From the NCBI GenBank assembly GCA_965224245.1, contig OZ245046.1, positions 2,656,001 to 2,720,000 of the forward strand: a stretch of 64,000 nucleotides of DNA, written 5' to 3'. The stretch is from Candidatus Eiseniibacteriota bacterium (lineage in GTDB: Bacteria; Eisenbacteria; RBG-16-71-46; CAZAMP01). The stretch's first letter is position 1. Each line of letters begins with the position of its first letter. The notes under the pieces were generated by a model. It was not told the DNA's origin, ran no database searches, and worked only from the letters and a program-made list of their open reading frames with translations. Shown piece by piece: positions 1 through 64,000 of this stretch. The translations under genes were made by a program, and so were the position numbers.

Positions 1-1349
1 CCGCTCGACGACCCCGCGTTCGTCCAGATCGTCAGCCGCTCGATCCGATCGAAGGGCGGATACAGCGCCATGCCGCCGGTCACGAGGTCGGGGCGTCCGT
101 CGCCGTCGAGGTCGCCGACGTCCAGCGTCATCAGGTGCGTCGGGTCGTGGGCGATCCCGTGCGACACGAACCGGCCGTCGCCGAGGTTCTCGAACCAGCG
201 CACGCCGCGCGCATCGGGACGATCCCAGTAGTTGAACGTGCTGACGGCGATGCCGTCCAGATCGCCGTCACCATCCAGGTCGGCCACCGCGGGCGCATAG
301 GCGCCGAAGTAATCGTCGATCCGGTGGAACGTGAACGAGAGCCCTCCCTCGTTCTCCAGCCACTGCACCCCGTGATTGGGCAACGGCCGGTAGTCGGTGG
401 CCACGAATGCATCGCCGTTGGTGTAGAGCACGTCGACGTCCCCGTCACCGTCGAGATCGCCCAGCGCGATGCCGCTCGAGCAGTAATCGTCGGTGGCGGC
501 ACCGAAGATCACGTGCGACGCAAAGTCGCCGTGACCGTCGTTCTCGAACACGTACACCTCTTCCCACTCCTGCGACACCAGCGCGACGATGTCGAGATCT
601 CCGTCCCCGTCCATGTCAGCCACCGGGGAGTGGATCGTTCCGGCCAGGTTCAGCAGCTGATGGCTCTCGAAGCGCCAGTCGCCGAGGTTCTCCATCCACC
701 GGATCTCACCCTGGTCGTAGCCGAACTGTCCCACCGACAGGTCCACGTCTCCGTCTCCATCCAGATCACCGGGCTGGACGTCGGTGACGCGGGCGATGCC
801 GTCGGCCAGCACACGCTCGTGGAAGCGCATGCGTCCGTCGTTCTCGAGCACGATGACCGAGCCGATGCGGTCGTTGTTGGGCAGCATGATCCCCATCGCC
901 GCGACCAGCACGTCGAGGTCGCCGTCGGCGTCGACGTCCACCGGAGCCACGCGAACCGGCGCACCGATCGAGTCGGAGATCGCGTCCTCGACGAAGGCGC
1001 CGGCGGCGTCGGGATGCAGCCAGGTCACGCGCGCCGCCAGCACGTCGGCCACGAGCACGTCGCGCCGGCCGTCCCCGTCCAGGTCGGTGATGCACGTGTG
1101 CGCGATGAGGGGCTTCCGGGCCGCGAACGCGGCGCCGCCTACGGCTCGGGGCCGGAACAGATCCGGCGTGTCGGGTCCCCGGCGATCGGCCGCCGTCTCG
1201 ATGGCGACCGGCGTGTCGTCGCCGCGTCCCCAGGTCGCCACGAACTCGCCGACGGACTGCCCGCTCCGCCGCGCTCCCAGGACGAGCCCGAGCCCGACCA
1301 CGAGCGCGACGACGACGAGCGCCGCGAGCACCATGCCGATGGTCTTCAC
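1..1349 (-). CDS. FG-GAP/VCBS repeat beta-propeller protein with N-terminal membrane anchor (3' end runs off the window; absent from the ORF track)
   Basis: Manual translation from GTG at 1349 (GGAGG RBS upstream; GTGA overlap with the TPR gene stop). Hydrophobic N-terminus KTIGMVLAALVVVALVVGLGLV. Repeated DxDGDGxxD motifs, e.g. LDVGDLDGDGRPDLV and GDLDGDGDVD. Confidence 0.85.
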   Translation of the reverse strand, partial: MKTIGMVLAALVVVALVVGLGLVLGARRSGQSVGEFVATWGRGDDTPVAIETAADRRGPDTPDLFRPRAVGGAAFAARKPLIAHTCITDLDGDGRRDVLVADVLAARVTWLHPDAAGAFVEDAISDSIGAPVRVAPVDVDADGDLDVLVAAMGIMLPNNDRIGSVIVLENDGRMRFHERVLADGIARVTDVQPGDLDGDGDVDLSVGQFGYDQGEIRWMENLGDWRFESHQLLNLAGTIHSPVADMDGDGDLDIVALVSQEWEEVYVFENDGHGDFASHVIFGAATDDYCSSGIALGDLDGDGDVDVLYTNGDAFVATDYRPLPNHGVQWLENEGGLSFTFHRIDDYFGAYAPAVADLDGDGDLDGIAVSTFNYWDRPDARGVRWFENLGDGRFVSHGIAHDPTHLMTLDVGDLDGDGRPDLVTGGMALYPPFDRIERLTIWTNAGSSS

Positions 1350-3106
1350 CGTGAACCTCCCCGTGCGCGCGCGAGCGCCTCGCGTGCCGCGTCGAGACCC
1401 GGGGCGAGCCGGACGGCGCTCTCGAAGTGAGCGATCGCCTCGTCCCGCGCCCCCCGCCGCATCAGCGTCGTGCCCAGGTGGAGATGCGCCTGCGCGAAGT
1501 TCGGATTGACGTCGATCGAGCGGCGCAGCTCGCGCTCGGCCGGTCCCACCTCGCCCCGACGCAGATGAACGTACCCGAGCGCCGCCAGCACGCGATAGTC
1601 GTTCGGCATCAGATCCCGCGCCGCCGACAGCTCCCGCCTGGCGTCGGTCCACGCGCCGGCCTGCAAGAGGTGATTGCCGAACGCGAAGTGCAGCATGCCG
1701 TCGTCCGGGTTCGCCTCGACGCCGCGCCGGAAGACGCGCACCGCCTCGTCGGATCTCCCGAGCCGCGCGAGCAGCGAGGCCCAGCCCGACCAGGCCTCGC
1801 CGAGCCGCGCGTCCAGCGTCGTCGCGGTCTCGTACGCGTCCAGCGCGGTGTCCGGGTGACCGGCGCGCTCCAGGACCGCAGCCAGTCGCTCGTACCCGAG
1901 CGCGGGCTGTCCCAGCGTGTACGGCGTGTCCGCCGGCACGGCGAGCCCTCGCTGATAGTGTTCGCGCGCCGCGTCCAGATCCCCGCGAAAGAACGAGATC
2001 TGCCCGAGGCTCATGTGGGCCATCGCGTGCTGGGGCTCGGTGGCGATGATGTCGCGCCACACCGACGCGGCCGCCGTCGTGTCGCCGGAAGCCTGGAGCG
2101 CGATCGCGTAGTCGTGTCGGAGATTGAGATAACTCGGATCCAGTCGGATCGCGCGCTCCAGCGTGGAGCGCGCCTCACGAAGCCGGGCGACCGACCGTCC
2201 CCCCATCGGTCCCGACAGGAACCGGCCCAGCGCCAGCAACACGTCGACGTCGTCCGGCGCGACCGCCTCCGCGCGCCGGAGAAAGGTCTCCGCGCGCGTG
2301 GCGTCACCCCACGTCTCGGCGATCTTGGCCTGCGTGACCAGAACGGACCCCGTGCTCGACGTGAGATACAGATCGAGCATCAGGGGATCGCGCATCTCGA
2401 GACCCACCGACGAGCCGAGGCGTTCGTGACGTCGCGCGTCGGCGTCCCGACCGAGCGCGTCGTAGGCGATCGCGAGCATGCGCTGGGCGGGACCGTAGCC
2501 CGGGTCAGCCCGGACCGCCGCATCCAGCACCCGCACCGCGCCCTCCCAGTCGCCACGATCGCCGAGGAGTCTCCCCAGATCGACGGCGGCGTGCGGCTGG
2601 GTCGGAAGAATCTCGAGCGCGCGCCGGAACGCCGACTCGGCTTCATCGGTCTCGCCGCGCCGCAGGCGGAGCTGCCCCAGCCTCGCCCAGCCGTACGCCA
2701 GACCCGGATCGCACGCGAGGGCCGCCTCGAGCGCCTCCACGGCACGATCGTGGTCGCCCAGCGTCAGCTCGAGCACGCCGCGGTAGTACGGCCAGCGCGC
2801 ATCGCCCGGATCGAGGACGCCCGCGCGCCGGTACAGGTGCCGCGCGTGGTCGTGAAACGCGTTCGCGTGGTACGTCATCCCGAGCGCTCCCACCGCCTCG
2901 CCCGAGCCGGGGTGCCGCCGCGCCTCGCGATCGGCGGACGTGACGGCCTCGACCACCGTCGGTGCCGCGCCGGAGAGATCCGGCGGCGCCGGGATCTCCC
3001 GCCGCATCGCCTGCTCGGACATCCGATCGATCACTCCCAGCGCAACCGCCGCCAGCACGAGCGTGACCGTGACGAGGACCCAGAGATTGCGGCGAGCGAC
3101 GGACAC
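1346..3106 (-). CDS. Membrane-anchored tetratricopeptide repeat protein
   Basis: N-terminal TM helix followed by many TPR units (A...LG...G..A...F..AL...P). Confidence 0.9.
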   Translation of the reverse strand: MSVARRNLWVLVTVTLVLAAVALGVIDRMSEQAMRREIPAPPDLSGAAPTVVEAVTSADREARRHPGSGEAVGALGMTYHANAFHDHARHLYRRAGVLDPGDARWPYYRGVLELTLGDHDRAVEALEAALACDPGLAYGWARLGQLRLRRGETDEAESAFRRALEILPTQPHAAVDLGRLLGDRGDWEGAVRVLDAAVRADPGYGPAQRMLAIAYDALGRDADARRHERLGSSVGLEMRDPLMLDLYLTSSTGSVLVTQAKIAETWGDATRAETFLRRAEAVAPDDVDVLLALGRFLSGPMGGRSVARLREARSTLERAIRLDPSYLNLRHDYAIALQASGDTTAAASVWRDIIATEPQHAMAHMSLGQISFFRGDLDAAREHYQRGLAVPADTPYTLGQPALGYERLAAVLERAGHPDTALDAYETATTLDARLGEAWSGWASLLARLGRSDEAVRVFRRGVEANPDDGMLHFAFGNHLLQAGAWTDARRELSAARDLMPNDYRVLAALGYVHLRRGEVGPAERELRRSIDVNPNFAQAHLHLGTTLMRRGARDEAIAHFESAVRLAPGLDAAREALARARGGSR

Positions 3107-3378
3107 GAAGCCTCCAGAGGGGGCGTGCGGACGAGCCGGGCGTCGGGTGCCCGGGCGTCGGGGACGGGATCGAACGGTCGATTCACGAGCCGCCCATTAT
3201 GCGGCGTTTGGTCGGGACGGGGTACCCGTTTCTTGACCGCGACACTCGCCGCGGACCCGCCGATGGATCGTGGGCGCGACGCGTGCGAGTCCCGACGATC
3301 GGTCGCTCGGCATGGCGCCGGCATGCTACGGTGCCCGGCGTTCGACGCCGACCGGTCCGGTCGCCGACAGAGGAGATC

Positions 3379-4710
3379 GTGTTGCGTGTCCGTCCCCCCG
3401 TTCTGGCCGTGTCGTCCATCGTCGTGTTCGCGCTCGTGGTCGAGATCGTCGTGCGGCTCGCGGGACCGGATCTCTCCACTCCGGCGGCGCAGGGTCAGTT
3501 CCGCTTCGACGTGGGCCCCGAGGCCGCGCGCGCTCATCACGTGCGCGACCCGGAGCTCGGGTGGCGCCTCGCCCCCGGGGGCGCCGGCGGCATCCGCACG
3601 AACTCCCGCGGCTTTCGGGGCGCCGAGTTCGCCGATCGCAAGCCCCCCGGCGTGCTCCGCATCGTGTTCATCGGCGACAGCAATCCGATGGGGTTCGGGC
3701 TGACCGACGAGAGCCATCCCTACCCCAGCCGCGTGTGCGAGATCCTGACGACGTTCGTCGGGGATCGTCTGGGAGCGGAGGTCGAGTGCATCAACCTGGG
3801 CGTGGATGCCTACTCCAGCCTTCAGGCACGCCGGGTTGCCGAGCGCTACGTTCCGCTTCTCCGGCCGGACTTCGTCTGCGTGCAGGTGGGGTTCAACGAC
3901 TACTGCTACGCATCGGTCGCCGACGCCGATCGACACTTCGAGCGTCCGCCGGTGCTGCGGCTGCTCGACCGCTCCCATGCGTACCGGTGGCTGCGGCGAG
4001 TCCTCCTGGCACGAACGCCCCGCTGGAGCGGCGAGCCGGTTCGCCGGGTGTCGCCCCAGGCGTTCGAGGCCAACGTGCGGGCGATCGTCGCGATCGCGAA
4101 CGAGATCGGAGCCCGTCCGATCCTGATCACGACGCCCGTGAATCCCAACGTGCCGCTGGTCATCAACGAGGAGCGCATCCAGAGCGGAGACGACGAGATC
4201 TGGATGACCGAGGACCGGTGGGCGAAGGGCATGTTGCAGCAGGCCGGCGTCGTACCTCCGGACTCGCTCACGCACGAGCGCTACATCCCCGAGACCGAGC
4301 GGCTCCTGAACGCGCATCCGGACTGGCCCATCCTGGCCTGGATGCTGTCGGCCGCGCACGCCGAGCAGGGTGACTCGGCGGCGGCGCAGACGTACGACGC
4401 GATGTGGCGGCGACTCGACACCGAGCGCGCCGTGCTCGCCTCGGGCTACCGCGAGCCGCTGGATCGAACGGCACGGGACACCGGCGCCGAGCTCGTGGAC
4501 GTGGCCGCGCTGCTCGATGCCTACCGGGCCGAGGTGGGCGAGGAGAACGCGCGCGGGCTCTACCTCGACTTCGTGCACCTGGATCCTCGCGGGCACGTGG
4601 TCGTCGCCACCGAGCTGGCCCGGCGCATCGTCTCGGCGGTCGCGGGCGAGGCGTCTGGCGACGCACGGGATCCGAGCCACCCGGGTGGCGCCGCCGTCCC
4701 GGGCGACTGA
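3379..4710 (+). CDS. SGNH/GDSL hydrolase family protein, membrane-anchored
   Basis: Block I GDS (FIGDSNPMG), block II NLGV.AY, block III GFND and block V DFVH. GTG start after AGGAG. N-terminal TM helix. Confidence 0.85.
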   Translation: MLRVRPPVLAVSSIVVFALVVEIVVRLAGPDLSTPAAQGQFRFDVGPEAARAHHVRDPELGWRLAPGGAGGIRTNSRGFRGAEFADRKPPGVLRIVFIGDSNPMGFGLTDESHPYPSRVCEILTTFVGDRLGAEVECINLGVDAYSSLQARRVAERYVPLLRPDFVCVQVGFNDYCYASVADADRHFERPPVLRLLDRSHAYRWLRRVLLARTPRWSGEPVRRVSPQAFEANVRAIVAIANEIGARPILITTPVNPNVPLVINEERIQSGDDEIWMTEDRWAKGMLQQAGVVPPDSLTHERYIPETERLLNAHPDWPILAWMLSAAHAEQGDSAAAQTYDAMWRRLDTERAVLASGYREPLDRTARDTGAELVDVAALLDAYRAEVGEENARGLYLDFVHLDPRGHVVVATELARRIVSAVAGEASGDARDPSHPGGAAVPGD

Positions 4711-4814
4711 GAGAGCCGGGCGGCGTCCACCGGTCGGCGGTTCGCACTCCACCCTTGCGCGGACGCGTTGCGGCTGGACGGGTGGTCGGGAGCGGGGATC
4801 GGATCGACGTGCGC

Positions 4815-5864
4815 CTACTCGTCCGTGGCGCTCGATCCGGTCAGCCTGCGAAACTCGGGATCGTCGAGGAGCGGCGAGAAGTCCGGGTCCAGGACCGCCC
4901 GGGCGCCGAGGGCACCGTCTCGCTCGATCGCCTGACCCAGCAGGTCGAGCGCGGCGTCGCGTTCGCCGGCGCGTGCACGGAAGCATGCGGCATGATAGTA
5001 GGACTCGCCCTCGTCCGGCCGGAGCGCGACGACGCGCTCGCCCAGTCCGAACGCGCGCGCGTGGTCCTGTCGCTCGCTCACCGTGTATCCCTCGAGGATG
5101 AGGGCGTTCCAGCGCCAGAGATCGAAGATGCGTCGGAGCTCCCCGATGGGATCGATGTGGTCGTCGACCCGGAGATCACAGTAGCGATCGTTGTAGCCGC
5201 CGTATCCGGCGCCGTCCTTGACGACGAGGATCGCGGCCGACTGCACGCCGCGCGAATCGCCCCCCGCCCGCTGTCCGGCCTCGAGTGCCGTCATGAGCCG
5301 GTGCCCGAGGATGCCGTCGGTGGATTCGAACGCCTCGGCCATCGCGGCGACGACGTCCGCACCGGTCAGGATGTTGCCCTGCGCGGTGTAGTCGGGGCCG
5401 GTGACGTGTCCGGCCCATGCCATGCACGACTCGCCGGTGTGGGCGGCCGAGGCGCCGTCCAGTGACACCACGCCCACCTGACGCTGTGCGCGATCCTCGT
5501 CGGCTCGGGTCAGCGCCGCGATCACCTCCTCCGGCGATCGTCCGGCGGCCAGCATGTCGAGCGCGCGGGGTCCGTACGCGGTGTTCGCGAACGCCTGGGT
5601 CGCCACCGCGCCGGCGTCGGCGCTCGCCCACGGGACGACCGCGCCCACCGCGAAGAACTTCGACTGCACCGCGATCCCGACCTCGCCGGCCTCGGGATCG
5701 GCCCCCACGATGGAGAACGTGGCAACCGGCATCTCCGCTCGGGCCAGCGGCGTCGCGAGCAGCGCGACGGCGGTCGTGGACACCAGGGTCGCGGCGAGAC
5801 GAATCCGCCCCCCGCACCGGTCGAACCAGCGGGTCGGGCTCTGGCGGCGGAGTGACGTCGACAT
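4815..5864 (-). CDS. DUF1028 (Ntn-hydrolase-like) protein with C-terminal TPR
   Basis: Signal peptide, then ATFSIV..D...GEVGIAVQSKFFAVG, QGNIL, GGDSRG.QSAA, DLRVDDH..P..EL.R. TPR tail YHAAC...ALDLL..A. Confidence 0.9.
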   Translation of the reverse strand: MSTSLRRQSPTRWFDRCGGRIRLAATLVSTTAVALLATPLARAEMPVATFSIVGADPEAGEVGIAVQSKFFAVGAVVPWASADAGAVATQAFANTAYGPRALDMLAAGRSPEEVIAALTRADEDRAQRQVGVVSLDGASAAHTGESCMAWAGHVTGPDYTAQGNILTGADVVAAMAEAFESTDGILGHRLMTALEAGQRAGGDSRGVQSAAILVVKDGAGYGGYNDRYCDLRVDDHIDPIGELRRIFDLWRWNALILEGYTVSERQDHARAFGLGERVVALRPDEGESYYHAACFRARAGERDAALDLLGQAIERDGALGARAVLDPDFSPLLDDPEFRRLTGSSATDE

Positions 5865-5941
5865 GCGGGCCTCCCTCGCGCGTGACGACCGCCGCGGCCG
5901 AGGCCGCGCGGCGTCCGGGGACGACGGTGACGTGAGTCCGG

Positions 5942-6619
5942 TCAGCCGCGCCGGCGTCGCAGCGTACGGGCCATGCCGGCCAGGCCGAGGCCCACCAGCG
6001 CGATCGTCGCCGGCTCGGGGACCGGGGTGTTGGGCTCCCCGTCGCGCGGACGTCCCTCGACGTGGAGCTTGAAGTCGCGGATGAACCCGTCGTCCCGGTA
6101 GAAGTTGTCGTAGACCCAGAGCCGCCAGGCACCCCGGGTGGAGAGCCCGTCGAACTGACCCAGCCGACCGTCGGTGCGCGCGTGCCGGCCGGCCACGTCG
6201 ACCTGCCACGAGCCGTCGAACGGGGCCTCGCTCGCCTCGGCGTCGGCGATCGACCGCGACGCCTCGTCATCGAAGCGCGTGTCGTGGAAACCGTGCGACC
6301 CGAATCCGTAGACGCCGTGTGAACGCCGGCCGACCTGATCGACGAGCAGCGATAGCGGACCGGTCGCATCGGGATCGGCCCCGCTGCGGGGGCCCTCGAG
6401 CCAGATCGTCAGCTCGCCCGCCCACGCGTGGTCGATCGTGAGCTGGACGTCGAGATCCGTGATCTCGACGTCGTCGGTGATCTCGATCTCGGCGATGGTC
6501 CACTCCTGGGCGGAGATTCCGAGATCGGCCCCGGAGTAGTCGTAGGTCAGCGGAATCGCCACGGCGCCACCCGCCCAGACCGAGATGGCAGCCGCGACCG
6601 TCGCAGCGTTTCGACGCAC
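5942..6619 (-). CDS. PEP-CTERM sorting domain protein with proprotein convertase P-domain
   Basis: Signal peptide, P-domain motifs (I.H.W.GEL.I.L, GAW.L.V.D....D.G) and C-terminal VPEPATIALVGLGLAG..RRRR. AGGAGG RBS. Confidence 0.9.
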   Translation of the reverse strand: MRRNAATVAAAISVWAGGAVAIPLTYDYSGADLGISAQEWTIAEIEITDDVEITDLDVQLTIDHAWAGELTIWLEGPRSGADPDATGPLSLLVDQVGRRSHGVYGFGSHGFHDTRFDDEASRSIADAEASEAPFDGSWQVDVAGRHARTDGRLGQFDGLSTRGAWRLWVYDNFYRDDGFIRDFKLHVEGRPRDGEPNTPVPEPATIALVGLGLAGMARTLRRRRG

Positions 6620-6817
6620 GGTGGAGCCTCCTGTTGTGTATCGAGCTGTCGCGCCCGGGCACGGAGTGTTGAACGTGACACCCGCCTCCGGCGAACGTAG
6701 ACTCGCGCGACGGAGTCTAGATTCGTCGATCCGGTACCTTCAAGCGCCAATCGGGGTTGCTCGCGTCATCAAATCTGGACATCGCACTCGCGCGTGGCGT
6801 CATCGAAAGGTCGCTCC

Positions 6818-7444
6818 GTGGTCATCCTCGACGTCTCGCGTCCCCTCGCCCCGTCGACCGCGCCGTGGCCGGGCGACGCGGCGTGCTCGATCGAGCCGGT
6901 GCACACGATCGCGTCCGGCGCCTCGTCGAACCTCTCGGTGCTGCGGACGAGCCCGCACGTCGGGACGCATGCCGATGCGCACCGACACGTCTCCGACGCC
7001 GGCGCGGGTGCCGGCGAGATGCCGCTCGACGCGTTCGTGGGCCCCTGCCAGGTCGTCCGTGCGGAGACCGGCGGTGTCGACGTCGTCACCGCCGAGAGCC
7101 TCTCGCACGTCGACCTGGGGCTCTCACCGCGCGTGCTGCTGCGGACCGACACCCACCCCGACTCCACGCGATGGCCCTCCGGCTTCGCCGGGCTGTCGAC
7201 CGAGGCGGCCGATCTGATGATCGCCGCGGGCATCCGGCTGGTCGGCATCGACACCCCCGGCGTCGACCCGGAGTCGGCCCCGGATCTCCCGGTGCATCAC
7301 CGCCTCCTGGCCGCCGGCGTCGCGTGGCTCGAGAACCTGGATCTCTCCGCGGTGAGCCCGGGACGGTACGAGCTGATCGCGCTCCCGCTGAAGATCCCCG
7401 GCGCCGATGCCAGTCCCGTGCGGGCCGTGCTCGTGTCGCGATGA
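6818..7444 (+). CDS. Cyclase family protein (kynurenine formamidase KynB-like)
   Basis: HxGTHxDA motif (HVGTHADAHRH), GIDTP, ENL and C-terminal PLK...DASPVRA. Confidence 0.85.
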   Translation: MVILDVSRPLAPSTAPWPGDAACSIEPVHTIASGASSNLSVLRTSPHVGTHADAHRHVSDAGAGAGEMPLDAFVGPCQVVRAETGGVDVVTAESLSHVDLGLSPRVLLRTDTHPDSTRWPSGFAGLSTEAADLMIAAGIRLVGIDTPGVDPESAPDLPVHHRLLAAGVAWLENLDLSAVSPGRYELIALPLKIPGADASPVRAVLVSR

Positions 7445-7456
7445 CCGGGCGCCCGG

Positions 7457-8572
7457 TCACTCGCCGAACAGCGTGAGCTGGTCCCCCGCCGCCGGTCGCG
7501 GCGAGCGGCGACGGGCGGCCCGAGCCGGCTTCCGGAACCGGGACGTGTCGAGCGCCGGGCCCGACTCGCGGTAGCCCAGCCGGGCGCACGCGGTCGCGAA
7601 GCGCCACGCGAGGAGCTCCGCGTGGGGGCCCCGGCCGCGGCCGCGGGCACCGTAACGCGAGTCGTAGAGCCGGCCCCCGTGCATGTCGGTGAGGATCGAC
7701 AGCACGCGCCTGGCCGTCCCGGGCGCATGGGCCTCGAGCCACTCGGTGACCAGCGCCCCGACCTCGCGGGGCAGGCGGAGCAGAACGTACGTGGCGACCT
7801 CCGCGCCGGCGCCCCGCGCCGCGGTGAGTATCGCCTCGAGCTCGGGATCGGTGAGCGCGGGTATGACCGGCGCCACCATGACGCCGCACGGGACCCCGCG
7901 CCGCGACAGCGCCTCGAGGGCCATGAGACGCTTCTCGGGCGTGGGGCAGCGCGGCTCGAGCCGCCGGGCGAGCTCGCGATCGAGCGTCGTGATCGACAGC
8001 CACACCGAGACGAGGCGCTCCTCGGCCAGCCGGCCCAGAAGGTCGAGGTCGCGCAGCACCAGGTTCGACTTCGTCACGATGGAGACGGGATGTCGCGTCT
8101 CCAGCAGCACGTCGAGCACGCTCCGCGTGACGCCCAGCCGGCGCTCGATGGGCTGATACGGATCGGTGTTGGTTCCGATGGCGATCGGGTGGCAGCGGTA
8201 GCTCGGTGCGGCCAGCTCGTCGCGGAGACACCGGGCCGCGTCGGGCTTGGCGAACAGGCGCGACTCGAAGTCCAGGCCCGGCGAGAGACCGAGGTAGGCG
8301 TGTGTCGGGCGCGCGAAGCAGTAGACGCACCCGTGCTCGCAGCCGCGGTACGGGTTGATCGAGCGGTCGAAGGGCACGTCCGGGGACGTGTTCCGGGTCA
8401 GCACGGTCCTGGCCGCATCGGGCGAGACGGTGGTCCGGAGGGCGGGGGCGGGCAGGTCGGCACTGCCCCAGCCGTCGTCGAAGGCCTCGGTTTCGTAGCG
8501 CTCGTACCGACCCGTGTGGTTGGATAGGGCTCCGCGGCCGCGCCGCGGGCGAGGTGGCGTGTGACTGCACAT
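7457..8572 (-). CDS. Radical SAM protein, PA0069/Rv2578c (spore photoproduct lyase-like) family
   Basis: SINPYRGCEHGCVYCFARPTH (CxxxCxxC), GTNTDPYQP.E, LLRLP.E and C-terminal QLTLF. Confidence 0.92.
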   Translation of the reverse strand: MCSHTPPRPRRGRGALSNHTGRYERYETEAFDDGWGSADLPAPALRTTVSPDAARTVLTRNTSPDVPFDRSINPYRGCEHGCVYCFARPTHAYLGLSPGLDFESRLFAKPDAARCLRDELAAPSYRCHPIAIGTNTDPYQPIERRLGVTRSVLDVLLETRHPVSIVTKSNLVLRDLDLLGRLAEERLVSVWLSITTLDRELARRLEPRCPTPEKRLMALEALSRRGVPCGVMVAPVIPALTDPELEAILTAARGAGAEVATYVLLRLPREVGALVTEWLEAHAPGTARRVLSILTDMHGGRLYDSRYGARGRGRGPHAELLAWRFATACARLGYRESGPALDTSRFRKPARAARRRSPRPAAGDQLTLFGE

Positions 8573-8607
8573 ATGTGCAGTCTACCCGATCGCCGGTGGC
8601 CCTCCAA
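8563..8607 (-). promoter_or_regulatory. Sigma70-type promoter (TTGGAG-17-TAGACT) overlapped by a 20-bp perfect palindrome operator; predicted leaderless transcript
   Basis: -35 at 8602-8607, -10 at 8579-8584, 17-nt spacer. The ATG at 8572 lies at the expected +1. Palindrome GACTGCACATATGTGCAGTC at 8563-8582. Confidence 0.7.
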
Positions 8608-8747
8608 GCGGACGTCACGCGGAGTCGACTCGCGGGACCCCGATGCGGAGGACGCCGACCGCGGCGCACGGCGCCGAGACGGGTCGACCGGGATCCCTCC
8701 GGGCGGAGGCCCCCCGGCGGCCCGCGGCGCCATCGGAGGAGCGTATC

Positions 8748-9185
8748 GTGTCGAGATCCAACGGACTGATCCGCCTGGGCGCGACCCTCGGTGCGGTCGC
8801 GGTCGCGGCGGGGGCGTTCGGCGCGCACGCGCTCGGCGGGCGTCTCGACCCCGACGCCCTCGAGACCTACGACGTGGCCGCCCGTTACCACCTGCTCCAC
8901 GCGCTGGCCATCACGCTGGTCGGCGTGGCCGAGGCGCGGGGCATCCGGAACGTCCGAGGGGCCGGCTGGGCGTTCGCCACGGGCATCGCGCTGTTCTCGG
9001 GCAGCCTCTACGCGCTGGCGCTGAGCGGCGTCGAGTGGCTGGGTGCGATCACACCGCTCGGCGGCGTGGGGTTCATCGTGGGATGGCTCTGGCTGGCGTG
9101 GCGCCACGTCGTTCCGTCGACCTCGGCCCCGGGCTCGGAGCACCACTCGGGCGACGCGAGCATTCGCAAGCGGGTCGTTCGCTGA
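8748..9185 (+). CDS. DUF423 (YgdD/TMEM256) membrane protein
   Basis: GAFGAH, Y..LHAL, FSGSLY and GAITPLGG motifs. GGAGGA RBS before the GTG. Confidence 0.9.
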   Translation: MSRSNGLIRLGATLGAVAVAAGAFGAHALGGRLDPDALETYDVAARYHLLHALAITLVGVAEARGIRNVRGAGWAFATGIALFSGSLYALALSGVEWLGAITPLGGVGFIVGWLWLAWRHVVPSTSAPGSEHHSGDASIRKRVVR

Positions 9186-9275
9186 GCGGTCGCGGTCGCG
9201 CTCCGGCCTTCCCGTGACGCCGCCATCCGGGACACGGGCACGTCGGAGCCGCGGGGACGAACGGAACGAGAGCGG

Positions 9276-10391
9276 TCAGAGCCGCGGCCCCATCTGGCGC
9301 CGGCGGTTGCGGATGAAGTCGTGAAACACGAACCCGCCCAGGCGATCGGGCGCGGAGAAGTACGCGCGTCCCCGGTTCAGCTCGGTCAGACGATACACGA
9401 ACTGCTGTAGATACGGATCGTGCGTGACCATGAACGTCGTGATCGTGATGCCCTTTCGCCGGCACACGACCGCCTCGTCCAGCGTCCGATTGATGATGCG
9501 CTCGTCGTGCCCGAACGTGTTCCGGTAGACGCCTTCGCCCGGCACGTCGATCACCGTCGGCTTGCCGTCGGTCACCATGAAGATCTGCTTGTTGCGGTTC
9601 TTGCGTCGCATCAACAGCCGCCGTGCGTAGGCGAGCCCGGCCTTGGTGTTCGTGTGGAACGGCCCCACCGACACGAACGGCAGGTCGGCGATGTCCACCG
9701 GGATGGCCTCGTCGCCGAAGAGCACGACGTCCAGCGTGTCGCGCTGGTACCGGGTCAGGATCAGCTCGGTGAGTGCCAGCGCCACCTGCTTGGCCGGCGT
9801 GAAGCGATCCTCCCCGTAGAGCACCATGCTGTGCGAGATGTCCACCAGGAGCACGGTCGCGCACGACGTCGCGTGCTCGGCATCGTGGATGACGAGATCG
9901 TTCTCGCAGAGAGGCGTGTCGGTGGAGCCGGTCCGTCGCACGGTGTTCCACAGGCTTCCGGAGAAGTCGATCGCGTGCACGTCGTCCCCGAACGCGAACG
10001 GACGTCGCTCCGGTAGCGCGTCGTTCACGTTCGTGCCCCCCTCGAACGGTGTGCCGTGACCACCGTCGTCGCTCGACGCCTCGAGGTTGCGGAACATGAG
10101 CTCCAGGGACGACCTGCGCAGGCCCTGCACCCCGCGGTCGGTCAGCTGCAACAGGCCCTCGGCGTCCCGCTCGACGACCTCCTCGCGCTCGAGCTCGCGC
10201 AGGAACTGGTCGAGGTCGAGATCGGCGTCCAGGATGCCCCGCCGCTGGAGCTCGCGCATCAGGTCCAGAGCCGCCTCGGGATCGCCGTTGGCGATCAGCA
10301 GGAGCTGATTGAAGACGTCGCGGAGCGCGCTCAGGTTCGCGAGCTGCGTCAGGAGCGATGGATCCCACTCGCTGTACCGGAATCCGATCAT
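9276..10391 (-). CDS. VWA domain-containing protein (partner of the AAA+ ATPase; Rv0959-like)
   Basis: MIDAS DISHSM, TN...GL and TDGKP. Start MIGFRYSEWD overlaps the upstream stop (ATGA). Confidence 0.88.
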   Translation of the reverse strand: MIGFRYSEWDPSLLTQLANLSALRDVFNQLLLIANGDPEAALDLMRELQRRGILDADLDLDQFLRELEREEVVERDAEGLLQLTDRGVQGLRRSSLELMFRNLEASSDDGGHGTPFEGGTNVNDALPERRPFAFGDDVHAIDFSGSLWNTVRRTGSTDTPLCENDLVIHDAEHATSCATVLLVDISHSMVLYGEDRFTPAKQVALALTELILTRYQRDTLDVVLFGDEAIPVDIADLPFVSVGPFHTNTKAGLAYARRLLMRRKNRNKQIFMVTDGKPTVIDVPGEGVYRNTFGHDERIINRTLDEAVVCRRKGITITTFMVTHDPYLQQFVYRLTELNRGRAYFSAPDRLGGFVFHDFIRNRRRQMGPRL

Positions 10392-11227
10392 CGCGTCGCC
10401 CCCGCTCGGGCGGCTCGCTCGCAGAGCGCCTCGATGCGCGCGTAGTCGGCCGCGCCGAGCTCGCCGGTCGTGAGCGCATCCAGCTCGCCGGCGACCGCGA
10501 GCCGGACCAGTGCCTCCCCCACCTCCAGCTTGCTGTGGCGCCACGGTCCCAGGAGCGACCGATGGCGCGCCATGAGCTCATCGACGATGCGGTCCAGCGC
10601 GGCGTCGGCCGAGACCGCCTCCACCTCGATCTCGTGGTGCACGAGCGTGCCTTCCTCGAGCTCGTACGTGACGGCGTCCACGACGAGCTCCGCGCACGCA
10701 TGGCCGTCCGGCGAGACGACCGCACGCGGTCTCCGCCACGTCTCACGCGCCTGCACCCGTTCGAGACCGCTCGCCGAGAGCGCGTCCTCCGGCATGTCCG
10801 CCGGCCAGTGGGGCGCGGACAGCTGCACGCCGGACGCGCCGAGCGCCGAGTCGATCTCGACCCAGCCCTCGGGGCTGAAGGGACGCTCGACCTCGAGCCG
10901 GCGAACCGCGGTGCGCGCGCTCGGCGAGGCAACCTGTCCCGAGCGCGACGGACCGGGCGGCAGGGGCTCGAGTGCTCCCTTCAGCGTGATCCGGTCGGTG
11001 AGCCGACCCTCTCGGGTCTCGCGTCGCCACCGGAGGGCGAGGCCCACGCCGCTCAACGTGCGTCCCGCGTCGTCGACGTACACGTCTCGGATGCGTCGGT
11101 CGGGCTCGAGCACGAGACGGTGTCCGGCCACGGCACGCGCGGCGGCGACGGCGTCGGCCGTCTCGCGCGCCGACGGTGCGGGGATCACGAGCGTCGTCTC
11201 GGTCTCGATGGCCCTGTCGCGTGTCAT
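10388..11227 (-). CDS. CYTH domain-containing protein
   Basis: N-terminal IETETTL (ExExK variant), D.YVD, LALRWR, ITLKG, ELVVD.V, EIEVE and SKL. Confidence 0.75.
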   Translation of the reverse strand: MTRDRAIETETTLVIPAPSARETADAVAAARAVAGHRLVLEPDRRIRDVYVDDAGRTLSGVGLALRWRRETREGRLTDRITLKGALEPLPPGPSRSGQVASPSARTAVRRLEVERPFSPEGWVEIDSALGASGVQLSAPHWPADMPEDALSASGLERVQARETWRRPRAVVSPDGHACAELVVDAVTYELEEGTLVHHEIEVEAVSADAALDRIVDELMARHRSLLGPWRHSKLEVGEALVRLAVAGELDALTTGELGAADYARIEALCERAARAGATR

Positions 11228-11234
11228 GTCGGCC

Positions 11235-12701
11235 TCACATGTCCTGCATCATGCGGCTGATCATGTCTCCGTAGGCGACCGCACCGGTCGTCCCCTGCTT
11301 GGAGAGCATCGAGTGCTGGTGCATGCCCTCGATCACGAGCTCCATCGCGGGCACGAGATCGCGATCGTCGTCGATCGGCAGATACTTGCGTGCGAGCGTC
11401 TCCAGTCCGTCCACGTCGGACAGGTGGCGGGCCGTCTCGCGGGTCGGGCGCGAGTCGTCGATCTCGAGATCGTTGCCCCGGGCAAACCACCCCAGGACCT
11501 CGCTGTAGAGCGGCTCGGGCTCGGCGGCGTCTCCGCCCCGCCGATCGGGGTGCGTGGCCGGGCAGTACCGCCGGAAAACCGCTCGCACCGCCTTGCCGAC
11601 GAGCTTCTGCGCGACGATGCTCGCCCCCTCCTGCTCGCCCTCGTACACGAGCTCGACCTTGCCCGTGATGGCCGGTACACACGCGAAGAGATCGCAGATC
11701 CGCGCCACCGGATCGGGCTCGCCGGTCGCGAACGACCGCCGGGCCACGTTGCTGACCAGGGTCTCCATCGCGCTGATGGCCAGGCGCGCACTGACGCCGG
11801 AGGTCTGGTCCACGTGCTCGCTCTCGCGGGCCGCGATCGCGACCTCCTCGATCGCCTCGCGGAGGAACGACGCGACGTGTACCTCGACCTCGCGGGAGAC
11901 GTCCGCCTCCTGCGCGGTGATGGCCATCGCGTCCTGGATCGAGCGCGGGTAGTGCGTGATGATCTGACTGCCGATGCGATCCTTCAGGGGCGTGATGATG
12001 CTGCCGCGGTTGGTGTAGTCCTCGGGGTTCGCGGTGAACAGCATCAACACGTCGAGCGGGAGCCGGATCGGGAACCCGCGAATCTGAATGTCCCGCTCCT
12101 CGAGGATGTTCAACAGCCCCACCTGGATGCGGGCCTGCAGGTCGGGCAGCTCGTTCAGGCACAGGATGCCGCGGTGCGTCCGCGGGACGAGCCCGAAGTG
12201 GATCACGCGCTCGTCGGAGAGATCCAGCCGCTCACGCGACGCGCGGATGGGATCGATGTCGCCGATCAGGTCGGCCATCGTCACGTCGGGGGTCGCGAGC
12301 TTCTCGTTGAAGCGCTGCGATCGGTGCAGCCACGCGATGGGCGTGTCCGCGCCCTCGCGCGCGACCTGATCCTGCACCGGTCTCGTCAACGGGCGAAGCG
12401 GATCCTCGTTCAGCGTGGAGCCCTTCACCACGGGAACCCACTCGTCGAGATAGCCGGTGAGCCCGCGCAGGAGCCGCGTCTTCGCCTGCCCCCTGAGCCC
12501 CAGCAGCAGCACGTCGTGGCGGCTCAGGATCGCGTTCGCCACCATCGGGATCACGGTCTCGTCGTAGCCGACGATCCCGTCGAACAGACGGTCGCCGCGC
12601 CGGAGCGCCTCGCTGACGTTGTGTCGGATCTCGTCTCGAACGCTGCGCGGTTCGTATCCCGTCTCCTGGAGCGCACCCAACGTGGTGGCGGTCGGGATCA
12701 T
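11235..12701 (-). CDS. Magnesium-chelatase/MoxR-like AAA+ ATPase (Rv0958-like)
   Basis: Walker A variant GLRGQAKT, ADLIGDIDP, NELPDL and ANPEDYTNRG.IITPLKDR. GAAAGGA RBS. Confidence 0.9.
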   Translation of the reverse strand: MIPTATTLGALQETGYEPRSVRDEIRHNVSEALRRGDRLFDGIVGYDETVIPMVANAILSRHDVLLLGLRGQAKTRLLRGLTGYLDEWVPVVKGSTLNEDPLRPLTRPVQDQVAREGADTPIAWLHRSQRFNEKLATPDVTMADLIGDIDPIRASRERLDLSDERVIHFGLVPRTHRGILCLNELPDLQARIQVGLLNILEERDIQIRGFPIRLPLDVLMLFTANPEDYTNRGSIITPLKDRIGSQIITHYPRSIQDAMAITAQEADVSREVEVHVASFLREAIEEVAIAARESEHVDQTSGVSARLAISAMETLVSNVARRSFATGEPDPVARICDLFACVPAITGKVELVYEGEQEGASIVAQKLVGKAVRAVFRRYCPATHPDRRGGDAAEPEPLYSEVLGWFARGNDLEIDDSRPTRETARHLSDVDGLETLARKYLPIDDDRDLVPAMELVIEGMHQHSMLSKQGTTGAVAYGDMISRMMQDM

Positions 12702-12926
12702 GCCGTTCCTTTCGCCAGTCGGTACCGGAATGGAATCACGGAGTCGGAGCCGGCGCGACCGGGCGCCGACGGGACCTCGGGGGCGACCCTCATCGTCGCC
12801 GCGCGTTCCCCGGTGCAATACGCTCGCGACGGGCGGTTTGCTCCGTCGCGCCGCAAGAAGCCGGACGGCGCCCCGACCGGTGCGAGATCGGGAGCGCCGC
12901 CGATCGGCGGTCTGGGCGGTTGCGGG

Positions 12927-14678
12927 TCAGGGGCGTACGACGATGGCCAGAGACTCGGACACCCCGGGCGCCGAGAGTCGCAGCCAGTACGTTCCCGGCT
13001 CGACCCGCTCGCCGAGCTGGTTCGTCGCGTCCCACGCGAACTGGTGCTCGCCGGCGTGGAGCTTCCGGTCCACGAGCGTGCGGATGCGCCGGCTCGACAC
13101 GTCGAACACTTCCAGGGTCACGCGTCCGTCGGCCGGAAGCTGGTACCGGATGGCCGCGAGATCGGTCGTCGGGTTCGGCGCGGCCACCAGTAGCGACTGC
13201 GGGCCCGCCGAGGGATCGGACACGGCAATGCGATCGTCGTCGTATCCGCCGAAGACGTCCTGATGCCCGTTGCGGAAGTCGGTCCAGACCGGCGTGGCGT
13301 ACCCGTCCCACGCCGCGACCCCGATGTACTCGCCGATCGCACCCGCTCGACGCTGTGACTGGTCGATCTCGCCGTACGACTCGGGAAGCGTGGCCCCCGC
13401 CGCGACCAGCTCGCGAAGCTCGCCCGGCAGCGAGACCCGGTGGCGACCGTCGGACGCGGCCTCGCGCGTCGCCTCCGCCTCGGCGGCGTCGGCCTCCGCG
13501 GCGCGGGCCTCGGGGCTCCCGCACCAGGTCGAGGTCGCGGTGGAGACCTGCTGGTTGGCGGTCCAGGTCACGCCGCCGTCGAAGCTCTGGCTCAGGTAGC
13601 AGTGCCACGCACAGTTGGAGGGATCCTGCCGGCGATCCAGCCACACCGCGGTCAAGACCCCCGTGTTGTCGACGGTCAGCCAGGGGTGGAACTGATCGCG
13701 ACCGTTCGCGAACGCGTCGTCGTTGATGCGGATGGGCGAGGTCCACGACACGCCGCCGTCGTCCGAGTGCCGGACGAAGATGTCACGATCGTTGGATCCC
13801 GACGGCTCGTCCATGTACACGCAGTAGAGACGGTTGTCGAACGGCCCCCCCGAGAGGTCGCAGTCCATCGCGGGGTGGCACGGCGCCGAGATCCCGCCGT
13901 TGATGGTGTGCGAGGGGCTGTCCAGGGTCGTGACCACGCGATCGCCGCCGAACGTGAGCCCGCCATCCGTGGATCTGTCCATGCGAATCGACGGGTTGTA
14001 GAACTGCGTCCAGGCCACGTAGAGCGTTCCGTCCGCGCCCACGACGGGGATCGGATACTGATTGCCGTCCTGATCGCTGACCCGGCGCGGGCTCGTCCAC
14101 GTGCCACCGTCGTTGCCGCTGGCCACGCAGTAGATGTTCGTCTCGGGGAAGCGATCCCACACCACGTAGAGACGCCCGTCGCGGAGCCCGCCCGATCGAT
14201 CGCAGGCGATGAACTCCTTGTCCTCGAACACGCCGGGGACACCGTCGACCGCGAAGCCCCGATCCTCCCAGGTGACCCCGCCGTCGGTGCTCCGGTAGAG
14301 CAGCATGCCGTTGGGCTGGGACGTGTCGCCGGTGTACGCGAGCAGCATCGCGAAGAAGTGCCCGGACGAGTTGATCGTGAGGGCGGGATCGCTGTCGCGC
14401 GGGTAGTGCACGTCCTCGAACAGACCTGGGTTCGTCCACGTCTTGCCACCGTCGAAGGAGTAGCCCCAGCCGACCTGACGGTAGCCGAGGCGGAAGTCGC
14501 GCCACACGGAGACCAGGTTCTGCGGGTTCGTCGGGTTCAGAACGACCTGCTCCTCGTTGTGGAGGTTGGTGCTGGTGTCCTCGTTGACCTTCGTGTCGGT
14601 CCAGTCCTGAGCACCCGCCGACGTCGCCGCGACGGCCAGCGCCGTGCACGGCATGAGGGTTCTGACGATTGCACGCAT
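12927..14678 (-). CDS. Secreted BNR/Asp-box (sialidase-like) beta-propeller protein with C-terminal FlgD-Ig (T9SS-CTD-like) domain
   Basis: Signal peptide, multiple SxDGGxTW Asp-boxes, and C-terminal APNP...I.Y.L....V.LEVFDV..R.IRTL...WD.....G..V.PG.Y. Confidence 0.88.
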   Translation of the reverse strand: MRAIVRTLMPCTALAVAATSAGAQDWTDTKVNEDTSTNLHNEEQVVLNPTNPQNLVSVWRDFRLGYRQVGWGYSFDGGKTWTNPGLFEDVHYPRDSDPALTINSSGHFFAMLLAYTGDTSQPNGMLLYRSTDGGVTWEDRGFAVDGVPGVFEDKEFIACDRSGGLRDGRLYVVWDRFPETNIYCVASGNDGGTWTSPRRVSDQDGNQYPIPVVGADGTLYVAWTQFYNPSIRMDRSTDGGLTFGGDRVVTTLDSPSHTINGGISAPCHPAMDCDLSGGPFDNRLYCVYMDEPSGSNDRDIFVRHSDDGGVSWTSPIRINDDAFANGRDQFHPWLTVDNTGVLTAVWLDRRQDPSNCAWHCYLSQSFDGGVTWTANQQVSTATSTWCGSPEARAAEADAAEAEATREAASDGRHRVSLPGELRELVAAGATLPESYGEIDQSQRRAGAIGEYIGVAAWDGYATPVWTDFRNGHQDVFGGYDDDRIAVSDPSAGPQSLLVAAPNPTTDLAAIRYQLPADGRVTLEVFDVSSRRIRTLVDRKLHAGEHQFAWDATNQLGERVEPGTYWLRLSAPGVSESLAIVVRP

Positions 14679-14744
14679 GATGGACGCCTTCCTCGGCTGG
14701 GATCGTCTTGGGGGACGTACGCGGGGTCGCGCGTTCAATGGACG

Positions 14745-14774
14745 ATGGTACCAAAGCGGCACAGCCTCCGCCAA
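14745..14774 (-). promoter_or_regulatory. Putative sigma70 promoter for the Asp-box protein gene (TTGGCG-18-TACCAT, extended -10 TG)
   Basis: Motif read directly about 65 nt upstream of the ATG at 14678. Confidence 0.4.
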
Positions 14775-14895
14775 GGCAGGGTATTGGCGGACACGGGCTT
14801 GCGCGTGCCGCCACGTGGCGCTTTCGAGCCGACGCTGGTACCCTCGGCCCGGTGGATCCCCTCGATGGCCGGTCCCTCACGCGGAGAACACACCG

Positions 14896-15396
14896 ATGCG
14901 GATTCGAGAGGCGCGTCCCGAGGACGTCCCGCTGCTCCTGACGCTCGTACGAGAGCTGGCCGTCTACGAGCGGATGGCCGACGAGGCGGTCGGAACCCCC
15001 GAGCTGCTGCACGAGAGCCTGTTCGGCGAGGGCGCGATGGCCTACGCGCTCATCGCCGAGGACGACGAGGGGGGCGGAGACGACCCCGAGCCGGTGGGCT
15101 TCGCGCTGTACTTCTTCAACTTCTCGACGTTCCTGGCGCGGCGGGGGCTCTATCTGGAGGATCTCTTCGTCCGTCCGGCCTACCGGGGACGCGGCGTCGG
15201 CCGCGCGCTCCTGGCCGCGCTGGCGGCGATCGCCGAGCGTCGCCGCTGCGCGCGCATGGAGTGGGTGGTTCTGGACTGGAATGCCCCCGCGATCGGGTTC
15301 TACGAGCGACTCGGCGCCCGGCCGCTGTCGGACTGGACGGTCTTCCGGCTCTCCGGCGCGCCCCTGGCCGCGCTGGCGGCCGAGAACGCGCCGTGA
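14896..15396 (+). CDS. GNAT N-acetyltransferase (spermidine/diamine acetyltransferase-like)
   Basis: ELA.YE, FSTF..R.GLYLEDLFV.P.YRG.G.G and VLDWN.PAI.FY. Confidence 0.9.
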   Translation: MRIREARPEDVPLLLTLVRELAVYERMADEAVGTPELLHESLFGEGAMAYALIAEDDEGGGDDPEPVGFALYFFNFSTFLARRGLYLEDLFVRPAYRGRGVGRALLAALAAIAERRRCARMEWVVLDWNAPAIGFYERLGARPLSDWTVFRLSGAPLAALAAENAP

Positions 15397-16235
15397 CCGC
15401 CACCACGCACGACGATCTCGAGTCGTTCTGCGGGGCACTCCACAGTCGCTTCGTCGACGAGGAGGTGGATCACAACGTCCTCGTCAGTGCGGTCGAGCGA
15501 TGGCGACGCACGTCGGTTCCCGACGCGGTCGGCCTCGTGAGCGCCGGCACCGGCCGCACGGCCGGCGGCGCGATCGTGTTCCCCGGACGCATCGTGCTCA
15601 CGCACATGCCGCGTTCCCACGCGAGCGCTCTGGCCGAGCACGTTCACCGCGAGCGCCCCGGCGTCCCGCGCGCACATGGCCCGGTTCCCGCGATCGACGC
15701 GTTTGCGGCGCGCCGCGCGGCGCTGAGCGGCGGCGTCACTCAGGTCGCGATGCGACAGCGATCGTACGTGCTGGAGGCGGTGATCGTGCCCATCGGCGTG
15801 TCCGGGTCACTGCGTCCGGCGGCGCTCGGGGACGCGATGACCCTGGCCGCGTGGACCGAGGCGTTTCACGACGAGGCCGACCTCCGATCGCCCGCCATCG
15901 ACGGCGCGGACGTCGTCGCCGGGCTGATGGCCGACGATCGTCTCTTCGTGTGGGACGACGGCGGGCCGCGCACGATGGCCGCGATCATGGGGCTCACCGC
16001 GAACACCGTGCGGATCAGCCTGGTCTACACCCCGCCGGACATGCGCCGGAGAGGATACGCGAGCGCGTGCGTGGCCGCGCTCAGCGATCGGTGTCTTCGG
16101 GCGGGTCGCCGCTGGTGCACGCTGTTCACCGACGCGGACAACCCGACCAGCAATCGCGTCTACCAGCGAATGGGATACGTCCCCCGGTCGGACTGGGCGC
16201 TGGTCGTGTTCGACGACGATTCGCCTCCCCGCTGA
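15393..16235 (+). CDS. GNAT N-acetyltransferase (FR47-like C-terminal domain)
   Basis: VYTPP..RRRGYA and LFTD..NPTSN.VY...GY. GTG start overlaps the upstream TGA. Confidence 0.88.
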   Translation: MTATTHDDLESFCGALHSRFVDEEVDHNVLVSAVERWRRTSVPDAVGLVSAGTGRTAGGAIVFPGRIVLTHMPRSHASALAEHVHRERPGVPRAHGPVPAIDAFAARRAALSGGVTQVAMRQRSYVLEAVIVPIGVSGSLRPAALGDAMTLAAWTEAFHDEADLRSPAIDGADVVAGLMADDRLFVWDDGGPRTMAAIMGLTANTVRISLVYTPPDMRRRGYASACVAALSDRCLRAGRRWCTLFTDADNPTSNRVYQRMGYVPRSDWALVVFDDDSPPR

Positions 16236-16244
16236 CGCCGCGCG

Positions 16245-17723
16245 TCACGACCGCGCCAGCTCGATCATCGTCCTGACCCCGAAGCCGGTGGCCCCCTTGC
16301 GCTGAAGGTCGGACGGCGTGCTCGCGTTGCCGACCCCGGCGATGTCGAGGTGGGCCCACGGATAGTCGGTGAACTTCTCCAGGAACGCCGCCGCGAGACA
16401 CGCGCCCCCGGCGCGACCTCCGGAGTTTCGGAGATCGGCGACCTCGCCGCGCATCACCTCGGCGTACGCGTCGTCCACCGGCATCGGCCAGAAGCGCTCA
16501 CCGACGGCCCCGCCGGCCGCCCGGACGCGCTCGGCCATCTCGGGATCGCGCGAGAAGCAGCCGGCGTACGCGTTGCCGAGTGCGACCACGATGGCGCCGG
16601 TCAGCGTCGCGGCATCCACGACGAACTCGGGATCGTACCGGCGGGCGTAGTGGAGCGCATCGGCCAGGATCAGCCGACCCTCGGCGTCGGTGTTCAGGAT
16701 CTCGACCGTGAGCCCGGAGGCGGTGGTGACGATGTCGCCGGGACGCGCGGCCGAGCCGTCCGGCATGTTCTCGGCGATGGGTACGAGACCCACGACCGGA
16801 CGGCGGAGACCGAGCCGGGCGATCGCGGTGAGCGCGCCGACGACGGCGCTGCCCCCGCCGAGGTCGTACTTCATGGCCTCCATGCCCTCGCGGGACTTCA
16901 GCGAGATGCCGCCCGTGTCGAACGTGATCGCCTTGCCCACGAACACGATCGGACGCCGCCGGGCGCCCCGCGGCCGATGCTCGAGCACGGCCATGCGGGC
17001 CGGCCGGGCGCTCCCGCGCGCGACGGCCAGGAGCGCGTTCATGTTCTCGCGGCGCAGCGTGGGCTCCTCGAGCACTCGGCACGTCAGCTTCGCCGCTCGC
17101 GCCTCGGCCCGGATGCGCGAGGCCAGCTCGACCGGGCCGAGGTCATTGGGCGGCAGGTCGCCGATCTCGCGGGACAGGTTGACGCCGGCGGCGACGACAC
17201 GCCCGCGCTCGATCGCGCGCTTGAGCGCCGCCGGTGCGCTCGACACCCACAGCGACACCCCGGAGGCGCGCTTCGGTGGCTCGGGCGACGTGCGATACTG
17301 ATCGAACCGATAGCCGCCGAGCCCCACTCCCTCGGCGATCGTGTACACGACGACGTCGGGGTCGACCGCGGGCACGTCTGGCACGTGAACGGCCACCGGC
17401 GACTGCGGCTCGTCGGCCGCGCGGGTTCCGGCCACGCCACCCAGGCGCCGCAACGCATCCGCGTCGGCGCCATCTCGGCGCCCCATCCCCACGAGGACGA
17501 GGGTTCCCGGCAGATCGGGGTCGCCGGTGTGCACGACGGCGCGGCGGCCCTGGGATCCGTCGTGACCGCTCGCGGCGAGCGCCCGCGCGACCGGGGCGCT
17601 GGCGGTCAGCTCGTCGGCGATCGAGGGGCCCTCGCCGTCCTGCCAGACGGGAAGAACGAGGCACGCCGTCCGGCGGGATCGGCGCGACGGCGGCGTCAGC
17701 GAGACGGTCAGAGAACGTGACAT
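16245..17723 (-). CDS. pepA: Leucyl aminopeptidase (peptidase M17)
   Basis: VGK.ITFDTGGISLK, MK.D..G, NTDAEGRL, ATLTGA and AHLDIAG. Confidence 0.93.
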   Translation of the reverse strand: MSRSLTVSLTPPSRRSRRTACLVLPVWQDGEGPSIADELTASAPVARALAASGHDGSQGRRAVVHTGDPDLPGTLVLVGMGRRDGADADALRRLGGVAGTRAADEPQSPVAVHVPDVPAVDPDVVVYTIAEGVGLGGYRFDQYRTSPEPPKRASGVSLWVSSAPAALKRAIERGRVVAAGVNLSREIGDLPPNDLGPVELASRIRAEARAAKLTCRVLEEPTLRRENMNALLAVARGSARPARMAVLEHRPRGARRRPIVFVGKAITFDTGGISLKSREGMEAMKYDLGGGSAVVGALTAIARLGLRRPVVGLVPIAENMPDGSAARPGDIVTTASGLTVEILNTDAEGRLILADALHYARRYDPEFVVDAATLTGAIVVALGNAYAGCFSRDPEMAERVRAAGGAVGERFWPMPVDDAYAEVMRGEVADLRNSGGRAGGACLAAAFLEKFTDYPWAHLDIAGVGNASTPSDLQRKGATGFGVRTMIELARS

Positions 17724-17846
17724 GGTGACTTCCCATCGCAATGGCGCCGTGGCGCGCGCCGGGTTTCGTTTGTCGCGCGCGAACCGTAGCACTCGGCAGC
17801 CCCAGCTGCATCCTCCCGAGCCCCCGCGACCGGATCGGGCGGGTGC

Positions 17847-17875
17847 TTGCCCACTGCATCCACGGCCGGGATAAT
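17847..17875 (+). promoter_or_regulatory. Putative sigma70 promoter TTGCCC-17-GATAAT
   Basis: Near-consensus hexamers with a 17-nt spacer upstream of the MFS/spermidine synthase gene. Confidence 0.5.
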
Positions 17876-17933
17876 GCGGCGCCGGTCGTCAGCGCCGGCT
17901 CGGCACGACGTGACCCCGAGGGAGACGATCTCT

Positions 17934-20729
17934 TTGAGCCTGTGGCTGATCGCAATCGCGGCGGCGCTCTCCGGCTTCGCCGCGCTCGGCTTCGAGCTGA
18001 TCTGGCTTCGCCGGCTCTCCGAGCTTCTCGGCAGCTCCGTGTACGCGATCAACGTCGTGCTGGCCGTGTTCTTTCTCGGGCTCGGCCTCGGGGCTCGGAT
18101 CGTCGGCCCGATCTCGGACGGGCGCGCTCGCGGTCGCGTCAGCCTCTTCGCGATCCTCGAGGGGATCATCGCGCTGGCCGGTTTGACCTTCCTCCCGCTC
18201 TCCATCGGCCTGGAGCGGGCGTACGACGCGCTGACACCCGCCGAGTGGCCGTTCGCGGCAGGGCTCGCGGTCAAGGCGATCGTGGCGGCGCTCGCACTGT
18301 GCGTACCGACCCTGGCCATGGGCGGCACGTTGCCGGCCCTCGTGCGACTGACCGATCGACGCCCCCTGACGGTGCGATCGCGTCTCGGGCTTCTGTACGG
18401 CCTGAACACCGCGGGCGGCGCGCTCGGTGTGCTGGTCACGCTCTTCGCGACGCTGCCGGTCGGTGGGACCGACCTGGCGATCGCGACGGCGGTGACCGCC
18501 AACCTGGGCGCGATCGCGCTGGCCTGGCTGGGCACGCGGGTCGGGTCGGCCGCCGAGCCACGTCCGGCCGCGGAGCGCACGCTCGCACACGAGCCGTCGA
18601 TCCCCTCCACGACGGCCGGGGCGGAGCGCCTCTCGCCGCGATCGGCCGGCGGCGGCGACCCGATGCTGATCGCGGCCGCGTTCGTGTCGGGACTCGTCAG
18701 CGTCTCGCTGGAGGTCGCCTGGACGCGCGCGCTCTCGGCTCGGTTCCTGGGAACGGTGTACAGCTTCGGGGCCATCCTCTTCGTCTATCTCGCGCTGATC
18801 GGCGTCGGCTCGGTGGTGCTCGGCGGGATCGGCCGCTCGGTGCGGCTCGGCCGGCGTGCCTACGTCATGCTGACGCTGGCGGCGGGCGTGGCCGCCCTGG
18901 CCTCGGTTCCGCTCCTGGGCATGGTGCCCACCGATCTCTCGTACGGTGCGCTGCCCACGCTCGCCGGCCGGCTTCGACACGAGCTGATGATGGCCATCCT
19001 GGTGATGTCTCCCTCTCTCCTTCTGTTCGGGCTGGGCTTCCCCCTCCTCGTGGATCTCTTTCAGCGCGGTACGTCGGTGCTCGGACGCGACCTCGGCCGG
19101 ATCTATCTCGCGAACACGCTGGGAGCGGTCACCGCGCCGCTCGTGGTCGGGCTGGCGGTGCTCCCGGCGATCGGGCTGCGTCACACGTTTCTCGCGGTGT
19201 CGATCGGGGCGATCGTGTTCGCGGCGGGCCCCCTCGCCCGCTGGGCGGCACTGTCGCGGCCGACCCGGGCGCTGACCGGCGTCGCCGCGCTGGCCGCGAT
19301 CACGATTCTCTGGATGGCGGCGCCGGCCGACCTCAGGCTCTGGCAGCACGGTCCACAGGATCGCCTGATCGCCTACCGGGACGGACGGAGCGCCACGATC
19401 TCGGTCGCGATGGAGCCCGACAGCACCGTCTTCCTGAAGGTCGACAACAACTACCGCCTGGGCGACACCCGCACGCGGTTCGCGCAGCAGCGACAAGGTC
19501 TGCTGCCGCTGCTGCTTCACCCGGATCCCGGACGCGCGCTCTTCATCGGCGTGGGAACCGGCGCGTCGGCGGGAGCCGCCGCGGAGTTCGGGGACGTGGC
19601 CGTGGACGCGCTCGACCTTCTGCCCGAGCTCATGGACTTCCTCCCGTATTTCGCGTCGATCAACTTCGATCTGGCTGAGAAGGCACGTGCCGACGACGAC
19701 GTTCGCGTGCTCGCGGTGGACGCGCGTCACTACGTGAGAACGACGTCGCGACGCTACGACGTGGTCGTCGGCGATCTCTTCGTCCCGTGGCGCGCCGGCG
19801 AGGGACAGATGTACGCCCGCGAGCACATCGAGGCGGTGCGGGACGTGCTCGCGTTCGGTGGGATCTTCTGCCAGTGGCTGCCCGGCTATCAGCTTCGCAT
19901 CGACGAGACCCGGACGATCGTGGCGACGTTTCTGGATGTGTTCCCGAGCACGCTCGTGTTCTGGCTGTACTTCAATGCCGCCGAGCCCGCGATCGGACTG
20001 GTCGGATCGATGGACCCGCTGGCCTTCGATCCCGTCGCGCTGGCCGAGCGCATGAACGCGGGGACGCGTCACGTGCTCCTGCACGGCGTCGGGCTGGGAG
20101 GGGTCCGCGAGGTGTTCGGCGGGTTCGTCGCCGGCCGCGATTCCCTCGCGGCCTGGAGCGGCGATCGACCGCTCGATACCCGGCGACATCCGATCATCGA
20201 GTTCTCCGCGCCCATCGGACGCTTCGGAGACGAGACCGAACGGAGCCGCGCGCACGTCGTCGAGATGTTGAAGCTGACCACGCCCCTCGGCCGCGAGCCG
20301 TCGTTCGCGGCGGTCACCCCGAGCACGCGCACGGCGCTCGAGCAGTACCAGCGCGGCGTCGCACACTACATGCGTGGCCGGCATGCGACGCTGTACACCA
20401 GAAACCTGCCGGTCGCGATCGCGTCCCACGCCAGGGCGTTCCTCGACATTCCCGACAGCCGCCTCATGTCCGGGTTTCTGGAGGGGGTCGTGCGCGAGGC
20501 ACTCGAGTCCGGTGCGTTCCAGGCGGCGGAGCCGGGAATCGACGCGCTCGAGAACGTGGCTGCCACGGCCTACCTGGGGCACTACCTCGCCGCCGAGAGC
20601 GCCGTCCGCCAGCGCGACGTGGAGACGGCGATCGCCGAGCTGGATCTCGCGATCCGGATCAACCCCGATCACCGGCCGAGCCTCCACCTGCGCGAGCTCC
20701 TGACCACTGGTGGCGCGGAGGGCCCATGA
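17934..20729 (+). CDS. Fused MFS-like membrane domain / spermidine synthase-like SAM-dependent transferase with C-terminal TPR (start uncertain: 17910 or 17934)
   Basis: SGFAAL.FE..W.R.L...LGS.VY and G.LY..NT.G repeated twice, IGVGTG, DARHY, YDVVVGD and GG..CQWLP. TPR-like tail. Confidence 0.85.
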   Translation: MSLWLIAIAAALSGFAALGFELIWLRRLSELLGSSVYAINVVLAVFFLGLGLGARIVGPISDGRARGRVSLFAILEGIIALAGLTFLPLSIGLERAYDALTPAEWPFAAGLAVKAIVAALALCVPTLAMGGTLPALVRLTDRRPLTVRSRLGLLYGLNTAGGALGVLVTLFATLPVGGTDLAIATAVTANLGAIALAWLGTRVGSAAEPRPAAERTLAHEPSIPSTTAGAERLSPRSAGGGDPMLIAAAFVSGLVSVSLEVAWTRALSARFLGTVYSFGAILFVYLALIGVGSVVLGGIGRSVRLGRRAYVMLTLAAGVAALASVPLLGMVPTDLSYGALPTLAGRLRHELMMAILVMSPSLLLFGLGFPLLVDLFQRGTSVLGRDLGRIYLANTLGAVTAPLVVGLAVLPAIGLRHTFLAVSIGAIVFAAGPLARWAALSRPTRALTGVAALAAITILWMAAPADLRLWQHGPQDRLIAYRDGRSATISVAMEPDSTVFLKVDNNYRLGDTRTRFAQQRQGLLPLLLHPDPGRALFIGVGTGASAGAAAEFGDVAVDALDLLPELMDFLPYFASINFDLAEKARADDDVRVLAVDARHYVRTTSRRYDVVVGDLFVPWRAGEGQMYAREHIEAVRDVLAFGGIFCQWLPGYQLRIDETRTIVATFLDVFPSTLVFWLYFNAAEPAIGLVGSMDPLAFDPVALAERMNAGTRHVLLHGVGLGGVREVFGGFVAGRDSLAAWSGDRPLDTRRHPIIEFSAPIGRFGDETERSRAHVVEMLKLTTPLGREPSFAAVTPSTRTALEQYQRGVAHYMRGRHATLYTRNLPVAIASHARAFLDIPDSRLMSGFLEGVVREALESGAFQAAEPGIDALENVAATAYLGHYLAAESAVRQRDVETAIAELDLAIRINPDHRPSLHLRELLTTGGAEGP

Positions 20730-22072
20730 GCGATCGAGGCATCCCGGCCGGGCCGGGCACGCCGCCCCGGCCGCGCATGCGGGCCGTGGTCGGCTGGGTG
20801 ACGTACGACCTGGCCAACACGATCTTCTCGCTCAACATCGTCTCGCTCTACTTCTCGCTGTGGGTCGTGAACGTGATGCACGGCCGGGACTCGGACTACG
20901 CGCTGGCCAACGGCGCGTCGATGGCCGTCATCTTCGTCCTTTCGCCGTTCGTCGGCGCGTTCTCCGACCAGCTCTCGCGCCGGAAGCCGCTCCTCCTCTG
21001 CGCGACGCTTACCTGCGTCGCGGCCACGCTCGTGCTGGGCCGGGTCGGCCTCGGGCTCTCACTGGTCGTGTACGCGATCGCCAACATCGCCTATCAGGTC
21101 GGACTGCAGATCTACGACGCGCTGCTGCCCGCCGTGTCCACGCCCGAGAACCGCGGCCGGATCGGCGGCATCGGCATCGGGCTCGGCTACGTCGGTGCGA
21201 TCGTGGGCCTCGTCGTGGGGCGCGCGCTCCTCGGCGACGTGGACGCGCTGGCTCCGGACGCCGCGACCGGGCGATACGTGCTCGTGTTCGGGGCGAGTGC
21301 GCTTCTGTTCCTCGCGTTCTCGACGCCGCTCTTCGCGTGGGTCGAGGAGCATCCTCGACGGGGCGCGCGCCGGAGCGCGCCCACCGGGGCCGGAGCCACC
21401 CCGAGCACGCCGCCCGGTGCACCACGGGCGCGACACGCGCTGCGCGACGCGATCGAGGCCGCGCTGGAGACGCTGCGTCACGCGCGAGGACATCCGGGGC
21501 TCGTTCGCTTCCTCGTGGGGCGTGCCTTCTACACCGACGCGGTGAACACCGTCATCGCGTTCATGGGCATCTACGTGACGACGGCGGTCGGCTTCACGTC
21601 GGCCGAGTCCCAGATCGTGCTCCTGGTCGCGATCGTGTGCGCCGCCCTCGGCGGGTTCCTGTGGGGGCGGATCGTGGATCTCGCGGGGCCGCATCGCACG
21701 CTCCGGCTCGTGCTCGTGCTGTGGATCGGCGTGTTCGCGTGGGCGGCGTCGGTGGGCCTGTTCGCGCTCCCGCCGGCCTGGTTCTGGCCGGTTCCCGCGC
21801 TGGCCGGGATCGCGCTCGGCGGTACGTGGGTGGCCGATCGACCGCTGATGCTCGGTCTCGCGCCGGCCGATCGCATCGGAGAGTTCTTCGGGCTCTACGG
21901 AATGGTCGGGCGCTTCTCGGCGATCACCGGTCCGCTCTTGTGGGCGTTCGTGGCCGAGACGCTGGGGCTTGGCCGTCCGGCGGCCGTTCTGACCCTGCTC
22001 GGCTTCGTGATCGTCGCCACCGCCATTCTGTGGACACCGTTCACTACCCTTCCGGCCCGGGATGGGTCATGA
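20726..22072 (+). CDS. MFS transporter (UMF1/ATG22-like)
   Basis: W..YD.AN, G..SD...RRK, YDALLP, R.G...G.G.G.GY and EFFGLY. About 12 TM segments. Confidence 0.88.
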   Translation: MSDRGIPAGPGTPPRPRMRAVVGWVTYDLANTIFSLNIVSLYFSLWVVNVMHGRDSDYALANGASMAVIFVLSPFVGAFSDQLSRRKPLLLCATLTCVAATLVLGRVGLGLSLVVYAIANIAYQVGLQIYDALLPAVSTPENRGRIGGIGIGLGYVGAIVGLVVGRALLGDVDALAPDAATGRYVLVFGASALLFLAFSTPLFAWVEEHPRRGARRSAPTGAGATPSTPPGAPRARHALRDAIEAALETLRHARGHPGLVRFLVGRAFYTDAVNTVIAFMGIYVTTAVGFTSAESQIVLLVAIVCAALGGFLWGRIVDLAGPHRTLRLVLVLWIGVFAWAASVGLFALPPAWFWPVPALAGIALGGTWVADRPLMLGLAPADRIGEFFGLYGMVGRFSAITGPLLWAFVAETLGLGRPAAVLTLLGFVIVATAILWTPFTTLPARDGS

Positions 22073-22145
22073 TCGCCGGTTCCTCGAGCAACGGTCGCCA
22101 GCCGGCTCGTCGCTCGATCGCTTCGCCACTCGAGGAGATGACGCC

Positions 22146-23198
22146 ATGATGCCGATCTCACCCTTCCGACGGCTCGCCACGTCCCTGGGGACGCTCACCG
22201 TCGCCGCGGCGATCGCCGCGCTCCTCGGGAGCTGTGGCGGCAAGCAGGTCGGCGACGACACGATGGACACCGTCCCGCCGGACGTCTCCGACGAGATGCT
22301 CGACGAGATCGCGGCCGTCGAGCCCCCGTCGCCCACGCGCCGTCCGTACCTGTGGCTGGTCGAGAGCGACCCGCCGGCGTTCCTGTTCGGGACGATCCAC
22401 GTGCCCGACGAGCGGGTGCTCGCCCTTCCCGACGTGGTCATCGCGGCGCTCGAGGCCGCCGACGTGATCTACACCGAGATCCCGATGGATCAGGCCACGC
22501 AGACGGCGGCGGCAACGCGGATGATGCGCAGTGACGGATCGACGCTGAAAGAGGAGCTGGCACCCGAGCTCTACGCGCGCTGCGGGGCCTACGTATCGGC
22601 GCGCGGCCTCTCGCTGGAGATGTTCGGCACGTTCAAGACGTACGCGATCGCGACGCAGCTGGTGATGCTCGATTACCTGCCCAAGCTGATGGCGGGCGCC
22701 CAGCCGCTCGACGCGATGCTGGCATCCGAGGCCACCGAGCGCGGTCAGGACACCGACGCGATCGAGACCGTGGACGAGCAGATCGCCGTGTTCGAGGCGC
22801 TGACGGTGCCCGAGCAGGCGCTCCTGCTCGAACAGACGCTCGACTATCTGGAGGCCGAGGGCGAGATCTCCGCCCTGGAGAAGCTCGTGCGCCTCTACCT
22901 GCACGGCGACGTAGACGTGCTCGGGACGTACATGAACGAGTACATGATGGAGCACGGCGAGCTCGCCACGAAGCTCGAGAAGCTCCTCCTCACCGACCGC
23001 AACCACCTCATGGCCGAACGGATCGACGCGCTCCTCGACGAGGACGGGGACACCGTACGGTTCTTCGCGATCGGTGCCGGCCACTATGCGGGTGAGACCG
23101 GTCTGACCCGGCTGCTGGCCGGGAAGGGGTACAAGATCCGCCGCCTGACCGTCGACGACGCGGCCGAGATCCCCGAGCGGCTGAAGGACGCCTCGTAG
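22146..23198 (+). CDS. TraB/GumN family lipoprotein
   Basis: Lipobox LLGSC, FLFGTIH, E...EQ, LL.DRN..M and FFAIGAGH. Confidence 0.9.
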   Translation: MMPISPFRRLATSLGTLTVAAAIAALLGSCGGKQVGDDTMDTVPPDVSDEMLDEIAAVEPPSPTRRPYLWLVESDPPAFLFGTIHVPDERVLALPDVVIAALEAADVIYTEIPMDQATQTAAATRMMRSDGSTLKEELAPELYARCGAYVSARGLSLEMFGTFKTYAIATQLVMLDYLPKLMAGAQPLDAMLASEATERGQDTDAIETVDEQIAVFEALTVPEQALLLEQTLDYLEAEGEISALEKLVRLYLHGDVDVLGTYMNEYMMEHGELATKLEKLLLTDRNHLMAERIDALLDEDGDTVRFFAIGAGHYAGETGLTRLLAGKGYKIRRLTVDDAAEIPERLKDAS

Positions 23199-23454
23199 CG
23201 CGCGTGGCACCATAACGGCGCTTCGGACATGCCGTTCGGTACGTGAGCGTCGCGCGCCTCGGCGCGCGACGTCGGCCGCCGCGCGCACGCCGCACCGGTG
23301 GCCCCGATTTTGCCGCCCGATCCGGTCTCTGGATCGCGTATGATCGTCGCGTGACGTTCCCCGAATCACACTCGCTGACATGACGCCCGCCGGCGGCCGG
23401 TCCGGCGCACTCTCCGATGTCGATGGCGTGTTCGGCACGCGAAGGAGGTTCCGA

Positions 23455-24906
23455 ATGACCTTGAGGTCCGTGGTCCAAGGCGCGCTCGCGACCGCACTCG
23501 TCGCGACCACCGTCGGCCCGAACTCCGCCTCGGCGGTGACCTCGGTTCGAATCAACAACACGCTCTCGAATCCGCTCTACGTCTGCGCCCCACCGGGCGA
23601 CGAGCGGATCTTCGTCGTACAGCAGACGGGCGAGATCGTGATCTTGAATCAGACGGGGACCGAGATCGCGACGTTCCTGGACATCGATCCTCTGGTGCTG
23701 ACCAGCGGAGAGCGCGGCCTCCTCGGCATGGCGTTCTCGCCGACCTACGAGACCGACCGGCTCTTTTACGTGAACTACACCAACAACTCCGGCAGCACGG
23801 TCATCGCGCGCTACCAGACGGACGCGGCCGACCCGAACCAGGCCGACCCCGGGTCGGCCGAGATCCTCTTGACGATCGCGCAGCCGTTCTCGAACCACAA
23901 CGGCGGCCGGATCCTGTTCGGCTCCGACGGTTATCTGTACATCGGCATGGGCGACGGGGGATCGGGCGGCGATCCCGGCAACCGCGCACAGACCCTGTCC
24001 CAGATCCTGGGGAAGATCCTCCGCATCGACGTGAGCGGCGGGCTCGGCTCGGGGTACTCGGTTCCGCCCAGCAATCCGTTCGCCGACGGCGGCGGCCTGG
24101 GCGAGATCTGGGCGTACGGCATCCGGAACCCGTGGGGCATGGACTTCGATCCCGACACCGGCGACTTCTACTTCTGCGACGTCGGCCAGAACGCGTGGGA
24201 AGAGCTGAACGTCGAGCCCGCCGGCGACCCCGGCGGCCTCAACTACGGCTGGCGCGTGATGGAAGGCACGCACTGCTACAACCCGCCCTCGGGCTGCAAC
24301 ACGAGCGGCAAGGTCCTTCCCGTGCACGAGTACTCGCACAGCCTCGGGTGCTCGGTGACCGGCGGTATGGTCTATCGCGGCTCGATCGCCGAGATCGACG
24401 GTCACTACTTCTTCGCCGACTACTGCAGCCGTCGCATCTGGAGCTTCGTGTGGGACGGTGGGGGCGGCATCTCTAGCCTCGTCGAGCGGACGTCCGAGCT
24501 GGTCCCCGACGTGGGCATCATCTCCAGCATCGTCGGCTTCGGCCGCGACGGCTTCGGCGAGATGTACATCTGCGACCACGGCGGCGAGCTGTTCAAGGTG
24601 ATCGAGGACCCGGTCTCGGTGCCCGACACGACGCCGCTGCGTCCGGACGTCGTCCGCGCGGCACCGAACCCGTTCAAGGGCGTCACGAAGATCTCGTTCG
24701 GCATGGAGCCGGGTGTCGAGGTGAGCGTGACCATCCTCGACACGCAGGGCCGCGTCGTGCGCTCGCTGTACGAGGGCGTGGTCGCGGGCGAGCTCGCCTG
24801 GGACGGCCGTGACGACACGGGTCGCGAGATGGCCGCGGGGATCTACCTGGTCCGCGTGGAGGCCGACGGCATCACGACGCAGAGCCGGGTGACGCTCTTC
24901 AAGTAG
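23455..24906 (+). CDS. PQQ-dependent sugar dehydrogenase (glucose/sorbosone dehydrogenase family) with C-terminal FlgD-Ig domain
   Basis: ERGLLG.AF, NHNGG...FG.DGYLYI..GDGG, GKILRID, G.RNPW, DVGQ...EE and NYGW. C-terminal APNPF...WDGRD..G....AGIY. Confidence 0.92.
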   Translation: MTLRSVVQGALATALVATTVGPNSASAVTSVRINNTLSNPLYVCAPPGDERIFVVQQTGEIVILNQTGTEIATFLDIDPLVLTSGERGLLGMAFSPTYETDRLFYVNYTNNSGSTVIARYQTDAADPNQADPGSAEILLTIAQPFSNHNGGRILFGSDGYLYIGMGDGGSGGDPGNRAQTLSQILGKILRIDVSGGLGSGYSVPPSNPFADGGGLGEIWAYGIRNPWGMDFDPDTGDFYFCDVGQNAWEELNVEPAGDPGGLNYGWRVMEGTHCYNPPSGCNTSGKVLPVHEYSHSLGCSVTGGMVYRGSIAEIDGHYFFADYCSRRIWSFVWDGGGGISSLVERTSELVPDVGIISSIVGFGRDGFGEMYICDHGGELFKVIEDPVSVPDTTPLRPDVVRAAPNPFKGVTKISFGMEPGVEVSVTILDTQGRVVRSLYEGVVAGELAWDGRDDTGREMAAGIYLVRVEADGITTQSRVTLFK

Positions 24907-24941
24907 GTCTCGCAACCATCGCGAGACGAGCGCCGATCGAC

Positions 24942-24969
24942 GGCGCGGTCGCCAGAGGGCGACCGCGCC
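24942..24969. terminator. GC-rich hairpin between convergent genes (possible bidirectional terminator)
   Basis: Perfect 12-bp inverted repeat GGCGCGGTCGCC-AGAG-GGCGACCGCGCC. A second small hairpin lies at 24907-24927. No U-tract. Confidence 0.5.
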
Positions 24970-25036
24970 CCTGCCTCTCGTCACCTTCGCGGGTCGTGCT
25001 CAGGCGAACCGAGCCGCACCGCGCGGCGGATCCGGA

Positions 25037-25795
25037 TCACGGGTTCGCGAAGACTCCGATCATGGCTCCCAGGGGATCGGCGAACACCGAGAAGCGCCCC
25101 GTGCCCGGGATGTTCGTGGGGGGCACGAACACCTGCGCCCCGGCCGCGGTGGCCCGGGCCACCGTCTCGTCGGTGTCGGTGACCACGACGTAGTAGAGCC
25201 AGTGCGACGGCACGGATACCCCCGGCGGCATCGGCATCAGTCCCGCGGCATCGGTCTCTCCCCGCTTGAAGACGGTGTACGTCGTGCCGTCGGGCATCGG
25301 GGTCCGGCCCTCGGACCAGCCGAAGAGCTCGTTGTAGAACATCACCGCCGCGGCCGGATCCTGTGCGTTGTACTGCTGCCAGCCGAAGTGCCCCACCGGC
25401 GCGGGTCCTCGCCGCTCGGGCGGCGGTATCGTGGCGAACGTGATCGGCGCGATCGTCCCGCCCTGGGGATCGGCGAGCACGGCGAGCCGCCCCACCGACG
25501 CGACGTCGATCGGGCCGGCCAGGCGCTCGGCGCCCGCGGACGTCGCGCGGGTGATCGCGTGGTCGACCCCGTCGACCATCACGTAGCCCAGCCAGTGAGG
25601 TGGCGCCTCGACCAGGTCCGACAGCGGGAACACCCCACCGATGCTGGTCTCTCCGGACCAGATCGTGTGGTACGGGCGATCGGCGAGGTGCGTCTCCTCG
25701 ATGCGCCAGTCGAACAGGTCGGAGTAGAACGCGATCGTACGCTCCACGTCGGGCGTCAGGGCCTCGTACCAGACGAAACGAGCAGTGTCCGACAT
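25037..25795 (-). CDS. VOC family (glyoxalase/bleomycin resistance) two-domain protein
   Basis: Two repeats of W.E/Q.......A..FY..LF.W ... W..Y..V.D.D ... GR.A...DP.G. Confidence 0.9.
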   Translation of the reverse strand: MSDTARFVWYEALTPDVERTIAFYSDLFDWRIEETHLADRPYHTIWSGETSIGGVFPLSDLVEAPPHWLGYVMVDGVDHAITRATSAGAERLAGPIDVASVGRLAVLADPQGGTIAPITFATIPPPERRGPAPVGHFGWQQYNAQDPAAAVMFYNELFGWSEGRTPMPDGTTYTVFKRGETDAAGLMPMPPGVSVPSHWLYYVVVTDTDETVARATAAGAQVFVPPTNIPGTGRFSVFADPLGAMIGVFANP

Positions 25796-25813
25796 CGTGC
25801 GGCCTCCAGATCG

Positions 25814-27292
25814 TCACGGGCTCTCGAGCGCATCGCGACGTCCCGCGTCGGCGAGCGCTCGCCGCACCCACGGCAGTAGCACGTAGGCGGGGAATCCGAG
25901 AAAGAACGTCAACAGGAAGTACGGCGCGTATCCGAGCGACTCGGCCCCGAACCCGCTGACCAGCCCCGCCACCGAACGGCTGAGCGCGAAGAACGCGGAC
26001 AGGATCGCATACTCGCTGGCCGAATTCTTGCGTGAGACGATCGCCATCAGAAACGCCAGGAACGCGCCGGTCCCCAGCCCGCCGGTGAACGACTCGATCA
26101 CGCTGGCGGTGTACATCACGCGGGCGGTCGCGAAGGTCACCTCGCCCTCGGGGACGGGAACGATCACGTACGCCGCATAGGCATACCCGAGGTTCGAGGC
26201 GGCCTGCAACAGCCCCAGCGACCAGAGCCCGCGGAAGATCCCCACCCGGTCGGTGATCATGCCGCCGACGACCCCTCCGAGAATGGACAGCCAGATGCCC
26301 ACGTTGACCGAGACGAGCCCGATCTGGGTGGCGGTGAAGCCGGAGTCCACCCAGAAGGGCTTCACCATGAAGCCCATCGCGGTGTCCGAGAGCTTGAAGA
26401 TCAGGATAAACACGACCACGGGGATGATCCCCGGCCTCGACAGCACCTCCATCAGGGATCCGAACATCACGCCCTCGGACAGCCGCACCTCGTCGCGGCG
26501 ATCCCGGGCCGACGCCAGGAGCGCGCTGCCGCCCAGGAGCGCCGCCGAGGCCCCGAGCGCGATCCACCAGAACCGGGGCTCGTCGCGTGACCACTTCGCC
26601 CCCTGGTCGGCCAGCCACACGATCACCAGCAGAAACGCCAGCACGAGCGCCACCGCGCCCGGGCGGGCGACGAGCGCCGCCCATTCGCGTCCGATGCTGA
26701 CCCGGGCCTTTCGGACGACGTCACGCTCCAGGGGCGCTGTCAGGCAGACGCTCCCCAGCGCCACCAGCAGCACCGAGGTGACCAGGTAGATCTGCCACCA
26801 CTCGAGCCAGCGGTCGAGGACGAGGAGGAGACCCGCGAACGACATCGCCACGCGGTACGCGGCGATGCGAAGCCCGTTGCCCAGCCCCAGGAGCCGTCGC
26901 TCCAGGTGCTCGATCGAGTAGCCGTCGATCGCGATGTCGTTCGTGGCCGACAGAATCGTGAATGCAGCGATCGCGATCCAGGTGCCGGGGCCGAACGTGC
27001 CCGAGAGCGCGACCGTGACCAGGACCAGCGCCATCCCGAGATCGGCGCCGAACATCCAGCGCCGGTGGTGGCGGTAGCGGTCAACGGCGGGGGCCCAGAG
27101 CACCTTGACCGTCCACGCCAGCCCCAGGAGGCTCATGAACCCGATCTTCCAGAGCTCGACGCCTTCCTGGCGGAAATGGACCGGGAACAGGTCGTAGAAG
27201 ATCCCCAGCGGGAGCCCCTCGGCGAAGTAGAGGATCGCGATCCAGAACAGGAATCGGCGACCAGGGCGTCGGGACTCGTCTGCGTCGTGCAT
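25814..27292 (-). CDS. AmpG-family muropeptide MFS transporter
   Basis: LYFAEGLP.G, W..K.LWAP.VD, SATNDIAIDGY, FKL.D and SA.EYA.LS. Confidence 0.8.
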   Translation of the reverse strand: MHDADESRRPGRRFLFWIAILYFAEGLPLGIFYDLFPVHFRQEGVELWKIGFMSLLGLAWTVKVLWAPAVDRYRHHRRWMFGADLGMALVLVTVALSGTFGPGTWIAIAAFTILSATNDIAIDGYSIEHLERRLLGLGNGLRIAAYRVAMSFAGLLLVLDRWLEWWQIYLVTSVLLVALGSVCLTAPLERDVVRKARVSIGREWAALVARPGAVALVLAFLLVIVWLADQGAKWSRDEPRFWWIALGASAALLGGSALLASARDRRDEVRLSEGVMFGSLMEVLSRPGIIPVVVFILIFKLSDTAMGFMVKPFWVDSGFTATQIGLVSVNVGIWLSILGGVVGGMITDRVGIFRGLWSLGLLQAASNLGYAYAAYVIVPVPEGEVTFATARVMYTASVIESFTGGLGTGAFLAFLMAIVSRKNSASEYAILSAFFALSRSVAGLVSGFGAESLGYAPYFLLTFFLGFPAYVLLPWVRRALADAGRRDALESP

Positions 27293-27445
27293 GCGCGGTA
27301 CCTTAAGTCGGACCCCCGCCCCATTCAACGCCGGAGCCGGACACGCCGCATCATTCCTGGGTACATACGAAAGAGCGGGCCGCCGGCGCGGGGGTCGACT
27401 AAGATCCCGGCTCCAGGGGCGGTACGAAGATCCCGGTCCGGAGGT

Positions 27446-27474
27446 TTGGTACGGCCCTGCCGACCTGCTAAGGT
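27446..27474 (+). promoter_or_regulatory. Putative sigma70 promoter for the peptide ABC operon (TTGGTA-17-TAAGGT with TG extension)
   Basis: Motif read directly upstream of 27615. Confidence 0.35.
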
Positions 27475-27614
27475 TCCCGGTCGCAACGTATTCTGATGGG
27501 AGCGGGCGGGCGTGACCGGACCAGTCGGTCCGGCGGGTCCGAGGATCGACTCGTTCGTGGCGGTGGCCGATCGGCCGATGCCCCGGCCGATGCACGAAGG
27601 GAAGCACCAGATCG

Positions 27615-28667
27615 ATGGCAAAGTCGCGAGGGCACGCGCTTCGAAACTACGTCATCCGGCGTCTCTTCCTGATGATCCCCACGTTCATCGGCATCACCAT
27701 GGTCGTGTTCCTCCTGTGTCAGTTCGTGCCCGGCGGACCGATCGATCAGATCCGGCTCCAGCTCGCCGGCGGCGGCGTCACCGGAGAGTCCGGACAGAGC
27801 GGCGGGCGCACCTCGATGTCGGCCGACATCCCCGAGCGCCAGCTGAACCTCCTGAACGAGTACTACGGGTTCGATCTCCCGCCCATCTTCCGGTATCTGC
27901 GCTACCTGGGTCAGGTCGTGCGCTTCGATCTGGGCGACAGCTTCGCGTACACCCAGCCGGTCGAGAACCTGATCCTGTCCCGGATGCCGGTCTCGCTGTT
28001 CTACGGAGGGATCAGCGTCGTCCTGACGTATCTCGTGTGCATACCGCTGGGCGTGCTGAAGGCGATCAAGCACAAGACGTTGATCGACACCGGGACGTCG
28101 CTCGCGATCTTCATCGCGTACTCCATTCCCGGGTATGCGCTCGGCGTCGTGCTGCTGGCGCTGTTCGCGGTGCAGCGTGAGTGGTTCCCGCTCTCCGGAT
28201 TCACCAGCAGCGATTTCTCGACCCTCGACACCTTCGGCAAGATCAAGGACATCGCCCACCACGCCGTCCTGCCTCTCATCTGCTGGACGCTGCACCTGTT
28301 CGCGCTGATGACCCTGCTGATGAAGAACAGCCTGATGGAGAACATGGGCGCCGACTACGTCAAGACGGCACTGGCCAAGGGTCTCACCTGGCCGCGAGCC
28401 GTCTTCGTGCACGCGCTCCGGAACTCGCTGATCCCGCTCGCCACGAGCTTCGGGAACAACATCAGCTTCGTGATGGCGGGCTCGATCCTCCTGGAGACGG
28501 TGTTCGGCATCCCCGGGATGGGCCTGCTCGCGTTCGACTCGCTGTTGAACCGGGACTACCCGGTGGTGATGGGGCTCACGGTCGTCAACGCGATGCTGCT
28601 CCTGGTCGGCAACCTCCTGTCGGATCTGACCGTCGCCGCCGTCGATCCCCGGGTGAGGTTCGAGTGA
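27615..28667 (+). CDS. Peptide ABC transporter permease (YejB/OppB-like)
   Basis: YVIRRL..MIPT, PGGP, and EAA loop DYV.TA.AKGL......HALRNSLIP. Confidence 0.92.
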   Translation: MAKSRGHALRNYVIRRLFLMIPTFIGITMVVFLLCQFVPGGPIDQIRLQLAGGGVTGESGQSGGRTSMSADIPERQLNLLNEYYGFDLPPIFRYLRYLGQVVRFDLGDSFAYTQPVENLILSRMPVSLFYGGISVVLTYLVCIPLGVLKAIKHKTLIDTGTSLAIFIAYSIPGYALGVVLLALFAVQREWFPLSGFTSSDFSTLDTFGKIKDIAHHAVLPLICWTLHLFALMTLLMKNSLMENMGADYVKTALAKGLTWPRAVFVHALRNSLIPLATSFGNNISFVMAGSILLETVFGIPGMGLLAFDSLLNRDYPVVMGLTVVNAMLLLVGNLLSDLTVAAVDPRVRFE

Positions 28668-29731
28668 TGCCGTTCATCCGCATCGATCCGGTCACCCGGA
28701 AACGGATCCAGCGATTTCGCCGGATCAGGCGAGGCTACTACTCGCTGATGGTGCTCATCGTGCTGACGGCGCTCTCGCTGCTGTCCAATTTCCTGTGCAA
28801 CAGCCGGGCCATCGCCGTCTACTACGAAGGCGAGCTCTACTTCCCCACGTTCAAGTTCTACGACATGGCCACGTTCGGCCAGGTCGACGATCTCGGGTTC
28901 GACGACGTCGAGGCCGACTATCGCGCGCTGCGGACGCAGATCGAGGAAGAGGGCAAGGGCTGGGTGCTGATGCCGCCCATCACGTTCGATCCCTACGAGT
29001 CGGACTTCGATTACTACGACGACCCGCCGCCCAACGCGCCGGACTCCCGGCACATCCTCGGCACCGACGGCCAGGGCCGCGACGTGTTCGCGCGAATCCT
29101 GTACGGGTTTCGGATCTCCATCACGTTCGCCGTGGTGCTGGTCGCGATCGGTCAGACGATCGGCACGATCATCGGCTCGTTGCTGGGCTTCCTGGGCGGA
29201 TGGTTCGACAGTATCTCCCAGCGTCTGATCGAGATCTGGGGATCGCTGCCGTTCCTGTACGTCGTGATCATCCTGGGCACGTTCCTGGGACGATCGTTCC
29301 TGGTGCTGATCCTGATCCTGGCCATGTTCCAGTGGATCAGCATGACCTACTACATGCGAACGGAGATGTACCGGGAGAAGTCGCGCGAGTATTGCCTCGC
29401 GGCGCGCTCGTTCGGTGCCTCGAGACGGCGCATGATCTTCCGGCACTTGCTGCCGAACTGCATCACGCCGCTGGTCACGTTCACGCCGTTCGCCGTCATC
29501 GGCGCCATCAGCGCGCTCACGTCCCTGGACTACCTGGGATTCGGGCTGCCGGCACCCACCCCCAGCTGGGGCGAGCTGATCCGACAGGCGCTGCAAACCG
29601 ACAATCGCGACGCGCTCTGGCTGAGCCTCTCGCCGCTGTTCGCGATCTCGATCACGCTGATTCTCGTGAACCTGATCGGTGAGTCGGTGCGCGAGGCATT
29701 CGATCCGAAACAGTACGCCCGCTATCGCTGA
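28667..29731 (+). CDS. Peptide ABC transporter permease (YejE/OppC-like)
   Basis: RFRR..RGY.S, LGTD..GRD..AR..YGFRIS, H.LPN, LDYLG.GLP...PSWG and R.AFDP. Confidence 0.92.
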   Translation: MPFIRIDPVTRKRIQRFRRIRRGYYSLMVLIVLTALSLLSNFLCNSRAIAVYYEGELYFPTFKFYDMATFGQVDDLGFDDVEADYRALRTQIEEEGKGWVLMPPITFDPYESDFDYYDDPPPNAPDSRHILGTDGQGRDVFARILYGFRISITFAVVLVAIGQTIGTIIGSLLGFLGGWFDSISQRLIEIWGSLPFLYVVIILGTFLGRSFLVLILILAMFQWISMTYYMRTEMYREKSREYCLAARSFGASRRRMIFRHLLPNCITPLVTFTPFAVIGAISALTSLDYLGFGLPAPTPSWGELIRQALQTDNRDALWLSLSPLFAISITLILVNLIGESVREAFDPKQYARYR

Positions 29732-29805
29732 GGCACGTCCGGCGAGACCGAGCGACGGAAGTCGCCCACCTCGAGCGGGGCGGGGCGTCAAAAGGGAGCA
29801 GAGAC

Positions 29806-31647
29806 ATGAACCGACAGTCGCATCCGGGACGCCACCTTCTTCACCGGCTCGCGCCACTGCTCGCGGCCGTGCCGATCCTCGCATCCGGCGCCCGGGCCCA
29901 GGATGGGATCGTCTGGGAGACCAATGACGCCTCGCCCATGATCGGCTCGCCCGAGGCGCAGCGCGGCGGCACGCTCCACACGTACGTGCAGGGCTACCCG
30001 TTGACGTTCCGTCTGATGGGCCCCAACTCGAACGACGGCTTCTCGGGATGGAAGCGCGCGTTCTCGATGGACCTCCCGCTGGTGAACCGCCATCCGCAGA
30101 CGGACGAGTTCATTCCCTGTCTGGCCACCCACTGGTCGGTCCAGCCGGACAACAAGACCGTCTACTACAAGCTCGACCCGGACGCGCGCTGGAGCGACGG
30201 CGAGCCCATCACCGCCGACGACTACGTGTTCACGCTCGAGATGATGGGCTCGGAGCACATCCTCGACCCGTACTACAACAACCGCGCGGCCGAGTACTAC
30301 GAGTCGGTCGAGAAGATCGACCCCTACACGATCAAGATCGTGGGCCAGTTCGAGAGCTGGCGCACGATCTCGGAGTTCGGCCTGTGGCCGATGCCCAAGC
30401 ACGCCATCACGCTCGACGAGAACTGGATCAAGGACTACAACAACAAGTTCCCGGTGGTCGCGGGTCCGTACGTCATCACCCACGCCGAGGCCGGCCGTTA
30501 CGTGGCCTTCTCGCGACTGGACGACTGGTGGGGCGACGACAAGAAGTACTTCGAGGGCCTCTACAACGTGGACGAGATCGTGGTCCATGCGATTCGCGAG
30601 ACCGACCGCGCGTTCGACTTCTTCAAGACCGGCGAGCTGAGCTTCTACCTGGTCAACACGGCCAAGATCTGGGCCGAGGAGATGCGGTTCGAGGCCGTCC
30701 GGAACGGCTGGGCCCACCGCAAGCGCGTGTTCGTCGACTTCCCCAGCGGCATGTACGGGTTCGCGATGAACCTGAACCGACCGGTCTTCCAGAACAAGGA
30801 CTTCCGCAAGGGGCTCTTCTACGCGTTCGACTTCGACGAGATCAACGAGAACCTGATGTACAACGCGTACTATCGGAAGAACTCGGTGTTCGCGGGCACC
30901 CGGTACGGCGATCCGGAGCTTCCGATGCCCCGCTTCGACCCCAAGCTCGCGCGTGAGCACTTCGCGGCGGCCGGGTTCCGCAAGCGCGGCTCCGACGGCA
31001 TCCTCGTCGACGATGCGGGCACCCGCGCCAGCTTCACGCTCACCTACGGGTCGCCGGGCCTCGAGCGGCACATGACGGTCGCCAAGCAGAAGTTCAAGCG
31101 CCAGGGCATCGAGATGAACCTCGATCTGCTCGATCCGGCTACCGCGTTCGAGCGCGGGCTCGAGAAGTCGTTCGAGATGACGATCATCAGCCGCACGTCG
31201 GGGCTCTATCCGGCGCCGCATCAGTACTTCTCGTCCGAGTTCGCGAAAAAGCTCCAGAACAACAACATCTTCGCATTCGGCACCGCGTACACCGACTCGT
31301 TGATCGACATCTACCGCTTCAATCTCGACGTCGACGCCCGCGTGCAGGCCATGCACGAGCTGGATCGCACGATCCGCGACGAGTCGTTCTACATCCCGTT
31401 CTGGGACGGTCCGTACAAGCGGTTCGTGTACTGGGACTACGTGAAGTGGCCGGAGTGGTACCTGCCACGCCGCACCGAGCAGCTCTCGGACTGGCACGTG
31501 TTCTGGATCGACACCCAGCGCGAGGCCCAGCTCGAGGATGCCATGGCCAAGGGTGAGGCGTGGACCGAGGACACCGAGGTGGACGTCGATCCCTACGGCA
31601 TCAAGGCGCGCCTGGAGCAGGGCGTCGTGGTCGACAGCGGACTCTAG
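29806..31647 (+). CDS. Peptide ABC transporter substrate-binding protein, family 5 (YejA-like)
   Basis: Signal peptide, A.RGG, LA..W, ARWSDG.PITADD, GPY and FDF..IN. Confidence 0.9.
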   Translation: MNRQSHPGRHLLHRLAPLLAAVPILASGARAQDGIVWETNDASPMIGSPEAQRGGTLHTYVQGYPLTFRLMGPNSNDGFSGWKRAFSMDLPLVNRHPQTDEFIPCLATHWSVQPDNKTVYYKLDPDARWSDGEPITADDYVFTLEMMGSEHILDPYYNNRAAEYYESVEKIDPYTIKIVGQFESWRTISEFGLWPMPKHAITLDENWIKDYNNKFPVVAGPYVITHAEAGRYVAFSRLDDWWGDDKKYFEGLYNVDEIVVHAIRETDRAFDFFKTGELSFYLVNTAKIWAEEMRFEAVRNGWAHRKRVFVDFPSGMYGFAMNLNRPVFQNKDFRKGLFYAFDFDEINENLMYNAYYRKNSVFAGTRYGDPELPMPRFDPKLAREHFAAAGFRKRGSDGILVDDAGTRASFTLTYGSPGLERHMTVAKQKFKRQGIEMNLDLLDPATAFERGLEKSFEMTIISRTSGLYPAPHQYFSSEFAKKLQNNNIFAFGTAYTDSLIDIYRFNLDVDARVQAMHELDRTIRDESFYIPFWDGPYKRFVYWDYVKWPEWYLPRRTEQLSDWHVFWIDTQREAQLEDAMAKGEAWTEDTEVDVDPYGIKARLEQGVVVDSGL

Positions 31648-31661
31648 AGAGGGCGTCCCGG

Positions 31662-32639
31662 GTGTCACTTCTCGAGGTCATCGACCTGCAGACGGTGTTC
31701 GACACCGAGGCGGGTGTGGTCAAGGCCGTGGACGGCGTGTCGTTTGGCGTCGAGCCCGGCAAGATCCTGGGCATCGTCGGCGAGTCCGGGTGCGGCAAGA
31801 GCGTCACGTCCATGTCGATCATGCGACTGGTGCCGTGCCCGCCCGGACGAATCGCCGGCGGCCGGGTCCTCTGGAAGGGCACCGATATCCTCCAGATGGA
31901 TCCCGACAAGCTGCCGGACATCCGCGGCAAAGAGATCGCGATGATCTTCCAGGATCCGATGACGTCGCTGAACCCGGTGTTCACGGTCGAGAAGCAGATC
32001 CTCGAGGTCCTCGAGAAGCGCTTCGACCTGATCGGCGACGCCGCCAGGAAGCGCGCCGTGGAGTCGCTGGAGATGGTCGGCATCTCCGACCCCGCGTCCC
32101 GGATCACGGCCTACCCGCACGAGCTGTCGGGCGGCATGAAGCAGCGCATCATGATCGCGATGGCGCTCATGTGTGAGCCCGATCTCCTCATCGCCGACGA
32201 GCCGACCACGGCCCTCGACGTGACCGTCCAGGCCCAGATCCTCCGGCTGATGAAGGACCTCCAGGCCAAGATGGGCACCGCGATCATCCTCATCACCCAC
32301 GACATGGGCGTCGTGGCCGAGACGTGCGACGACGTCGTGGTCATGTACGCGGGCAAGGTGGTCGAGCGGGCATCGATCTACGATCTCTTCGAGAGGACGC
32401 GGCACCCGTACTCGCGCGGGCTCCTCGACAGCATCCCGCGTCCCGAGGTCACCAAGGAGTCGACGCTGGAGACCATCGAGGGCGTCGTGCCCTCGCTGAT
32501 CTCGCCGCCGGTGGGCTGCCGGTTCGCCGATCGGTGCTTCAAGGCGGAGCGGCGCTGCGTCGAGGAGGAGCCCCCCCTGCGCCAGGCGGCGCCCCATCAC
32601 GACGTGGCCTGCCACTTCCCGCTGGGAGGCTCGTCATGA
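31662..32639 (+). CDS. Oligopeptide ABC transporter ATP-binding protein (OppD/DppD-like)
   Basis: GESGCGKS, LSGGM, DEPTTALD, HPY and C-terminal GCRF..RC...C. Confidence 0.95.
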   Translation: MSLLEVIDLQTVFDTEAGVVKAVDGVSFGVEPGKILGIVGESGCGKSVTSMSIMRLVPCPPGRIAGGRVLWKGTDILQMDPDKLPDIRGKEIAMIFQDPMTSLNPVFTVEKQILEVLEKRFDLIGDAARKRAVESLEMVGISDPASRITAYPHELSGGMKQRIMIAMALMCEPDLLIADEPTTALDVTVQAQILRLMKDLQAKMGTAIILITHDMGVVAETCDDVVVMYAGKVVERASIYDLFERTRHPYSRGLLDSIPRPEVTKESTLETIEGVVPSLISPPVGCRFADRCFKAERRCVEEEPPLRQAAPHHDVACHFPLGGSS

Positions 32640-33619
32640 CGCGCCTCCTGAACGTTCAGAGCCTGAAGAAGTACTTCCCGCTACGTGGGGGGCTCTTCTC
32701 GAAGCACATCGGGGACGTGAAGGCGGTCAACGACGTCACGTTTCACGTGAACGCCGGCGAGACCGTCGGCCTCGTGGGCGAGAGCGGCTGTGGAAAGTCC
32801 ACCCTGGGACGCACGATCATGCGTCTCGAGGAGCCCACCGCCGGCCACGTGCAGTTCGAGGACGTCGACATCATGACCGCGGGCAAGAAGAAGCTCTTCA
32901 AGCTCCGGCGCGACATCTCGATGATCTTCCAGGACCCGTACTCGTCGTTGAACCCGCGCATGACGGTGGGTGAGATCGTCCGGGAGCCCCTCGACATCCA
33001 CAAGGTCGGGACGCGGGCCGAGCGCGACGCCAAGGTGGAGGAGCTCCTGATCGCCGTGGGTCTCAAGCCCGAGATGGTGGACCGGTATCCGCACGAGTTC
33101 TCCGGGGGACAGCGCCAGCGCATCGGCATCGCGCGCACGATGGCGCTCGGCCCGAAGCTGGTGATCGCCGACGAGCCCGTGTCCGCGCTCGACGTGTCCG
33201 TGCAGGCTCAGGTGATCAACCTGATGGTGGAGCTCCAGCGGCGCCTCAACCTGACGTACATCTTCATCTCGCACGATCTGTCGGTGGTCGAGTACATCTC
33301 CGATCGCATCGCGATCATGTATCTGGGCCGCATCGTGGAGATGGGCGACAAGGCGACGATCTTCGCCAAGCCGGCGCACCCGTACACCCGGGCGCTCATC
33401 TCGGCGGTGCCGAGGCCGGATCCGCGCGCGCGGACCGAGCCGCAGCTCATCAAGGGAGAGATCCCGAGCGCGGTGAACCCGCCGGCGGGTTGCGCATTTC
33501 ACCCCCGATGCCCGTTCGCGATCGAGGAGTGCAAGAAGGCGGTGCCGCCGCTGGAGCGCGTGGGCGGCTCGTCGGACTCGGCCCACGTGGCGGCCTGCAT
33601 CCGCAAGGATGCGATCTAG
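32636..33619 (+). CDS. Oligopeptide ABC transporter ATP-binding protein (OppF/DppF-like)
   Basis: GESGCGKS, FSGGQRQR, DEPVSALD, HPYT and GCAFHPRCP. Confidence 0.95.
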   Translation: MTRLLNVQSLKKYFPLRGGLFSKHIGDVKAVNDVTFHVNAGETVGLVGESGCGKSTLGRTIMRLEEPTAGHVQFEDVDIMTAGKKKLFKLRRDISMIFQDPYSSLNPRMTVGEIVREPLDIHKVGTRAERDAKVEELLIAVGLKPEMVDRYPHEFSGGQRQRIGIARTMALGPKLVIADEPVSALDVSVQAQVINLMVELQRRLNLTYIFISHDLSVVEYISDRIAIMYLGRIVEMGDKATIFAKPAHPYTRALISAVPRPDPRARTEPQLIKGEIPSAVNPPAGCAFHPRCPFAIEECKKAVPPLERVGGSSDSAHVAACIRKDAI

Positions 33620-33694
33620 CCGCTGCACGGGATTCTGCCGGCGGACGCATCCGAGCGCACCCCGAGGGCCGGCCGGGCCGCGCGCCGAGCTCCC

Positions 33695-34846
33695 CTACTG
33701 GACCCGGAGCCTGGCCAGTACCGCGTTGGCGATGGCGGCCGCGCCGCCGGACTCGTCGCCGGTCCGGGAGACGCGGTTCGAGAGCACGATGACGCTGACC
33801 TCCTCGAACAGATCCCGAACGTGCTGGGCGCCGGGGGTCGGCGCGTGTGAGGCCAGGGACCCGGTTCGCCACCAGCCCGAGGCGACGGCGACGTAGTCGT
33901 CGTCGTCGCGGACGACGTGGAGTCCCTCGAAGAGCCCGTCGACCACTCGCGCGGGCAGCACGTTGCGCTCGACCAGCTCGCGCTCCCAGCGCACGAGGTC
34001 CGCCAGCGTCGACACGAGCCCCCCATGCGACGGCAGGCCCATCCCCCGGGCTCGCGGCGCGTTCACGAACGCGGTGCCGTTCCAGTGGTAGGTCTGCACG
34101 CGCCCCGGAACGATCCGCTCGGGGTCGCCGACCGTCGTCTCGTGCAGGCGAAGGGGCTCGAGGATCCGCTGGCCGAGCACGTCCGCGAAGGCGCGTCCCG
34201 TCACGCGCTCGATCACGACACCCAGAAGGAGGTAGCCGATCTCGCTGTACACCACCCGCTCGCCGGGCACACCGACCCGAGGCGTTCGGCGGGCCTCCTC
34301 GAGCAGCCGCTCGACCGGCACCGTGCCCGAGCCGGAGACGCCGCTCGTCGTCTCGAGTCGGGCGGCCAGGCCCGAGGTGTGCGACAGGAGGTCGGCGATC
34401 GTGATCCCTCGCCACGCGTCCGGCGGGTCGTCCACGTAGGTCACCAGCTCGTCCGAGAGCCGGAGCGCGCCGTCCTCGACCAGAAGCTGGACGAGAGCGG
34501 CGGTGAAGGTGGTCGTCAGCGAACCGAGATCGAACACGCTGCGCTCGGTCACCGGCGCGTCCAGCTCGAGGCTCGCCAGACCGTACGTGCCGACGTAGCG
34601 CGGGATTCCGCGATGGCAGACGGCGACGGTCGCGCCCGGGACGTGCTCGCGCTGCATGCGCTCGCGCACGACGGCGTCGACCGTCTCGCCGTCGACGTCG
34701 TGGAGCCCCCACAGCACGACGTCCTCGGCGCACGCGCGCGCCGGCACGGATTCGAGGAGAGCTCCGACGGTGATGCCGACCAGGACGACCCGGACCGCCC
34801 GGGGAGCGGCCACGACGGGTCGACGTCGCGCGTCTCGCACGGTCAC
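33695..34846 (-). CDS. Serine hydrolase (class C beta-lactamase-like) fold protein with degenerate catalytic motifs
   Basis: F.LGSLTT (SxxK position), ITI..LLSHTSGL, PG....YSEIGY.LLG..IE.VTG and GGL.ST..DL.R. Confidence 0.8.
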   Translation of the reverse strand: MTVRDARRRPVVAAPRAVRVVLVGITVGALLESVPARACAEDVVLWGLHDVDGETVDAVVRERMQREHVPGATVAVCHRGIPRYVGTYGLASLELDAPVTERSVFDLGSLTTTFTAALVQLLVEDGALRLSDELVTYVDDPPDAWRGITIADLLSHTSGLAARLETTSGVSGSGTVPVERLLEEARRTPRVGVPGERVVYSEIGYLLLGVVIERVTGRAFADVLGQRILEPLRLHETTVGDPERIVPGRVQTYHWNGTAFVNAPRARGMGLPSHGGLVSTLADLVRWERELVERNVLPARVVDGLFEGLHVVRDDDDYVAVASGWWRTGSLASHAPTPGAQHVRDLFEEVSVIVLSNRVSRTGDESGGAAAIANAVLARLRVQ

Positions 34847-34853
34847 CGCGACG

Positions 34854-36071
34854 TCACCCGGCGTAGATCTGCACGTCGATCCCGAACCGGTCGGCCAGCT
34901 CGTGACAGATCGCGAGATCCGGGTGCCGGAGAACGAGCGACCCGTCCGACAGGAGCGTCTGCTTCCAGTTGCGCCGCGGGGCCCCGATCGGCAGCAGATC
35001 CACCGACACCACGTGCTCGCCGAATCGCTGGAGGTACCCCTCGAGCCCCTCGATGCGCTGGATGCGTCCTTGACCCTGCGCACGCTTGAAGATCACCGCC
35101 GAGTTGTACTTGCGCTCGAGCGACTGCGAGATGCGACCGTGACAGACCGCCTCGGCCCAGCCCACGAAGAGGTCGGCGTCGGACGTGTAGTTCATCACGT
35201 CCACGCTGCGGGCACCCGGCGGCCGGCCGCCGATCTCGCCGAACACGGCCTCGCCGTCCGCGGTCAGGAACCACTCCATGTGCGTGAACCCGGCCTCGAA
35301 CTCGAGCGCCTGCAGGACGCGTCGCCCCATCTCGATCCCCGGCCGGATGGTCGGATCGTCCAGATCCCGGCGGCAGATCGTCTGCGGGCTGATCCACTCG
35401 CACGTGCGGCCGATCAGCGGTGGAGGACGGTAGTTCGACACGTTCTCGTACAGCGGCCGGCCGTTCGCACAGACCGTGTCGTAGGTGTACTCGTCGCCGG
35501 TGATGAACTCCTCGACGTTCAGCTCGGGCACGTGCCGGACGAGCGGGATCACGCGCTCGAGGTCCCCCGCGTTCTCGATCTTGTACGTGTCGGCGGAGCC
35601 CGCGCCGGCGATCGGCTTGACGATCAGCGGATAGCCGATCTCCTCGGCGGCGCTCCGGAGCGCGTCGATCGTTCCCACGCGCGCGTGGCGGGGCGTCCGG
35701 ATGCCGGCGGCGTCGAGCACCTCTTTCATCAGGATCTTGTCCCGGAACGGCAACGCCGCGCGCTCGCTCATGCCCGGCACGCCGAGCGCGTCGCGCAGCG
35801 CTCCCGCGAGCGACACACCGGGCTCCCACAGACACTCGATCCGATCGATGCGCACGCGCCGGGCCAGCCCCCGCACGGTCGCCACCATCTCCGGCTCGTC
35901 CCACAGGGACGGCACGTGCACGTAGTCGGCGAGCACCTCGCCCATCTCCGGGGGCAGCATGGCTCCCGGCGTGTCGCCGATACCGATCACGTTGGCACCG
36001 ACCGCGGCCAGCCCGCGGGTGAAGAAGCGCATCTCGTTCGGATAGGCCGGCGACAGCATCAAGACGTTCAT
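34854..36071 (-). CDS. ATP-grasp ligase (L-amino-acid ligase/carboxylate-amine ligase-like), copy 1
   Basis: FRDK..MK, IGYPLIVKP..GAGS, VEEFI.G.E, THMEWF and EIG.RPPG. Confidence 0.9.
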   Translation of the reverse strand: MNVLMLSPAYPNEMRFFTRGLAAVGANVIGIGDTPGAMLPPEMGEVLADYVHVPSLWDEPEMVATVRGLARRVRIDRIECLWEPGVSLAGALRDALGVPGMSERAALPFRDKILMKEVLDAAGIRTPRHARVGTIDALRSAAEEIGYPLIVKPIAGAGSADTYKIENAGDLERVIPLVRHVPELNVEEFITGDEYTYDTVCANGRPLYENVSNYRPPPLIGRTCEWISPQTICRRDLDDPTIRPGIEMGRRVLQALEFEAGFTHMEWFLTADGEAVFGEIGGRPPGARSVDVMNYTSDADLFVGWAEAVCHGRISQSLERKYNSAVIFKRAQGQGRIQRIEGLEGYLQRFGEHVVSVDLLPIGAPRRNWKQTLLSDGSLVLRHPDLAICHELADRFGIDVQIYAG

Positions 36072-36120
36072 CGATCCTCCGACCGGCGGCTCGCGTCCGG
36101 GGTCCGCGCATGGTCCCGCA

Positions 36121-37341
36121 TCAGCCGACCTCGACCTGGATGACCTCGAGCACGCGTCTGGCCGCCGCCTCCACGACGGCGGTCTCCGCGTGCCGGAGGA
36201 TCACGTAGCCGTCGCCTTCGTAGTGATCCGAGCGGGCCTGCCCCGGACGCGGCAGCTTCGCCTCGACGACGACGTCTCCCACGTCGCGACCGGCCACGTC
36301 CAGCCCGTGGATGCCGGTCACCCGGCCCCGTCCCTGGCCCCGGAGGAAGACGCACGCGACCGCGAACTCGCGCGCCGGCGGCTCGAAGCGATCGTGCACC
36401 ATGAGCCGCGCCCACGCGCGGTACATGTCGAGGTCGTGCGCATAGGACATCAGCGTCGTGAACTGCGCGCCCGGCGGACGCGCCGCCACCTCGGAGATGG
36501 CCACGCTCCCGTCGCGCCGGCGGAACCACTCCATGTGGGTGAGCCCCGTACCCATGCCGAGCGCCTCCAGCGCCTGCGTTCCCGCGGCGCGGATGCCGTC
36601 GAACTCGGGGCCGGACACGTCACGCGGCAGAACCACGCACCACTGGATCCACGGGTTCTCGAGCACGGCCAGAGGGCTCGGGTAGTACCGACTGATCGAG
36701 TGCCAGACCGCCCGCCCCTGGATCGACACGGAATCGAACGAGTGCTCGTCGCCGACGACGAACTCCTCGAACAGCGTGGGGACGCGCGGCGTCGGCGCGA
36801 AGCGGGCGAGGTAGTCCGCGAACGCGCGCTCGTCCTCCAGCCGATGCGTGCCACGAGCGCCCGATCCCTCGGGCGGCTTCACGACGACCGGATAGCCCAC
36901 CTCTTCCACGAAGTCGACGGCCTCTCGCGCGGTGGCGGCCAGCCGGGACCGCGCGCACGGAAGACCCGACTCGCGGAGCACGCCCTTCATGCGTGATTTG
37001 TCCCGGAAGTTCCGGGCCGCCTCGACGTCCATGCCCGGGATGTCGAAGCGCTCGCGGACCTCGGCCAGCGGAACCTGGAGCTCTTCCAGCGCGCCGAACA
37101 GGCGATGGACGCGACCGAGGTGCTCGCAGATCTCCGAGATCGTCTGGACGAGCGACCGCGGATCGAGCCCGTCATCCACGCGCACGTGGGCCGCGATCGG
37201 GCCGCGCACGTCGGGGGGAAGCTTCTCGATCGGATCCTGACTGACCAGGACGAGCCGGACATCCGGCTCCGTGGCGACCGCCTTCACGAACCGGAGCGTC
37301 GTGGTCATGAAGAAGGGCGCGACGAACACGACGTTGAGCAT
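36121..37341 (-). CDS. ATP-grasp ligase, copy 2
   Basis: FRDK..MK, VGYPVVVKPP.G.G, EEFV.G.E, THMEWF and EVAARPPG. Confidence 0.9.
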   Translation of the reverse strand: MLNVVFVAPFFMTTTLRFVKAVATEPDVRLVLVSQDPIEKLPPDVRGPIAAHVRVDDGLDPRSLVQTISEICEHLGRVHRLFGALEELQVPLAEVRERFDIPGMDVEAARNFRDKSRMKGVLRESGLPCARSRLAATAREAVDFVEEVGYPVVVKPPEGSGARGTHRLEDERAFADYLARFAPTPRVPTLFEEFVVGDEHSFDSVSIQGRAVWHSISRYYPSPLAVLENPWIQWCVVLPRDVSGPEFDGIRAAGTQALEALGMGTGLTHMEWFRRRDGSVAISEVAARPPGAQFTTLMSYAHDLDMYRAWARLMVHDRFEPPAREFAVACVFLRGQGRGRVTGIHGLDVAGRDVGDVVVEAKLPRPGQARSDHYEGDGYVILRHAETAVVEAAARRVLEVIQVEVG

Positions 37342-37597
37342 GAACACCCTCGGGACGCGGATTCCACGGTGCCGGCGTGCGCGGGGGGCAGCCCGGCGGG
37401 GCGGCGGAAAGCGAGGAGTGTAGCCGCCGTGCCCGGGCGTCGTCTCGGGTATTCTGGGCGGGCCGGCGTGGAGGGCGGGCGCTTGGAGCCCGGGGATCGC
37501 GGTGGTACGCTCCTCGGCCTCGCGGAGTCCGCCGGCGCCGGAAGCTCCGGCCTACCTGGGCGACGCGCGCCATCCAACGACCACCGGGGATCGTCTC

Positions 37598-39067
37598 ATG
37601 ACGCGGCTGAACGTCGCCTTCGCTTCCGCCGAGGTCACGCCGTTCGCCAAGACCGGCGGCCTCGGAGACGTGACCGCGGCCCTCGCGCGTCACCTCACCC
37701 GGGCGGGTCACGACGTCCGCGTGTTCCTTCCCCTGTACCAGACGACCGACACGGGCTCGGTCGAGCTCGTTCCGGTCGACTTCGCCCAGAACGTCACGAT
37801 CCACTTGGGGCCACGGGCGGTCGAGTACTCGCTGTTCACGGCGCCGCTCGGCGACGACGGTCCGGACGCGTACTTCGTTCACTGCCCCGAGCTGTACGCG
37901 CGCGACGGCCTGTACACCAGCGGACCCGACGAGCACCTGCGGTTTCTCCTCCTCAATCGGGCGAGCATCGCCTCGTGCCAGCGCATGGGGTGGTCTCCGC
38001 ACGTGTTCCACTGTCACGACTGGCACGCGGCGCTGATCCCGCTGTATCTCCGGACCATCTACGCCTGGGACCAGCTGTTTCACCGGACGCGCACGCTCCT
38101 GACCATCCACAACCTCGGGTACCAGGGTGTGTTCGGGGCCGAGATCGCCGACCACATCGACCTCCGCGAGTTCACATACCGGCTCCATCAGGACGACCTC
38201 CGGGCGGGGCGCGTCAACTTCCTGAAGACGGGGATCATCTCGGTCGACGCGCTGACCACCGTCAGCCGCACGTACGCCCAGGAGATCCAGACCGAGGCGC
38301 AGGGGTTCGGCCTGCACGAGGAGCTGCGCCACAGGCGGTCCGACCTGATCGGGATCGTCAACGGGATCGACGACGACGTCTGGGATCCGTCGCGAGACCC
38401 GAGGATCCCGTTCCACTACGGCCCCGACGACCTGGGCGGCAAGGCCAGGAACAAGGCCCACCTCCTGTCCGAGCTCGGCCTCGAGCCCACCGAGGAAGCG
38501 CCGCTGTACGGCATCGTCTCGCGGCTTGTGCACCAGAAGGGCATCGATCTTCTCCAGGAGACCCTGCCGTCGTTCGTGGGGCGAAACGACGTGCGTATCG
38601 CCGTGCTCGGAAGCGGCGAGCCCGGATACGAGTCGTTCTTCATGGAGCTGCAGGCCGCGTTTCCCGGACGCGTGTGCTTCTACCGCGGCTTCAGCGCCAA
38701 GCTGGCCGCGATGATCGAGGCCGGGGCCGACATGTTCGTGATGCCGTCGCTGTACGAGCCGTGCGGGCTGAACCAGATGTACAGCCTCCGATACGGCACC
38801 ATCCCCATCGTCAGACGTACGGGCGGCCTCGCCGATACGGTCACCCTGTACCGCTCGCGCACCGGCGAGGGCACCGGCATCGTCTTCGATCACTACACGG
38901 CCGACGGGCTGTCCTGGGCGATGACCACCGGGCTCGACCTCCATCGTACGCCGCACTGGGAGCGGATCGTCCGGAACGCGATGGCAGAGGACTTCTCGTG
39001 GACCCGGCAGGGTCGGATCTACGAAGAGGTCTACGCACATCTCACGGGAATCGCACGCGACGGGTAG
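37598..39067 (+). CDS. glgA: Glycogen synthase
   Basis: E..PFAKTGGLGDV, HCHDWH, TIHNL.YQG, SRL..QKG, MPS.YEPCGL.Q and TGGLADTV. Confidence 0.95.
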   Translation: MTRLNVAFASAEVTPFAKTGGLGDVTAALARHLTRAGHDVRVFLPLYQTTDTGSVELVPVDFAQNVTIHLGPRAVEYSLFTAPLGDDGPDAYFVHCPELYARDGLYTSGPDEHLRFLLLNRASIASCQRMGWSPHVFHCHDWHAALIPLYLRTIYAWDQLFHRTRTLLTIHNLGYQGVFGAEIADHIDLREFTYRLHQDDLRAGRVNFLKTGIISVDALTTVSRTYAQEIQTEAQGFGLHEELRHRRSDLIGIVNGIDDDVWDPSRDPRIPFHYGPDDLGGKARNKAHLLSELGLEPTEEAPLYGIVSRLVHQKGIDLLQETLPSFVGRNDVRIAVLGSGEPGYESFFMELQAAFPGRVCFYRGFSAKLAAMIEAGADMFVMPSLYEPCGLNQMYSLRYGTIPIVRRTGGLADTVTLYRSRTGEGTGIVFDHYTADGLSWAMTTGLDLHRTPHWERIVRNAMAEDFSWTRQGRIYEEVYAHLTGIARDG

Positions 39068-39108
39068 AGGAGCCCACGTCACGGAGCCCAGGTAAAGGAG
39101 CCACGGTC

Positions 39109-40329
39109 ATGCACGTCGTGTTCATCGAGCCCGCGTTTCCGAACAACCAGCAAGAGTTCGTGCGCGCGCTCCGCGAGGTCGGCGCCCGGGTGACGGGGAT
39201 CGGCGAGCTGCCGCAGGACGCGCTTCCGGACCGCCTCCGACACTGGCTGTACAAGTACTATCAGGTCGGATCGGTGGTCAACACCGGCGCCGTGCTCGAG
39301 ATCGTCCAGCACATCCAGGCTCGCGAGGGAGTGGATCGACTCGAGTCCACCGTGGAGGCGCATCAGATGGCGGCGGCGCACGTGCGCGACGCGTGCGGCA
39401 TTCCGGGCACGACCGTCGAGACGACGTTCCTGTGTCGCGACAAGCCGGCGATGAAGGAGGCGCTTCGCAAGGCGGGCGTCCCCTGTGCGGCGTCACTCGG
39501 ATCCTCGGACGCCGAGGAGATCCGCGACTTCGCCAGGCGGATCGGATACCCCCTGATCCTGAAGCCGCGCGACGCTGCGGGAGCCGCGGGCACGCACAAG
39601 GTCGGGTCCGACACCGAGCTGAACGCCGTTCTGGCCGACTCCGGCCTGGAGCACGGCCACTCGATCGCCGTGGAGGAGTTCATCGAGGGACACGAGGCGT
39701 TCTACGACACGATCACCGTGGACGGCCGCGTGATGCACGAGTTCGTGTCGCACTACTATCCCGGCGTGCTGGAGGCGATGCGCACGCGGTGGATCTCGCC
39801 GCAGTTCGTCACCACCAACCGCGTCGACGCCCCCGGCTACGACGAGGTCAAGGCCATGGGCGCGCGCGTGATCGAGGCGCTCGGCATCACCACGTCGGCC
39901 ACGCACATGGAGTGGTTCTACGGCCCCAAAGGGCTCAAGTTCTCCGAGATCGGCTGTCGTCCGCCGGGCGTCGGCGCCTGGGATCTCTACTGCGCGAGCA
40001 ACGATGCCGACATCTATCGGGAGTGGGCCATGGCCATCGTGCACGGCCGGCCGAGCCAGACGCTGAGCCGCGGGTACGCGGCCGGCATCGTGAACCTCCG
40101 GCCCGACCAGGACGGTCACATCGTCGGCTACGAGGGTCTGGAGGCGGTGCGTCGCGACGCGGGCAAGTGGTTCATCGACGAGCACGTTCCCCCGGTCGGC
40201 TCCCGGACGCAGCCGGTGTCGGCGGGCTACATGGCCAACGCGTGGATCCGCGTCAAGCACCCGGACTATGATCAGCTCCGTGCGATCCTCGATCACATCG
40301 GGCAGACGGTGCAGGTCCGGGCGAGATAG
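39109..40329 (+). CDS. ATP-grasp ligase, copy 3
   Basis: CRDK..MK, IGYPLILKP..AAG, VEEFI.GHE, THMEWF and EIG.RPPG. AAGGAG RBS. Confidence 0.9.
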   Translation: MHVVFIEPAFPNNQQEFVRALREVGARVTGIGELPQDALPDRLRHWLYKYYQVGSVVNTGAVLEIVQHIQAREGVDRLESTVEAHQMAAAHVRDACGIPGTTVETTFLCRDKPAMKEALRKAGVPCAASLGSSDAEEIRDFARRIGYPLILKPRDAAGAAGTHKVGSDTELNAVLADSGLEHGHSIAVEEFIEGHEAFYDTITVDGRVMHEFVSHYYPGVLEAMRTRWISPQFVTTNRVDAPGYDEVKAMGARVIEALGITTSATHMEWFYGPKGLKFSEIGCRPPGVGAWDLYCASNDADIYREWAMAIVHGRPSQTLSRGYAAGIVNLRPDQDGHIVGYEGLEAVRRDAGKWFIDEHVPPVGSRTQPVSAGYMANAWIRVKHPDYDQLRAILDHIGQTVQVRAR

Positions 40330-40356
40330 GGTCCCCAGCGTAGCGAGTCGATTCGG

Positions 40357-41301
40357 ATGCAACACATCGTGCTACTGGGTCCCCAGCGCCTCTCGACCAC
40401 CGTCGGTCTGGCCATCACCGACCTCGAGCTCGAGGGGCCGCTGGCCACCGTGACCGCCGGATGGCGGGAGCGAGAGGACGAGGTCGCCGAGCTGGACGAC
40501 GCCCTCGGCGTCCCCACCGTGAACCTGCGTCTCTACCATCGGCTCGAGGACATGGTCCGGCGCGACCCCGAGCTGCTCGAGATCCTGCGCAAGTGGCACG
40601 ACCGCGCGAGAGAGATCCAGAGGATCTACCGGATCCAGCTGGCGGGGGCGCTGGAGAGCGCCCGAACGCTGCTCGGCCGACCGGAGTCCGGTCCACACGC
40701 GGAGGCGGTGCGCGAGTCGGCGATCGACATCATCCGGCGCGTGGACGCCGAGCACGAGGACCGGAAGTCGCTCGATCACGAGGCCGTGCTCAGGGAGTTC
40801 GACATCCTGCAGCGCGACATCGTGGCCGCGGAGCGCGCCGCGGTGGGCGAGGTGCTGGACGGCTGCACGGGGCTGGTCATCCCCGGCGGTCATGTGGGCG
40901 TGCTCCGCAACCGGCTGTGGCTCTTCGACGTCCTCGGTCGGATCTCCGATCGCCCCATCCTGGCCTGGTCGGCCGGCGCGATGGTGCTCTCGGAGCGAGT
41001 GGTGCTGTTCCACGACAGCCCGCCTCAGGGGGCCGGCAATGCCGAGGTGTTCGAGCGCGGGTTCAACCTGTGTCCGAAGATCGTGCCGCTCCCCCATGCC
41101 CGGCGCCGCCTCCGGCTCGGTGACGAGATGCGGGTCTCGCTCTTCGCCCGACGCTTTCGCCCGTCGATGTGCGTCGTCATGGACGACGGCGGCCGCATCG
41201 ACTGGATCGACGACCGATACGTCCCCCACGACGACGTGCACCGGCTCACGGTCGACGGGCACGTGGATCCCCTGACCGAGCCGTTCGGGGGGCTGTCGTG
41301 A
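40357..41301 (+). CDS. Type 1 glutamine amidotransferase-like / peptidase S51 (dipeptidase E, cyanophycinase fold) protein
   Basis: VTAGW, IPGGHV, nucleophile elbow AWSAGAM and LPH. Contains a long helical insert. Confidence 0.75.
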   Translation: MQHIVLLGPQRLSTTVGLAITDLELEGPLATVTAGWREREDEVAELDDALGVPTVNLRLYHRLEDMVRRDPELLEILRKWHDRAREIQRIYRIQLAGALESARTLLGRPESGPHAEAVRESAIDIIRRVDAEHEDRKSLDHEAVLREFDILQRDIVAAERAAVGEVLDGCTGLVIPGGHVGVLRNRLWLFDVLGRISDRPILAWSAGAMVLSERVVLFHDSPPQGAGNAEVFERGFNLCPKIVPLPHARRRLRLGDEMRVSLFARRFRPSMCVVMDDGGRIDWIDDRYVPHDDVHRLTVDGHVDPLTEPFGGLS

Positions 41302-42446
41302 ATCCCGTCGGCACCCGGAAGATCCACCGGCTCCTGACCGAGACGCCGCTCGACGACGCGGCGATCGATGCGTTCCTGGCCGAGAATCCACCCCCGATCG
41401 CCGAGGATGCCGGCGTCACGTTCATCTACCGGGGCGCGGCGGACGCGGTGTACCTCCACCACTGGATCTACGGCCTGGAGTCGGCCAAGGCGTTCCACCG
41501 GGCCGGCGAGTCCGACCTGTGGTATCGCTTCGAGGACATCCCGGCCCACTCGCGCGTGGAGTACAAGTTCGAGGTGGTCAACGGTGACGAGCACCGGCTG
41601 ATCCGCGATCCGTTGAACCCGGCGCTCGCACACGATCCGTTCGGGGCCAACTCGGTCTGTCACGGGGCGGGCTACGAGACGCCCGACTGGATCGCCCCCG
41701 ATCCCGAGGCACGAGAGGGCGCCCTCGAGGATCACGCTGTCAGAAGCCCGTCGTTCGGCGGCCGGCGTCGGGTGACGCTGTACTTCCCCGCGCGGTTCCG
41801 CCGGACGCGACGCTACCCGCTCTTGATCGTGCACGACGGGGGTGACTTTCTCCGCTACGCCTCGATGAAGACCGTGCTCGACAACCTGATCCACCGGCTC
41901 GAGATCCCGCCGATGGTGGTGGCGCTGACCCACCCGGTGGCCCGGAACGACGAGTACGTCATCAACGACGCCCATGCGACGTTCATCACCCGCGAGCTCG
42001 GGCCCTGGCTGGAGAAGAGCTACCCCCTGATCCCCGAGCCGTCGTCCCGTGGTCTCATGGGGGCGAGCCTGGGCGGTGTGGCATCGTTCTACACCGCATG
42101 GAAGACGCCCGGGCACTTCGGCCGGCTCCTGATCCAGTCCGGCTCGCTGGCGTTCACCGACATCGGTCCCAACCGGCGCGGGCCGGTGTTCGAGCCGATC
42201 GTCACGTTCATGAACGCGTACCGCGACGAGCCGGTGAAGATCACCAACCGGCTGTTCCAGAGCTGCGGCATCTACGAGTCCTTGATCTACGAGAACCGCT
42301 CGCTGATGCCACTGCTCCAGACGACGGGGATGGAGATCCGCTACGTCGAGGCGCGGGACGGGCACAACTGGGAGAACTGGCGGGATCGGCTCCGGGAGGG
42401 TCTCTCGTGGCTCTTCCCGGGCCCGCTGTGGATGGACTACGAGTAG
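41298..42446 (+). CDS. Alpha/beta-hydrolase esterase (Fes-like) with N-terminal Ig/CBM48-like domain
   Basis: EYKF.......DPLNP in the N-domain, YPLL.V.DG, GASLGG nucleophile elbow and DGHNW.NWR. Confidence 0.85.
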   Translation: MNPVGTRKIHRLLTETPLDDAAIDAFLAENPPPIAEDAGVTFIYRGAADAVYLHHWIYGLESAKAFHRAGESDLWYRFEDIPAHSRVEYKFEVVNGDEHRLIRDPLNPALAHDPFGANSVCHGAGYETPDWIAPDPEAREGALEDHAVRSPSFGGRRRVTLYFPARFRRTRRYPLLIVHDGGDFLRYASMKTVLDNLIHRLEIPPMVVALTHPVARNDEYVINDAHATFITRELGPWLEKSYPLIPEPSSRGLMGASLGGVASFYTAWKTPGHFGRLLIQSGSLAFTDIGPNRRGPVFEPIVTFMNAYRDEPVKITNRLFQSCGIYESLIYENRSLMPLLQTTGMEIRYVEARDGHNWENWRDRLREGLSWLFPGPLWMDYE

Positions 42447-42459
42447 CTCGCCTCGCGGT

Positions 42460-42486
42460 CGCCGCCGCCGCCGCCGCCGCCGCCGC
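42460..42486. repeat. (CGC)9 trinucleotide microsatellite, intergenic
   Basis: 27-nt perfect repeat read directly, 13 nt after the esterase stop. Confidence 0.9.
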
Positions 42487-42673
42487 GATGACACCAAATC
42501 GAAACATCAGGACCTGGTGCTCAGATATAGTACAATCCGGTCCGACGACGGCACGTTGCCGGTCCGGGGCATCCTCACCGCGGGCTCGACGTCGCCGGGA
42601 GCCACCGCGCGGCATTGATGGCGCGCCGGACGCGCCGAGACGTGGATGGCCGCGCAGAACCGGGAGGTGCCTC

Positions 42674-43726
42674 GTGCAGGACGTTTCCCCGGCGCGCATG
42701 GGCGCTGCATTCGTCGTGACGGCCTGGCTCTTGGTCCTCGGATGCGCCTCCAACCGATCCACGTTCGTGTATCGCCTGCCGTACGAGACGGGCACTCGCG
42801 TCCTGGTGTGGCAGGACCACGAGACGCACGACAACTGGCTCGATCTGGCCGGCACCGACGGTGAGGCGCCGTACCAGGTCGTCGCGGCCCGACCCGGCAT
42901 CGTCCGCTTCCTCGAAGACGACAACGAGCTCAACTGCCCGACCGGCAAGTGCGAGAACAACTTCGTCTGGATCCAGCACGAGCCCGGCGACGAGTGGACC
43001 ATGTACGTCCACCTCGCCACGGGAACCGTCACCAGCCCGCCTCCGTTCGGGGCGGGCCTTCAGAGCGGCGATCGGGTCTGCGCAGGGCAGTACCTCGGCA
43101 ACGAGGGCAACGTCGGCATGGCGGACGGTGACAACCAGGGCCGGCATCTGCATTTCCACGTGGCCGTGCCCGACGACCCCGCCACGGCGAGCCCATCGCA
43201 CTTTGCCGGTGACATCGAGGCGACGTACAGGATCCCTCGGCTCTGCGGAGTACCCGGCGGGACCGTCGTGAAGGATCGGACGTACACGGCCATCCCGTGC
43301 GCAGGAAGCACCTGCCTGCGATCGGTCGAATCGCCATCCACCGAGGGACGGTGCGAGCGTCGCCCCGGCGGAGAAGTCTGTGTGCAAGAGGTGCATAGCG
43401 GAGCATCGGAAACAATCTACACGCGCGGCGTCGACTTCGACGCCACCTCGCTTCGACTGGACGTCGAGTGGTGTCCGACGGCGGACTGCGATCCCGACGT
43501 GGACGTGGGGAGGGCGATCCGCGTGATCGTGTTCCCCGACTCGCCCGACGCCGAACCGATCTCGTTCGTCGTGAGCTGCGAGCGTCGACGAATCACCGAA
43601 AACGTCGAGAACGTCCGACAGGTCGTCATCCGTCCGTCGCCCGAGCTCAGCGTCGAGAACGTGGCCTGCGACGGCAACGAGTTCCCCGCTGCGTTCGCGA
43701 GGTGGGAGATCTGCGAATGTGAATGA
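42674..43726 (+). CDS. M23 family metallopeptidase, probable lipoprotein, with Cys-rich C-terminal region
   Basis: GGAGG RBS with GTG start, lipobox LVLGC, H..W.D, VVAARPG.V, Y.HL and HLHFHV. Confidence 0.8.
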   Translation: MQDVSPARMGAAFVVTAWLLVLGCASNRSTFVYRLPYETGTRVLVWQDHETHDNWLDLAGTDGEAPYQVVAARPGIVRFLEDDNELNCPTGKCENNFVWIQHEPGDEWTMYVHLATGTVTSPPPFGAGLQSGDRVCAGQYLGNEGNVGMADGDNQGRHLHFHVAVPDDPATASPSHFAGDIEATYRIPRLCGVPGGTVVKDRTYTAIPCAGSTCLRSVESPSTEGRCERRPGGEVCVQEVHSGASETIYTRGVDFDATSLRLDVEWCPTADCDPDVDVGRAIRVIVFPDSPDAEPISFVVSCERRRITENVENVRQVVIRPSPELSVENVACDGNEFPAAFARWEICECE

Positions 43727-43794
43727 GCCGCCGCGTGATCCGCGCCCGAGCCGATGCATGCGCCGGAAGACGGCTCCGCGACCCCGCGCTGGCT

Positions 43795-45585
43795 CTACAG
43801 CGGCCAGATCCTCGGAATCGCCAGCGTCGCGATCACCCAGAACAGCACGTTGAGCGGGATCCCGGCCCTGAGGAAGTCCGTGTAGCGATACCGGCCCGGA
43901 CCGTAGACCATCAGGTTCGTCTGGTATCCCACCGGGGTGGCGAACGCCGCGGACGCGCCGAACGCGATGGCCATCATGAACGGCCACGGGCTCGCTCCGA
44001 GCTCGGCCGCCGCGCCGATGCCGATCGGGGCCAGGAGCACCGCGGTCGCGTTGTTGGACATCACCGCGGTCAGCAGCGACGCCAGGAGATAGAACAGCGA
44101 GACCAGGAACGTGGGCCCCAGCACGTCCGACAGCGACATCATCGCACCGACGAGGAACCCCGCTGTGCCCGTGGTCTCCATGGCCAGCCCCAGGGGGATC
44201 ATGCCCGCGAGGAGGAAGATCACCATCCAGTCGATGGTCTCGTAGGCCTCCTTGAGCGAGACGCATCCGGTCCCCACCATGGCCAGCGCGCCGAGCACCG
44301 CCGCGACCATGATCGGAAAGACGTGCAGCGCGGCCGCGATCACGACCAGCGCCACGATGCCGATGGCCAAGAGGGACCGCTTGCGCCGGATCCGCGGCAC
44401 GTCGATCTCGCGGAGCACGAGAAAGTCCGGCGTGTCGAACAACGTGTCGATGACCGCTCGGCGACCTTGTAGCAGGAGCGTGTCGCCCGGCTCCAGACGG
44501 ATCTCGGCGATCTTCCGGCGGATCGTGCGGCCGTGCTTTCGCACCGCGAGCGCGAACACGCCGTAGCGCCGCCGAAAGTCGGCCTCCTTCAGCGACGAGC
44601 CCACGAGCGACGAGCTCGGCGAGATGACGCACTCCACGAGCGCGGTCATGTCCGAGGCCAGGTTCTCGTCGGCGAACTTGGCCTCGGCCACCAGCGAGAG
44701 GTTCTCCATGTCGGCCAGGCGCACGATGTCGTCGGCGTCGCCGCGCACCAGGAGCCGGTCTCCGGTCTCCAGCGGCGTGTCGCGCAGACCGAACCAGCGC
44801 ACCTCTTCCCCGCGCGTGATCTGGAGCACGTTCACATCGTAACGCTCGCTGAGGCGCGCCTGCACGAGGGTCCGACCGAGAAGGGTCGAGTTCGGCGTGA
44901 CCATCAGACCCGACAGGTAATCGCTCATCCGGTACTTCCGGGTGAGGGCCGAGATGTGCTCGCGAACGGGCAGGATTCTCGGCGCGACCCAGATGAGGTA
45001 GGCCAGCGCCACCACGAAGAACGGCAGGCCGAGCTTGGCCATCTCGAACATCGGGAACTGACCGATCCCGTGCTCGGCCGAGATCTCGCTCACGATGACG
45101 TTGGTGGACGTCCCGATCAGCGTGCAGGTGCCGCCCACGATGGCGATGAACGAGAGCGGCATCAGGATCTTCGACGCGCCGATGTCGTACTGGCGGGAGA
45201 TGGTCAGCGCGATGGGCAGGAACACGGCGATGGTGGCGGTGTTGTTCACGAACGCCGACAACGCCCCCACCGTGATCAGGAGGATGACCACGACGCTCCG
45301 CTTGTCGTCCTTGGCGGCGCCCACGATCTTGCCACTGATCCAGTTCACCGCGCCGGTCCGGACCAGTCCGCCGGACAGGATGAACATCGACGCCACGGTC
45401 ACGGTCGCGGGGTTGCTGAAGCCGACGAAGACGTCGTTGGCCGGCGGGAAGCGGTCGCGGAAGAGCCCGAGCACCATCAGCGAGGCCAGGACGAGCACGG
45501 ACACGAGATCCGCGCGCACCCGCTCGGTGCCAAACAGCACGATGGACGCCACGATCAACACGTGGATGATCACGATGTCGGCCAC
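43795..45585 (-). CDS. SLC13/DASS family permease with two TrkA-C (RCK-C) domains
   Basis: GFSNPA, SAF.NNT, GG.CTLIGTSTN, SNNATA and TPVGYQTN.MV.GPG.Y. Confidence 0.92.
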   Translation of the reverse strand: MADIVIIHVLIVASIVLFGTERVRADLVSVLVLASLMVLGLFRDRFPPANDVFVGFSNPATVTVASMFILSGGLVRTGAVNWISGKIVGAAKDDKRSVVVILLITVGALSAFVNNTATIAVFLPIALTISRQYDIGASKILMPLSFIAIVGGTCTLIGTSTNVIVSEISAEHGIGQFPMFEMAKLGLPFFVVALAYLIWVAPRILPVREHISALTRKYRMSDYLSGLMVTPNSTLLGRTLVQARLSERYDVNVLQITRGEEVRWFGLRDTPLETGDRLLVRGDADDIVRLADMENLSLVAEAKFADENLASDMTALVECVISPSSSLVGSSLKEADFRRRYGVFALAVRKHGRTIRRKIAEIRLEPGDTLLLQGRRAVIDTLFDTPDFLVLREIDVPRIRRKRSLLAIGIVALVVIAAALHVFPIMVAAVLGALAMVGTGCVSLKEAYETIDWMVIFLLAGMIPLGLAMETTGTAGFLVGAMMSLSDVLGPTFLVSLFYLLASLLTAVMSNNATAVLLAPIGIGAAAELGASPWPFMMAIAFGASAAFATPVGYQTNLMVYGPGRYRYTDFLRAGIPLNVLFWVIATLAIPRIWPL

Positions 45586-45770
45586 GAGTCCCTCCGAACG
45601 CCTCGACCGAGATCCGGCTGGCTCGCGGCCGGACGAGCCGGTAGCCTAGCCGGCGAGCGGCCCGCCACCCACGAGTTCGCGATCCAGAATGCTCAACCTT
45701 CTACCACGAAAGAGCTTAGACTGGAACTCGAAGTGACGGCATTCCGACGTGGACCGGACCCGAGGAGCCC

Positions 45771-47801
45771 ATGCCGACCGATCCTCCCGAGATGAGCCCG
45801 GCGCCCCCGAGAGACCCTGCGGTCCCGGCTCCTGCCTCGCGCCGAGCGCCGGGGGGATGCACCGGCACGCGCCACGGGACGCGCCCGCTCCACCGCGGCG
45901 GCGGCGACCCCGGCCCCTCGCGCATTCGCCCGTCGCGGATGAGCCGGCGCCGGACGGCGGTTCTCGTCAGCGTCCACGTGGTGTTCGCGATCCATCTGAC
46001 GCACTGGTGGATGACCGGCACCACGCTCTCGCCGATCGAGCCCTCCGAGTCGATGGAGACGCTGGAGACCGGGCGCGTCAACGCGGGCTTCATCTTCTTC
46101 GCGGCGGCGATCCTGGCCACGCTCGTGTTCGGGCGGATCTTCTGCGGCTGGGGCTGCCACATCGTGGCGCTCCAGGATCTGTGCGGCGCGCTGATGAAGC
46201 GGGCCGGCATCCGGCCGGTCCTGTTCCGCTCGCGACTCCTCGCATGGGTGCCGGTCGGGCTGGCGTTCTACATGTTCGTCTGGCCCACGCTCCGTCGCGA
46301 GGTGATCGCCCCGCTGGTCGCGCGTGCCTGGCCCGGCCAGGCCCGATGGCTGACCGACGTCGCTCCCTTCCCCGGCTTCGAGAACCACCTGGTCAAGTCG
46401 GACTTCTGGGCCACGTTTCCGCCGATCGCGGTGGCGATCCCGTTTCTCCTGATCTGCGGGTTCGCCGTCGTGTACGTGCTCGGCGCCAAGGGCTTCTGTG
46501 CCTACGGGTGCCCCTACGGCGGCGTCTTCGGGCCGGTGGACAAGCTGGCCGCGGGCAAGATCGTCGTCGATCTGGATGCCTGCGAGGGGTGCGGCCACTG
46601 CACCGCGCGCTGCACGTCGAACGTGCGGGTTCACGAGGAGATCCAGACCCACGGAATGGTCGTCGACACCGGGTGCATGAAGTGCATGGACTGCGTCAGC
46701 GTGTGCCCGAACGACGCGCTCTCCTATCGCTTCGCACGGCCGACGCTCTTCGCGGGCTCGCCCCGGCGCCCGCCGAAGCGCCGGCGGTACGACGTGAGCC
46801 TCGGCGCAGACGCCCTGCTCCTGGCGCTGTTCCTGGCGGCCTTCCTCGGCCTGCGCGGAGCCTATGGTCTCGTGCCGATGCTGATGTCGGTCGGGGTGGG
46901 GCTCACGACGGTGTTCCTGGCCTGGAAGCTCGTGCGCGTCGTCCGGGAGCGCCGTGCGCGGCTCCATCGCTTCGAGCTCGCGCGCGACGGTCGGCTCACC
47001 CGTTCGGGTCGCGTGTTCCTCGCGATCGCCGGGGGGTGGCTGCTGCTCGTGGTGCACACCTCGGCCGTCAACGTGCTGCGACTGCGCGGAGAGGCGCTCG
47101 ACCGGAGCATCGCCGTGTCACGCGAGGCGGTGTTCTCGGGTGACCGGTCCGAGGTTCCGTCGGCGATGCGAGAGCGTGCAGCGCGCGCCCGACGGCTGCT
47201 CGGGCTGGCCGCGCCGCTCTGGTCCGGCGGCGCCGGGCTGATCGCGACGCCGGGGCTGGATCTGCGTCTGGCCTGGCTGAGCCTGGTGGCCGGGGACCCC
47301 GAGGATGCGCTGCCTCGACTCGACGCACACCGCCGCCGCCACGGGGAGACGCCCGAGCTCACCGCGGACCTGGCGCGCGTGCGAGCGCTGACGGGCGACA
47401 CGGACGGCGCGATCGCGGCGCTCGAGGCGGCGATCACGGCCGTGCCGAGTTCCGAGGCGCGTGCGGCGCTCGCGCGGCTCTACCTGGACTCGGGGAATCC
47501 GGAGGCGGCGGTGCACGTATACGAGGAGACGACCGAGCCCCTCACCCGCGAGGATCGGCGGCGGCTCGCCGAGCTCTATCTCCGGGTGGGGAGGCCGGAC
47601 TCGGCGATCCAGCTGATGCAGCGGGCGAGCGTCGCCGCGCCGGACGACGTCGAGTCGATCCTGGACCTGGTGCACGTGATGAACGCCGCGGGGCGGACGT
47701 CCCTCGCGATCTCACAGCTCCGCCGGGCGCTCTCGCGCCACCCCGACGACCCGGCGCTGTCGAGGCTGCTCGAGATGCTCGAGCGCGAGTCATCCCGATG
47801 A
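45771..47801 (+). CDS. Membrane polyferredoxin (4Fe-4S binding, NapH/CcoG-like) with C-terminal TPR (start uncertain)
   Basis: GRIFCGWGC, FCAYGCPYG, CEGCGHCTARC and CMKCMDCVSVCP. Several TM helices and a TPR tail. Confidence 0.85.
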   Translation: MPTDPPEMSPAPPRDPAVPAPASRRAPGGCTGTRHGTRPLHRGGGDPGPSRIRPSRMSRRRTAVLVSVHVVFAIHLTHWWMTGTTLSPIEPSESMETLETGRVNAGFIFFAAAILATLVFGRIFCGWGCHIVALQDLCGALMKRAGIRPVLFRSRLLAWVPVGLAFYMFVWPTLRREVIAPLVARAWPGQARWLTDVAPFPGFENHLVKSDFWATFPPIAVAIPFLLICGFAVVYVLGAKGFCAYGCPYGGVFGPVDKLAAGKIVVDLDACEGCGHCTARCTSNVRVHEEIQTHGMVVDTGCMKCMDCVSVCPNDALSYRFARPTLFAGSPRRPPKRRRYDVSLGADALLLALFLAAFLGLRGAYGLVPMLMSVGVGLTTVFLAWKLVRVVRERRARLHRFELARDGRLTRSGRVFLAIAGGWLLLVVHTSAVNVLRLRGEALDRSIAVSREAVFSGDRSEVPSAMRERAARARRLLGLAAPLWSGGAGLIATPGLDLRLAWLSLVAGDPEDALPRLDAHRRRHGETPELTADLARVRALTGDTDGAIAALEAAITAVPSSEARAALARLYLDSGNPEAAVHVYEETTEPLTREDRRRLAELYLRVGRPDSAIQLMQRASVAAPDDVESILDLVHVMNAAGRTSLAISQLRRALSRHPDDPALSRLLEMLERESSR

Positions 47802-47831
47802 GCGGGTCCCTCGATCCGCCGACCCGGAGCG

Positions 47832-48614
47832 TCAGTCGGCGTACACCGACTTGATCCCGCTCCAGCTAACGGTCGAGACCGGCGTGGCCGGCGGAAGCAT
47901 CAGGAGTTGCTCGGTGGCCGCCTGGTACACCGTCCGGGTCGCCGCGTCCTGGACGAACACGACGACGTCCACGTTGGCGAGGTCCCAGCCGTCCTCGGCG
48001 TCTACGGCGATCGGCACGTCCACCACGTCGCCGGCCATCCGGGCCAGCGAGACCGACACACCGTCGGCGCTCGGATGGAAGCGCCGGAACACGTGGTGGT
48101 GCACGTCGATCCCGTTGGGAAACGCCTGGTGGATGTCGCTCTCGGTCAGCGCCAGCATCACGCGGACGTCGCCCTCGATCGGCGTCTCGACACCGATGCG
48201 CACGTTCACCGTGCCCGCGCCGTCGGTTTCGTTCACCGAGCCCGAGAGGGCGAGCGTCACCGGCGCCGGCACCGCGACCTCGCTGGCGTAGACCGAGGGA
48301 TAGCCGGACGTCGACGCCGTGCGGCCCGCGACGCGGATGGACGGCGCCGATCCGACGCCGTAGAACGAGCGGCGCGCGAGGTTCTCGTCCTGGTTCTCCA
48401 GGAAGAACGGATCACCGGCGTATGGAAACGGCACGTGGTACTCGATGGCCACCACGTCGGGGTGATCGAAGATCCAGGACTTGAGGGTCGGATCCACCGA
48501 CCCGCAGATCCCTCAGGCGTAGTTCGTGAAGTGCTCGATCAGCACCGACCGCGGCGCGGACGAAGCGAGGGTCGGGATGGCGAGCAGGGCCGCGAGCGCG
48601 AGTCGGCTGAACAT
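47832..48614 (-). CDS. Secreted Omp28-related thioredoxin-fold protein with in-frame TGA (probable selenocysteine, UxxC) and C-terminal SWxxIK motif
   Basis: ORFs 48513-48767 and 47832-48497 are in the same frame, separated only by TGA at 48513-48515: VLIEHFTNYA-U-GICGSVD...VVAIEYH....DPF......R..FYGV..APS. GGAGA RBS, signal peptide and SECIS-like hairpin. Confidence 0.8.
48485..48503 (-). promoter_or_regulatory. Putative bacterial SECIS hairpin
   Basis: GGGTCGG-TGGAT-CCGACCC, a 7-bp stem after a 9-nt gap from the TGA. The loop begins 16 nt after the TGA and has G at position 2. Confidence 0.65.
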
Positions 48615-48717
48615 GGTGTCTCCAGCGTACGGTCGGTGAGAGCCGGTCCCGGCTGAGCCGGGTGACGTCGAGGGTCTGGATTGACGGTGTTTCGATGCGT
48701 CATCGGCCCGAATCGGT

Positions 48718-49215
48718 TCAGACCTCGGCCGCCAGACAGCACTTCTTGTACTTCTTGCCGCTCCCACACGGACAGGGGTCGTTCCGGCCGACCTTGGGCT
48801 CGTCCCGGTGAATGGGCGATTGCTTCACCATCTCGCCCTCCGAGAAGACCCAGGTCCCGTCCACGCGTTCGAACCTGGCGAGCTCGTGGTGCGTGGCCAC
48901 CTTGTCTCCGACCTTGTACGTGGCCGTGAACTCGACGGACCCCTGATCGTCGTCCTTCCCGCCGGCCTCGGTCGACTTGACCTCGAAGCCGAGCCACGTG
49001 GCGGCCTCGCCCCACTGCTCGGTCTCCTTCGGGTCGTAGTCGGTCCGGGCGCTGGGATGCAGGGTCTCGCCGAGGTAGTCGTACGCCTTCTTCACGTAGG
49101 CCGAGTACCGCGAGCGCATCAGCTCGACGGCGGTCTCGGGCGTCTCGGCGCCCGAGATGAAGCGACCGCAGCACGTCTCGTACGCCGGGCCGGCTCCGCA
49201 GGGACATGCACTCAT
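48718..49215 (-). CDS. ychJ: YchJ family protein with SEC-C motifs
   Basis: CPCG...[20 protein letters not shown]...F and [18 protein letters not shown]. Confidence 0.9.
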
Positions 49216-49366
49216 CAGATGGATCCTCCAGGGTTTCCGACCGGATAGTGTGCCTCAAAACCCGGTCCTGACCAATCCCCGAAGAGCCCTGCTCCCCCGC
49301 GGAGCCGCCCGGCGGACGCCGTCCCTCGGGCCCCATCCGCGCTCCGCGCCCGTTGGACCGGGAGCA

Positions 49367-50857
49367 CTAGAAACGAGACTGGAAGGTCTCCAGCTCCCAC
49401 TTGTCCTTCTTCTCGTTGAGCGTGGCGCAGAGGATCTTCTTGCCATCGGTCCGGACGTTCACGAGCCCGTACGTCACCGAGTCGACCACCCGGGTGCCGC
49501 GATGATACGAGCGGGAGACCTTCTCCGGGTTCAGGTCTCCCGAACGCTGTACCTCGTAGCGAAGGGTCGCCTTCTCGGCCGGCGTCAACGTCACACCGGC
49601 CGGCGCCGTTCCCGGGTAGTCGGCGTCCTGGATGGACGTCAGCCGACCGATGTCGATGCTGCGCGAGATCTCGGTGGAGTACACGAGCGGCGTCTTCATC
49701 TCGTCGTTGGCGATCGTCACGTGGCCCACCTGGCCCGCCGTCGCCACGATGGAGGGGCGCGGATGGGAGTGTCCCTCGTTGTCGCCGGACGAGATCACGG
49801 TCGCCGCGGCGCCCATCGCCTGGAGAAATGTATACGAGACGTCCTCGCTGCCGTGGTGGCACCCCTTGGCCACGTCACACGCGAGATCCAGCCGACTGTC
49901 CACATCCTCGAGGAGAGCGGCCATCGATCGCTTGTTCAGGTCGCCGGTGAGAAGGATGCGCGTGTTCTTGTAGTCGAGTCGCAAGAGAAGGCTGTGCCCG
50001 TTGGTGTTCTGGCTGGTCGACGACGTGTAAGCGCGGTACGCGGGTCCTCCCGCGCCGTCGTCGAACTCCACCGGCGCGAGGATCTTCAACGTCGCCCGCG
50101 GCTTCCCCGAACGGGGCTCGAAGCCCGGCACCCAGCCGTCGTGATGGCTCAGGCGCCGGATGTCGCAGCCGTTGGCGATCGCGGCGGTCATGAAGTTCGC
50201 CCACTCTCCCTGGAGCTTAGGGCCGGGCTTCGATGGATCCAGCGCGTCCTTGACCGCGGTGCGATTGCCGAGGAGCTGAACCAGGAACTTCGTGCCACCG
50301 ATCTTCCGGATCGGACCGAGCCATCTCCCGCCGCCGGGCTTCCGCCACCACGACACCCCCGCGTGGTACAGGACGTCGACGTCGACGCCCTTGGCGTCGA
50401 GCTCCGCGGTCGCCTCCGGGGTCGTGCTCAGCAGGTCCCAGAGCCCACCGTAGTGGTCGGAGTCACAGTGCGAGGCAATCATCGCGTCGAGCTTGATTCG
50501 GGTCTTTCGGTAGTCCTTGGCGAACTTCCAGTCCACGAAGTCGGCTGCGTTCTTGCCCGTCGCCTGGCGCTCTCGGATGTACCCGCCGTCGATCAGGATG
50601 TGCCTGCGATCGGGTGTGCAGATCAGAACGCCATCCCCTTGGCCGACGTCGATGAAGTAGACCTCACACAGCGCCTCGCCGCCGAGTGCGCTCGTGTCGA
50701 CCGTTCCCGTACGGCCTCGCGCCTTCACCGTGGTCTTGCCGCCGCTCGCGCTCACGACCTCGACCTGATCGCCCCACAAGAGCTCGATCTTCCGGGTCTT
50801 TCCTCCCGAGACGTACCTGAGCGTTGCCGTGTCGGTGCGGACGTAGTCCTTCGCCAT
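49367..50857 (-). CDS. Stand-alone ComEC/Rec2-like metallo-beta-lactamase-fold hydrolase
   Basis: FIDVGQGD, LIDGG, SHCDSDHYGG, LTGD, HHGS and HSHP. GGAGG RBS. No TM segments. Confidence 0.85.
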   Translation of the reverse strand: MAKDYVRTDTATLRYVSGGKTRKIELLWGDQVEVVSASGGKTTVKARGRTGTVDTSALGGEALCEVYFIDVGQGDGVLICTPDRRHILIDGGYIRERQATGKNAADFVDWKFAKDYRKTRIKLDAMIASHCDSDHYGGLWDLLSTTPEATAELDAKGVDVDVLYHAGVSWWRKPGGGRWLGPIRKIGGTKFLVQLLGNRTAVKDALDPSKPGPKLQGEWANFMTAAIANGCDIRRLSHHDGWVPGFEPRSGKPRATLKILAPVEFDDGAGGPAYRAYTSSTSQNTNGHSLLLRLDYKNTRILLTGDLNKRSMAALLEDVDSRLDLACDVAKGCHHGSEDVSYTFLQAMGAAATVISSGDNEGHSHPRPSIVATAGQVGHVTIANDEMKTPLVYSTEISRSIDIGRLTSIQDADYPGTAPAGVTLTPAEKATLRYEVQRSGDLNPEKVSRSYHRGTRVVDSVTYGLVNVRTDGKKILCATLNEKKDKWELETFQSRF

Positions 50858-51074
50858 CATGTGCCTCCATCGGATCGAGCTCTCCACGCGAGAGGAGCGC
50901 GTGGTCGACATGTACCAATTCCAAATGAAGTAGCGCCGATAATTCAACTATGGGAACACGATTCTGCGACGCGCGCAAGCACTTGCGGTCCGGGCGGCTG
51001 CGCGGTGGACGTGACGGCGCCCGATCGCGATACTCCGGAGTTTCCGGATCGGATCCTCCAGGCAGGAGCCACGC

Positions 51075-52670
51075 GTGAGCGTCACCCCGGCCCTCGTGCT
51101 CCGAGGGATCTCGAAGTCGTACTTCGGCAATCAGGTGCTCAGAGACGTCGACCTCGACGTCGCGCCTGGCGAGATTCACGCGCTGGTCGGCGAGAACGGC
51201 GCCGGCAAGTCCACGCTGATGAACATCCTGTTCGGCATGCCGGTCATCCACGAGACCGGCGGATACGAGGGTGAGATCGAGCTCGGCGGCCGACTCGTGC
51301 GCCCCACCGCCCCCGCACACGCGATGGCCCACGGCGTCGGCATGGTGCATCAGGAGTTCATGCTGCTGCCGGGCTTCACGATCACCGAGAACATCAAGCT
51401 CAACCGGGAGCGCACGCGACCCACGATCGCGTCGCGCGTCCTCGCGCCCATCGGCGGCCGTACCCGGAACGCGCTGGAGACGCTCGACTATCCACGGATG
51501 AACGCCGACACGCGCCGGGCGCTGGACCAGATCGGCATGTCGCTCGACGAGGGGCTGCCCATCGGCGCGCTTCCGGTGGGTCACCTGCAGTTCGTGGAGA
51601 TCGCACGCGAGGTGGACAAGGAGAACGCACGGGTGCTCGTGTTCGACGAGCCGACGGCCGTGCTCACCGAGTCCGAGGCCGACGAGCTCCTGGGCGTCAT
51701 GCGACGACTCGCCGAGAGCGGCATCGCCATTCTCTTCATCACGCACCGTCTGGACGAGGTGTGCGCGATCGCCGATCGGATCACGGTGCTCCGGGACGGC
51801 GCGTGTGTGGGGCGACTCGATCGCGGCGAGGCCGCACCGGAGCGCATCGCCGAGCTCATGATCGGACGGGAGCTGAAGCCACGGACGACGTCGACGCGGG
51901 GCGACCAGACGGCCGAGCCGCTCCTGGTCATCGAGGATCTTCACGTGGAGATGCCGGGTGAGGGCGTCCACGGACTCTCGCTGTCGATCGGAGCCGGCGA
52001 GATCCTCGGCATCGCCGGTCTGGCCGGTCAAGGGAAGCTCGGGATCGCGAACGGCGTCATGGGCCTTCAGCCCGCGCGCGGGCGCGTGACGTTCCGGGGA
52101 CGCGACGTACCGCTGGGCAGCCCCATCGACGCGATCGACGCGGGGCTCGCGTTCGTCAGCGAGGACCGGCGGCGCGTGGGGCTTCTCCTCGACGAGTCGA
52201 TCGAGCGGAACATCGCCGCCACCGCGATCACCGCACAGGGGCGCTTCCTCCGGGGCGCCGGACCGCTCGCAATGGTCGACGAGACGTCGGTTCGGGCCCA
52301 TGCCGAGAAGATGGTCGGTGACTTCGACATCCGCTGCCGCGGCCCCCGCGACATCGTGCGGCGACTCTCCGGCGGCAACCAGCAGAAGGTCTGCCTGGCG
52401 CGGGCGATCACGCTGGAGCCCGAGCTCCTGTTCGTCTCCGAGCCCACGCGCGGCGTCGACGTGGGCGCGAAGGAACGCGTGCTGAACCTCCTCGTGGACA
52501 TGAACCGCTCCCGGGGCACGACGATCGTCCTGACCTCGAGCGAGCTCGGCGAGCTCCGGCAGGTGGCCGATCGGATCGCGGTCGTGGACGGCGGTCGCGT
52601 GGTCGGCATCCTGCCCCCCGATGCCCGCGACGTGGAGTTCGGGCTCCTGTTCGGCGGAGGCGGCGCGTGA
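51075..52670 (+). CDS. Sugar-type (CUT2) ABC transporter ATP-binding protein, two NBDs
   Basis: GENGAGKS, DEPT, ITHRL, LSGGNQQK and EPTRG.DVGAK. Confidence 0.93.
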   Translation: MSVTPALVLRGISKSYFGNQVLRDVDLDVAPGEIHALVGENGAGKSTLMNILFGMPVIHETGGYEGEIELGGRLVRPTAPAHAMAHGVGMVHQEFMLLPGFTITENIKLNRERTRPTIASRVLAPIGGRTRNALETLDYPRMNADTRRALDQIGMSLDEGLPIGALPVGHLQFVEIAREVDKENARVLVFDEPTAVLTESEADELLGVMRRLAESGIAILFITHRLDEVCAIADRITVLRDGACVGRLDRGEAAPERIAELMIGRELKPRTTSTRGDQTAEPLLVIEDLHVEMPGEGVHGLSLSIGAGEILGIAGLAGQGKLGIANGVMGLQPARGRVTFRGRDVPLGSPIDAIDAGLAFVSEDRRRVGLLLDESIERNIAATAITAQGRFLRGAGPLAMVDETSVRAHAEKMVGDFDIRCRGPRDIVRRLSGGNQQKVCLARAITLEPELLFVSEPTRGVDVGAKERVLNLLVDMNRSRGTTIVLTSSELGELRQVADRIAVVDGGRVVGILPPDARDVEFGLLFGGGGA

Positions 52671-53722
52671 TTCGTCTGCTCGCCCGGATCGGGCTCACGC
52701 GGCTGACGCTCTCGGCGTTTCTGCTCGTCTTGTGGGGCGCGAGCTATCTCGGCACCGATCTCGACTTCGGCATCCTGTTCACCGACTGCCTGGTGCGCGC
52801 GGGCATGAACGGGATCCTCGTGCTAGCGCTGGTGCCCGCCGTGCGCGCCGGCGTCGGGCTCAACTTCGGGATCCCGCTGGGGATCGTGTGCGGTCTCTTC
52901 GGCATGGTCGTCTTGATGGATCGAGACATCCGCGGGCCGGTGGGCCTCTTCGGCTCGATGGCGCTCGGCGCCGCGGTGGGTGCGATCGCGGGGTATCTCT
53001 ACGCGCTCCTCCTCGAGCGCGTGAAGGGCCAGGAGATGATGGTCGGCATCTACGTAGGCTTCGCGTCGGTGGCCGGTGCGTCGATCTTCTGGCTCGTGGT
53101 GCCGGTGGCGAACCCCGAGCTGGTCTGGCCGCTCGGCGGCGTGGGGCTGCGGAACACGCTCGTGCTCGCCGACTACTTCGAGCGCGTGCTCGACGCCTTC
53201 GGCTCGTTTCCGCTGGGCAACGGGACGTTCCCCACGGGGCTTCTCGTGTTCTGGCTGGGGGCGTGCGGGCTCTTCGCCCTGTTTCTGCGCACCCGGATCG
53301 GCGTGGCGCTGTCGTCGGCCGGCGCCAACCCGCGCTTCGCCGAGGCCAGCGGCGTGAACGTCCGGCGGATGCGCGCGCTCGGGATCATCCTGTCGACGTC
53401 GATGGCGGCGGTCGGCATCGTCGTGTTCAGCCAGTCGTACGGGTTCGTGCAGCTCTACAAGGCACCGCTCCTGATGGCGTTCCCGACCGTGGCGGCACTC
53501 CTGATCGGGGGCGCCAGCGTGCAGCGGGCGTCCATCGCGCACGTGATCGTGGGCACGTTCCTGTTCCAGAGCGTTCTGACCACGTCGCTGCCGCTCGTCA
53601 ACGAGCTCGTGGCGACGCGCGGCAGCGGTGGAGCCGAGCTCGGCAACATCCCCGAGATCGCGCGGCTCATCATCTCGAACGGCATCATCCTCTACGCGCT
53701 CACGCGGCGGGAGCGGTCATGA
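52667..53722 (+). CDS. ABC transporter permease (DUF3798-associated)
   Basis: Polytopic membrane protein with G.GLNFG, FA.ASG.N...MR and AALLIGGA. Confidence 0.88.
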   Translation: MIRLLARIGLTRLTLSAFLLVLWGASYLGTDLDFGILFTDCLVRAGMNGILVLALVPAVRAGVGLNFGIPLGIVCGLFGMVVLMDRDIRGPVGLFGSMALGAAVGAIAGYLYALLLERVKGQEMMVGIYVGFASVAGASIFWLVVPVANPELVWPLGGVGLRNTLVLADYFERVLDAFGSFPLGNGTFPTGLLVFWLGACGLFALFLRTRIGVALSSAGANPRFAEASGVNVRRMRALGIILSTSMAAVGIVVFSQSYGFVQLYKAPLLMAFPTVAALLIGGASVQRASIAHVIVGTFLFQSVLTTSLPLVNELVATRGSGGAELGNIPEIARLIISNGIILYALTRRERS

Positions 53723-54798
53723 TCGCGCGCTTCGTCCTGCCGAACCTCGTGCCCCTGCTCTTCGGCGTGCTGTGCGTGTTCGGCGTGGTCGCGGCCGGCA
53801 TTCCCTGGCCGTTCCTGGCCAACGAGATCCTGACCCGGCTGGCGCGGAACCTCTTCCTCGTGCTCTCGCTGATCATCCCGGTGGTCGCCGGAATGGGGCT
53901 CAACTTCGGGATCGTGGTCGGCGCGATGTGCGGTCAGGTGGGGCTCATCGTGGTCGAGAACATGGCCACCCTCGAGCGTGGGGTGACCGGCGGCCTGCAC
54001 GGCCTCGACGCGATGGGGCTGGCGATCCTGGTGGCGTTTCCCCTGAGCCTCGTCTTCGGATGGCTCACGGGCCTGCTCCTGAACAAGGCGAAGGGCCGCG
54101 AGATGATCACCGGGATGATCCTCGGGTTCTTCGCGAACGGCATCTATCAGCTCGCGTTCCTGTTGATGGCGGGGCCGATCATCCCGATCCGGAACGAGCG
54201 GATCCTCCTCCCCACCGGCGTCGGGCTTCGCAACACGATCGATCTGATCGCGACCAAGCAGCAGCTCGACGAGCTTCTCCGACCCTCGATCCCGTTCCTG
54301 GGGTCCCGGCTGTTCCTGCCGCTGGCCACGTTCGGGGTGATCGCGCTCCTGAACGTGGGCCTCAGGTGGTTCCTGCGCACGAAGGCGGGACAGGATCTGC
54401 GCGCCGTGGGACAGGACACGCACGTGGCCGAGATCGCCGGAATCGCGGTGAACGCGAACCGCGTGCGGGCGATCGTGCTGTCCACCGTTCTCGGGTCGAT
54501 CGGTCACATCATCTGGCTCTCCAACATCGGCGCCATGAACACCTACCAGAGCCACGAGCAAGTCGGGCCCTACGCGATCGCGGCGCTCCTCGTCGGCGGC
54601 GCGACCGTCGCGCGCGCGACCATCCGGCACGCGATCGTGGGCACGTTCCTCTTCCACACGCTGTTCATCGTGTCGCCGCTGGCCGGCCAGCGGCTGCTCG
54701 GCAGCGCACAGATCGGCGAGTACTTCCGGGAGTTCATCGCCTACGCGGTGATCGGGGTCACGCTGGCGCTGCATGCGTGGAAGCGGGGACGGTTCTGA
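53719..54798 (+). CDS. ABC transporter permease (DUF3798-associated)
   Basis: L.RL.RN.FLVLSLIIP..AG.GLNF, KGREMI and AALLVGGA. Confidence 0.88.
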   Translation: MIARFVLPNLVPLLFGVLCVFGVVAAGIPWPFLANEILTRLARNLFLVLSLIIPVVAGMGLNFGIVVGAMCGQVGLIVVENMATLERGVTGGLHGLDAMGLAILVAFPLSLVFGWLTGLLLNKAKGREMITGMILGFFANGIYQLAFLLMAGPIIPIRNERILLPTGVGLRNTIDLIATKQQLDELLRPSIPFLGSRLFLPLATFGVIALLNVGLRWFLRTKAGQDLRAVGQDTHVAEIAGIAVNANRVRAIVLSTVLGSIGHIIWLSNIGAMNTYQSHEQVGPYAIAALLVGGATVARATIRHAIVGTFLFHTLFIVSPLAGQRLLGSAQIGEYFREFIAYAVIGVTLALHAWKRGRF

Positions 54799-54834
54799 GC
54801 CGCACGCACGGCGGGCGATCGCCGCGGTGATGCC

Positions 54835-55281
54835 CTGGCGGTGGAGGCTCTTCACCCGCCCCCAGGACACGCGGCGTACCGGCGTCGCATCCGCGCTGGA
54901 GAACGTACCGGCGATGGTGAAGGGATGAGGACAGTCCGCGACGGGATCCATCGCGTCGACGCGTGCGTACACGCGGAGAATGCCCGACGCATACTCGGAG
55001 ATGAGCCACGAACACGACTCGAAGTCGTCGGCGACGCCTTCGCCGGTCTGGACCATCTCCTCCACCGCGAACGTGAAGATCGCGTCGGGCATCTCGGCGG
55101 CACGCGCGGCGAGGGTCCGGAGAAGGTCGTCGCGTCGCCGAAGAACTCGACGGGCACCGTGTACGGATCACCGGACTCGAACACTTTCCCGGTATCGATG
55201 TCGAACAGATCCAGGGCGCCGGCGAGCGCGGGGGCGCCCGACGATCAGGGAGGTCGTGAGAAGAACCGTGCGCGCCCTCAT
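54835..55281 (-). pseudogene. Disrupted gene for a small secreted protein with C-terminal SWGRVK motif
   Basis: GAGGAG RBS with ATG at 55281. Signal peptide MRARTVLLTTSLIV|GAPALA needs a frameshift near 55238. A second, compensating shift near 55110 restores the frame to ...ATPVRRVSWGRVKSLHR. The expected stop appears as CAG at 54835-54837. Confidence 0.6.
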
Positions 55282-55694
55282 GAGCCGACTCCTCGAGTGC
55301 GGGTTCACATCGACGGTCCCGAGGAATGACACCGCGCCCCGCTCGACCACGGCTGCGCACGCCGCCTCGCTGGCATCCGACGCCCCATGCCGACCCCATC
55401 GTCACGCTGCGGACTCGCCATGACGCACGGCACGGCGATCGGCCGACCCGGACCGGGTGCGACACGACGGACCGACACCCTGGTCATCGCGACGGGCCGT
55501 GCTGGACCGCTCTCCAGCGGATTCGCCGTTCTCCACCGGACTCGTCGGCGGGACATCCCGGGCGCGCCGGACGAGGGGACCGGAACGCCGGTCCCCGCCC
55601 GGGAATTGCATACCGAGCCGTTCCGCCCCCGTGTTGCCAACCCCAGACCCGCAGGCTAGGCTCTCAGCAACACGCTCGAACCCAGGAGGATCGA

Positions 55695-56936
55695 ATGCGC
55701 CCCATCCGAGGGCTTCGCTGGCTGAGTCCCATCGCGCTCACCGTCACGCTCGCGCTCGCCGCCGGCTGCTCCGGAGACGGAAGCGGCGACACGCAGAGGA
55801 CCACTCCCGGCTCCGACGCCGCCGCGACGTCGGGGGCCGGCGACGCCGCCATGGCCGACGGCCACCGCGCCGGCATGACCACCGCCGGTGCGGAGGGCAC
55901 CCACGACCTCGACTTCAAGGTCGGGATCATGACCGGCACCGTCTCCCAGGGCGAGGACGAGTACCGCGGTGCCGAACGCGTGATCCGGAAGTACGGCTCG
56001 GACCAGATCCGCCACGTCACATATCCCGACAACTTCATGACCGAGCAGGAGACGATGATCGCGCAGATCCTGAACCTCGCGGCCGACTCCGAGGTGAAGG
56101 CGATCGTCCTCGCCCAGGGCGTCCCGGGATCGATGGCGGCGATCAAGAAGGTCAAGGAGCTCCGGCCCGACATGCTCTTCCTGATCGACAACCCGCACGA
56201 GGATCCGCATCAGATCAGTCAGTACGCCGACGTGTGCGTGATCCCCGACGACCTGAAGCGCGGCGAGACGATCATGGAGCTCTCGCAGAAGATGGGGGCG
56301 ACCACGTTCATCCACTACTCGTTCCCCCGCCACATGAGCCAGGAGCTCCTGGCGCGCCGCAAGGACATCATGCAGGGCTACGCCGAGACGCACGGAATGG
56401 AGTTCATCTACGTCAACGCTCCCGATCCCACCGGCGATCAGGGGCTACCGGGCGCACAGAAGTTCATCCTGGAGGACGTGCCGCGGCAGATCGCGCAGCA
56501 CGGGAAGAGCACGGCCTTCTTCGCCACGAACTGCGGCATGCAGGAGCCGCTGATCCGCGCCGCGCTCGACGGCGGGGCGATCTTCCCCGAGCAGTGCTGT
56601 CCGTCCCCCACGCACGGATACCCGGGTGCGCTCGGCATCGCGATCTCGGACGAAGACGCCGGCAACATGGCGGCCATCCGGGATGCGATCGAGGAGAAGG
56701 TGACCGCCGCGGATCAGAACGGACGCATGGCCACCTGGCCCGAGTCCGTGGGCATGGTCGGGATCGCCGCGCTGACCGAGCTCGCGATCAAGGGCGTCCG
56801 CGGCGAGGTGAAGGTGAACGATCAGGCGGCGCTGACCGCGGAGTTCGAGACCGCGGCCGGAGTCGACGTGACGATGGTGCCGTTCGAGGACAAGGACAAC
56901 TACTACATGTTCCTCCTCGACAGCGTGATCTTCTAG
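55695..56936 (+). CDS. DUF3798 family ABC substrate-binding lipoprotein
   Basis: AGGAGG RBS, lipobox LAAGC, IMTGTVSQGEDEYR, TYPDNF..EQET, HYSFPRH, APDP and CCPSP..GYPGALG. Confidence 0.9.
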   Translation: MRPIRGLRWLSPIALTVTLALAAGCSGDGSGDTQRTTPGSDAAATSGAGDAAMADGHRAGMTTAGAEGTHDLDFKVGIMTGTVSQGEDEYRGAERVIRKYGSDQIRHVTYPDNFMTEQETMIAQILNLAADSEVKAIVLAQGVPGSMAAIKKVKELRPDMLFLIDNPHEDPHQISQYADVCVIPDDLKRGETIMELSQKMGATTFIHYSFPRHMSQELLARRKDIMQGYAETHGMEFIYVNAPDPTGDQGLPGAQKFILEDVPRQIAQHGKSTAFFATNCGMQEPLIRAALDGGAIFPEQCCPSPTHGYPGALGIAISDEDAGNMAAIRDAIEEKVTAADQNGRMATWPESVGMVGIAALTELAIKGVRGEVKVNDQAALTAEFETAAGVDVTMVPFEDKDNYYMFLLDSVIF

Positions 56937-57010
56937 CGCCGCCTTCCCGACGCGATCGCCGAACGCCGAGCCGCCTCGGTGTCGCCGATCGCCCGGGCCC
57001 CGGGGGCCGG

Positions 57011-58423
57011 CTACCGCGCGTCGGCCTCCGGTGCATAACGCGCCTTCACGCCCCCCCACGACGACCGTGTGACCGGCGTGTCGAGACACGACTCGTCACC
57101 CGCCCCGATCGTCTGGTCGCAGGTGACGCCCGCGGCGCAGGGTCCTCCTTCGGTGACGCCCACGTCCACGTCGTCGGTGGGCGCGCTCACGCAGGACGGC
57201 CGCGCGCAGAAGCACTCGGCCCCCGCGGCGGTGCCGTTCGTGGCCTCGAACGAGGCGTCGCCGAGAATCACGACCCCACCCTCGTCGATCGAGGAGCAGG
57301 TGGCCGTTCCGCGGGCGCTCTCGCCCGAGAGCCAGCCGTCCACCCCCGCGTCCGCGCAGTTCGCGCCGATCAGGGTGGTCGTCAGGTCGACGGCACCGGT
57401 GCCGGTGACCGCGATCCCGCCCCCGCTCGCCGCCGCGTTCCCGGCGACCGTCGTCGATGCCATGATGACGCTCGAGTCGACCACGTAGACGCCGCCACCG
57501 AGGCCGGACGCGATCCCGTCTCCCTCGGCGCGGTTGCCCACGACGCGCGTGTTCACGAGCGTGATGGCGGACGCGTCGCTGACCGAGATGCCCGCGCCGT
57601 TCGCCAGGGTGACGTTGCCGGCCACCAGGCATCGATCGAGCGTGCCCGTGCAGTCGTAGGTCCAGACGAGCCCACCGGTGAGGTTGCTCGTGATCGTACA
57701 CTCGGTGAGATCCGAGCGTGACACCTCCTGCGTCCACATGCCGCGGAGCCCGTTGTCCGTGATCGTGCACCGGGTCAGCGTCATGTTCGAGTGGAGGTTG
57801 ACCACGCCGTGCCACGTGTTGCCGGAGACGGTGGTCAACGTGATCAGCGTGTTGCCGACGTGTCCTGAGATGCCCACGCCGGTGTTGTCCACGACCTCGC
57901 ACTGGATGACGCGCGATCGGTCGTAGTAGCACATCAGGGCGCCGCCAGACGGGGACGTGTTGCCGGTGATGATGCAGCCCCGGATCGTGGGATCGGAACG
58001 CTTGATGTAGATGCCGGCGCCGATCTGGTTCTGCCAGCCGCCCTCGTTGCGGAGGTATCCGCCCCGGATGGTCAGGAACTCGACCTTCGTGGTGGACGGC
58101 TCCTCGTTCGTGATCAGGATCACGCGCGCCGGGTCCGCATCGCTGCCCATGGCGTCGATGATGCACGCCGTCGGATCCTCGCTCCGCGACCGGAGGACGA
58201 TGTTCTTTCCCCGGAAGCTGATGTTCCGGTTGCCTTCGCCGGAGTAGACGCCGTCCTCGAGCTCGATCACGGACCAGTCGTGCGCGAGATCGATCGCGGC
58301 CTGGATGTTGGGCGCGTCACCGAGCCCGTCGGGTCGCAGGCGAAACGTCTCGGCCGTGGAGGCGCGCGTGAAGACGAGAGCGGTGACGACGAGACACGTG
58401 ACGGCGAGTCGCTGAGCACGCAT
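57011..58423 (-). CDS. Secreted right-handed parallel beta-helix repeat protein with C-terminal SWGGVK motif
   Basis: Signal peptide, IQAAID.A, G.Y.G.GN.NI.F.GK, repeated C.I..N..GG units, and tail TPVTRSSWGGVKARY. Confidence 0.88.
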   Translation of the reverse strand: MRAQRLAVTCLVVTALVFTRASTAETFRLRPDGLGDAPNIQAAIDLAHDWSVIELEDGVYSGEGNRNISFRGKNIVLRSRSEDPTACIIDAMGSDADPARVILITNEEPSTTKVEFLTIRGGYLRNEGGWQNQIGAGIYIKRSDPTIRGCIITGNTSPSGGALMCYYDRSRVIQCEVVDNTGVGISGHVGNTLITLTTVSGNTWHGVVNLHSNMTLTRCTITDNGLRGMWTQEVSRSDLTECTITSNLTGGLVWTYDCTGTLDRCLVAGNVTLANGAGISVSDASAITLVNTRVVGNRAEGDGIASGLGGGVYVVDSSVIMASTTVAGNAAASGGGIAVTGTGAVDLTTTLIGANCADAGVDGWLSGESARGTATCSSIDEGGVVILGDASFEATNGTAAGAECFCARPSCVSAPTDDVDVGVTEGGPCAAGVTCDQTIGAGDESCLDTPVTRSSWGGVKARYAPEADAR

Positions 58424-58552
58424 GGCCTCTCCATGGCTCGAGCCGTTCGGGAGAGCACGGGGTCCCAATCTAGCACGGCATGGCAATCGGTTGGTGTATA
58501 CACGCTTACACGTGGTGACGGGCGGGCGGGTGGATCGAGGGGCCTCGGGAGG

Positions 58553-58954
58553 TCAGCGGTTGCGCATCGCGATCCGGTTGTAGACCCACGCGATCAGCCA
58601 GCCCAGGAGCGCACCCACGATCGCGCCGTACAGGAAGCCCAGCACCGACCCCAGCCACGTGACGCTGTAGCCGGGGAAGTAGTTGCCGAGCAGGTTCAGG
58701 TGCTTGCCGACGTTCGTGCCCCCGCGGACGAGAAGCCACACGGTGGCCACGAAGAGCCCGACGCCGCCGGTGAACCCGAACACCACGGCCATGACGCCCG
58801 CGCGCAGACGTGCCACCGCAGCCCCCAGGAGCGCCCACTCGTCTCGGGACAGCTCCGAGGACGGACGCGCCGCGAGCGTCTCGGCCCCACGCGAACCGGC
58901 CCGGGGCGCAGCGTCACCGCGTGGCGTGTCGGCTTCCGACTTCGACACGTCCAT
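58553..58954 (-). CDS. Small membrane protein homologous to the C-terminal membrane domain of the upstream oxidoreductase
   Basis: AT.WL...GG..VG..L.LL..Y..GYSVT..G..G is shared with the gene at 59058-60866. Confidence 0.8.
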   Translation of the reverse strand: MDVSKSEADTPRGDAAPRAGSRGAETLAARPSSELSRDEWALLGAAVARLRAGVMAVVFGFTGGVGLFVATVWLLVRGGTNVGKHLNLLGNYFPGYSVTWLGSVLGFLYGAIVGALLGWLIAWVYNRIAMRNR

Positions 58955-58967
58955 GGACCTCGACCTC

Positions 58968-59038
58968 CTCGGACCTCTCAGACCTCTCGGACTTCTCAGA
59001 CCTCTCGGACTTCTCAGACCTCTCGGACCTCTCGGACT
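58968..59038. repeat. About 8 tandem copies of the 9-mer CTC(G/A)GAC(C/T)T, intergenic
   Basis: Units read directly: ctcggacct, ctcagacct, ctcggactt, ctcagacct, ctcggactt, ctcagacct, ctcggacct, ctcggact. Confidence 0.92.
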
Positions 59039-59057
59039 CGACGGACTCCCGCGAGCG

Positions 59058-60866
59058 CTACTCGAACGCGTTCATCAGCTCCAGCTGGCGGCGAAAGGCC
59101 GACTCCTGCCATCCCACGACGACGTTGATCGTCCGGGCCAGCCCGTACCCGAACGCGAAGCCCAGGGCGAGCAGCTCGGCCGCCCCCACGAGGGCACCGG
59201 TAGCCGTGACCGAGTAGCCCACGAGGTAGTGTGACAGGAGCCCGAGCGTCGGACCGACCACGGGCCCTCCCTTCACGACGAGCCACAGTGTCGCCAGAGC
59301 GAGCGTCAGGCTCGAGACGAGGCCGAGCGCGGCGCCGAGCGCCACCGGATCGTATCGTGCGAAGATGCTCCGGACCAGCTCCGCGGTCACGACGTCGGGC
59401 ACGGCGCCCGGCACGAGCCGATCGCCGCCCTCGCGCGACTCGGTCACCGCCTCGTGATAGTCGGCCTCGACGTTCACGTTCCAGATGTCGTGCGCGGCTC
59501 CGTGGACGCGCTCGGCGGCCAGCATGGCCGTCAGCATCGAGTGGTCCTGGTTGTTGTACCGGTGCTGGCCGTTTCGCCCGACGCACTGGAGCGTCGGCAT
59601 CGACCCGAGCCACTCGCGGAGGGTGGCCAGCGAGGCCTTGTACGCCGCGTCGTAGACCGGGTAGGCCTTCGGCATCCGGATCACCGTGCCGTCCAGCACC
59701 TCCGATGCCTCGATCAGCCCTAGCGCCGCGCACTCCCGGCGCCCCAGCGCCACCAGGTCGGCGTCGGCCATCGCCCAGAGATCGTCGTTCTCCTGGACGA
59801 AGTACTCCAGCCCGAGCGACGTCTTCGTCGGATCGGGCACCATCTCGGGGCTCCAGTTCTTGAAGTTCTGGATCCGACCCAGCTGCACCTTGTCCGAGTG
59901 GATGTAGATCCAGTTGTCCGGAAACACGTCCTCACGATCCACGATCAGCACGATGGTCAGGAAGTCGCGGTAGCGAAGCGCGTTCGCCGCCTCGAGGACC
60001 GCCGCCGGGGGCGCCGGGTCGAGCACGTTCATCAGCGTGCGGAGCGGCATCGACGAGAGCACGTGCGATCCCGGCTCGAAACGCTCGCGTCCGTCCCGAT
60101 CCCGCACGGTCACACCGGTCACGCGCCCGTCGGCGTGGTGCACGCGCACCACCGTCGTCTCGAGGTGGGTCTCGACGCCGGCCGCGGCCACGACGTCCCG
60201 GACGCGCTCCCACATCATTCCCGGTCCGAGCCTCGGGTAGTGGAAGCGATCGATCAGCGTGGTGATGACCGTTCCGTCCCGGCTGGATCCGACGAGCGCG
60301 TTCCGCACCGCCGCCTTCAGGTCGAGGTTCTTGATTCGCTGGGCCGCCCAGTCCGCGCCGATCTCCGAGCACGGGATGCCCCACACCTTCTCGGTGTAGG
60401 TCTTGAAGAAGATCTCGTAGAGACGCCGTCCGAACCGGTTGGTGACCCACTGCTCGAAGCTGCGTTCCTCGGGTGAGGGGGCCAGCTGCGCGCGGGCATA
60501 GCTGAGACCGACGCGGAGCGATTCCAGGAGACCCAGTCCGCGGAGGGCGTTCATCGGCTTCAGCGGGTAGTCGAAGAAGCGATCGTTGTAGTAGATGCGC
60601 GAGAGACGGGGTCGCACCAGAAACTCGTCCCCCAGCACCTCGTGCCAGAGCGACTCCACGCGTGGAACCTTCGTGAAGAACCGGTGTCCGCCGACGTCGA
60701 AGCGATAGCCCGCGTACTCGTCGGTGCGGGAGATGCCGCCCACGAGCGCATCCGCCTCGAACACGACCGTCGGCGTGCCCGACCCGGCCAGCTCGTACGC
60801 GGCCGTCAGCCCGGCGGGTCCCGCCCCGATGATGATGCAGCGCTGGTCGAGCGTCACGGCGTCCAA
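59058..60866 (-). CDS. NAD(P)/FAD-dependent oxidoreductase (HemY/UDP-galactopyranose mutase-like superfamily) with C-terminal membrane domain
   Basis: IIGAGPAGLTAA, VGGISRT, D.GGHRFFTK, YTEKVWG, W.Y.H, AYPVY and GRNG.H.YNNQDHSM. Confidence 0.88.
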   Translation of the reverse strand: MDAVTLDQRCIIIGAGPAGLTAAYELAGSGTPTVVFEADALVGGISRTDEYAGYRFDVGGHRFFTKVPRVESLWHEVLGDEFLVRPRLSRIYYNDRFFDYPLKPMNALRGLGLLESLRVGLSYARAQLAPSPEERSFEQWVTNRFGRRLYEIFFKTYTEKVWGIPCSEIGADWAAQRIKNLDLKAAVRNALVGSSRDGTVITTLIDRFHYPRLGPGMMWERVRDVVAAAGVETHLETTVVRVHHADGRVTGVTVRDRDGRERFEPGSHVLSSMPLRTLMNVLDPAPPAAVLEAANALRYRDFLTIVLIVDREDVFPDNWIYIHSDKVQLGRIQNFKNWSPEMVPDPTKTSLGLEYFVQENDDLWAMADADLVALGRRECAALGLIEASEVLDGTVIRMPKAYPVYDAAYKASLATLREWLGSMPTLQCVGRNGQHRYNNQDHSMLTAMLAAERVHGAAHDIWNVNVEADYHEAVTESREGGDRLVPGAVPDVVTAELVRSIFARYDPVALGAALGLVSSLTLALATLWLVVKGGPVVGPTLGLLSHYLVGYSVTATGALVGAAELLALGFAFGYGLARTINVVVGWQESAFRRQLELMNAFE

Positions 60867-61111
60867 TCGGCCCCCAGGACGTGTCGCGCGGAAGTGCGGC
60901 CGGATGTCGGCCGGATCGCGGCTGGCCCCTCGATGGAACAGGCATTCATGTCTATCTTGCTAAGTGCTTTCGTGACAAGCCCAAACGACACCCGCCGCCC
61001 CGGCCGGACGCGCAACACGCGGGTGGCCATGAAGATGCGCCGCTGCTAGTCTCGCCCGAGCGGCGGCTCGGACTCGCCGCACGTCACTGCCGGACCCGAC
61101 CGGGAGGCTCC

Positions 61112-61531
61112 ATGCGCCAGTCCACCGAGACGTTCACGTTCGAGACGCCCGGCCCCGGGACGACCAACGTCACCGAGCCCGTCCGCCGGTACGTCGCGAG
61201 CGTGGGCATCGTGTCCGGCCTGTTGACGCTGCACGTGGCCCATACGTCGGCCAGCCTGATGATCCAGGAGAACGCCGACCCCGACGTGATGGCGGACTTC
61301 GAGCGCTTCTTCCGGAGGCTCGTGCCCTGGGGCGACCCCGAGTTCCGCCACGACGCCGAGGGACCCGACGACATGCCCGCGCACATCCGCTCCGCGCTCA
61401 CGGCCACGTCGCTCTCGATCCCCATCGTGCAGGGTCGCCTCGCGCTCGGCACCTGGCAGGGCATCTTCCTGTACGAGCACCGCGCCGCGCCGCACCGGCG
61501 ACGCGTGGTCGCGCACGTCATCGGGGAGTGA
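61112..61531 (+). CDS. yjbQ: YjbQ/UPF0047 secondary thiamine-phosphate synthase family protein
   Basis: HTSASL.IQENADP, H..EGPDDMPAHI and LGTWQGI...E. GGAGG RBS. Confidence 0.9.
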   Translation: MRQSTETFTFETPGPGTTNVTEPVRRYVASVGIVSGLLTLHVAHTSASLMIQENADPDVMADFERFFRRLVPWGDPEFRHDAEGPDDMPAHIRSALTATSLSIPIVQGRLALGTWQGIFLYEHRAAPHRRRVVAHVIGE

Positions 61532-61563
61532 CCGGATCGGCTCGGCCGGCGCGCCCGACGGTC

Positions 61564-63096
61564 TCACGCCTCGGCGCGATGGAACGCGAGCATGTACACC
61601 GCGGCCTTGCGCCGGCCGATCATCTCGAGGATCCGGCGACCGACCAGCCACTGGAGATGATACTTGGCCCGCGCCTGCCCGCAGCCGAACTCGCGCTGGT
61701 AGCTCGTGTTCTTGAACACGGCCCCGGCGAACAGGAGCAGGAACTCACGCAGCAACGCGGGCGCCGGCGCGTCGAAGAAGCTCATGCCGTCGCCCAGTCG
61801 CCGTTCCAGCGTGTCCTCGAACTCGTTGGGATCGATCGGACCGAGGAGCTGTCCCAGTCGGCGCGTGCCGTCCGGCGAGGCCAGCTTCCGGGGCAGCGTC
61901 ACGGTGGCGGCCTTGCGGGCCGACGGGTCGGCGTACGCCGCGGTGGCCAGCACGAACTCCACCAGCGCCCGACGATCGATGCCGTCCTCGACCGCGGGCA
62001 GGATCTCGCGGCATCGATTGAGAATCGGAGGCACCCGGCGATGCTCGCCTGCGTCGGCCAGGCTGCGGGCGGCCAGGGCCAGCGACGTGAACTCCTGGGC
62101 CGCCGCGGCCCCCTGCCGCGCGAAGTCGCGCGCACGGTCGATGGCGGCCAGGCCGGCTTCGAGGTCGCCCTCGGTGAAGTACAGGATCGCCAGGTTGCGG
62201 GCACTCTCGGTCATCAGACCCGGACGTCCGGCCGCGGCGTGAAAGCGGATGGCCTGCGCGTACGATTCGCGTGCGGCCTCGACGTCCCCGAGGCGGCGAC
62301 AGGTCAGCGCGAGATTGTTGTAGTGGCGCCCGAGCACGGGGATGTCGAGGCGACGCAGGTCCTCGGCGATCAGCTCGTCGTGGATTTTGCGGGCCTTGTC
62401 CAGCTTCGACTCCTCGAACGCGAGATTCGCCACGTTGCCGAGGTACAGGCGCCGGAGCGCCCAGTCCGGCGACTCGTCGATGACCTGACGGGCGGATGCG
62501 TTCGAGCGGCGGGCCTGCGCCGTCTGACCCTGCTCCAGCTGCGCGTTGGCCATCCACAGGAGCGCCACCGCGCGATACTCGAGCACACCGCGTTCGAGCA
62601 CGTCGGCGTACACGCGCTCGGCGGCGGCATGCTCGCCGAGCTGACGATACGTGCGCCCCAGCAGGAGCTCGATCTCGGTGCGGATGCGTCGCTCCTTCTC
62701 CGAGATCCGGTGTCCGTCCAGGAGGATCTCCTTGGCCTCGGTGAGCCGGCCGCAGCGGAAGTGATGCCACATGCCGATTCCGAAGTGGAATCGCGACTGG
62801 AACGGGTAGCCCTCGGTCGCCTTCATGCCGCGCTCGAAGTGCGCGAGCCCCGCCTCGGGATCCCCGGCGATCGCGTGCACGATCGCGGTCCGGTAGAGGA
62901 GCGAGAGACGGGCATCGGTGTCGCGCAGCTCACGCCGCCGGAGCAGTCGATCGGCGTGCGCCAGCAACGCGTCGGTGTCGAACGTGTGGGGAATGGAGGC
63001 CGTCTCCAGGCCGAGCTCGTCGTGGATCTCGAAGATGCGGTCGTGGAGTCGACGGCGGTGAAGATTGACATCGAACGGCGCGAGATTCTCAATCAT
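61564..63096 (-). CDS. Cytoplasmic TPR protein with probable C-terminal winged-helix domain
   Basis: TPR-like units (LGR.Y..LG...AA, GNVANL, YNNLAL...LG) and a C-terminal Y..EF..GQARAKYHL..LV...IL..IG..K...Y pattern. Confidence 0.7.
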   Translation of the reverse strand: MIENLAPFDVNLHRRRLHDRIFEIHDELGLETASIPHTFDTDALLAHADRLLRRRELRDTDARLSLLYRTAIVHAIAGDPEAGLAHFERGMKATEGYPFQSRFHFGIGMWHHFRCGRLTEAKEILLDGHRISEKERRIRTEIELLLGRTYRQLGEHAAAERVYADVLERGVLEYRAVALLWMANAQLEQGQTAQARRSNASARQVIDESPDWALRRLYLGNVANLAFEESKLDKARKIHDELIAEDLRRLDIPVLGRHYNNLALTCRRLGDVEAARESYAQAIRFHAAAGRPGLMTESARNLAILYFTEGDLEAGLAAIDRARDFARQGAAAAQEFTSLALAARSLADAGEHRRVPPILNRCREILPAVEDGIDRRALVEFVLATAAYADPSARKAATVTLPRKLASPDGTRRLGQLLGPIDPNEFEDTLERRLGDGMSFFDAPAPALLREFLLLFAGAVFKNTSYQREFGCGQARAKYHLQWLVGRRILEMIGRRKAAVYMLAFHRAEA

Positions 63097-63475
63097 GTCG
63101 ATGAATCCTACGTTTCGGCATCGAACGCTGGCAGGTGACCGATCCGAGAGGCGGGTCACTGTAGTCGGAAGCCCGGCGTCGACGCAACGATTCGCCGTGT
63201 GTGACGCGGTGGACGTCGGCGGTCGCCGCGCTGCATCGCGTGCGTCGACGATTCCCACCGCCGGAGATCATGCATTCCGTTCCATCAAGACAATGCTCGT
63301 TCTACTGCGGGTTTGGATGACGCCTCGACGCGTCCGGCGTCGCGAGCCTGCAACGTCGCACCGGTGCCCGGCGTCGCGAGAGCCGGCCTTGGCTTTTGGC
63401 GAGTCCGTGATTACTGTATCCGGTTCGAGATCGATCGTCGCTTCGTGGCGTCCGCGGACTCGAGGGAGGTGTCTG

Positions 63476-64000
63476 ATGCGATCGTGCATCTGGATCGTGG
63501 CGCTCTTGACGTCGGCTCTGGGCTGGGATGGCGCACTCGCGGCGCATCCTCACGAGCGGACCGGGTTTCTGATCGGGTTCGATCTGGGCGGCGGAAGCGC
63601 GCAGGTCGACTGGGAGGTCGACGACGTCACGCTGTCGAGCGATCGGGAGTCGGGGGGCGCCGGCAACTTCCGGATCGGCTACGCGACGCGTCCGGATCTG
63701 GCCATCGCGCTCGAGGCGACCGGCTGGACGCGGACCTACGACGTCGAGGGAACGGCGTTCGAGGTGACGACCTCGTTCAGCGTGGTCGGCCCGTCCCTGA
63801 CCTGGTATCCCGAGGCCGGCGGGTTCTTCGTACGGGGGACGATCGGCTCCGGTCGCGTCCGCGTCGAGTTCTCCGGCGACGGCATCTCGATCGTGGGCGA
63901 GGACCACGGTCTGGGCGCCGCCATCGCCGGGGGCTACGAGTGGCGCCTGACTCGGCGATTCGCGCTGGGCGTACAGGCGGATCTCGGCGCGATCGACGTG
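63476..64000 (+). CDS. Outer-membrane beta-barrel protein (partial; absent from the ORF track)
   Basis: GGAGG RBS, MRSCIWIVALL signal, and alternating amphipathic strands GFLIGFDLGGG, FRIGYA, LTWYP, FFVRGTIG and AGGYEWRL. Confidence 0.8.
   Translation, partial: MRSCIWIVALLTSALGWDGALAAHPHERTGFLIGFDLGGGSAQVDWEVDDVTLSSDRESGGAGNFRIGYATRPDLAIALEATGWTRTYDVEGTAFEVTTSFSVVGPSLTWYPEAGGFFVRGTIGSGRVRVEFSGDGISIVGEDHGLGAAIAGGYEWRLTRRFALGVQADLGAIDV

Follow-up and report, generated by a model that had tools for sequence, protein, structure and literature searches.

An Omp28-like protein of a Candidatus Eiseniibacteriota genome, split by annotation, is very probably one exported selenoprotein with a UxxC motif

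Introduction

The closest curated relative of the gene described here is NF045500, the 'Omp28-related selenoprotein', which a table in a 2026 review (PMC13188914) equates with 'Hypothetical protein GOS_C' and lists with the motif UxxC. GOS_C was described from ocean reads by Zhang and Gladyshev (2008, PLoS Genet; PMC2398784). The bacterial SECIS (bSECIS) model given in the legend of Fig. 2 of the same review is a hairpin with a loop of 3-9 nt, a stem of 4-16 bp and G in the first two loop positions, lying 16-37 nt from the UGA and having a minimum free energy (MFE) of -7.5 kcal/mol or lower. Another described system of relevance is HBP35 of Porphyromonas gingivalis, a hemin-binding protein on the cell surface. 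According to the paper on this protein (PMC2907840), HBP35 is active as a thioredoxin in vitro, but not after mutation of its two active-site cysteines, and its conserved C-terminal domain was proposed to be used for surface attachment.

The gene lies in a stretch of 64,000 nucleotides, referred to below as the window, on the minus strand, a point left unsaid in the first-pass annotation of this DNA. We conclude, with a probability of about 0.9, that positions 48614-47832 of the minus strand form a single gene for an exported selenoprotein of 260 residues that has been mis-split by annotation. The reading of its internal TGA as selenocysteine (Sec) is based on the Sec machinery of the genome, the conservation of the TGA, the Cys-type relatives and a covarying hairpin.

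Results

Comparison with described families and predicted fold

The window protein is similar to NF045500 and GOS_C in its thioredoxin-like fold, in the UxxC motif with Sec in the first position, in the existence of Cys-type homologs and in the bacterial SECIS-type hairpin downstream of the UGA. NF045500 is also its best NCBIfam match (E = 1.1e-12). Unlike the members of that family, however, the window protein scores only 48 bits against a cut-off of 200. The cut-off was reached in none of the 41 genomes of the class, in which the best gene scored 61.2 bits, and the range was 23-59 bits for proteins from three Sec clades of Eisenbacteria, orthologs of the window gene included. The UxxC within a thioredoxin-like fold that belongs to the definition of NF045500 is found in the window protein, as judged from motif and fold. 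GOS_C comes from marine reads; all named members of the window clade (L048-L053), in contrast, are metagenome-assembled genomes (MAGs) of Candidatus Eisenbacteria/Eiseniibacteriota. The window gene belongs to an already known kind of thioredoxin-fold UxxC selenoprotein, as a distinct Eisenbacterial clade. The novelty implied by the first-pass annotation was overstated, since such a family has already been curated (NF045500, GOS_C). In the literature, we found no paper joining Omp28, DUF1223 or Eisenbacteria to selenoproteins; the GOS supplement might hold related sequences.

An AlphaFold2 model computed from a 20-row alignment (mean pLDDT 89.6, pTM 0.84) has a strand at residues 24-30, U34 at the N-terminal end of a helix formed by residues 35-49, a strand at residues 54-60, and a β-sandwich starting at about residue 118. 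The invariant residues include His and Pro, with the invariant P91 standing directly before the strand 92-95 in a cis-Pro-like position. As modeled, a thioredoxin-like domain, in which the redox pair occupies its canonical place, precedes an Omp28-type domain. The Pfam family Omp28 (PF11551) was matched over residues 85-234 with 49.3 bits against a gathering threshold of 34.9. In a Foldseek search against the PDB, the best match of the model was 5y1a, the HBP35 structure (E = 1.1e-13, TMq 0.71, 261 columns). The DUF1223 protein 2axo was found with E = 1e-8 and TMt 0.64, and the Omp28 domain structure 2r2c, which matches the C-terminal sandwich, with E = 1e-4. When the PDB was searched by sequence with the family profile, only the FlgD-Ig part of orthologs was matched, and not the Trx/Omp28 part.

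The window protein shares with HBP35 a thioredoxin-like domain, with two residues between the members of the redox pair, and a β-sandwich. The two proteins differ in that their sequence identity is 17%, in that the window protein has UxxC in place of the CxxC of HBP35, and in that a 17-residue tag takes the place of a T9SS CTD in the window copy. Similarity to DUF1223 (PF06764; 2axo is Agrobacterium AGR_C_4864) extends over the whole length at the structural level, and the corresponding Pfam match is weak (residues 25-222, 17.2 bits, below the cut-off of 30.7). Within the Omp28 family, the window protein is unlike the Omp28 lipoprotein NF033782, reaching 36.9 bits against a cut-off of 150 and having a leader without a lipobox Cys. 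By analogy with the CxxC protein HBP35, the window protein would most likely function as an extracytoplasmic thiol/disulfide oxidoreductase, either periplasmic or attached to the surface. The exported, Sec-containing redoxin of thioredoxin fold that the first-pass annotation had proposed is supported, the fold by the model and export as a prediction; of the checks that it had suggested, all those carried out favored this reading.

Gene layout and upstream signals

When TGA is translated as U, the minus-strand frame runs from the ATG at 48614-48612 through a single in-frame TGA at 48515-48513 to the stop codon TGA at 47834-47832 (Table 1). The list of open reading frames (translation table 11) contains it as two pieces, an upstream one at 48513..48767 and a downstream one at 47832..48497 that starts at a GTG. 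The first-pass annotation had recognized that these two fragments are in one frame and joined by a single TGA, and all of its letters and coordinates were correct. The N-terminus of the protein reads MFSRLALAALLAIPTLASSAPRSVLIEHFTNYA-U-GICGSVDPTLK, with ...SVLIEHFTNYA-U-GICGSVDPTLK across the TGA, and the C-terminal end is TPVSTVSWSGIKSVYAD. Aside from the single TGA, there are no further stops or frameshifts. It had been proposed to confirm the TGA in raw data: the contigs of three runs match the letters of the window with 0 differences, all of them from one sample that is possibly the source of the assembly, so that they are not independent.

Table 1. Features of the proposed selenoprotein gene, in window coordinates
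Feature	Position	Strand	Basis
Full selenoprotein gene	47832..48614	minus	260 codons including UGA = Sec, plus stop TGA 47834-47832
GGAG Shine-Dalgarno-like motif	48620..48623	minus	5 nt 5' of ATG 48614-48612; read from the sequence
Probable type I signal peptide, residues 1-20, MFSRLALAALLAIPTLASSA	48555..48614	minus	Judged by eye; no lipobox Cys
Thioredoxin-like domain, residues ~23-117	48264..48548	minus	Secondary structure of the model, invariant columns, Foldseek 5y1a and 2axo
Sec codon UGA, residue 34	48513..48515	minus	TGA at the column in 18/18 orthologous loci, Cys in Cys-type relatives
UxxC redox motif U34-G-I-C37	48504..48515	minus	Translation and alignment; in the model at the N-terminal end of helix 35-49, after strand 24-30
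Predicted SECIS element	48476..48512	minus	MFE -22 kcal/mol for 40 nt from the UGA; covariation on 18 sequences
GTG in the hairpin, start of the 221-aa product of gene callers	48495..48497	minus	ORF list 47832..48497; database entry P0002
Omp28-type β-sandwich, residues ~118-237	47904..48263	minus	Pfam PF11551, residues 85-234; Foldseek 2r2c, E = 1e-4
C-terminal tag TPVSTVSWSGIKSVYAD	47835..47885	minus	Motif count in the genome; orthologs L035, L026 and L063 end alike

The ribosome-binding site and signal peptide that the first-pass annotation had placed upstream are borne out by the GGAG and by the leader MFSRLALAALLAIPTLASSA, which by eye resembles a type I signal peptide and probably is one. 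Hydrophobic N-termini of a comparable kind are present in all orthologs, and in several of six orthologs a purine-rich stretch (e.g. gaggagg, gggag, ggagat) precedes the ATG. The view that the downstream fragment has no credible start did not hold, as gene callers use the GTG at 48497-48495 to give a product of 221 residues. A scan for promoters and terminators returned 0 of each. A tblastx comparison of window positions 38000-58000 with nine ortholog loci matched the gene itself only. Its neighbors in the window, which offer no clue to function, encode a 676-aa Fe-S/TPR membrane protein, a YchJ/SEC-C protein and a metallo-beta-lactamase-fold protein.

Conservation of the TGA and of the flanking protein sequence

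A TGA is present at the same alignment column in all 18 orthologous loci that were read, which comprise the window, six matches from the class, ten distinct metagenome loci and L054. The TGA-bearing loci come from different genomes and metagenomes and have identities of 32-55%. Of the 41 genomes of the class that were searched, 14 gave matches, including the genome of the window itself; each of the six best non-self matches (39-46% identity, from five genomes) contains exactly one TGA, and all six TGAs align to the TGA column of the query. Across 23 aligned regions, the column is occupied by U in 12 and by C in 11, one of the C rows being L043, whose misaligned N-terminus makes it uninformative at this column. 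From a scan of metagenome contigs, which gave 17 loci, the 11 closest (L060-L070) were read; together with L054, they have TGA at the column in 12 of 12 cases, with L064 and L065 identical across the stretch compared. The loci L071-L076 (28-33% identity; five resemble Planctomycetes-type Cys forms and one is partial) are outside of this column count. All five Ignavibacteriales- or Planctomycetes-type relatives have Cys at the column.

The homologs therefore divide as the first-pass annotation had anticipated, into orthologous loci with TGA and Cys-type relatives with Cys. At this position, Cys-type paralogs have the Cys that it had placed there, and so do relatives from other phyla. It had given the motif of the Cys forms as E.FTxxWCxxC; the aligned Cys-type relatives read E.FTNxxCxxC, which agrees in part, as W precedes the Cys in a few of them only. 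In every ortholog, an ATG followed by a hydrophobic leader is located 33-40 codons 5' of the TGA, and a conserved E(H)xTNxx stands right before the TGA. This conservation indicates that the upstream piece is under protein-coding constraint in the same frame. Conservation of the protein is seen 5' as well as 3' of the TGA, so the locus has an in-frame UGA that aligns with Cys in homologs and is conserved on both of its sides.

A covarying hairpin downstream of the TGA

The G-loop hairpin that the first-pass annotation had described 3' of the TGA is confirmed. The perfect hairpin GGGTCGG-TGGAT-CCGACCC at 48503-48485 begins 9 nt 3' of the TGA, its loop is 16 nt from the TGA, and the second and third bases of the loop are both G. 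In the predicted SECIS, the core stem of 7 bp pairs 48503-48497 with 48491-48485 around the loop UGGAU (48496-48492), and a lower stem extends to 48476-48512. The loop of 5 nt, its G at positions 2-3, the stem of 7 bp, the distance of 16 nt and the energy of -22 kcal/mol all fit the bSECIS model as given in the figure legend (PMC13188914). The folding energy itself is near chance, with z = -0.42 for a 66-nt stretch relative to dinucleotide shuffles, 61 of 200 of which were as stable. Since folding energy does not rise above chance in this GC-rich sequence, we relied on covariation instead. A scan of positions 47600-48800 against Rfam gave 0 matches at E ≤ 1; to our knowledge, Rfam holds no general bacterial SECIS model, which makes this result uninformative.

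In the alignment of 18 sequences, the 7-bp stem is paired in 94.4% of 126 cells. Four of the seven pairs are altered on both sides, in a total of 15 cells, and two pairs are invariant; the pair at columns 25-37 is unpaired in 5 of the 18 sequences. The covariation score of 0.402 compares with a shuffled mean of 0.154 and was reached by none of 500 shuffles. In slid controls, with the 3' arm moved by 1-3 columns, pairing was 37-66% (maximum 65.9%) and the score was at most 0.149. The loop is UGGAU in 16 of the 18 sequences. The hairpin has thus been kept, with compensatory change, in the TGA-bearing orthologs, in which the first-pass annotation had expected it to be conserved. It should be mentioned that the stem lies within coding sequence (G-x-V-D-P-x), and protein constraint may explain part of its conservation. 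The most variable stem pair, at columns 26-36, occurs as UA, CG, GC and GU, and joins the middle base of a variable codon to the synonymous third base of a Pro codon. Covariation between two such positions argues against protein constraint as the explanation. The peptide VDPPLK, which is the translation of the hairpin, is conserved in the Sec clade only.

Selenocysteine machinery of the genome

The genome that contains the window (6.94 Mb in 27 contigs, 97% complete) has all four components that the first-pass annotation had suggested searching for, each above its curated cut-off: selA (515.8 bits), selB (324 bits, or 353 bits with a C-terminal piece), selD (378.4 bits) and tRNA-Sec (71.9 bits). 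No internal stop interrupts the reading of selA or selB. The selD gene carries one in-frame TGA within ...SGAG-U-ASK, at the known Sec/Cys site of selD, and an 8-bp hairpin with a GGU loop is located 20 nt after this UGA.

Representation in protein databases

In a set of 5.8 billion proteins, the window gene is present only as the 221-aa product from GTG 48497 (P0002). The 15 other matches in this set cover 74-84% of the query, and 14 of them begin at (M/V)(V)DPPLK, which is inside the hairpin and just past the TGA. The 221-aa product has no signal peptide, no strand 1 and no UxxC. A profile search of 1.84 billion representatives was also carried out, with a profile from which truncation of most rows in the alignment (A1) had removed 39 columns at the N-terminus; the column was read from 15 proteins fetched among the at least 150 matches listed. 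Five high-scoring single-domain matches (318-462 bits; P0035, 293 bits) begin at or just past the column, and all ten of the full-length proteins fetched, which score at most 280 bits, have CxxC at this place. None of these 15, out of the at least 150 matches listed, was a full-length Cys form belonging to the orthogroup. The first-pass annotation had foreseen that standard pipelines would split the gene; gene calling does truncate it, and the public sets hold only products that start after the TGA.

Relationships and C-terminal tag

A maximum-likelihood tree was calculated from 33 rows. The rows left out were L043 (misaligned N-terminus), L065 (duplicate of L064), L069 and L070 (short fragments), and L056, L058 and L059 (near-copies of L057). 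The window gene branches off first within a clade of 14 rows that all have Sec (support 100/95). Other Sec clades, with different hairpins, are formed by L038/L039, by L030/L032/L033 and by L054/L067. The Sec label requires three changes on the tree, and the starred (well-supported) branches force at least two. The genome of the window has one Sec form of this family together with three Cys-type paralogs (L041, L042, L043).

The first-pass annotation had noted a SWxxIK tail, and such a tail does form the C-terminus (Table 1). Among the 59,396 open segments of the genome with a length of 60 aa or more, the motif [ST]W[GSA]x[IVLM]Kxx[YFW] was counted 89 times. It lies at most 6 residues from the end in 74 segments, 67 of which have an xPx motif ahead of it. 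The reversed motif, used as a control, occurs three times and once at a segment end. In its full form, the tag has 17 residues, TPVxxxSW[GS]x[IV]Kxx[YF]R, a pattern for which we found no description. The NCBIfam models that match the window protein are only the two Omp28 models, and both end by residue 240, upstream of the tag. TIGR04183 (Por_Secre_tail, T9SS type A) has no match in the window protein at E ≤ 1; it is matched by the ortholog L022 and by L038 and L032, members of other Sec clades, with 23.6-23.7 bits against a cut-off of 23. A SprA homolog (540 bits summed) is encoded in the genome, which further has at least 150 matches of the FlgD_ig type. Our literature search found no paper on type IX secretion in Eisenbacteria.

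Discussion

We infer Sec insertion, export, redox activity and a role of the tag along the following lines. The UGA at 48515-48513 would be decoded as selenocysteine, with the hairpin 9 nt downstream acting as a bacterial SECIS that recruits SelB with Sec-tRNA(Sec), so that the ribosome inserts Sec instead of terminating. The signal peptide at the N-terminus of the product would direct its export. Based on the fold and on analogy, Sec34 would make the nucleophilic attack on the substrate, and the selenylsulfide would then be resolved by Cys37. The predicted thioredoxin-like domain would be followed by the Omp28-type β-sandwich and then by the short tag (TPV...SWxxIKxxY), in the place where orthologs such as L022 carry a T9SS type A sorting domain. 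The redox role, the export and the localization proposed for the window protein draw on analogy with described proteins and on a leader recognized by eye as a signal peptide.

Other readings of the locus have to be weighed against this one. A TGA within the active site could be a nonsense mutation or an assembly error, leaving a decaying pseudogene of a Cys-type Omp28-like protein. The three Cys-type paralogs in the same genome and the presence of the truncated product alone in databases would be in keeping with this. However, decay is hard to reconcile with a TGA column that is kept in 18 of 18 loci at 32-55% identity and in different genomes and metagenomes, or with a protein conserved on either side of the TGA and free of other stops and frameshifts. 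The contigs of the three runs also show 0 differences, albeit from one sample, and a covarying hairpin makes the assembly-artefact version implausible. We regard a pseudogene as very improbable. UGA reassignment occurs in some uncultured bacteria, and the codon might accordingly be read as Trp, Cys or Gly, through a reassigned code or near-cognate suppression, and not as Sec. Against this reading, the window gene and several homologs terminate at TGA, selA and selB are free of internal stops, and the Sec pathway is complete. The column pairs with Cys, and the SECIS-like hairpin covaries at the canonical distance. Reassignment or suppression is likewise very improbable in our judgment.

The start of translation is a separate matter. 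If the real start were the GTG at 48497, the product would be a functional protein of 221 residues, with the 33 codons upstream either left untranslated or translated into a leader peptide of their own. This is the start that gene callers assign in the window, and likewise in 14 of the 15 further database matches. Such a product, however, would have neither the signal peptide nor the first strand and the UxxC motif of the thioredoxin fold, and its start codon would be inside the conserved hairpin. The upstream frame encodes a conserved signal peptide and an E-H-x-T-N motif that is common to it and the full-length Cys forms, and CxxC is present at this place in 10 of 10 full-length proteins fetched. 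We consider the GTG start very improbable, and we keep to the reading of one selenoprotein gene that starts at the ATG.

In its consequences, the selenoprotein reading leaves the knowledge of how selenoproteins are made unchanged and adds no new mechanism. It extends the range of the Omp28-related/GOS_C selenoproteins from marine reads into Candidatus Eisenbacteria. It also means that the clade is misannotated across public data, where the recorded forms lack both the signal peptide and the active site. The hairpin provides a clean, covariation-supported SECIS on which the specificity of SelB could be tested in an uncultured phylum.

More tentatively, and as a possibility that we consider rather doubtful at present, the Omp28-like family of Eisenbacteria could amount to a natural experiment in which Sec and Cys have been swapped several times, leaving clade-specific peptides imprinted by the SECIS (VDPPLK in the window clade), and in which the same selenoprotein is found with two interchangeable C-terminal addresses, a T9SS type A domain or the 17-residue tag. 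Should the tag serve as a minimal signal of a pathway for secretion or anchoring, the window protein would count as selenoprotein cargo of a sorting system that is as yet uncharacterised. With Sec and Cys clades in one family, some of them in the same genome, the family offers a system for asking why Sec is used over Cys in extracytoplasmic redox proteins.

Selenoprotein genes beyond the window

On sequence grounds, selD of the genome from which the window comes (G000) is a selenoprotein gene in its own right; its in-frame TGA is read in the context SGAG-U-ASK and is followed on the 3' side by an 8-bp hairpin with the loop GGU. Besides the clade of the window gene, Eisenbacteria-type genomes hold three more Sec-containing clades of Omp28-like proteins, each with a distinct hairpin 3' of the TGA (example loops CGUGU and CGUGC). 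None of the three reaches the curated cut-off (200 bits) of NF045500, the NCBIfam model for Omp28-related selenoproteins. About three Sec/Cys switches are required on the Omp28-like family tree. The N-terminal region of the Cys-type paralog L043 fails to align in frame, with an odd, Arg-rich translation, and a search for its start codon found none; this paralog may be frameshifted or mis-framed.

Features of the window and of its genome (G000; C1, contig)
Feature	Location	Strand	Remarks
C-terminal SWxxIK-type tag	window 47835-47885	-	in window protein
676-aa protein	window 45771-47801	+	Fer4_5, Fer4_7, TPR; convergent to selenoprotein gene
YchJ-like/SEC-C motif protein	window 48718-49215	-	165 aa; start-codon side of selenoprotein gene
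Metallo-beta-lactamase-fold protein	window 49367-50947	-	526 aa; start-codon side of selenoprotein gene
selD (L010)	G000:C1:4218184-4219107	+	in-frame TGA
SprA/Sov-type T9SS translocon homolog	G000:C1:2013027-2017832	-	540 bits summed
Cys-type Omp28-like paralog (L043)	G000:C1:5212586-5216152		own genome
Further Sec clade 1	L038, L039
Further Sec clade 2	L030, L032, L033
Further Sec clade 3	L054, L067

Neighbours of the window gene

The 676-aa neighbour combines a membrane-like N-terminal half, carrying 4Fe-4S binding domains, with a long TPR C-terminal half, and shows no conserved adjacency to orthologs of the selenoprotein gene. The YchJ-like/SEC-C and metallo-beta-lactamase-fold genes lie at higher coordinates on the strand of the selenoprotein gene; neither is syntenic with the ortholog loci.

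C-terminal tag and predicted secretome

No match in the NCBIfam search of the window protein covers its 17-residue tag. Among open segments 60 aa or longer in the whole genome, 74 have the motif [ST]W[GSA]x[IVLM]Kxx[YFW] no more than six residues from the stop, compared with one for the reversed motif, and an xPx motif precedes the tag in 67 of the 74. Among orthologs of the window gene, the tag and the T9SS type A domain (TIGR04183) alternate with each other. Judged from these sequences, the tag looks like a C-terminal sorting tag in use throughout the genome. FlgD_ig/T9SS-CTD-like matches occur at no fewer than 150 sites genome-wide (150 of 451 candidates scored), and the secretome of this Eisenbacteria-type genome is predicted to be very large.
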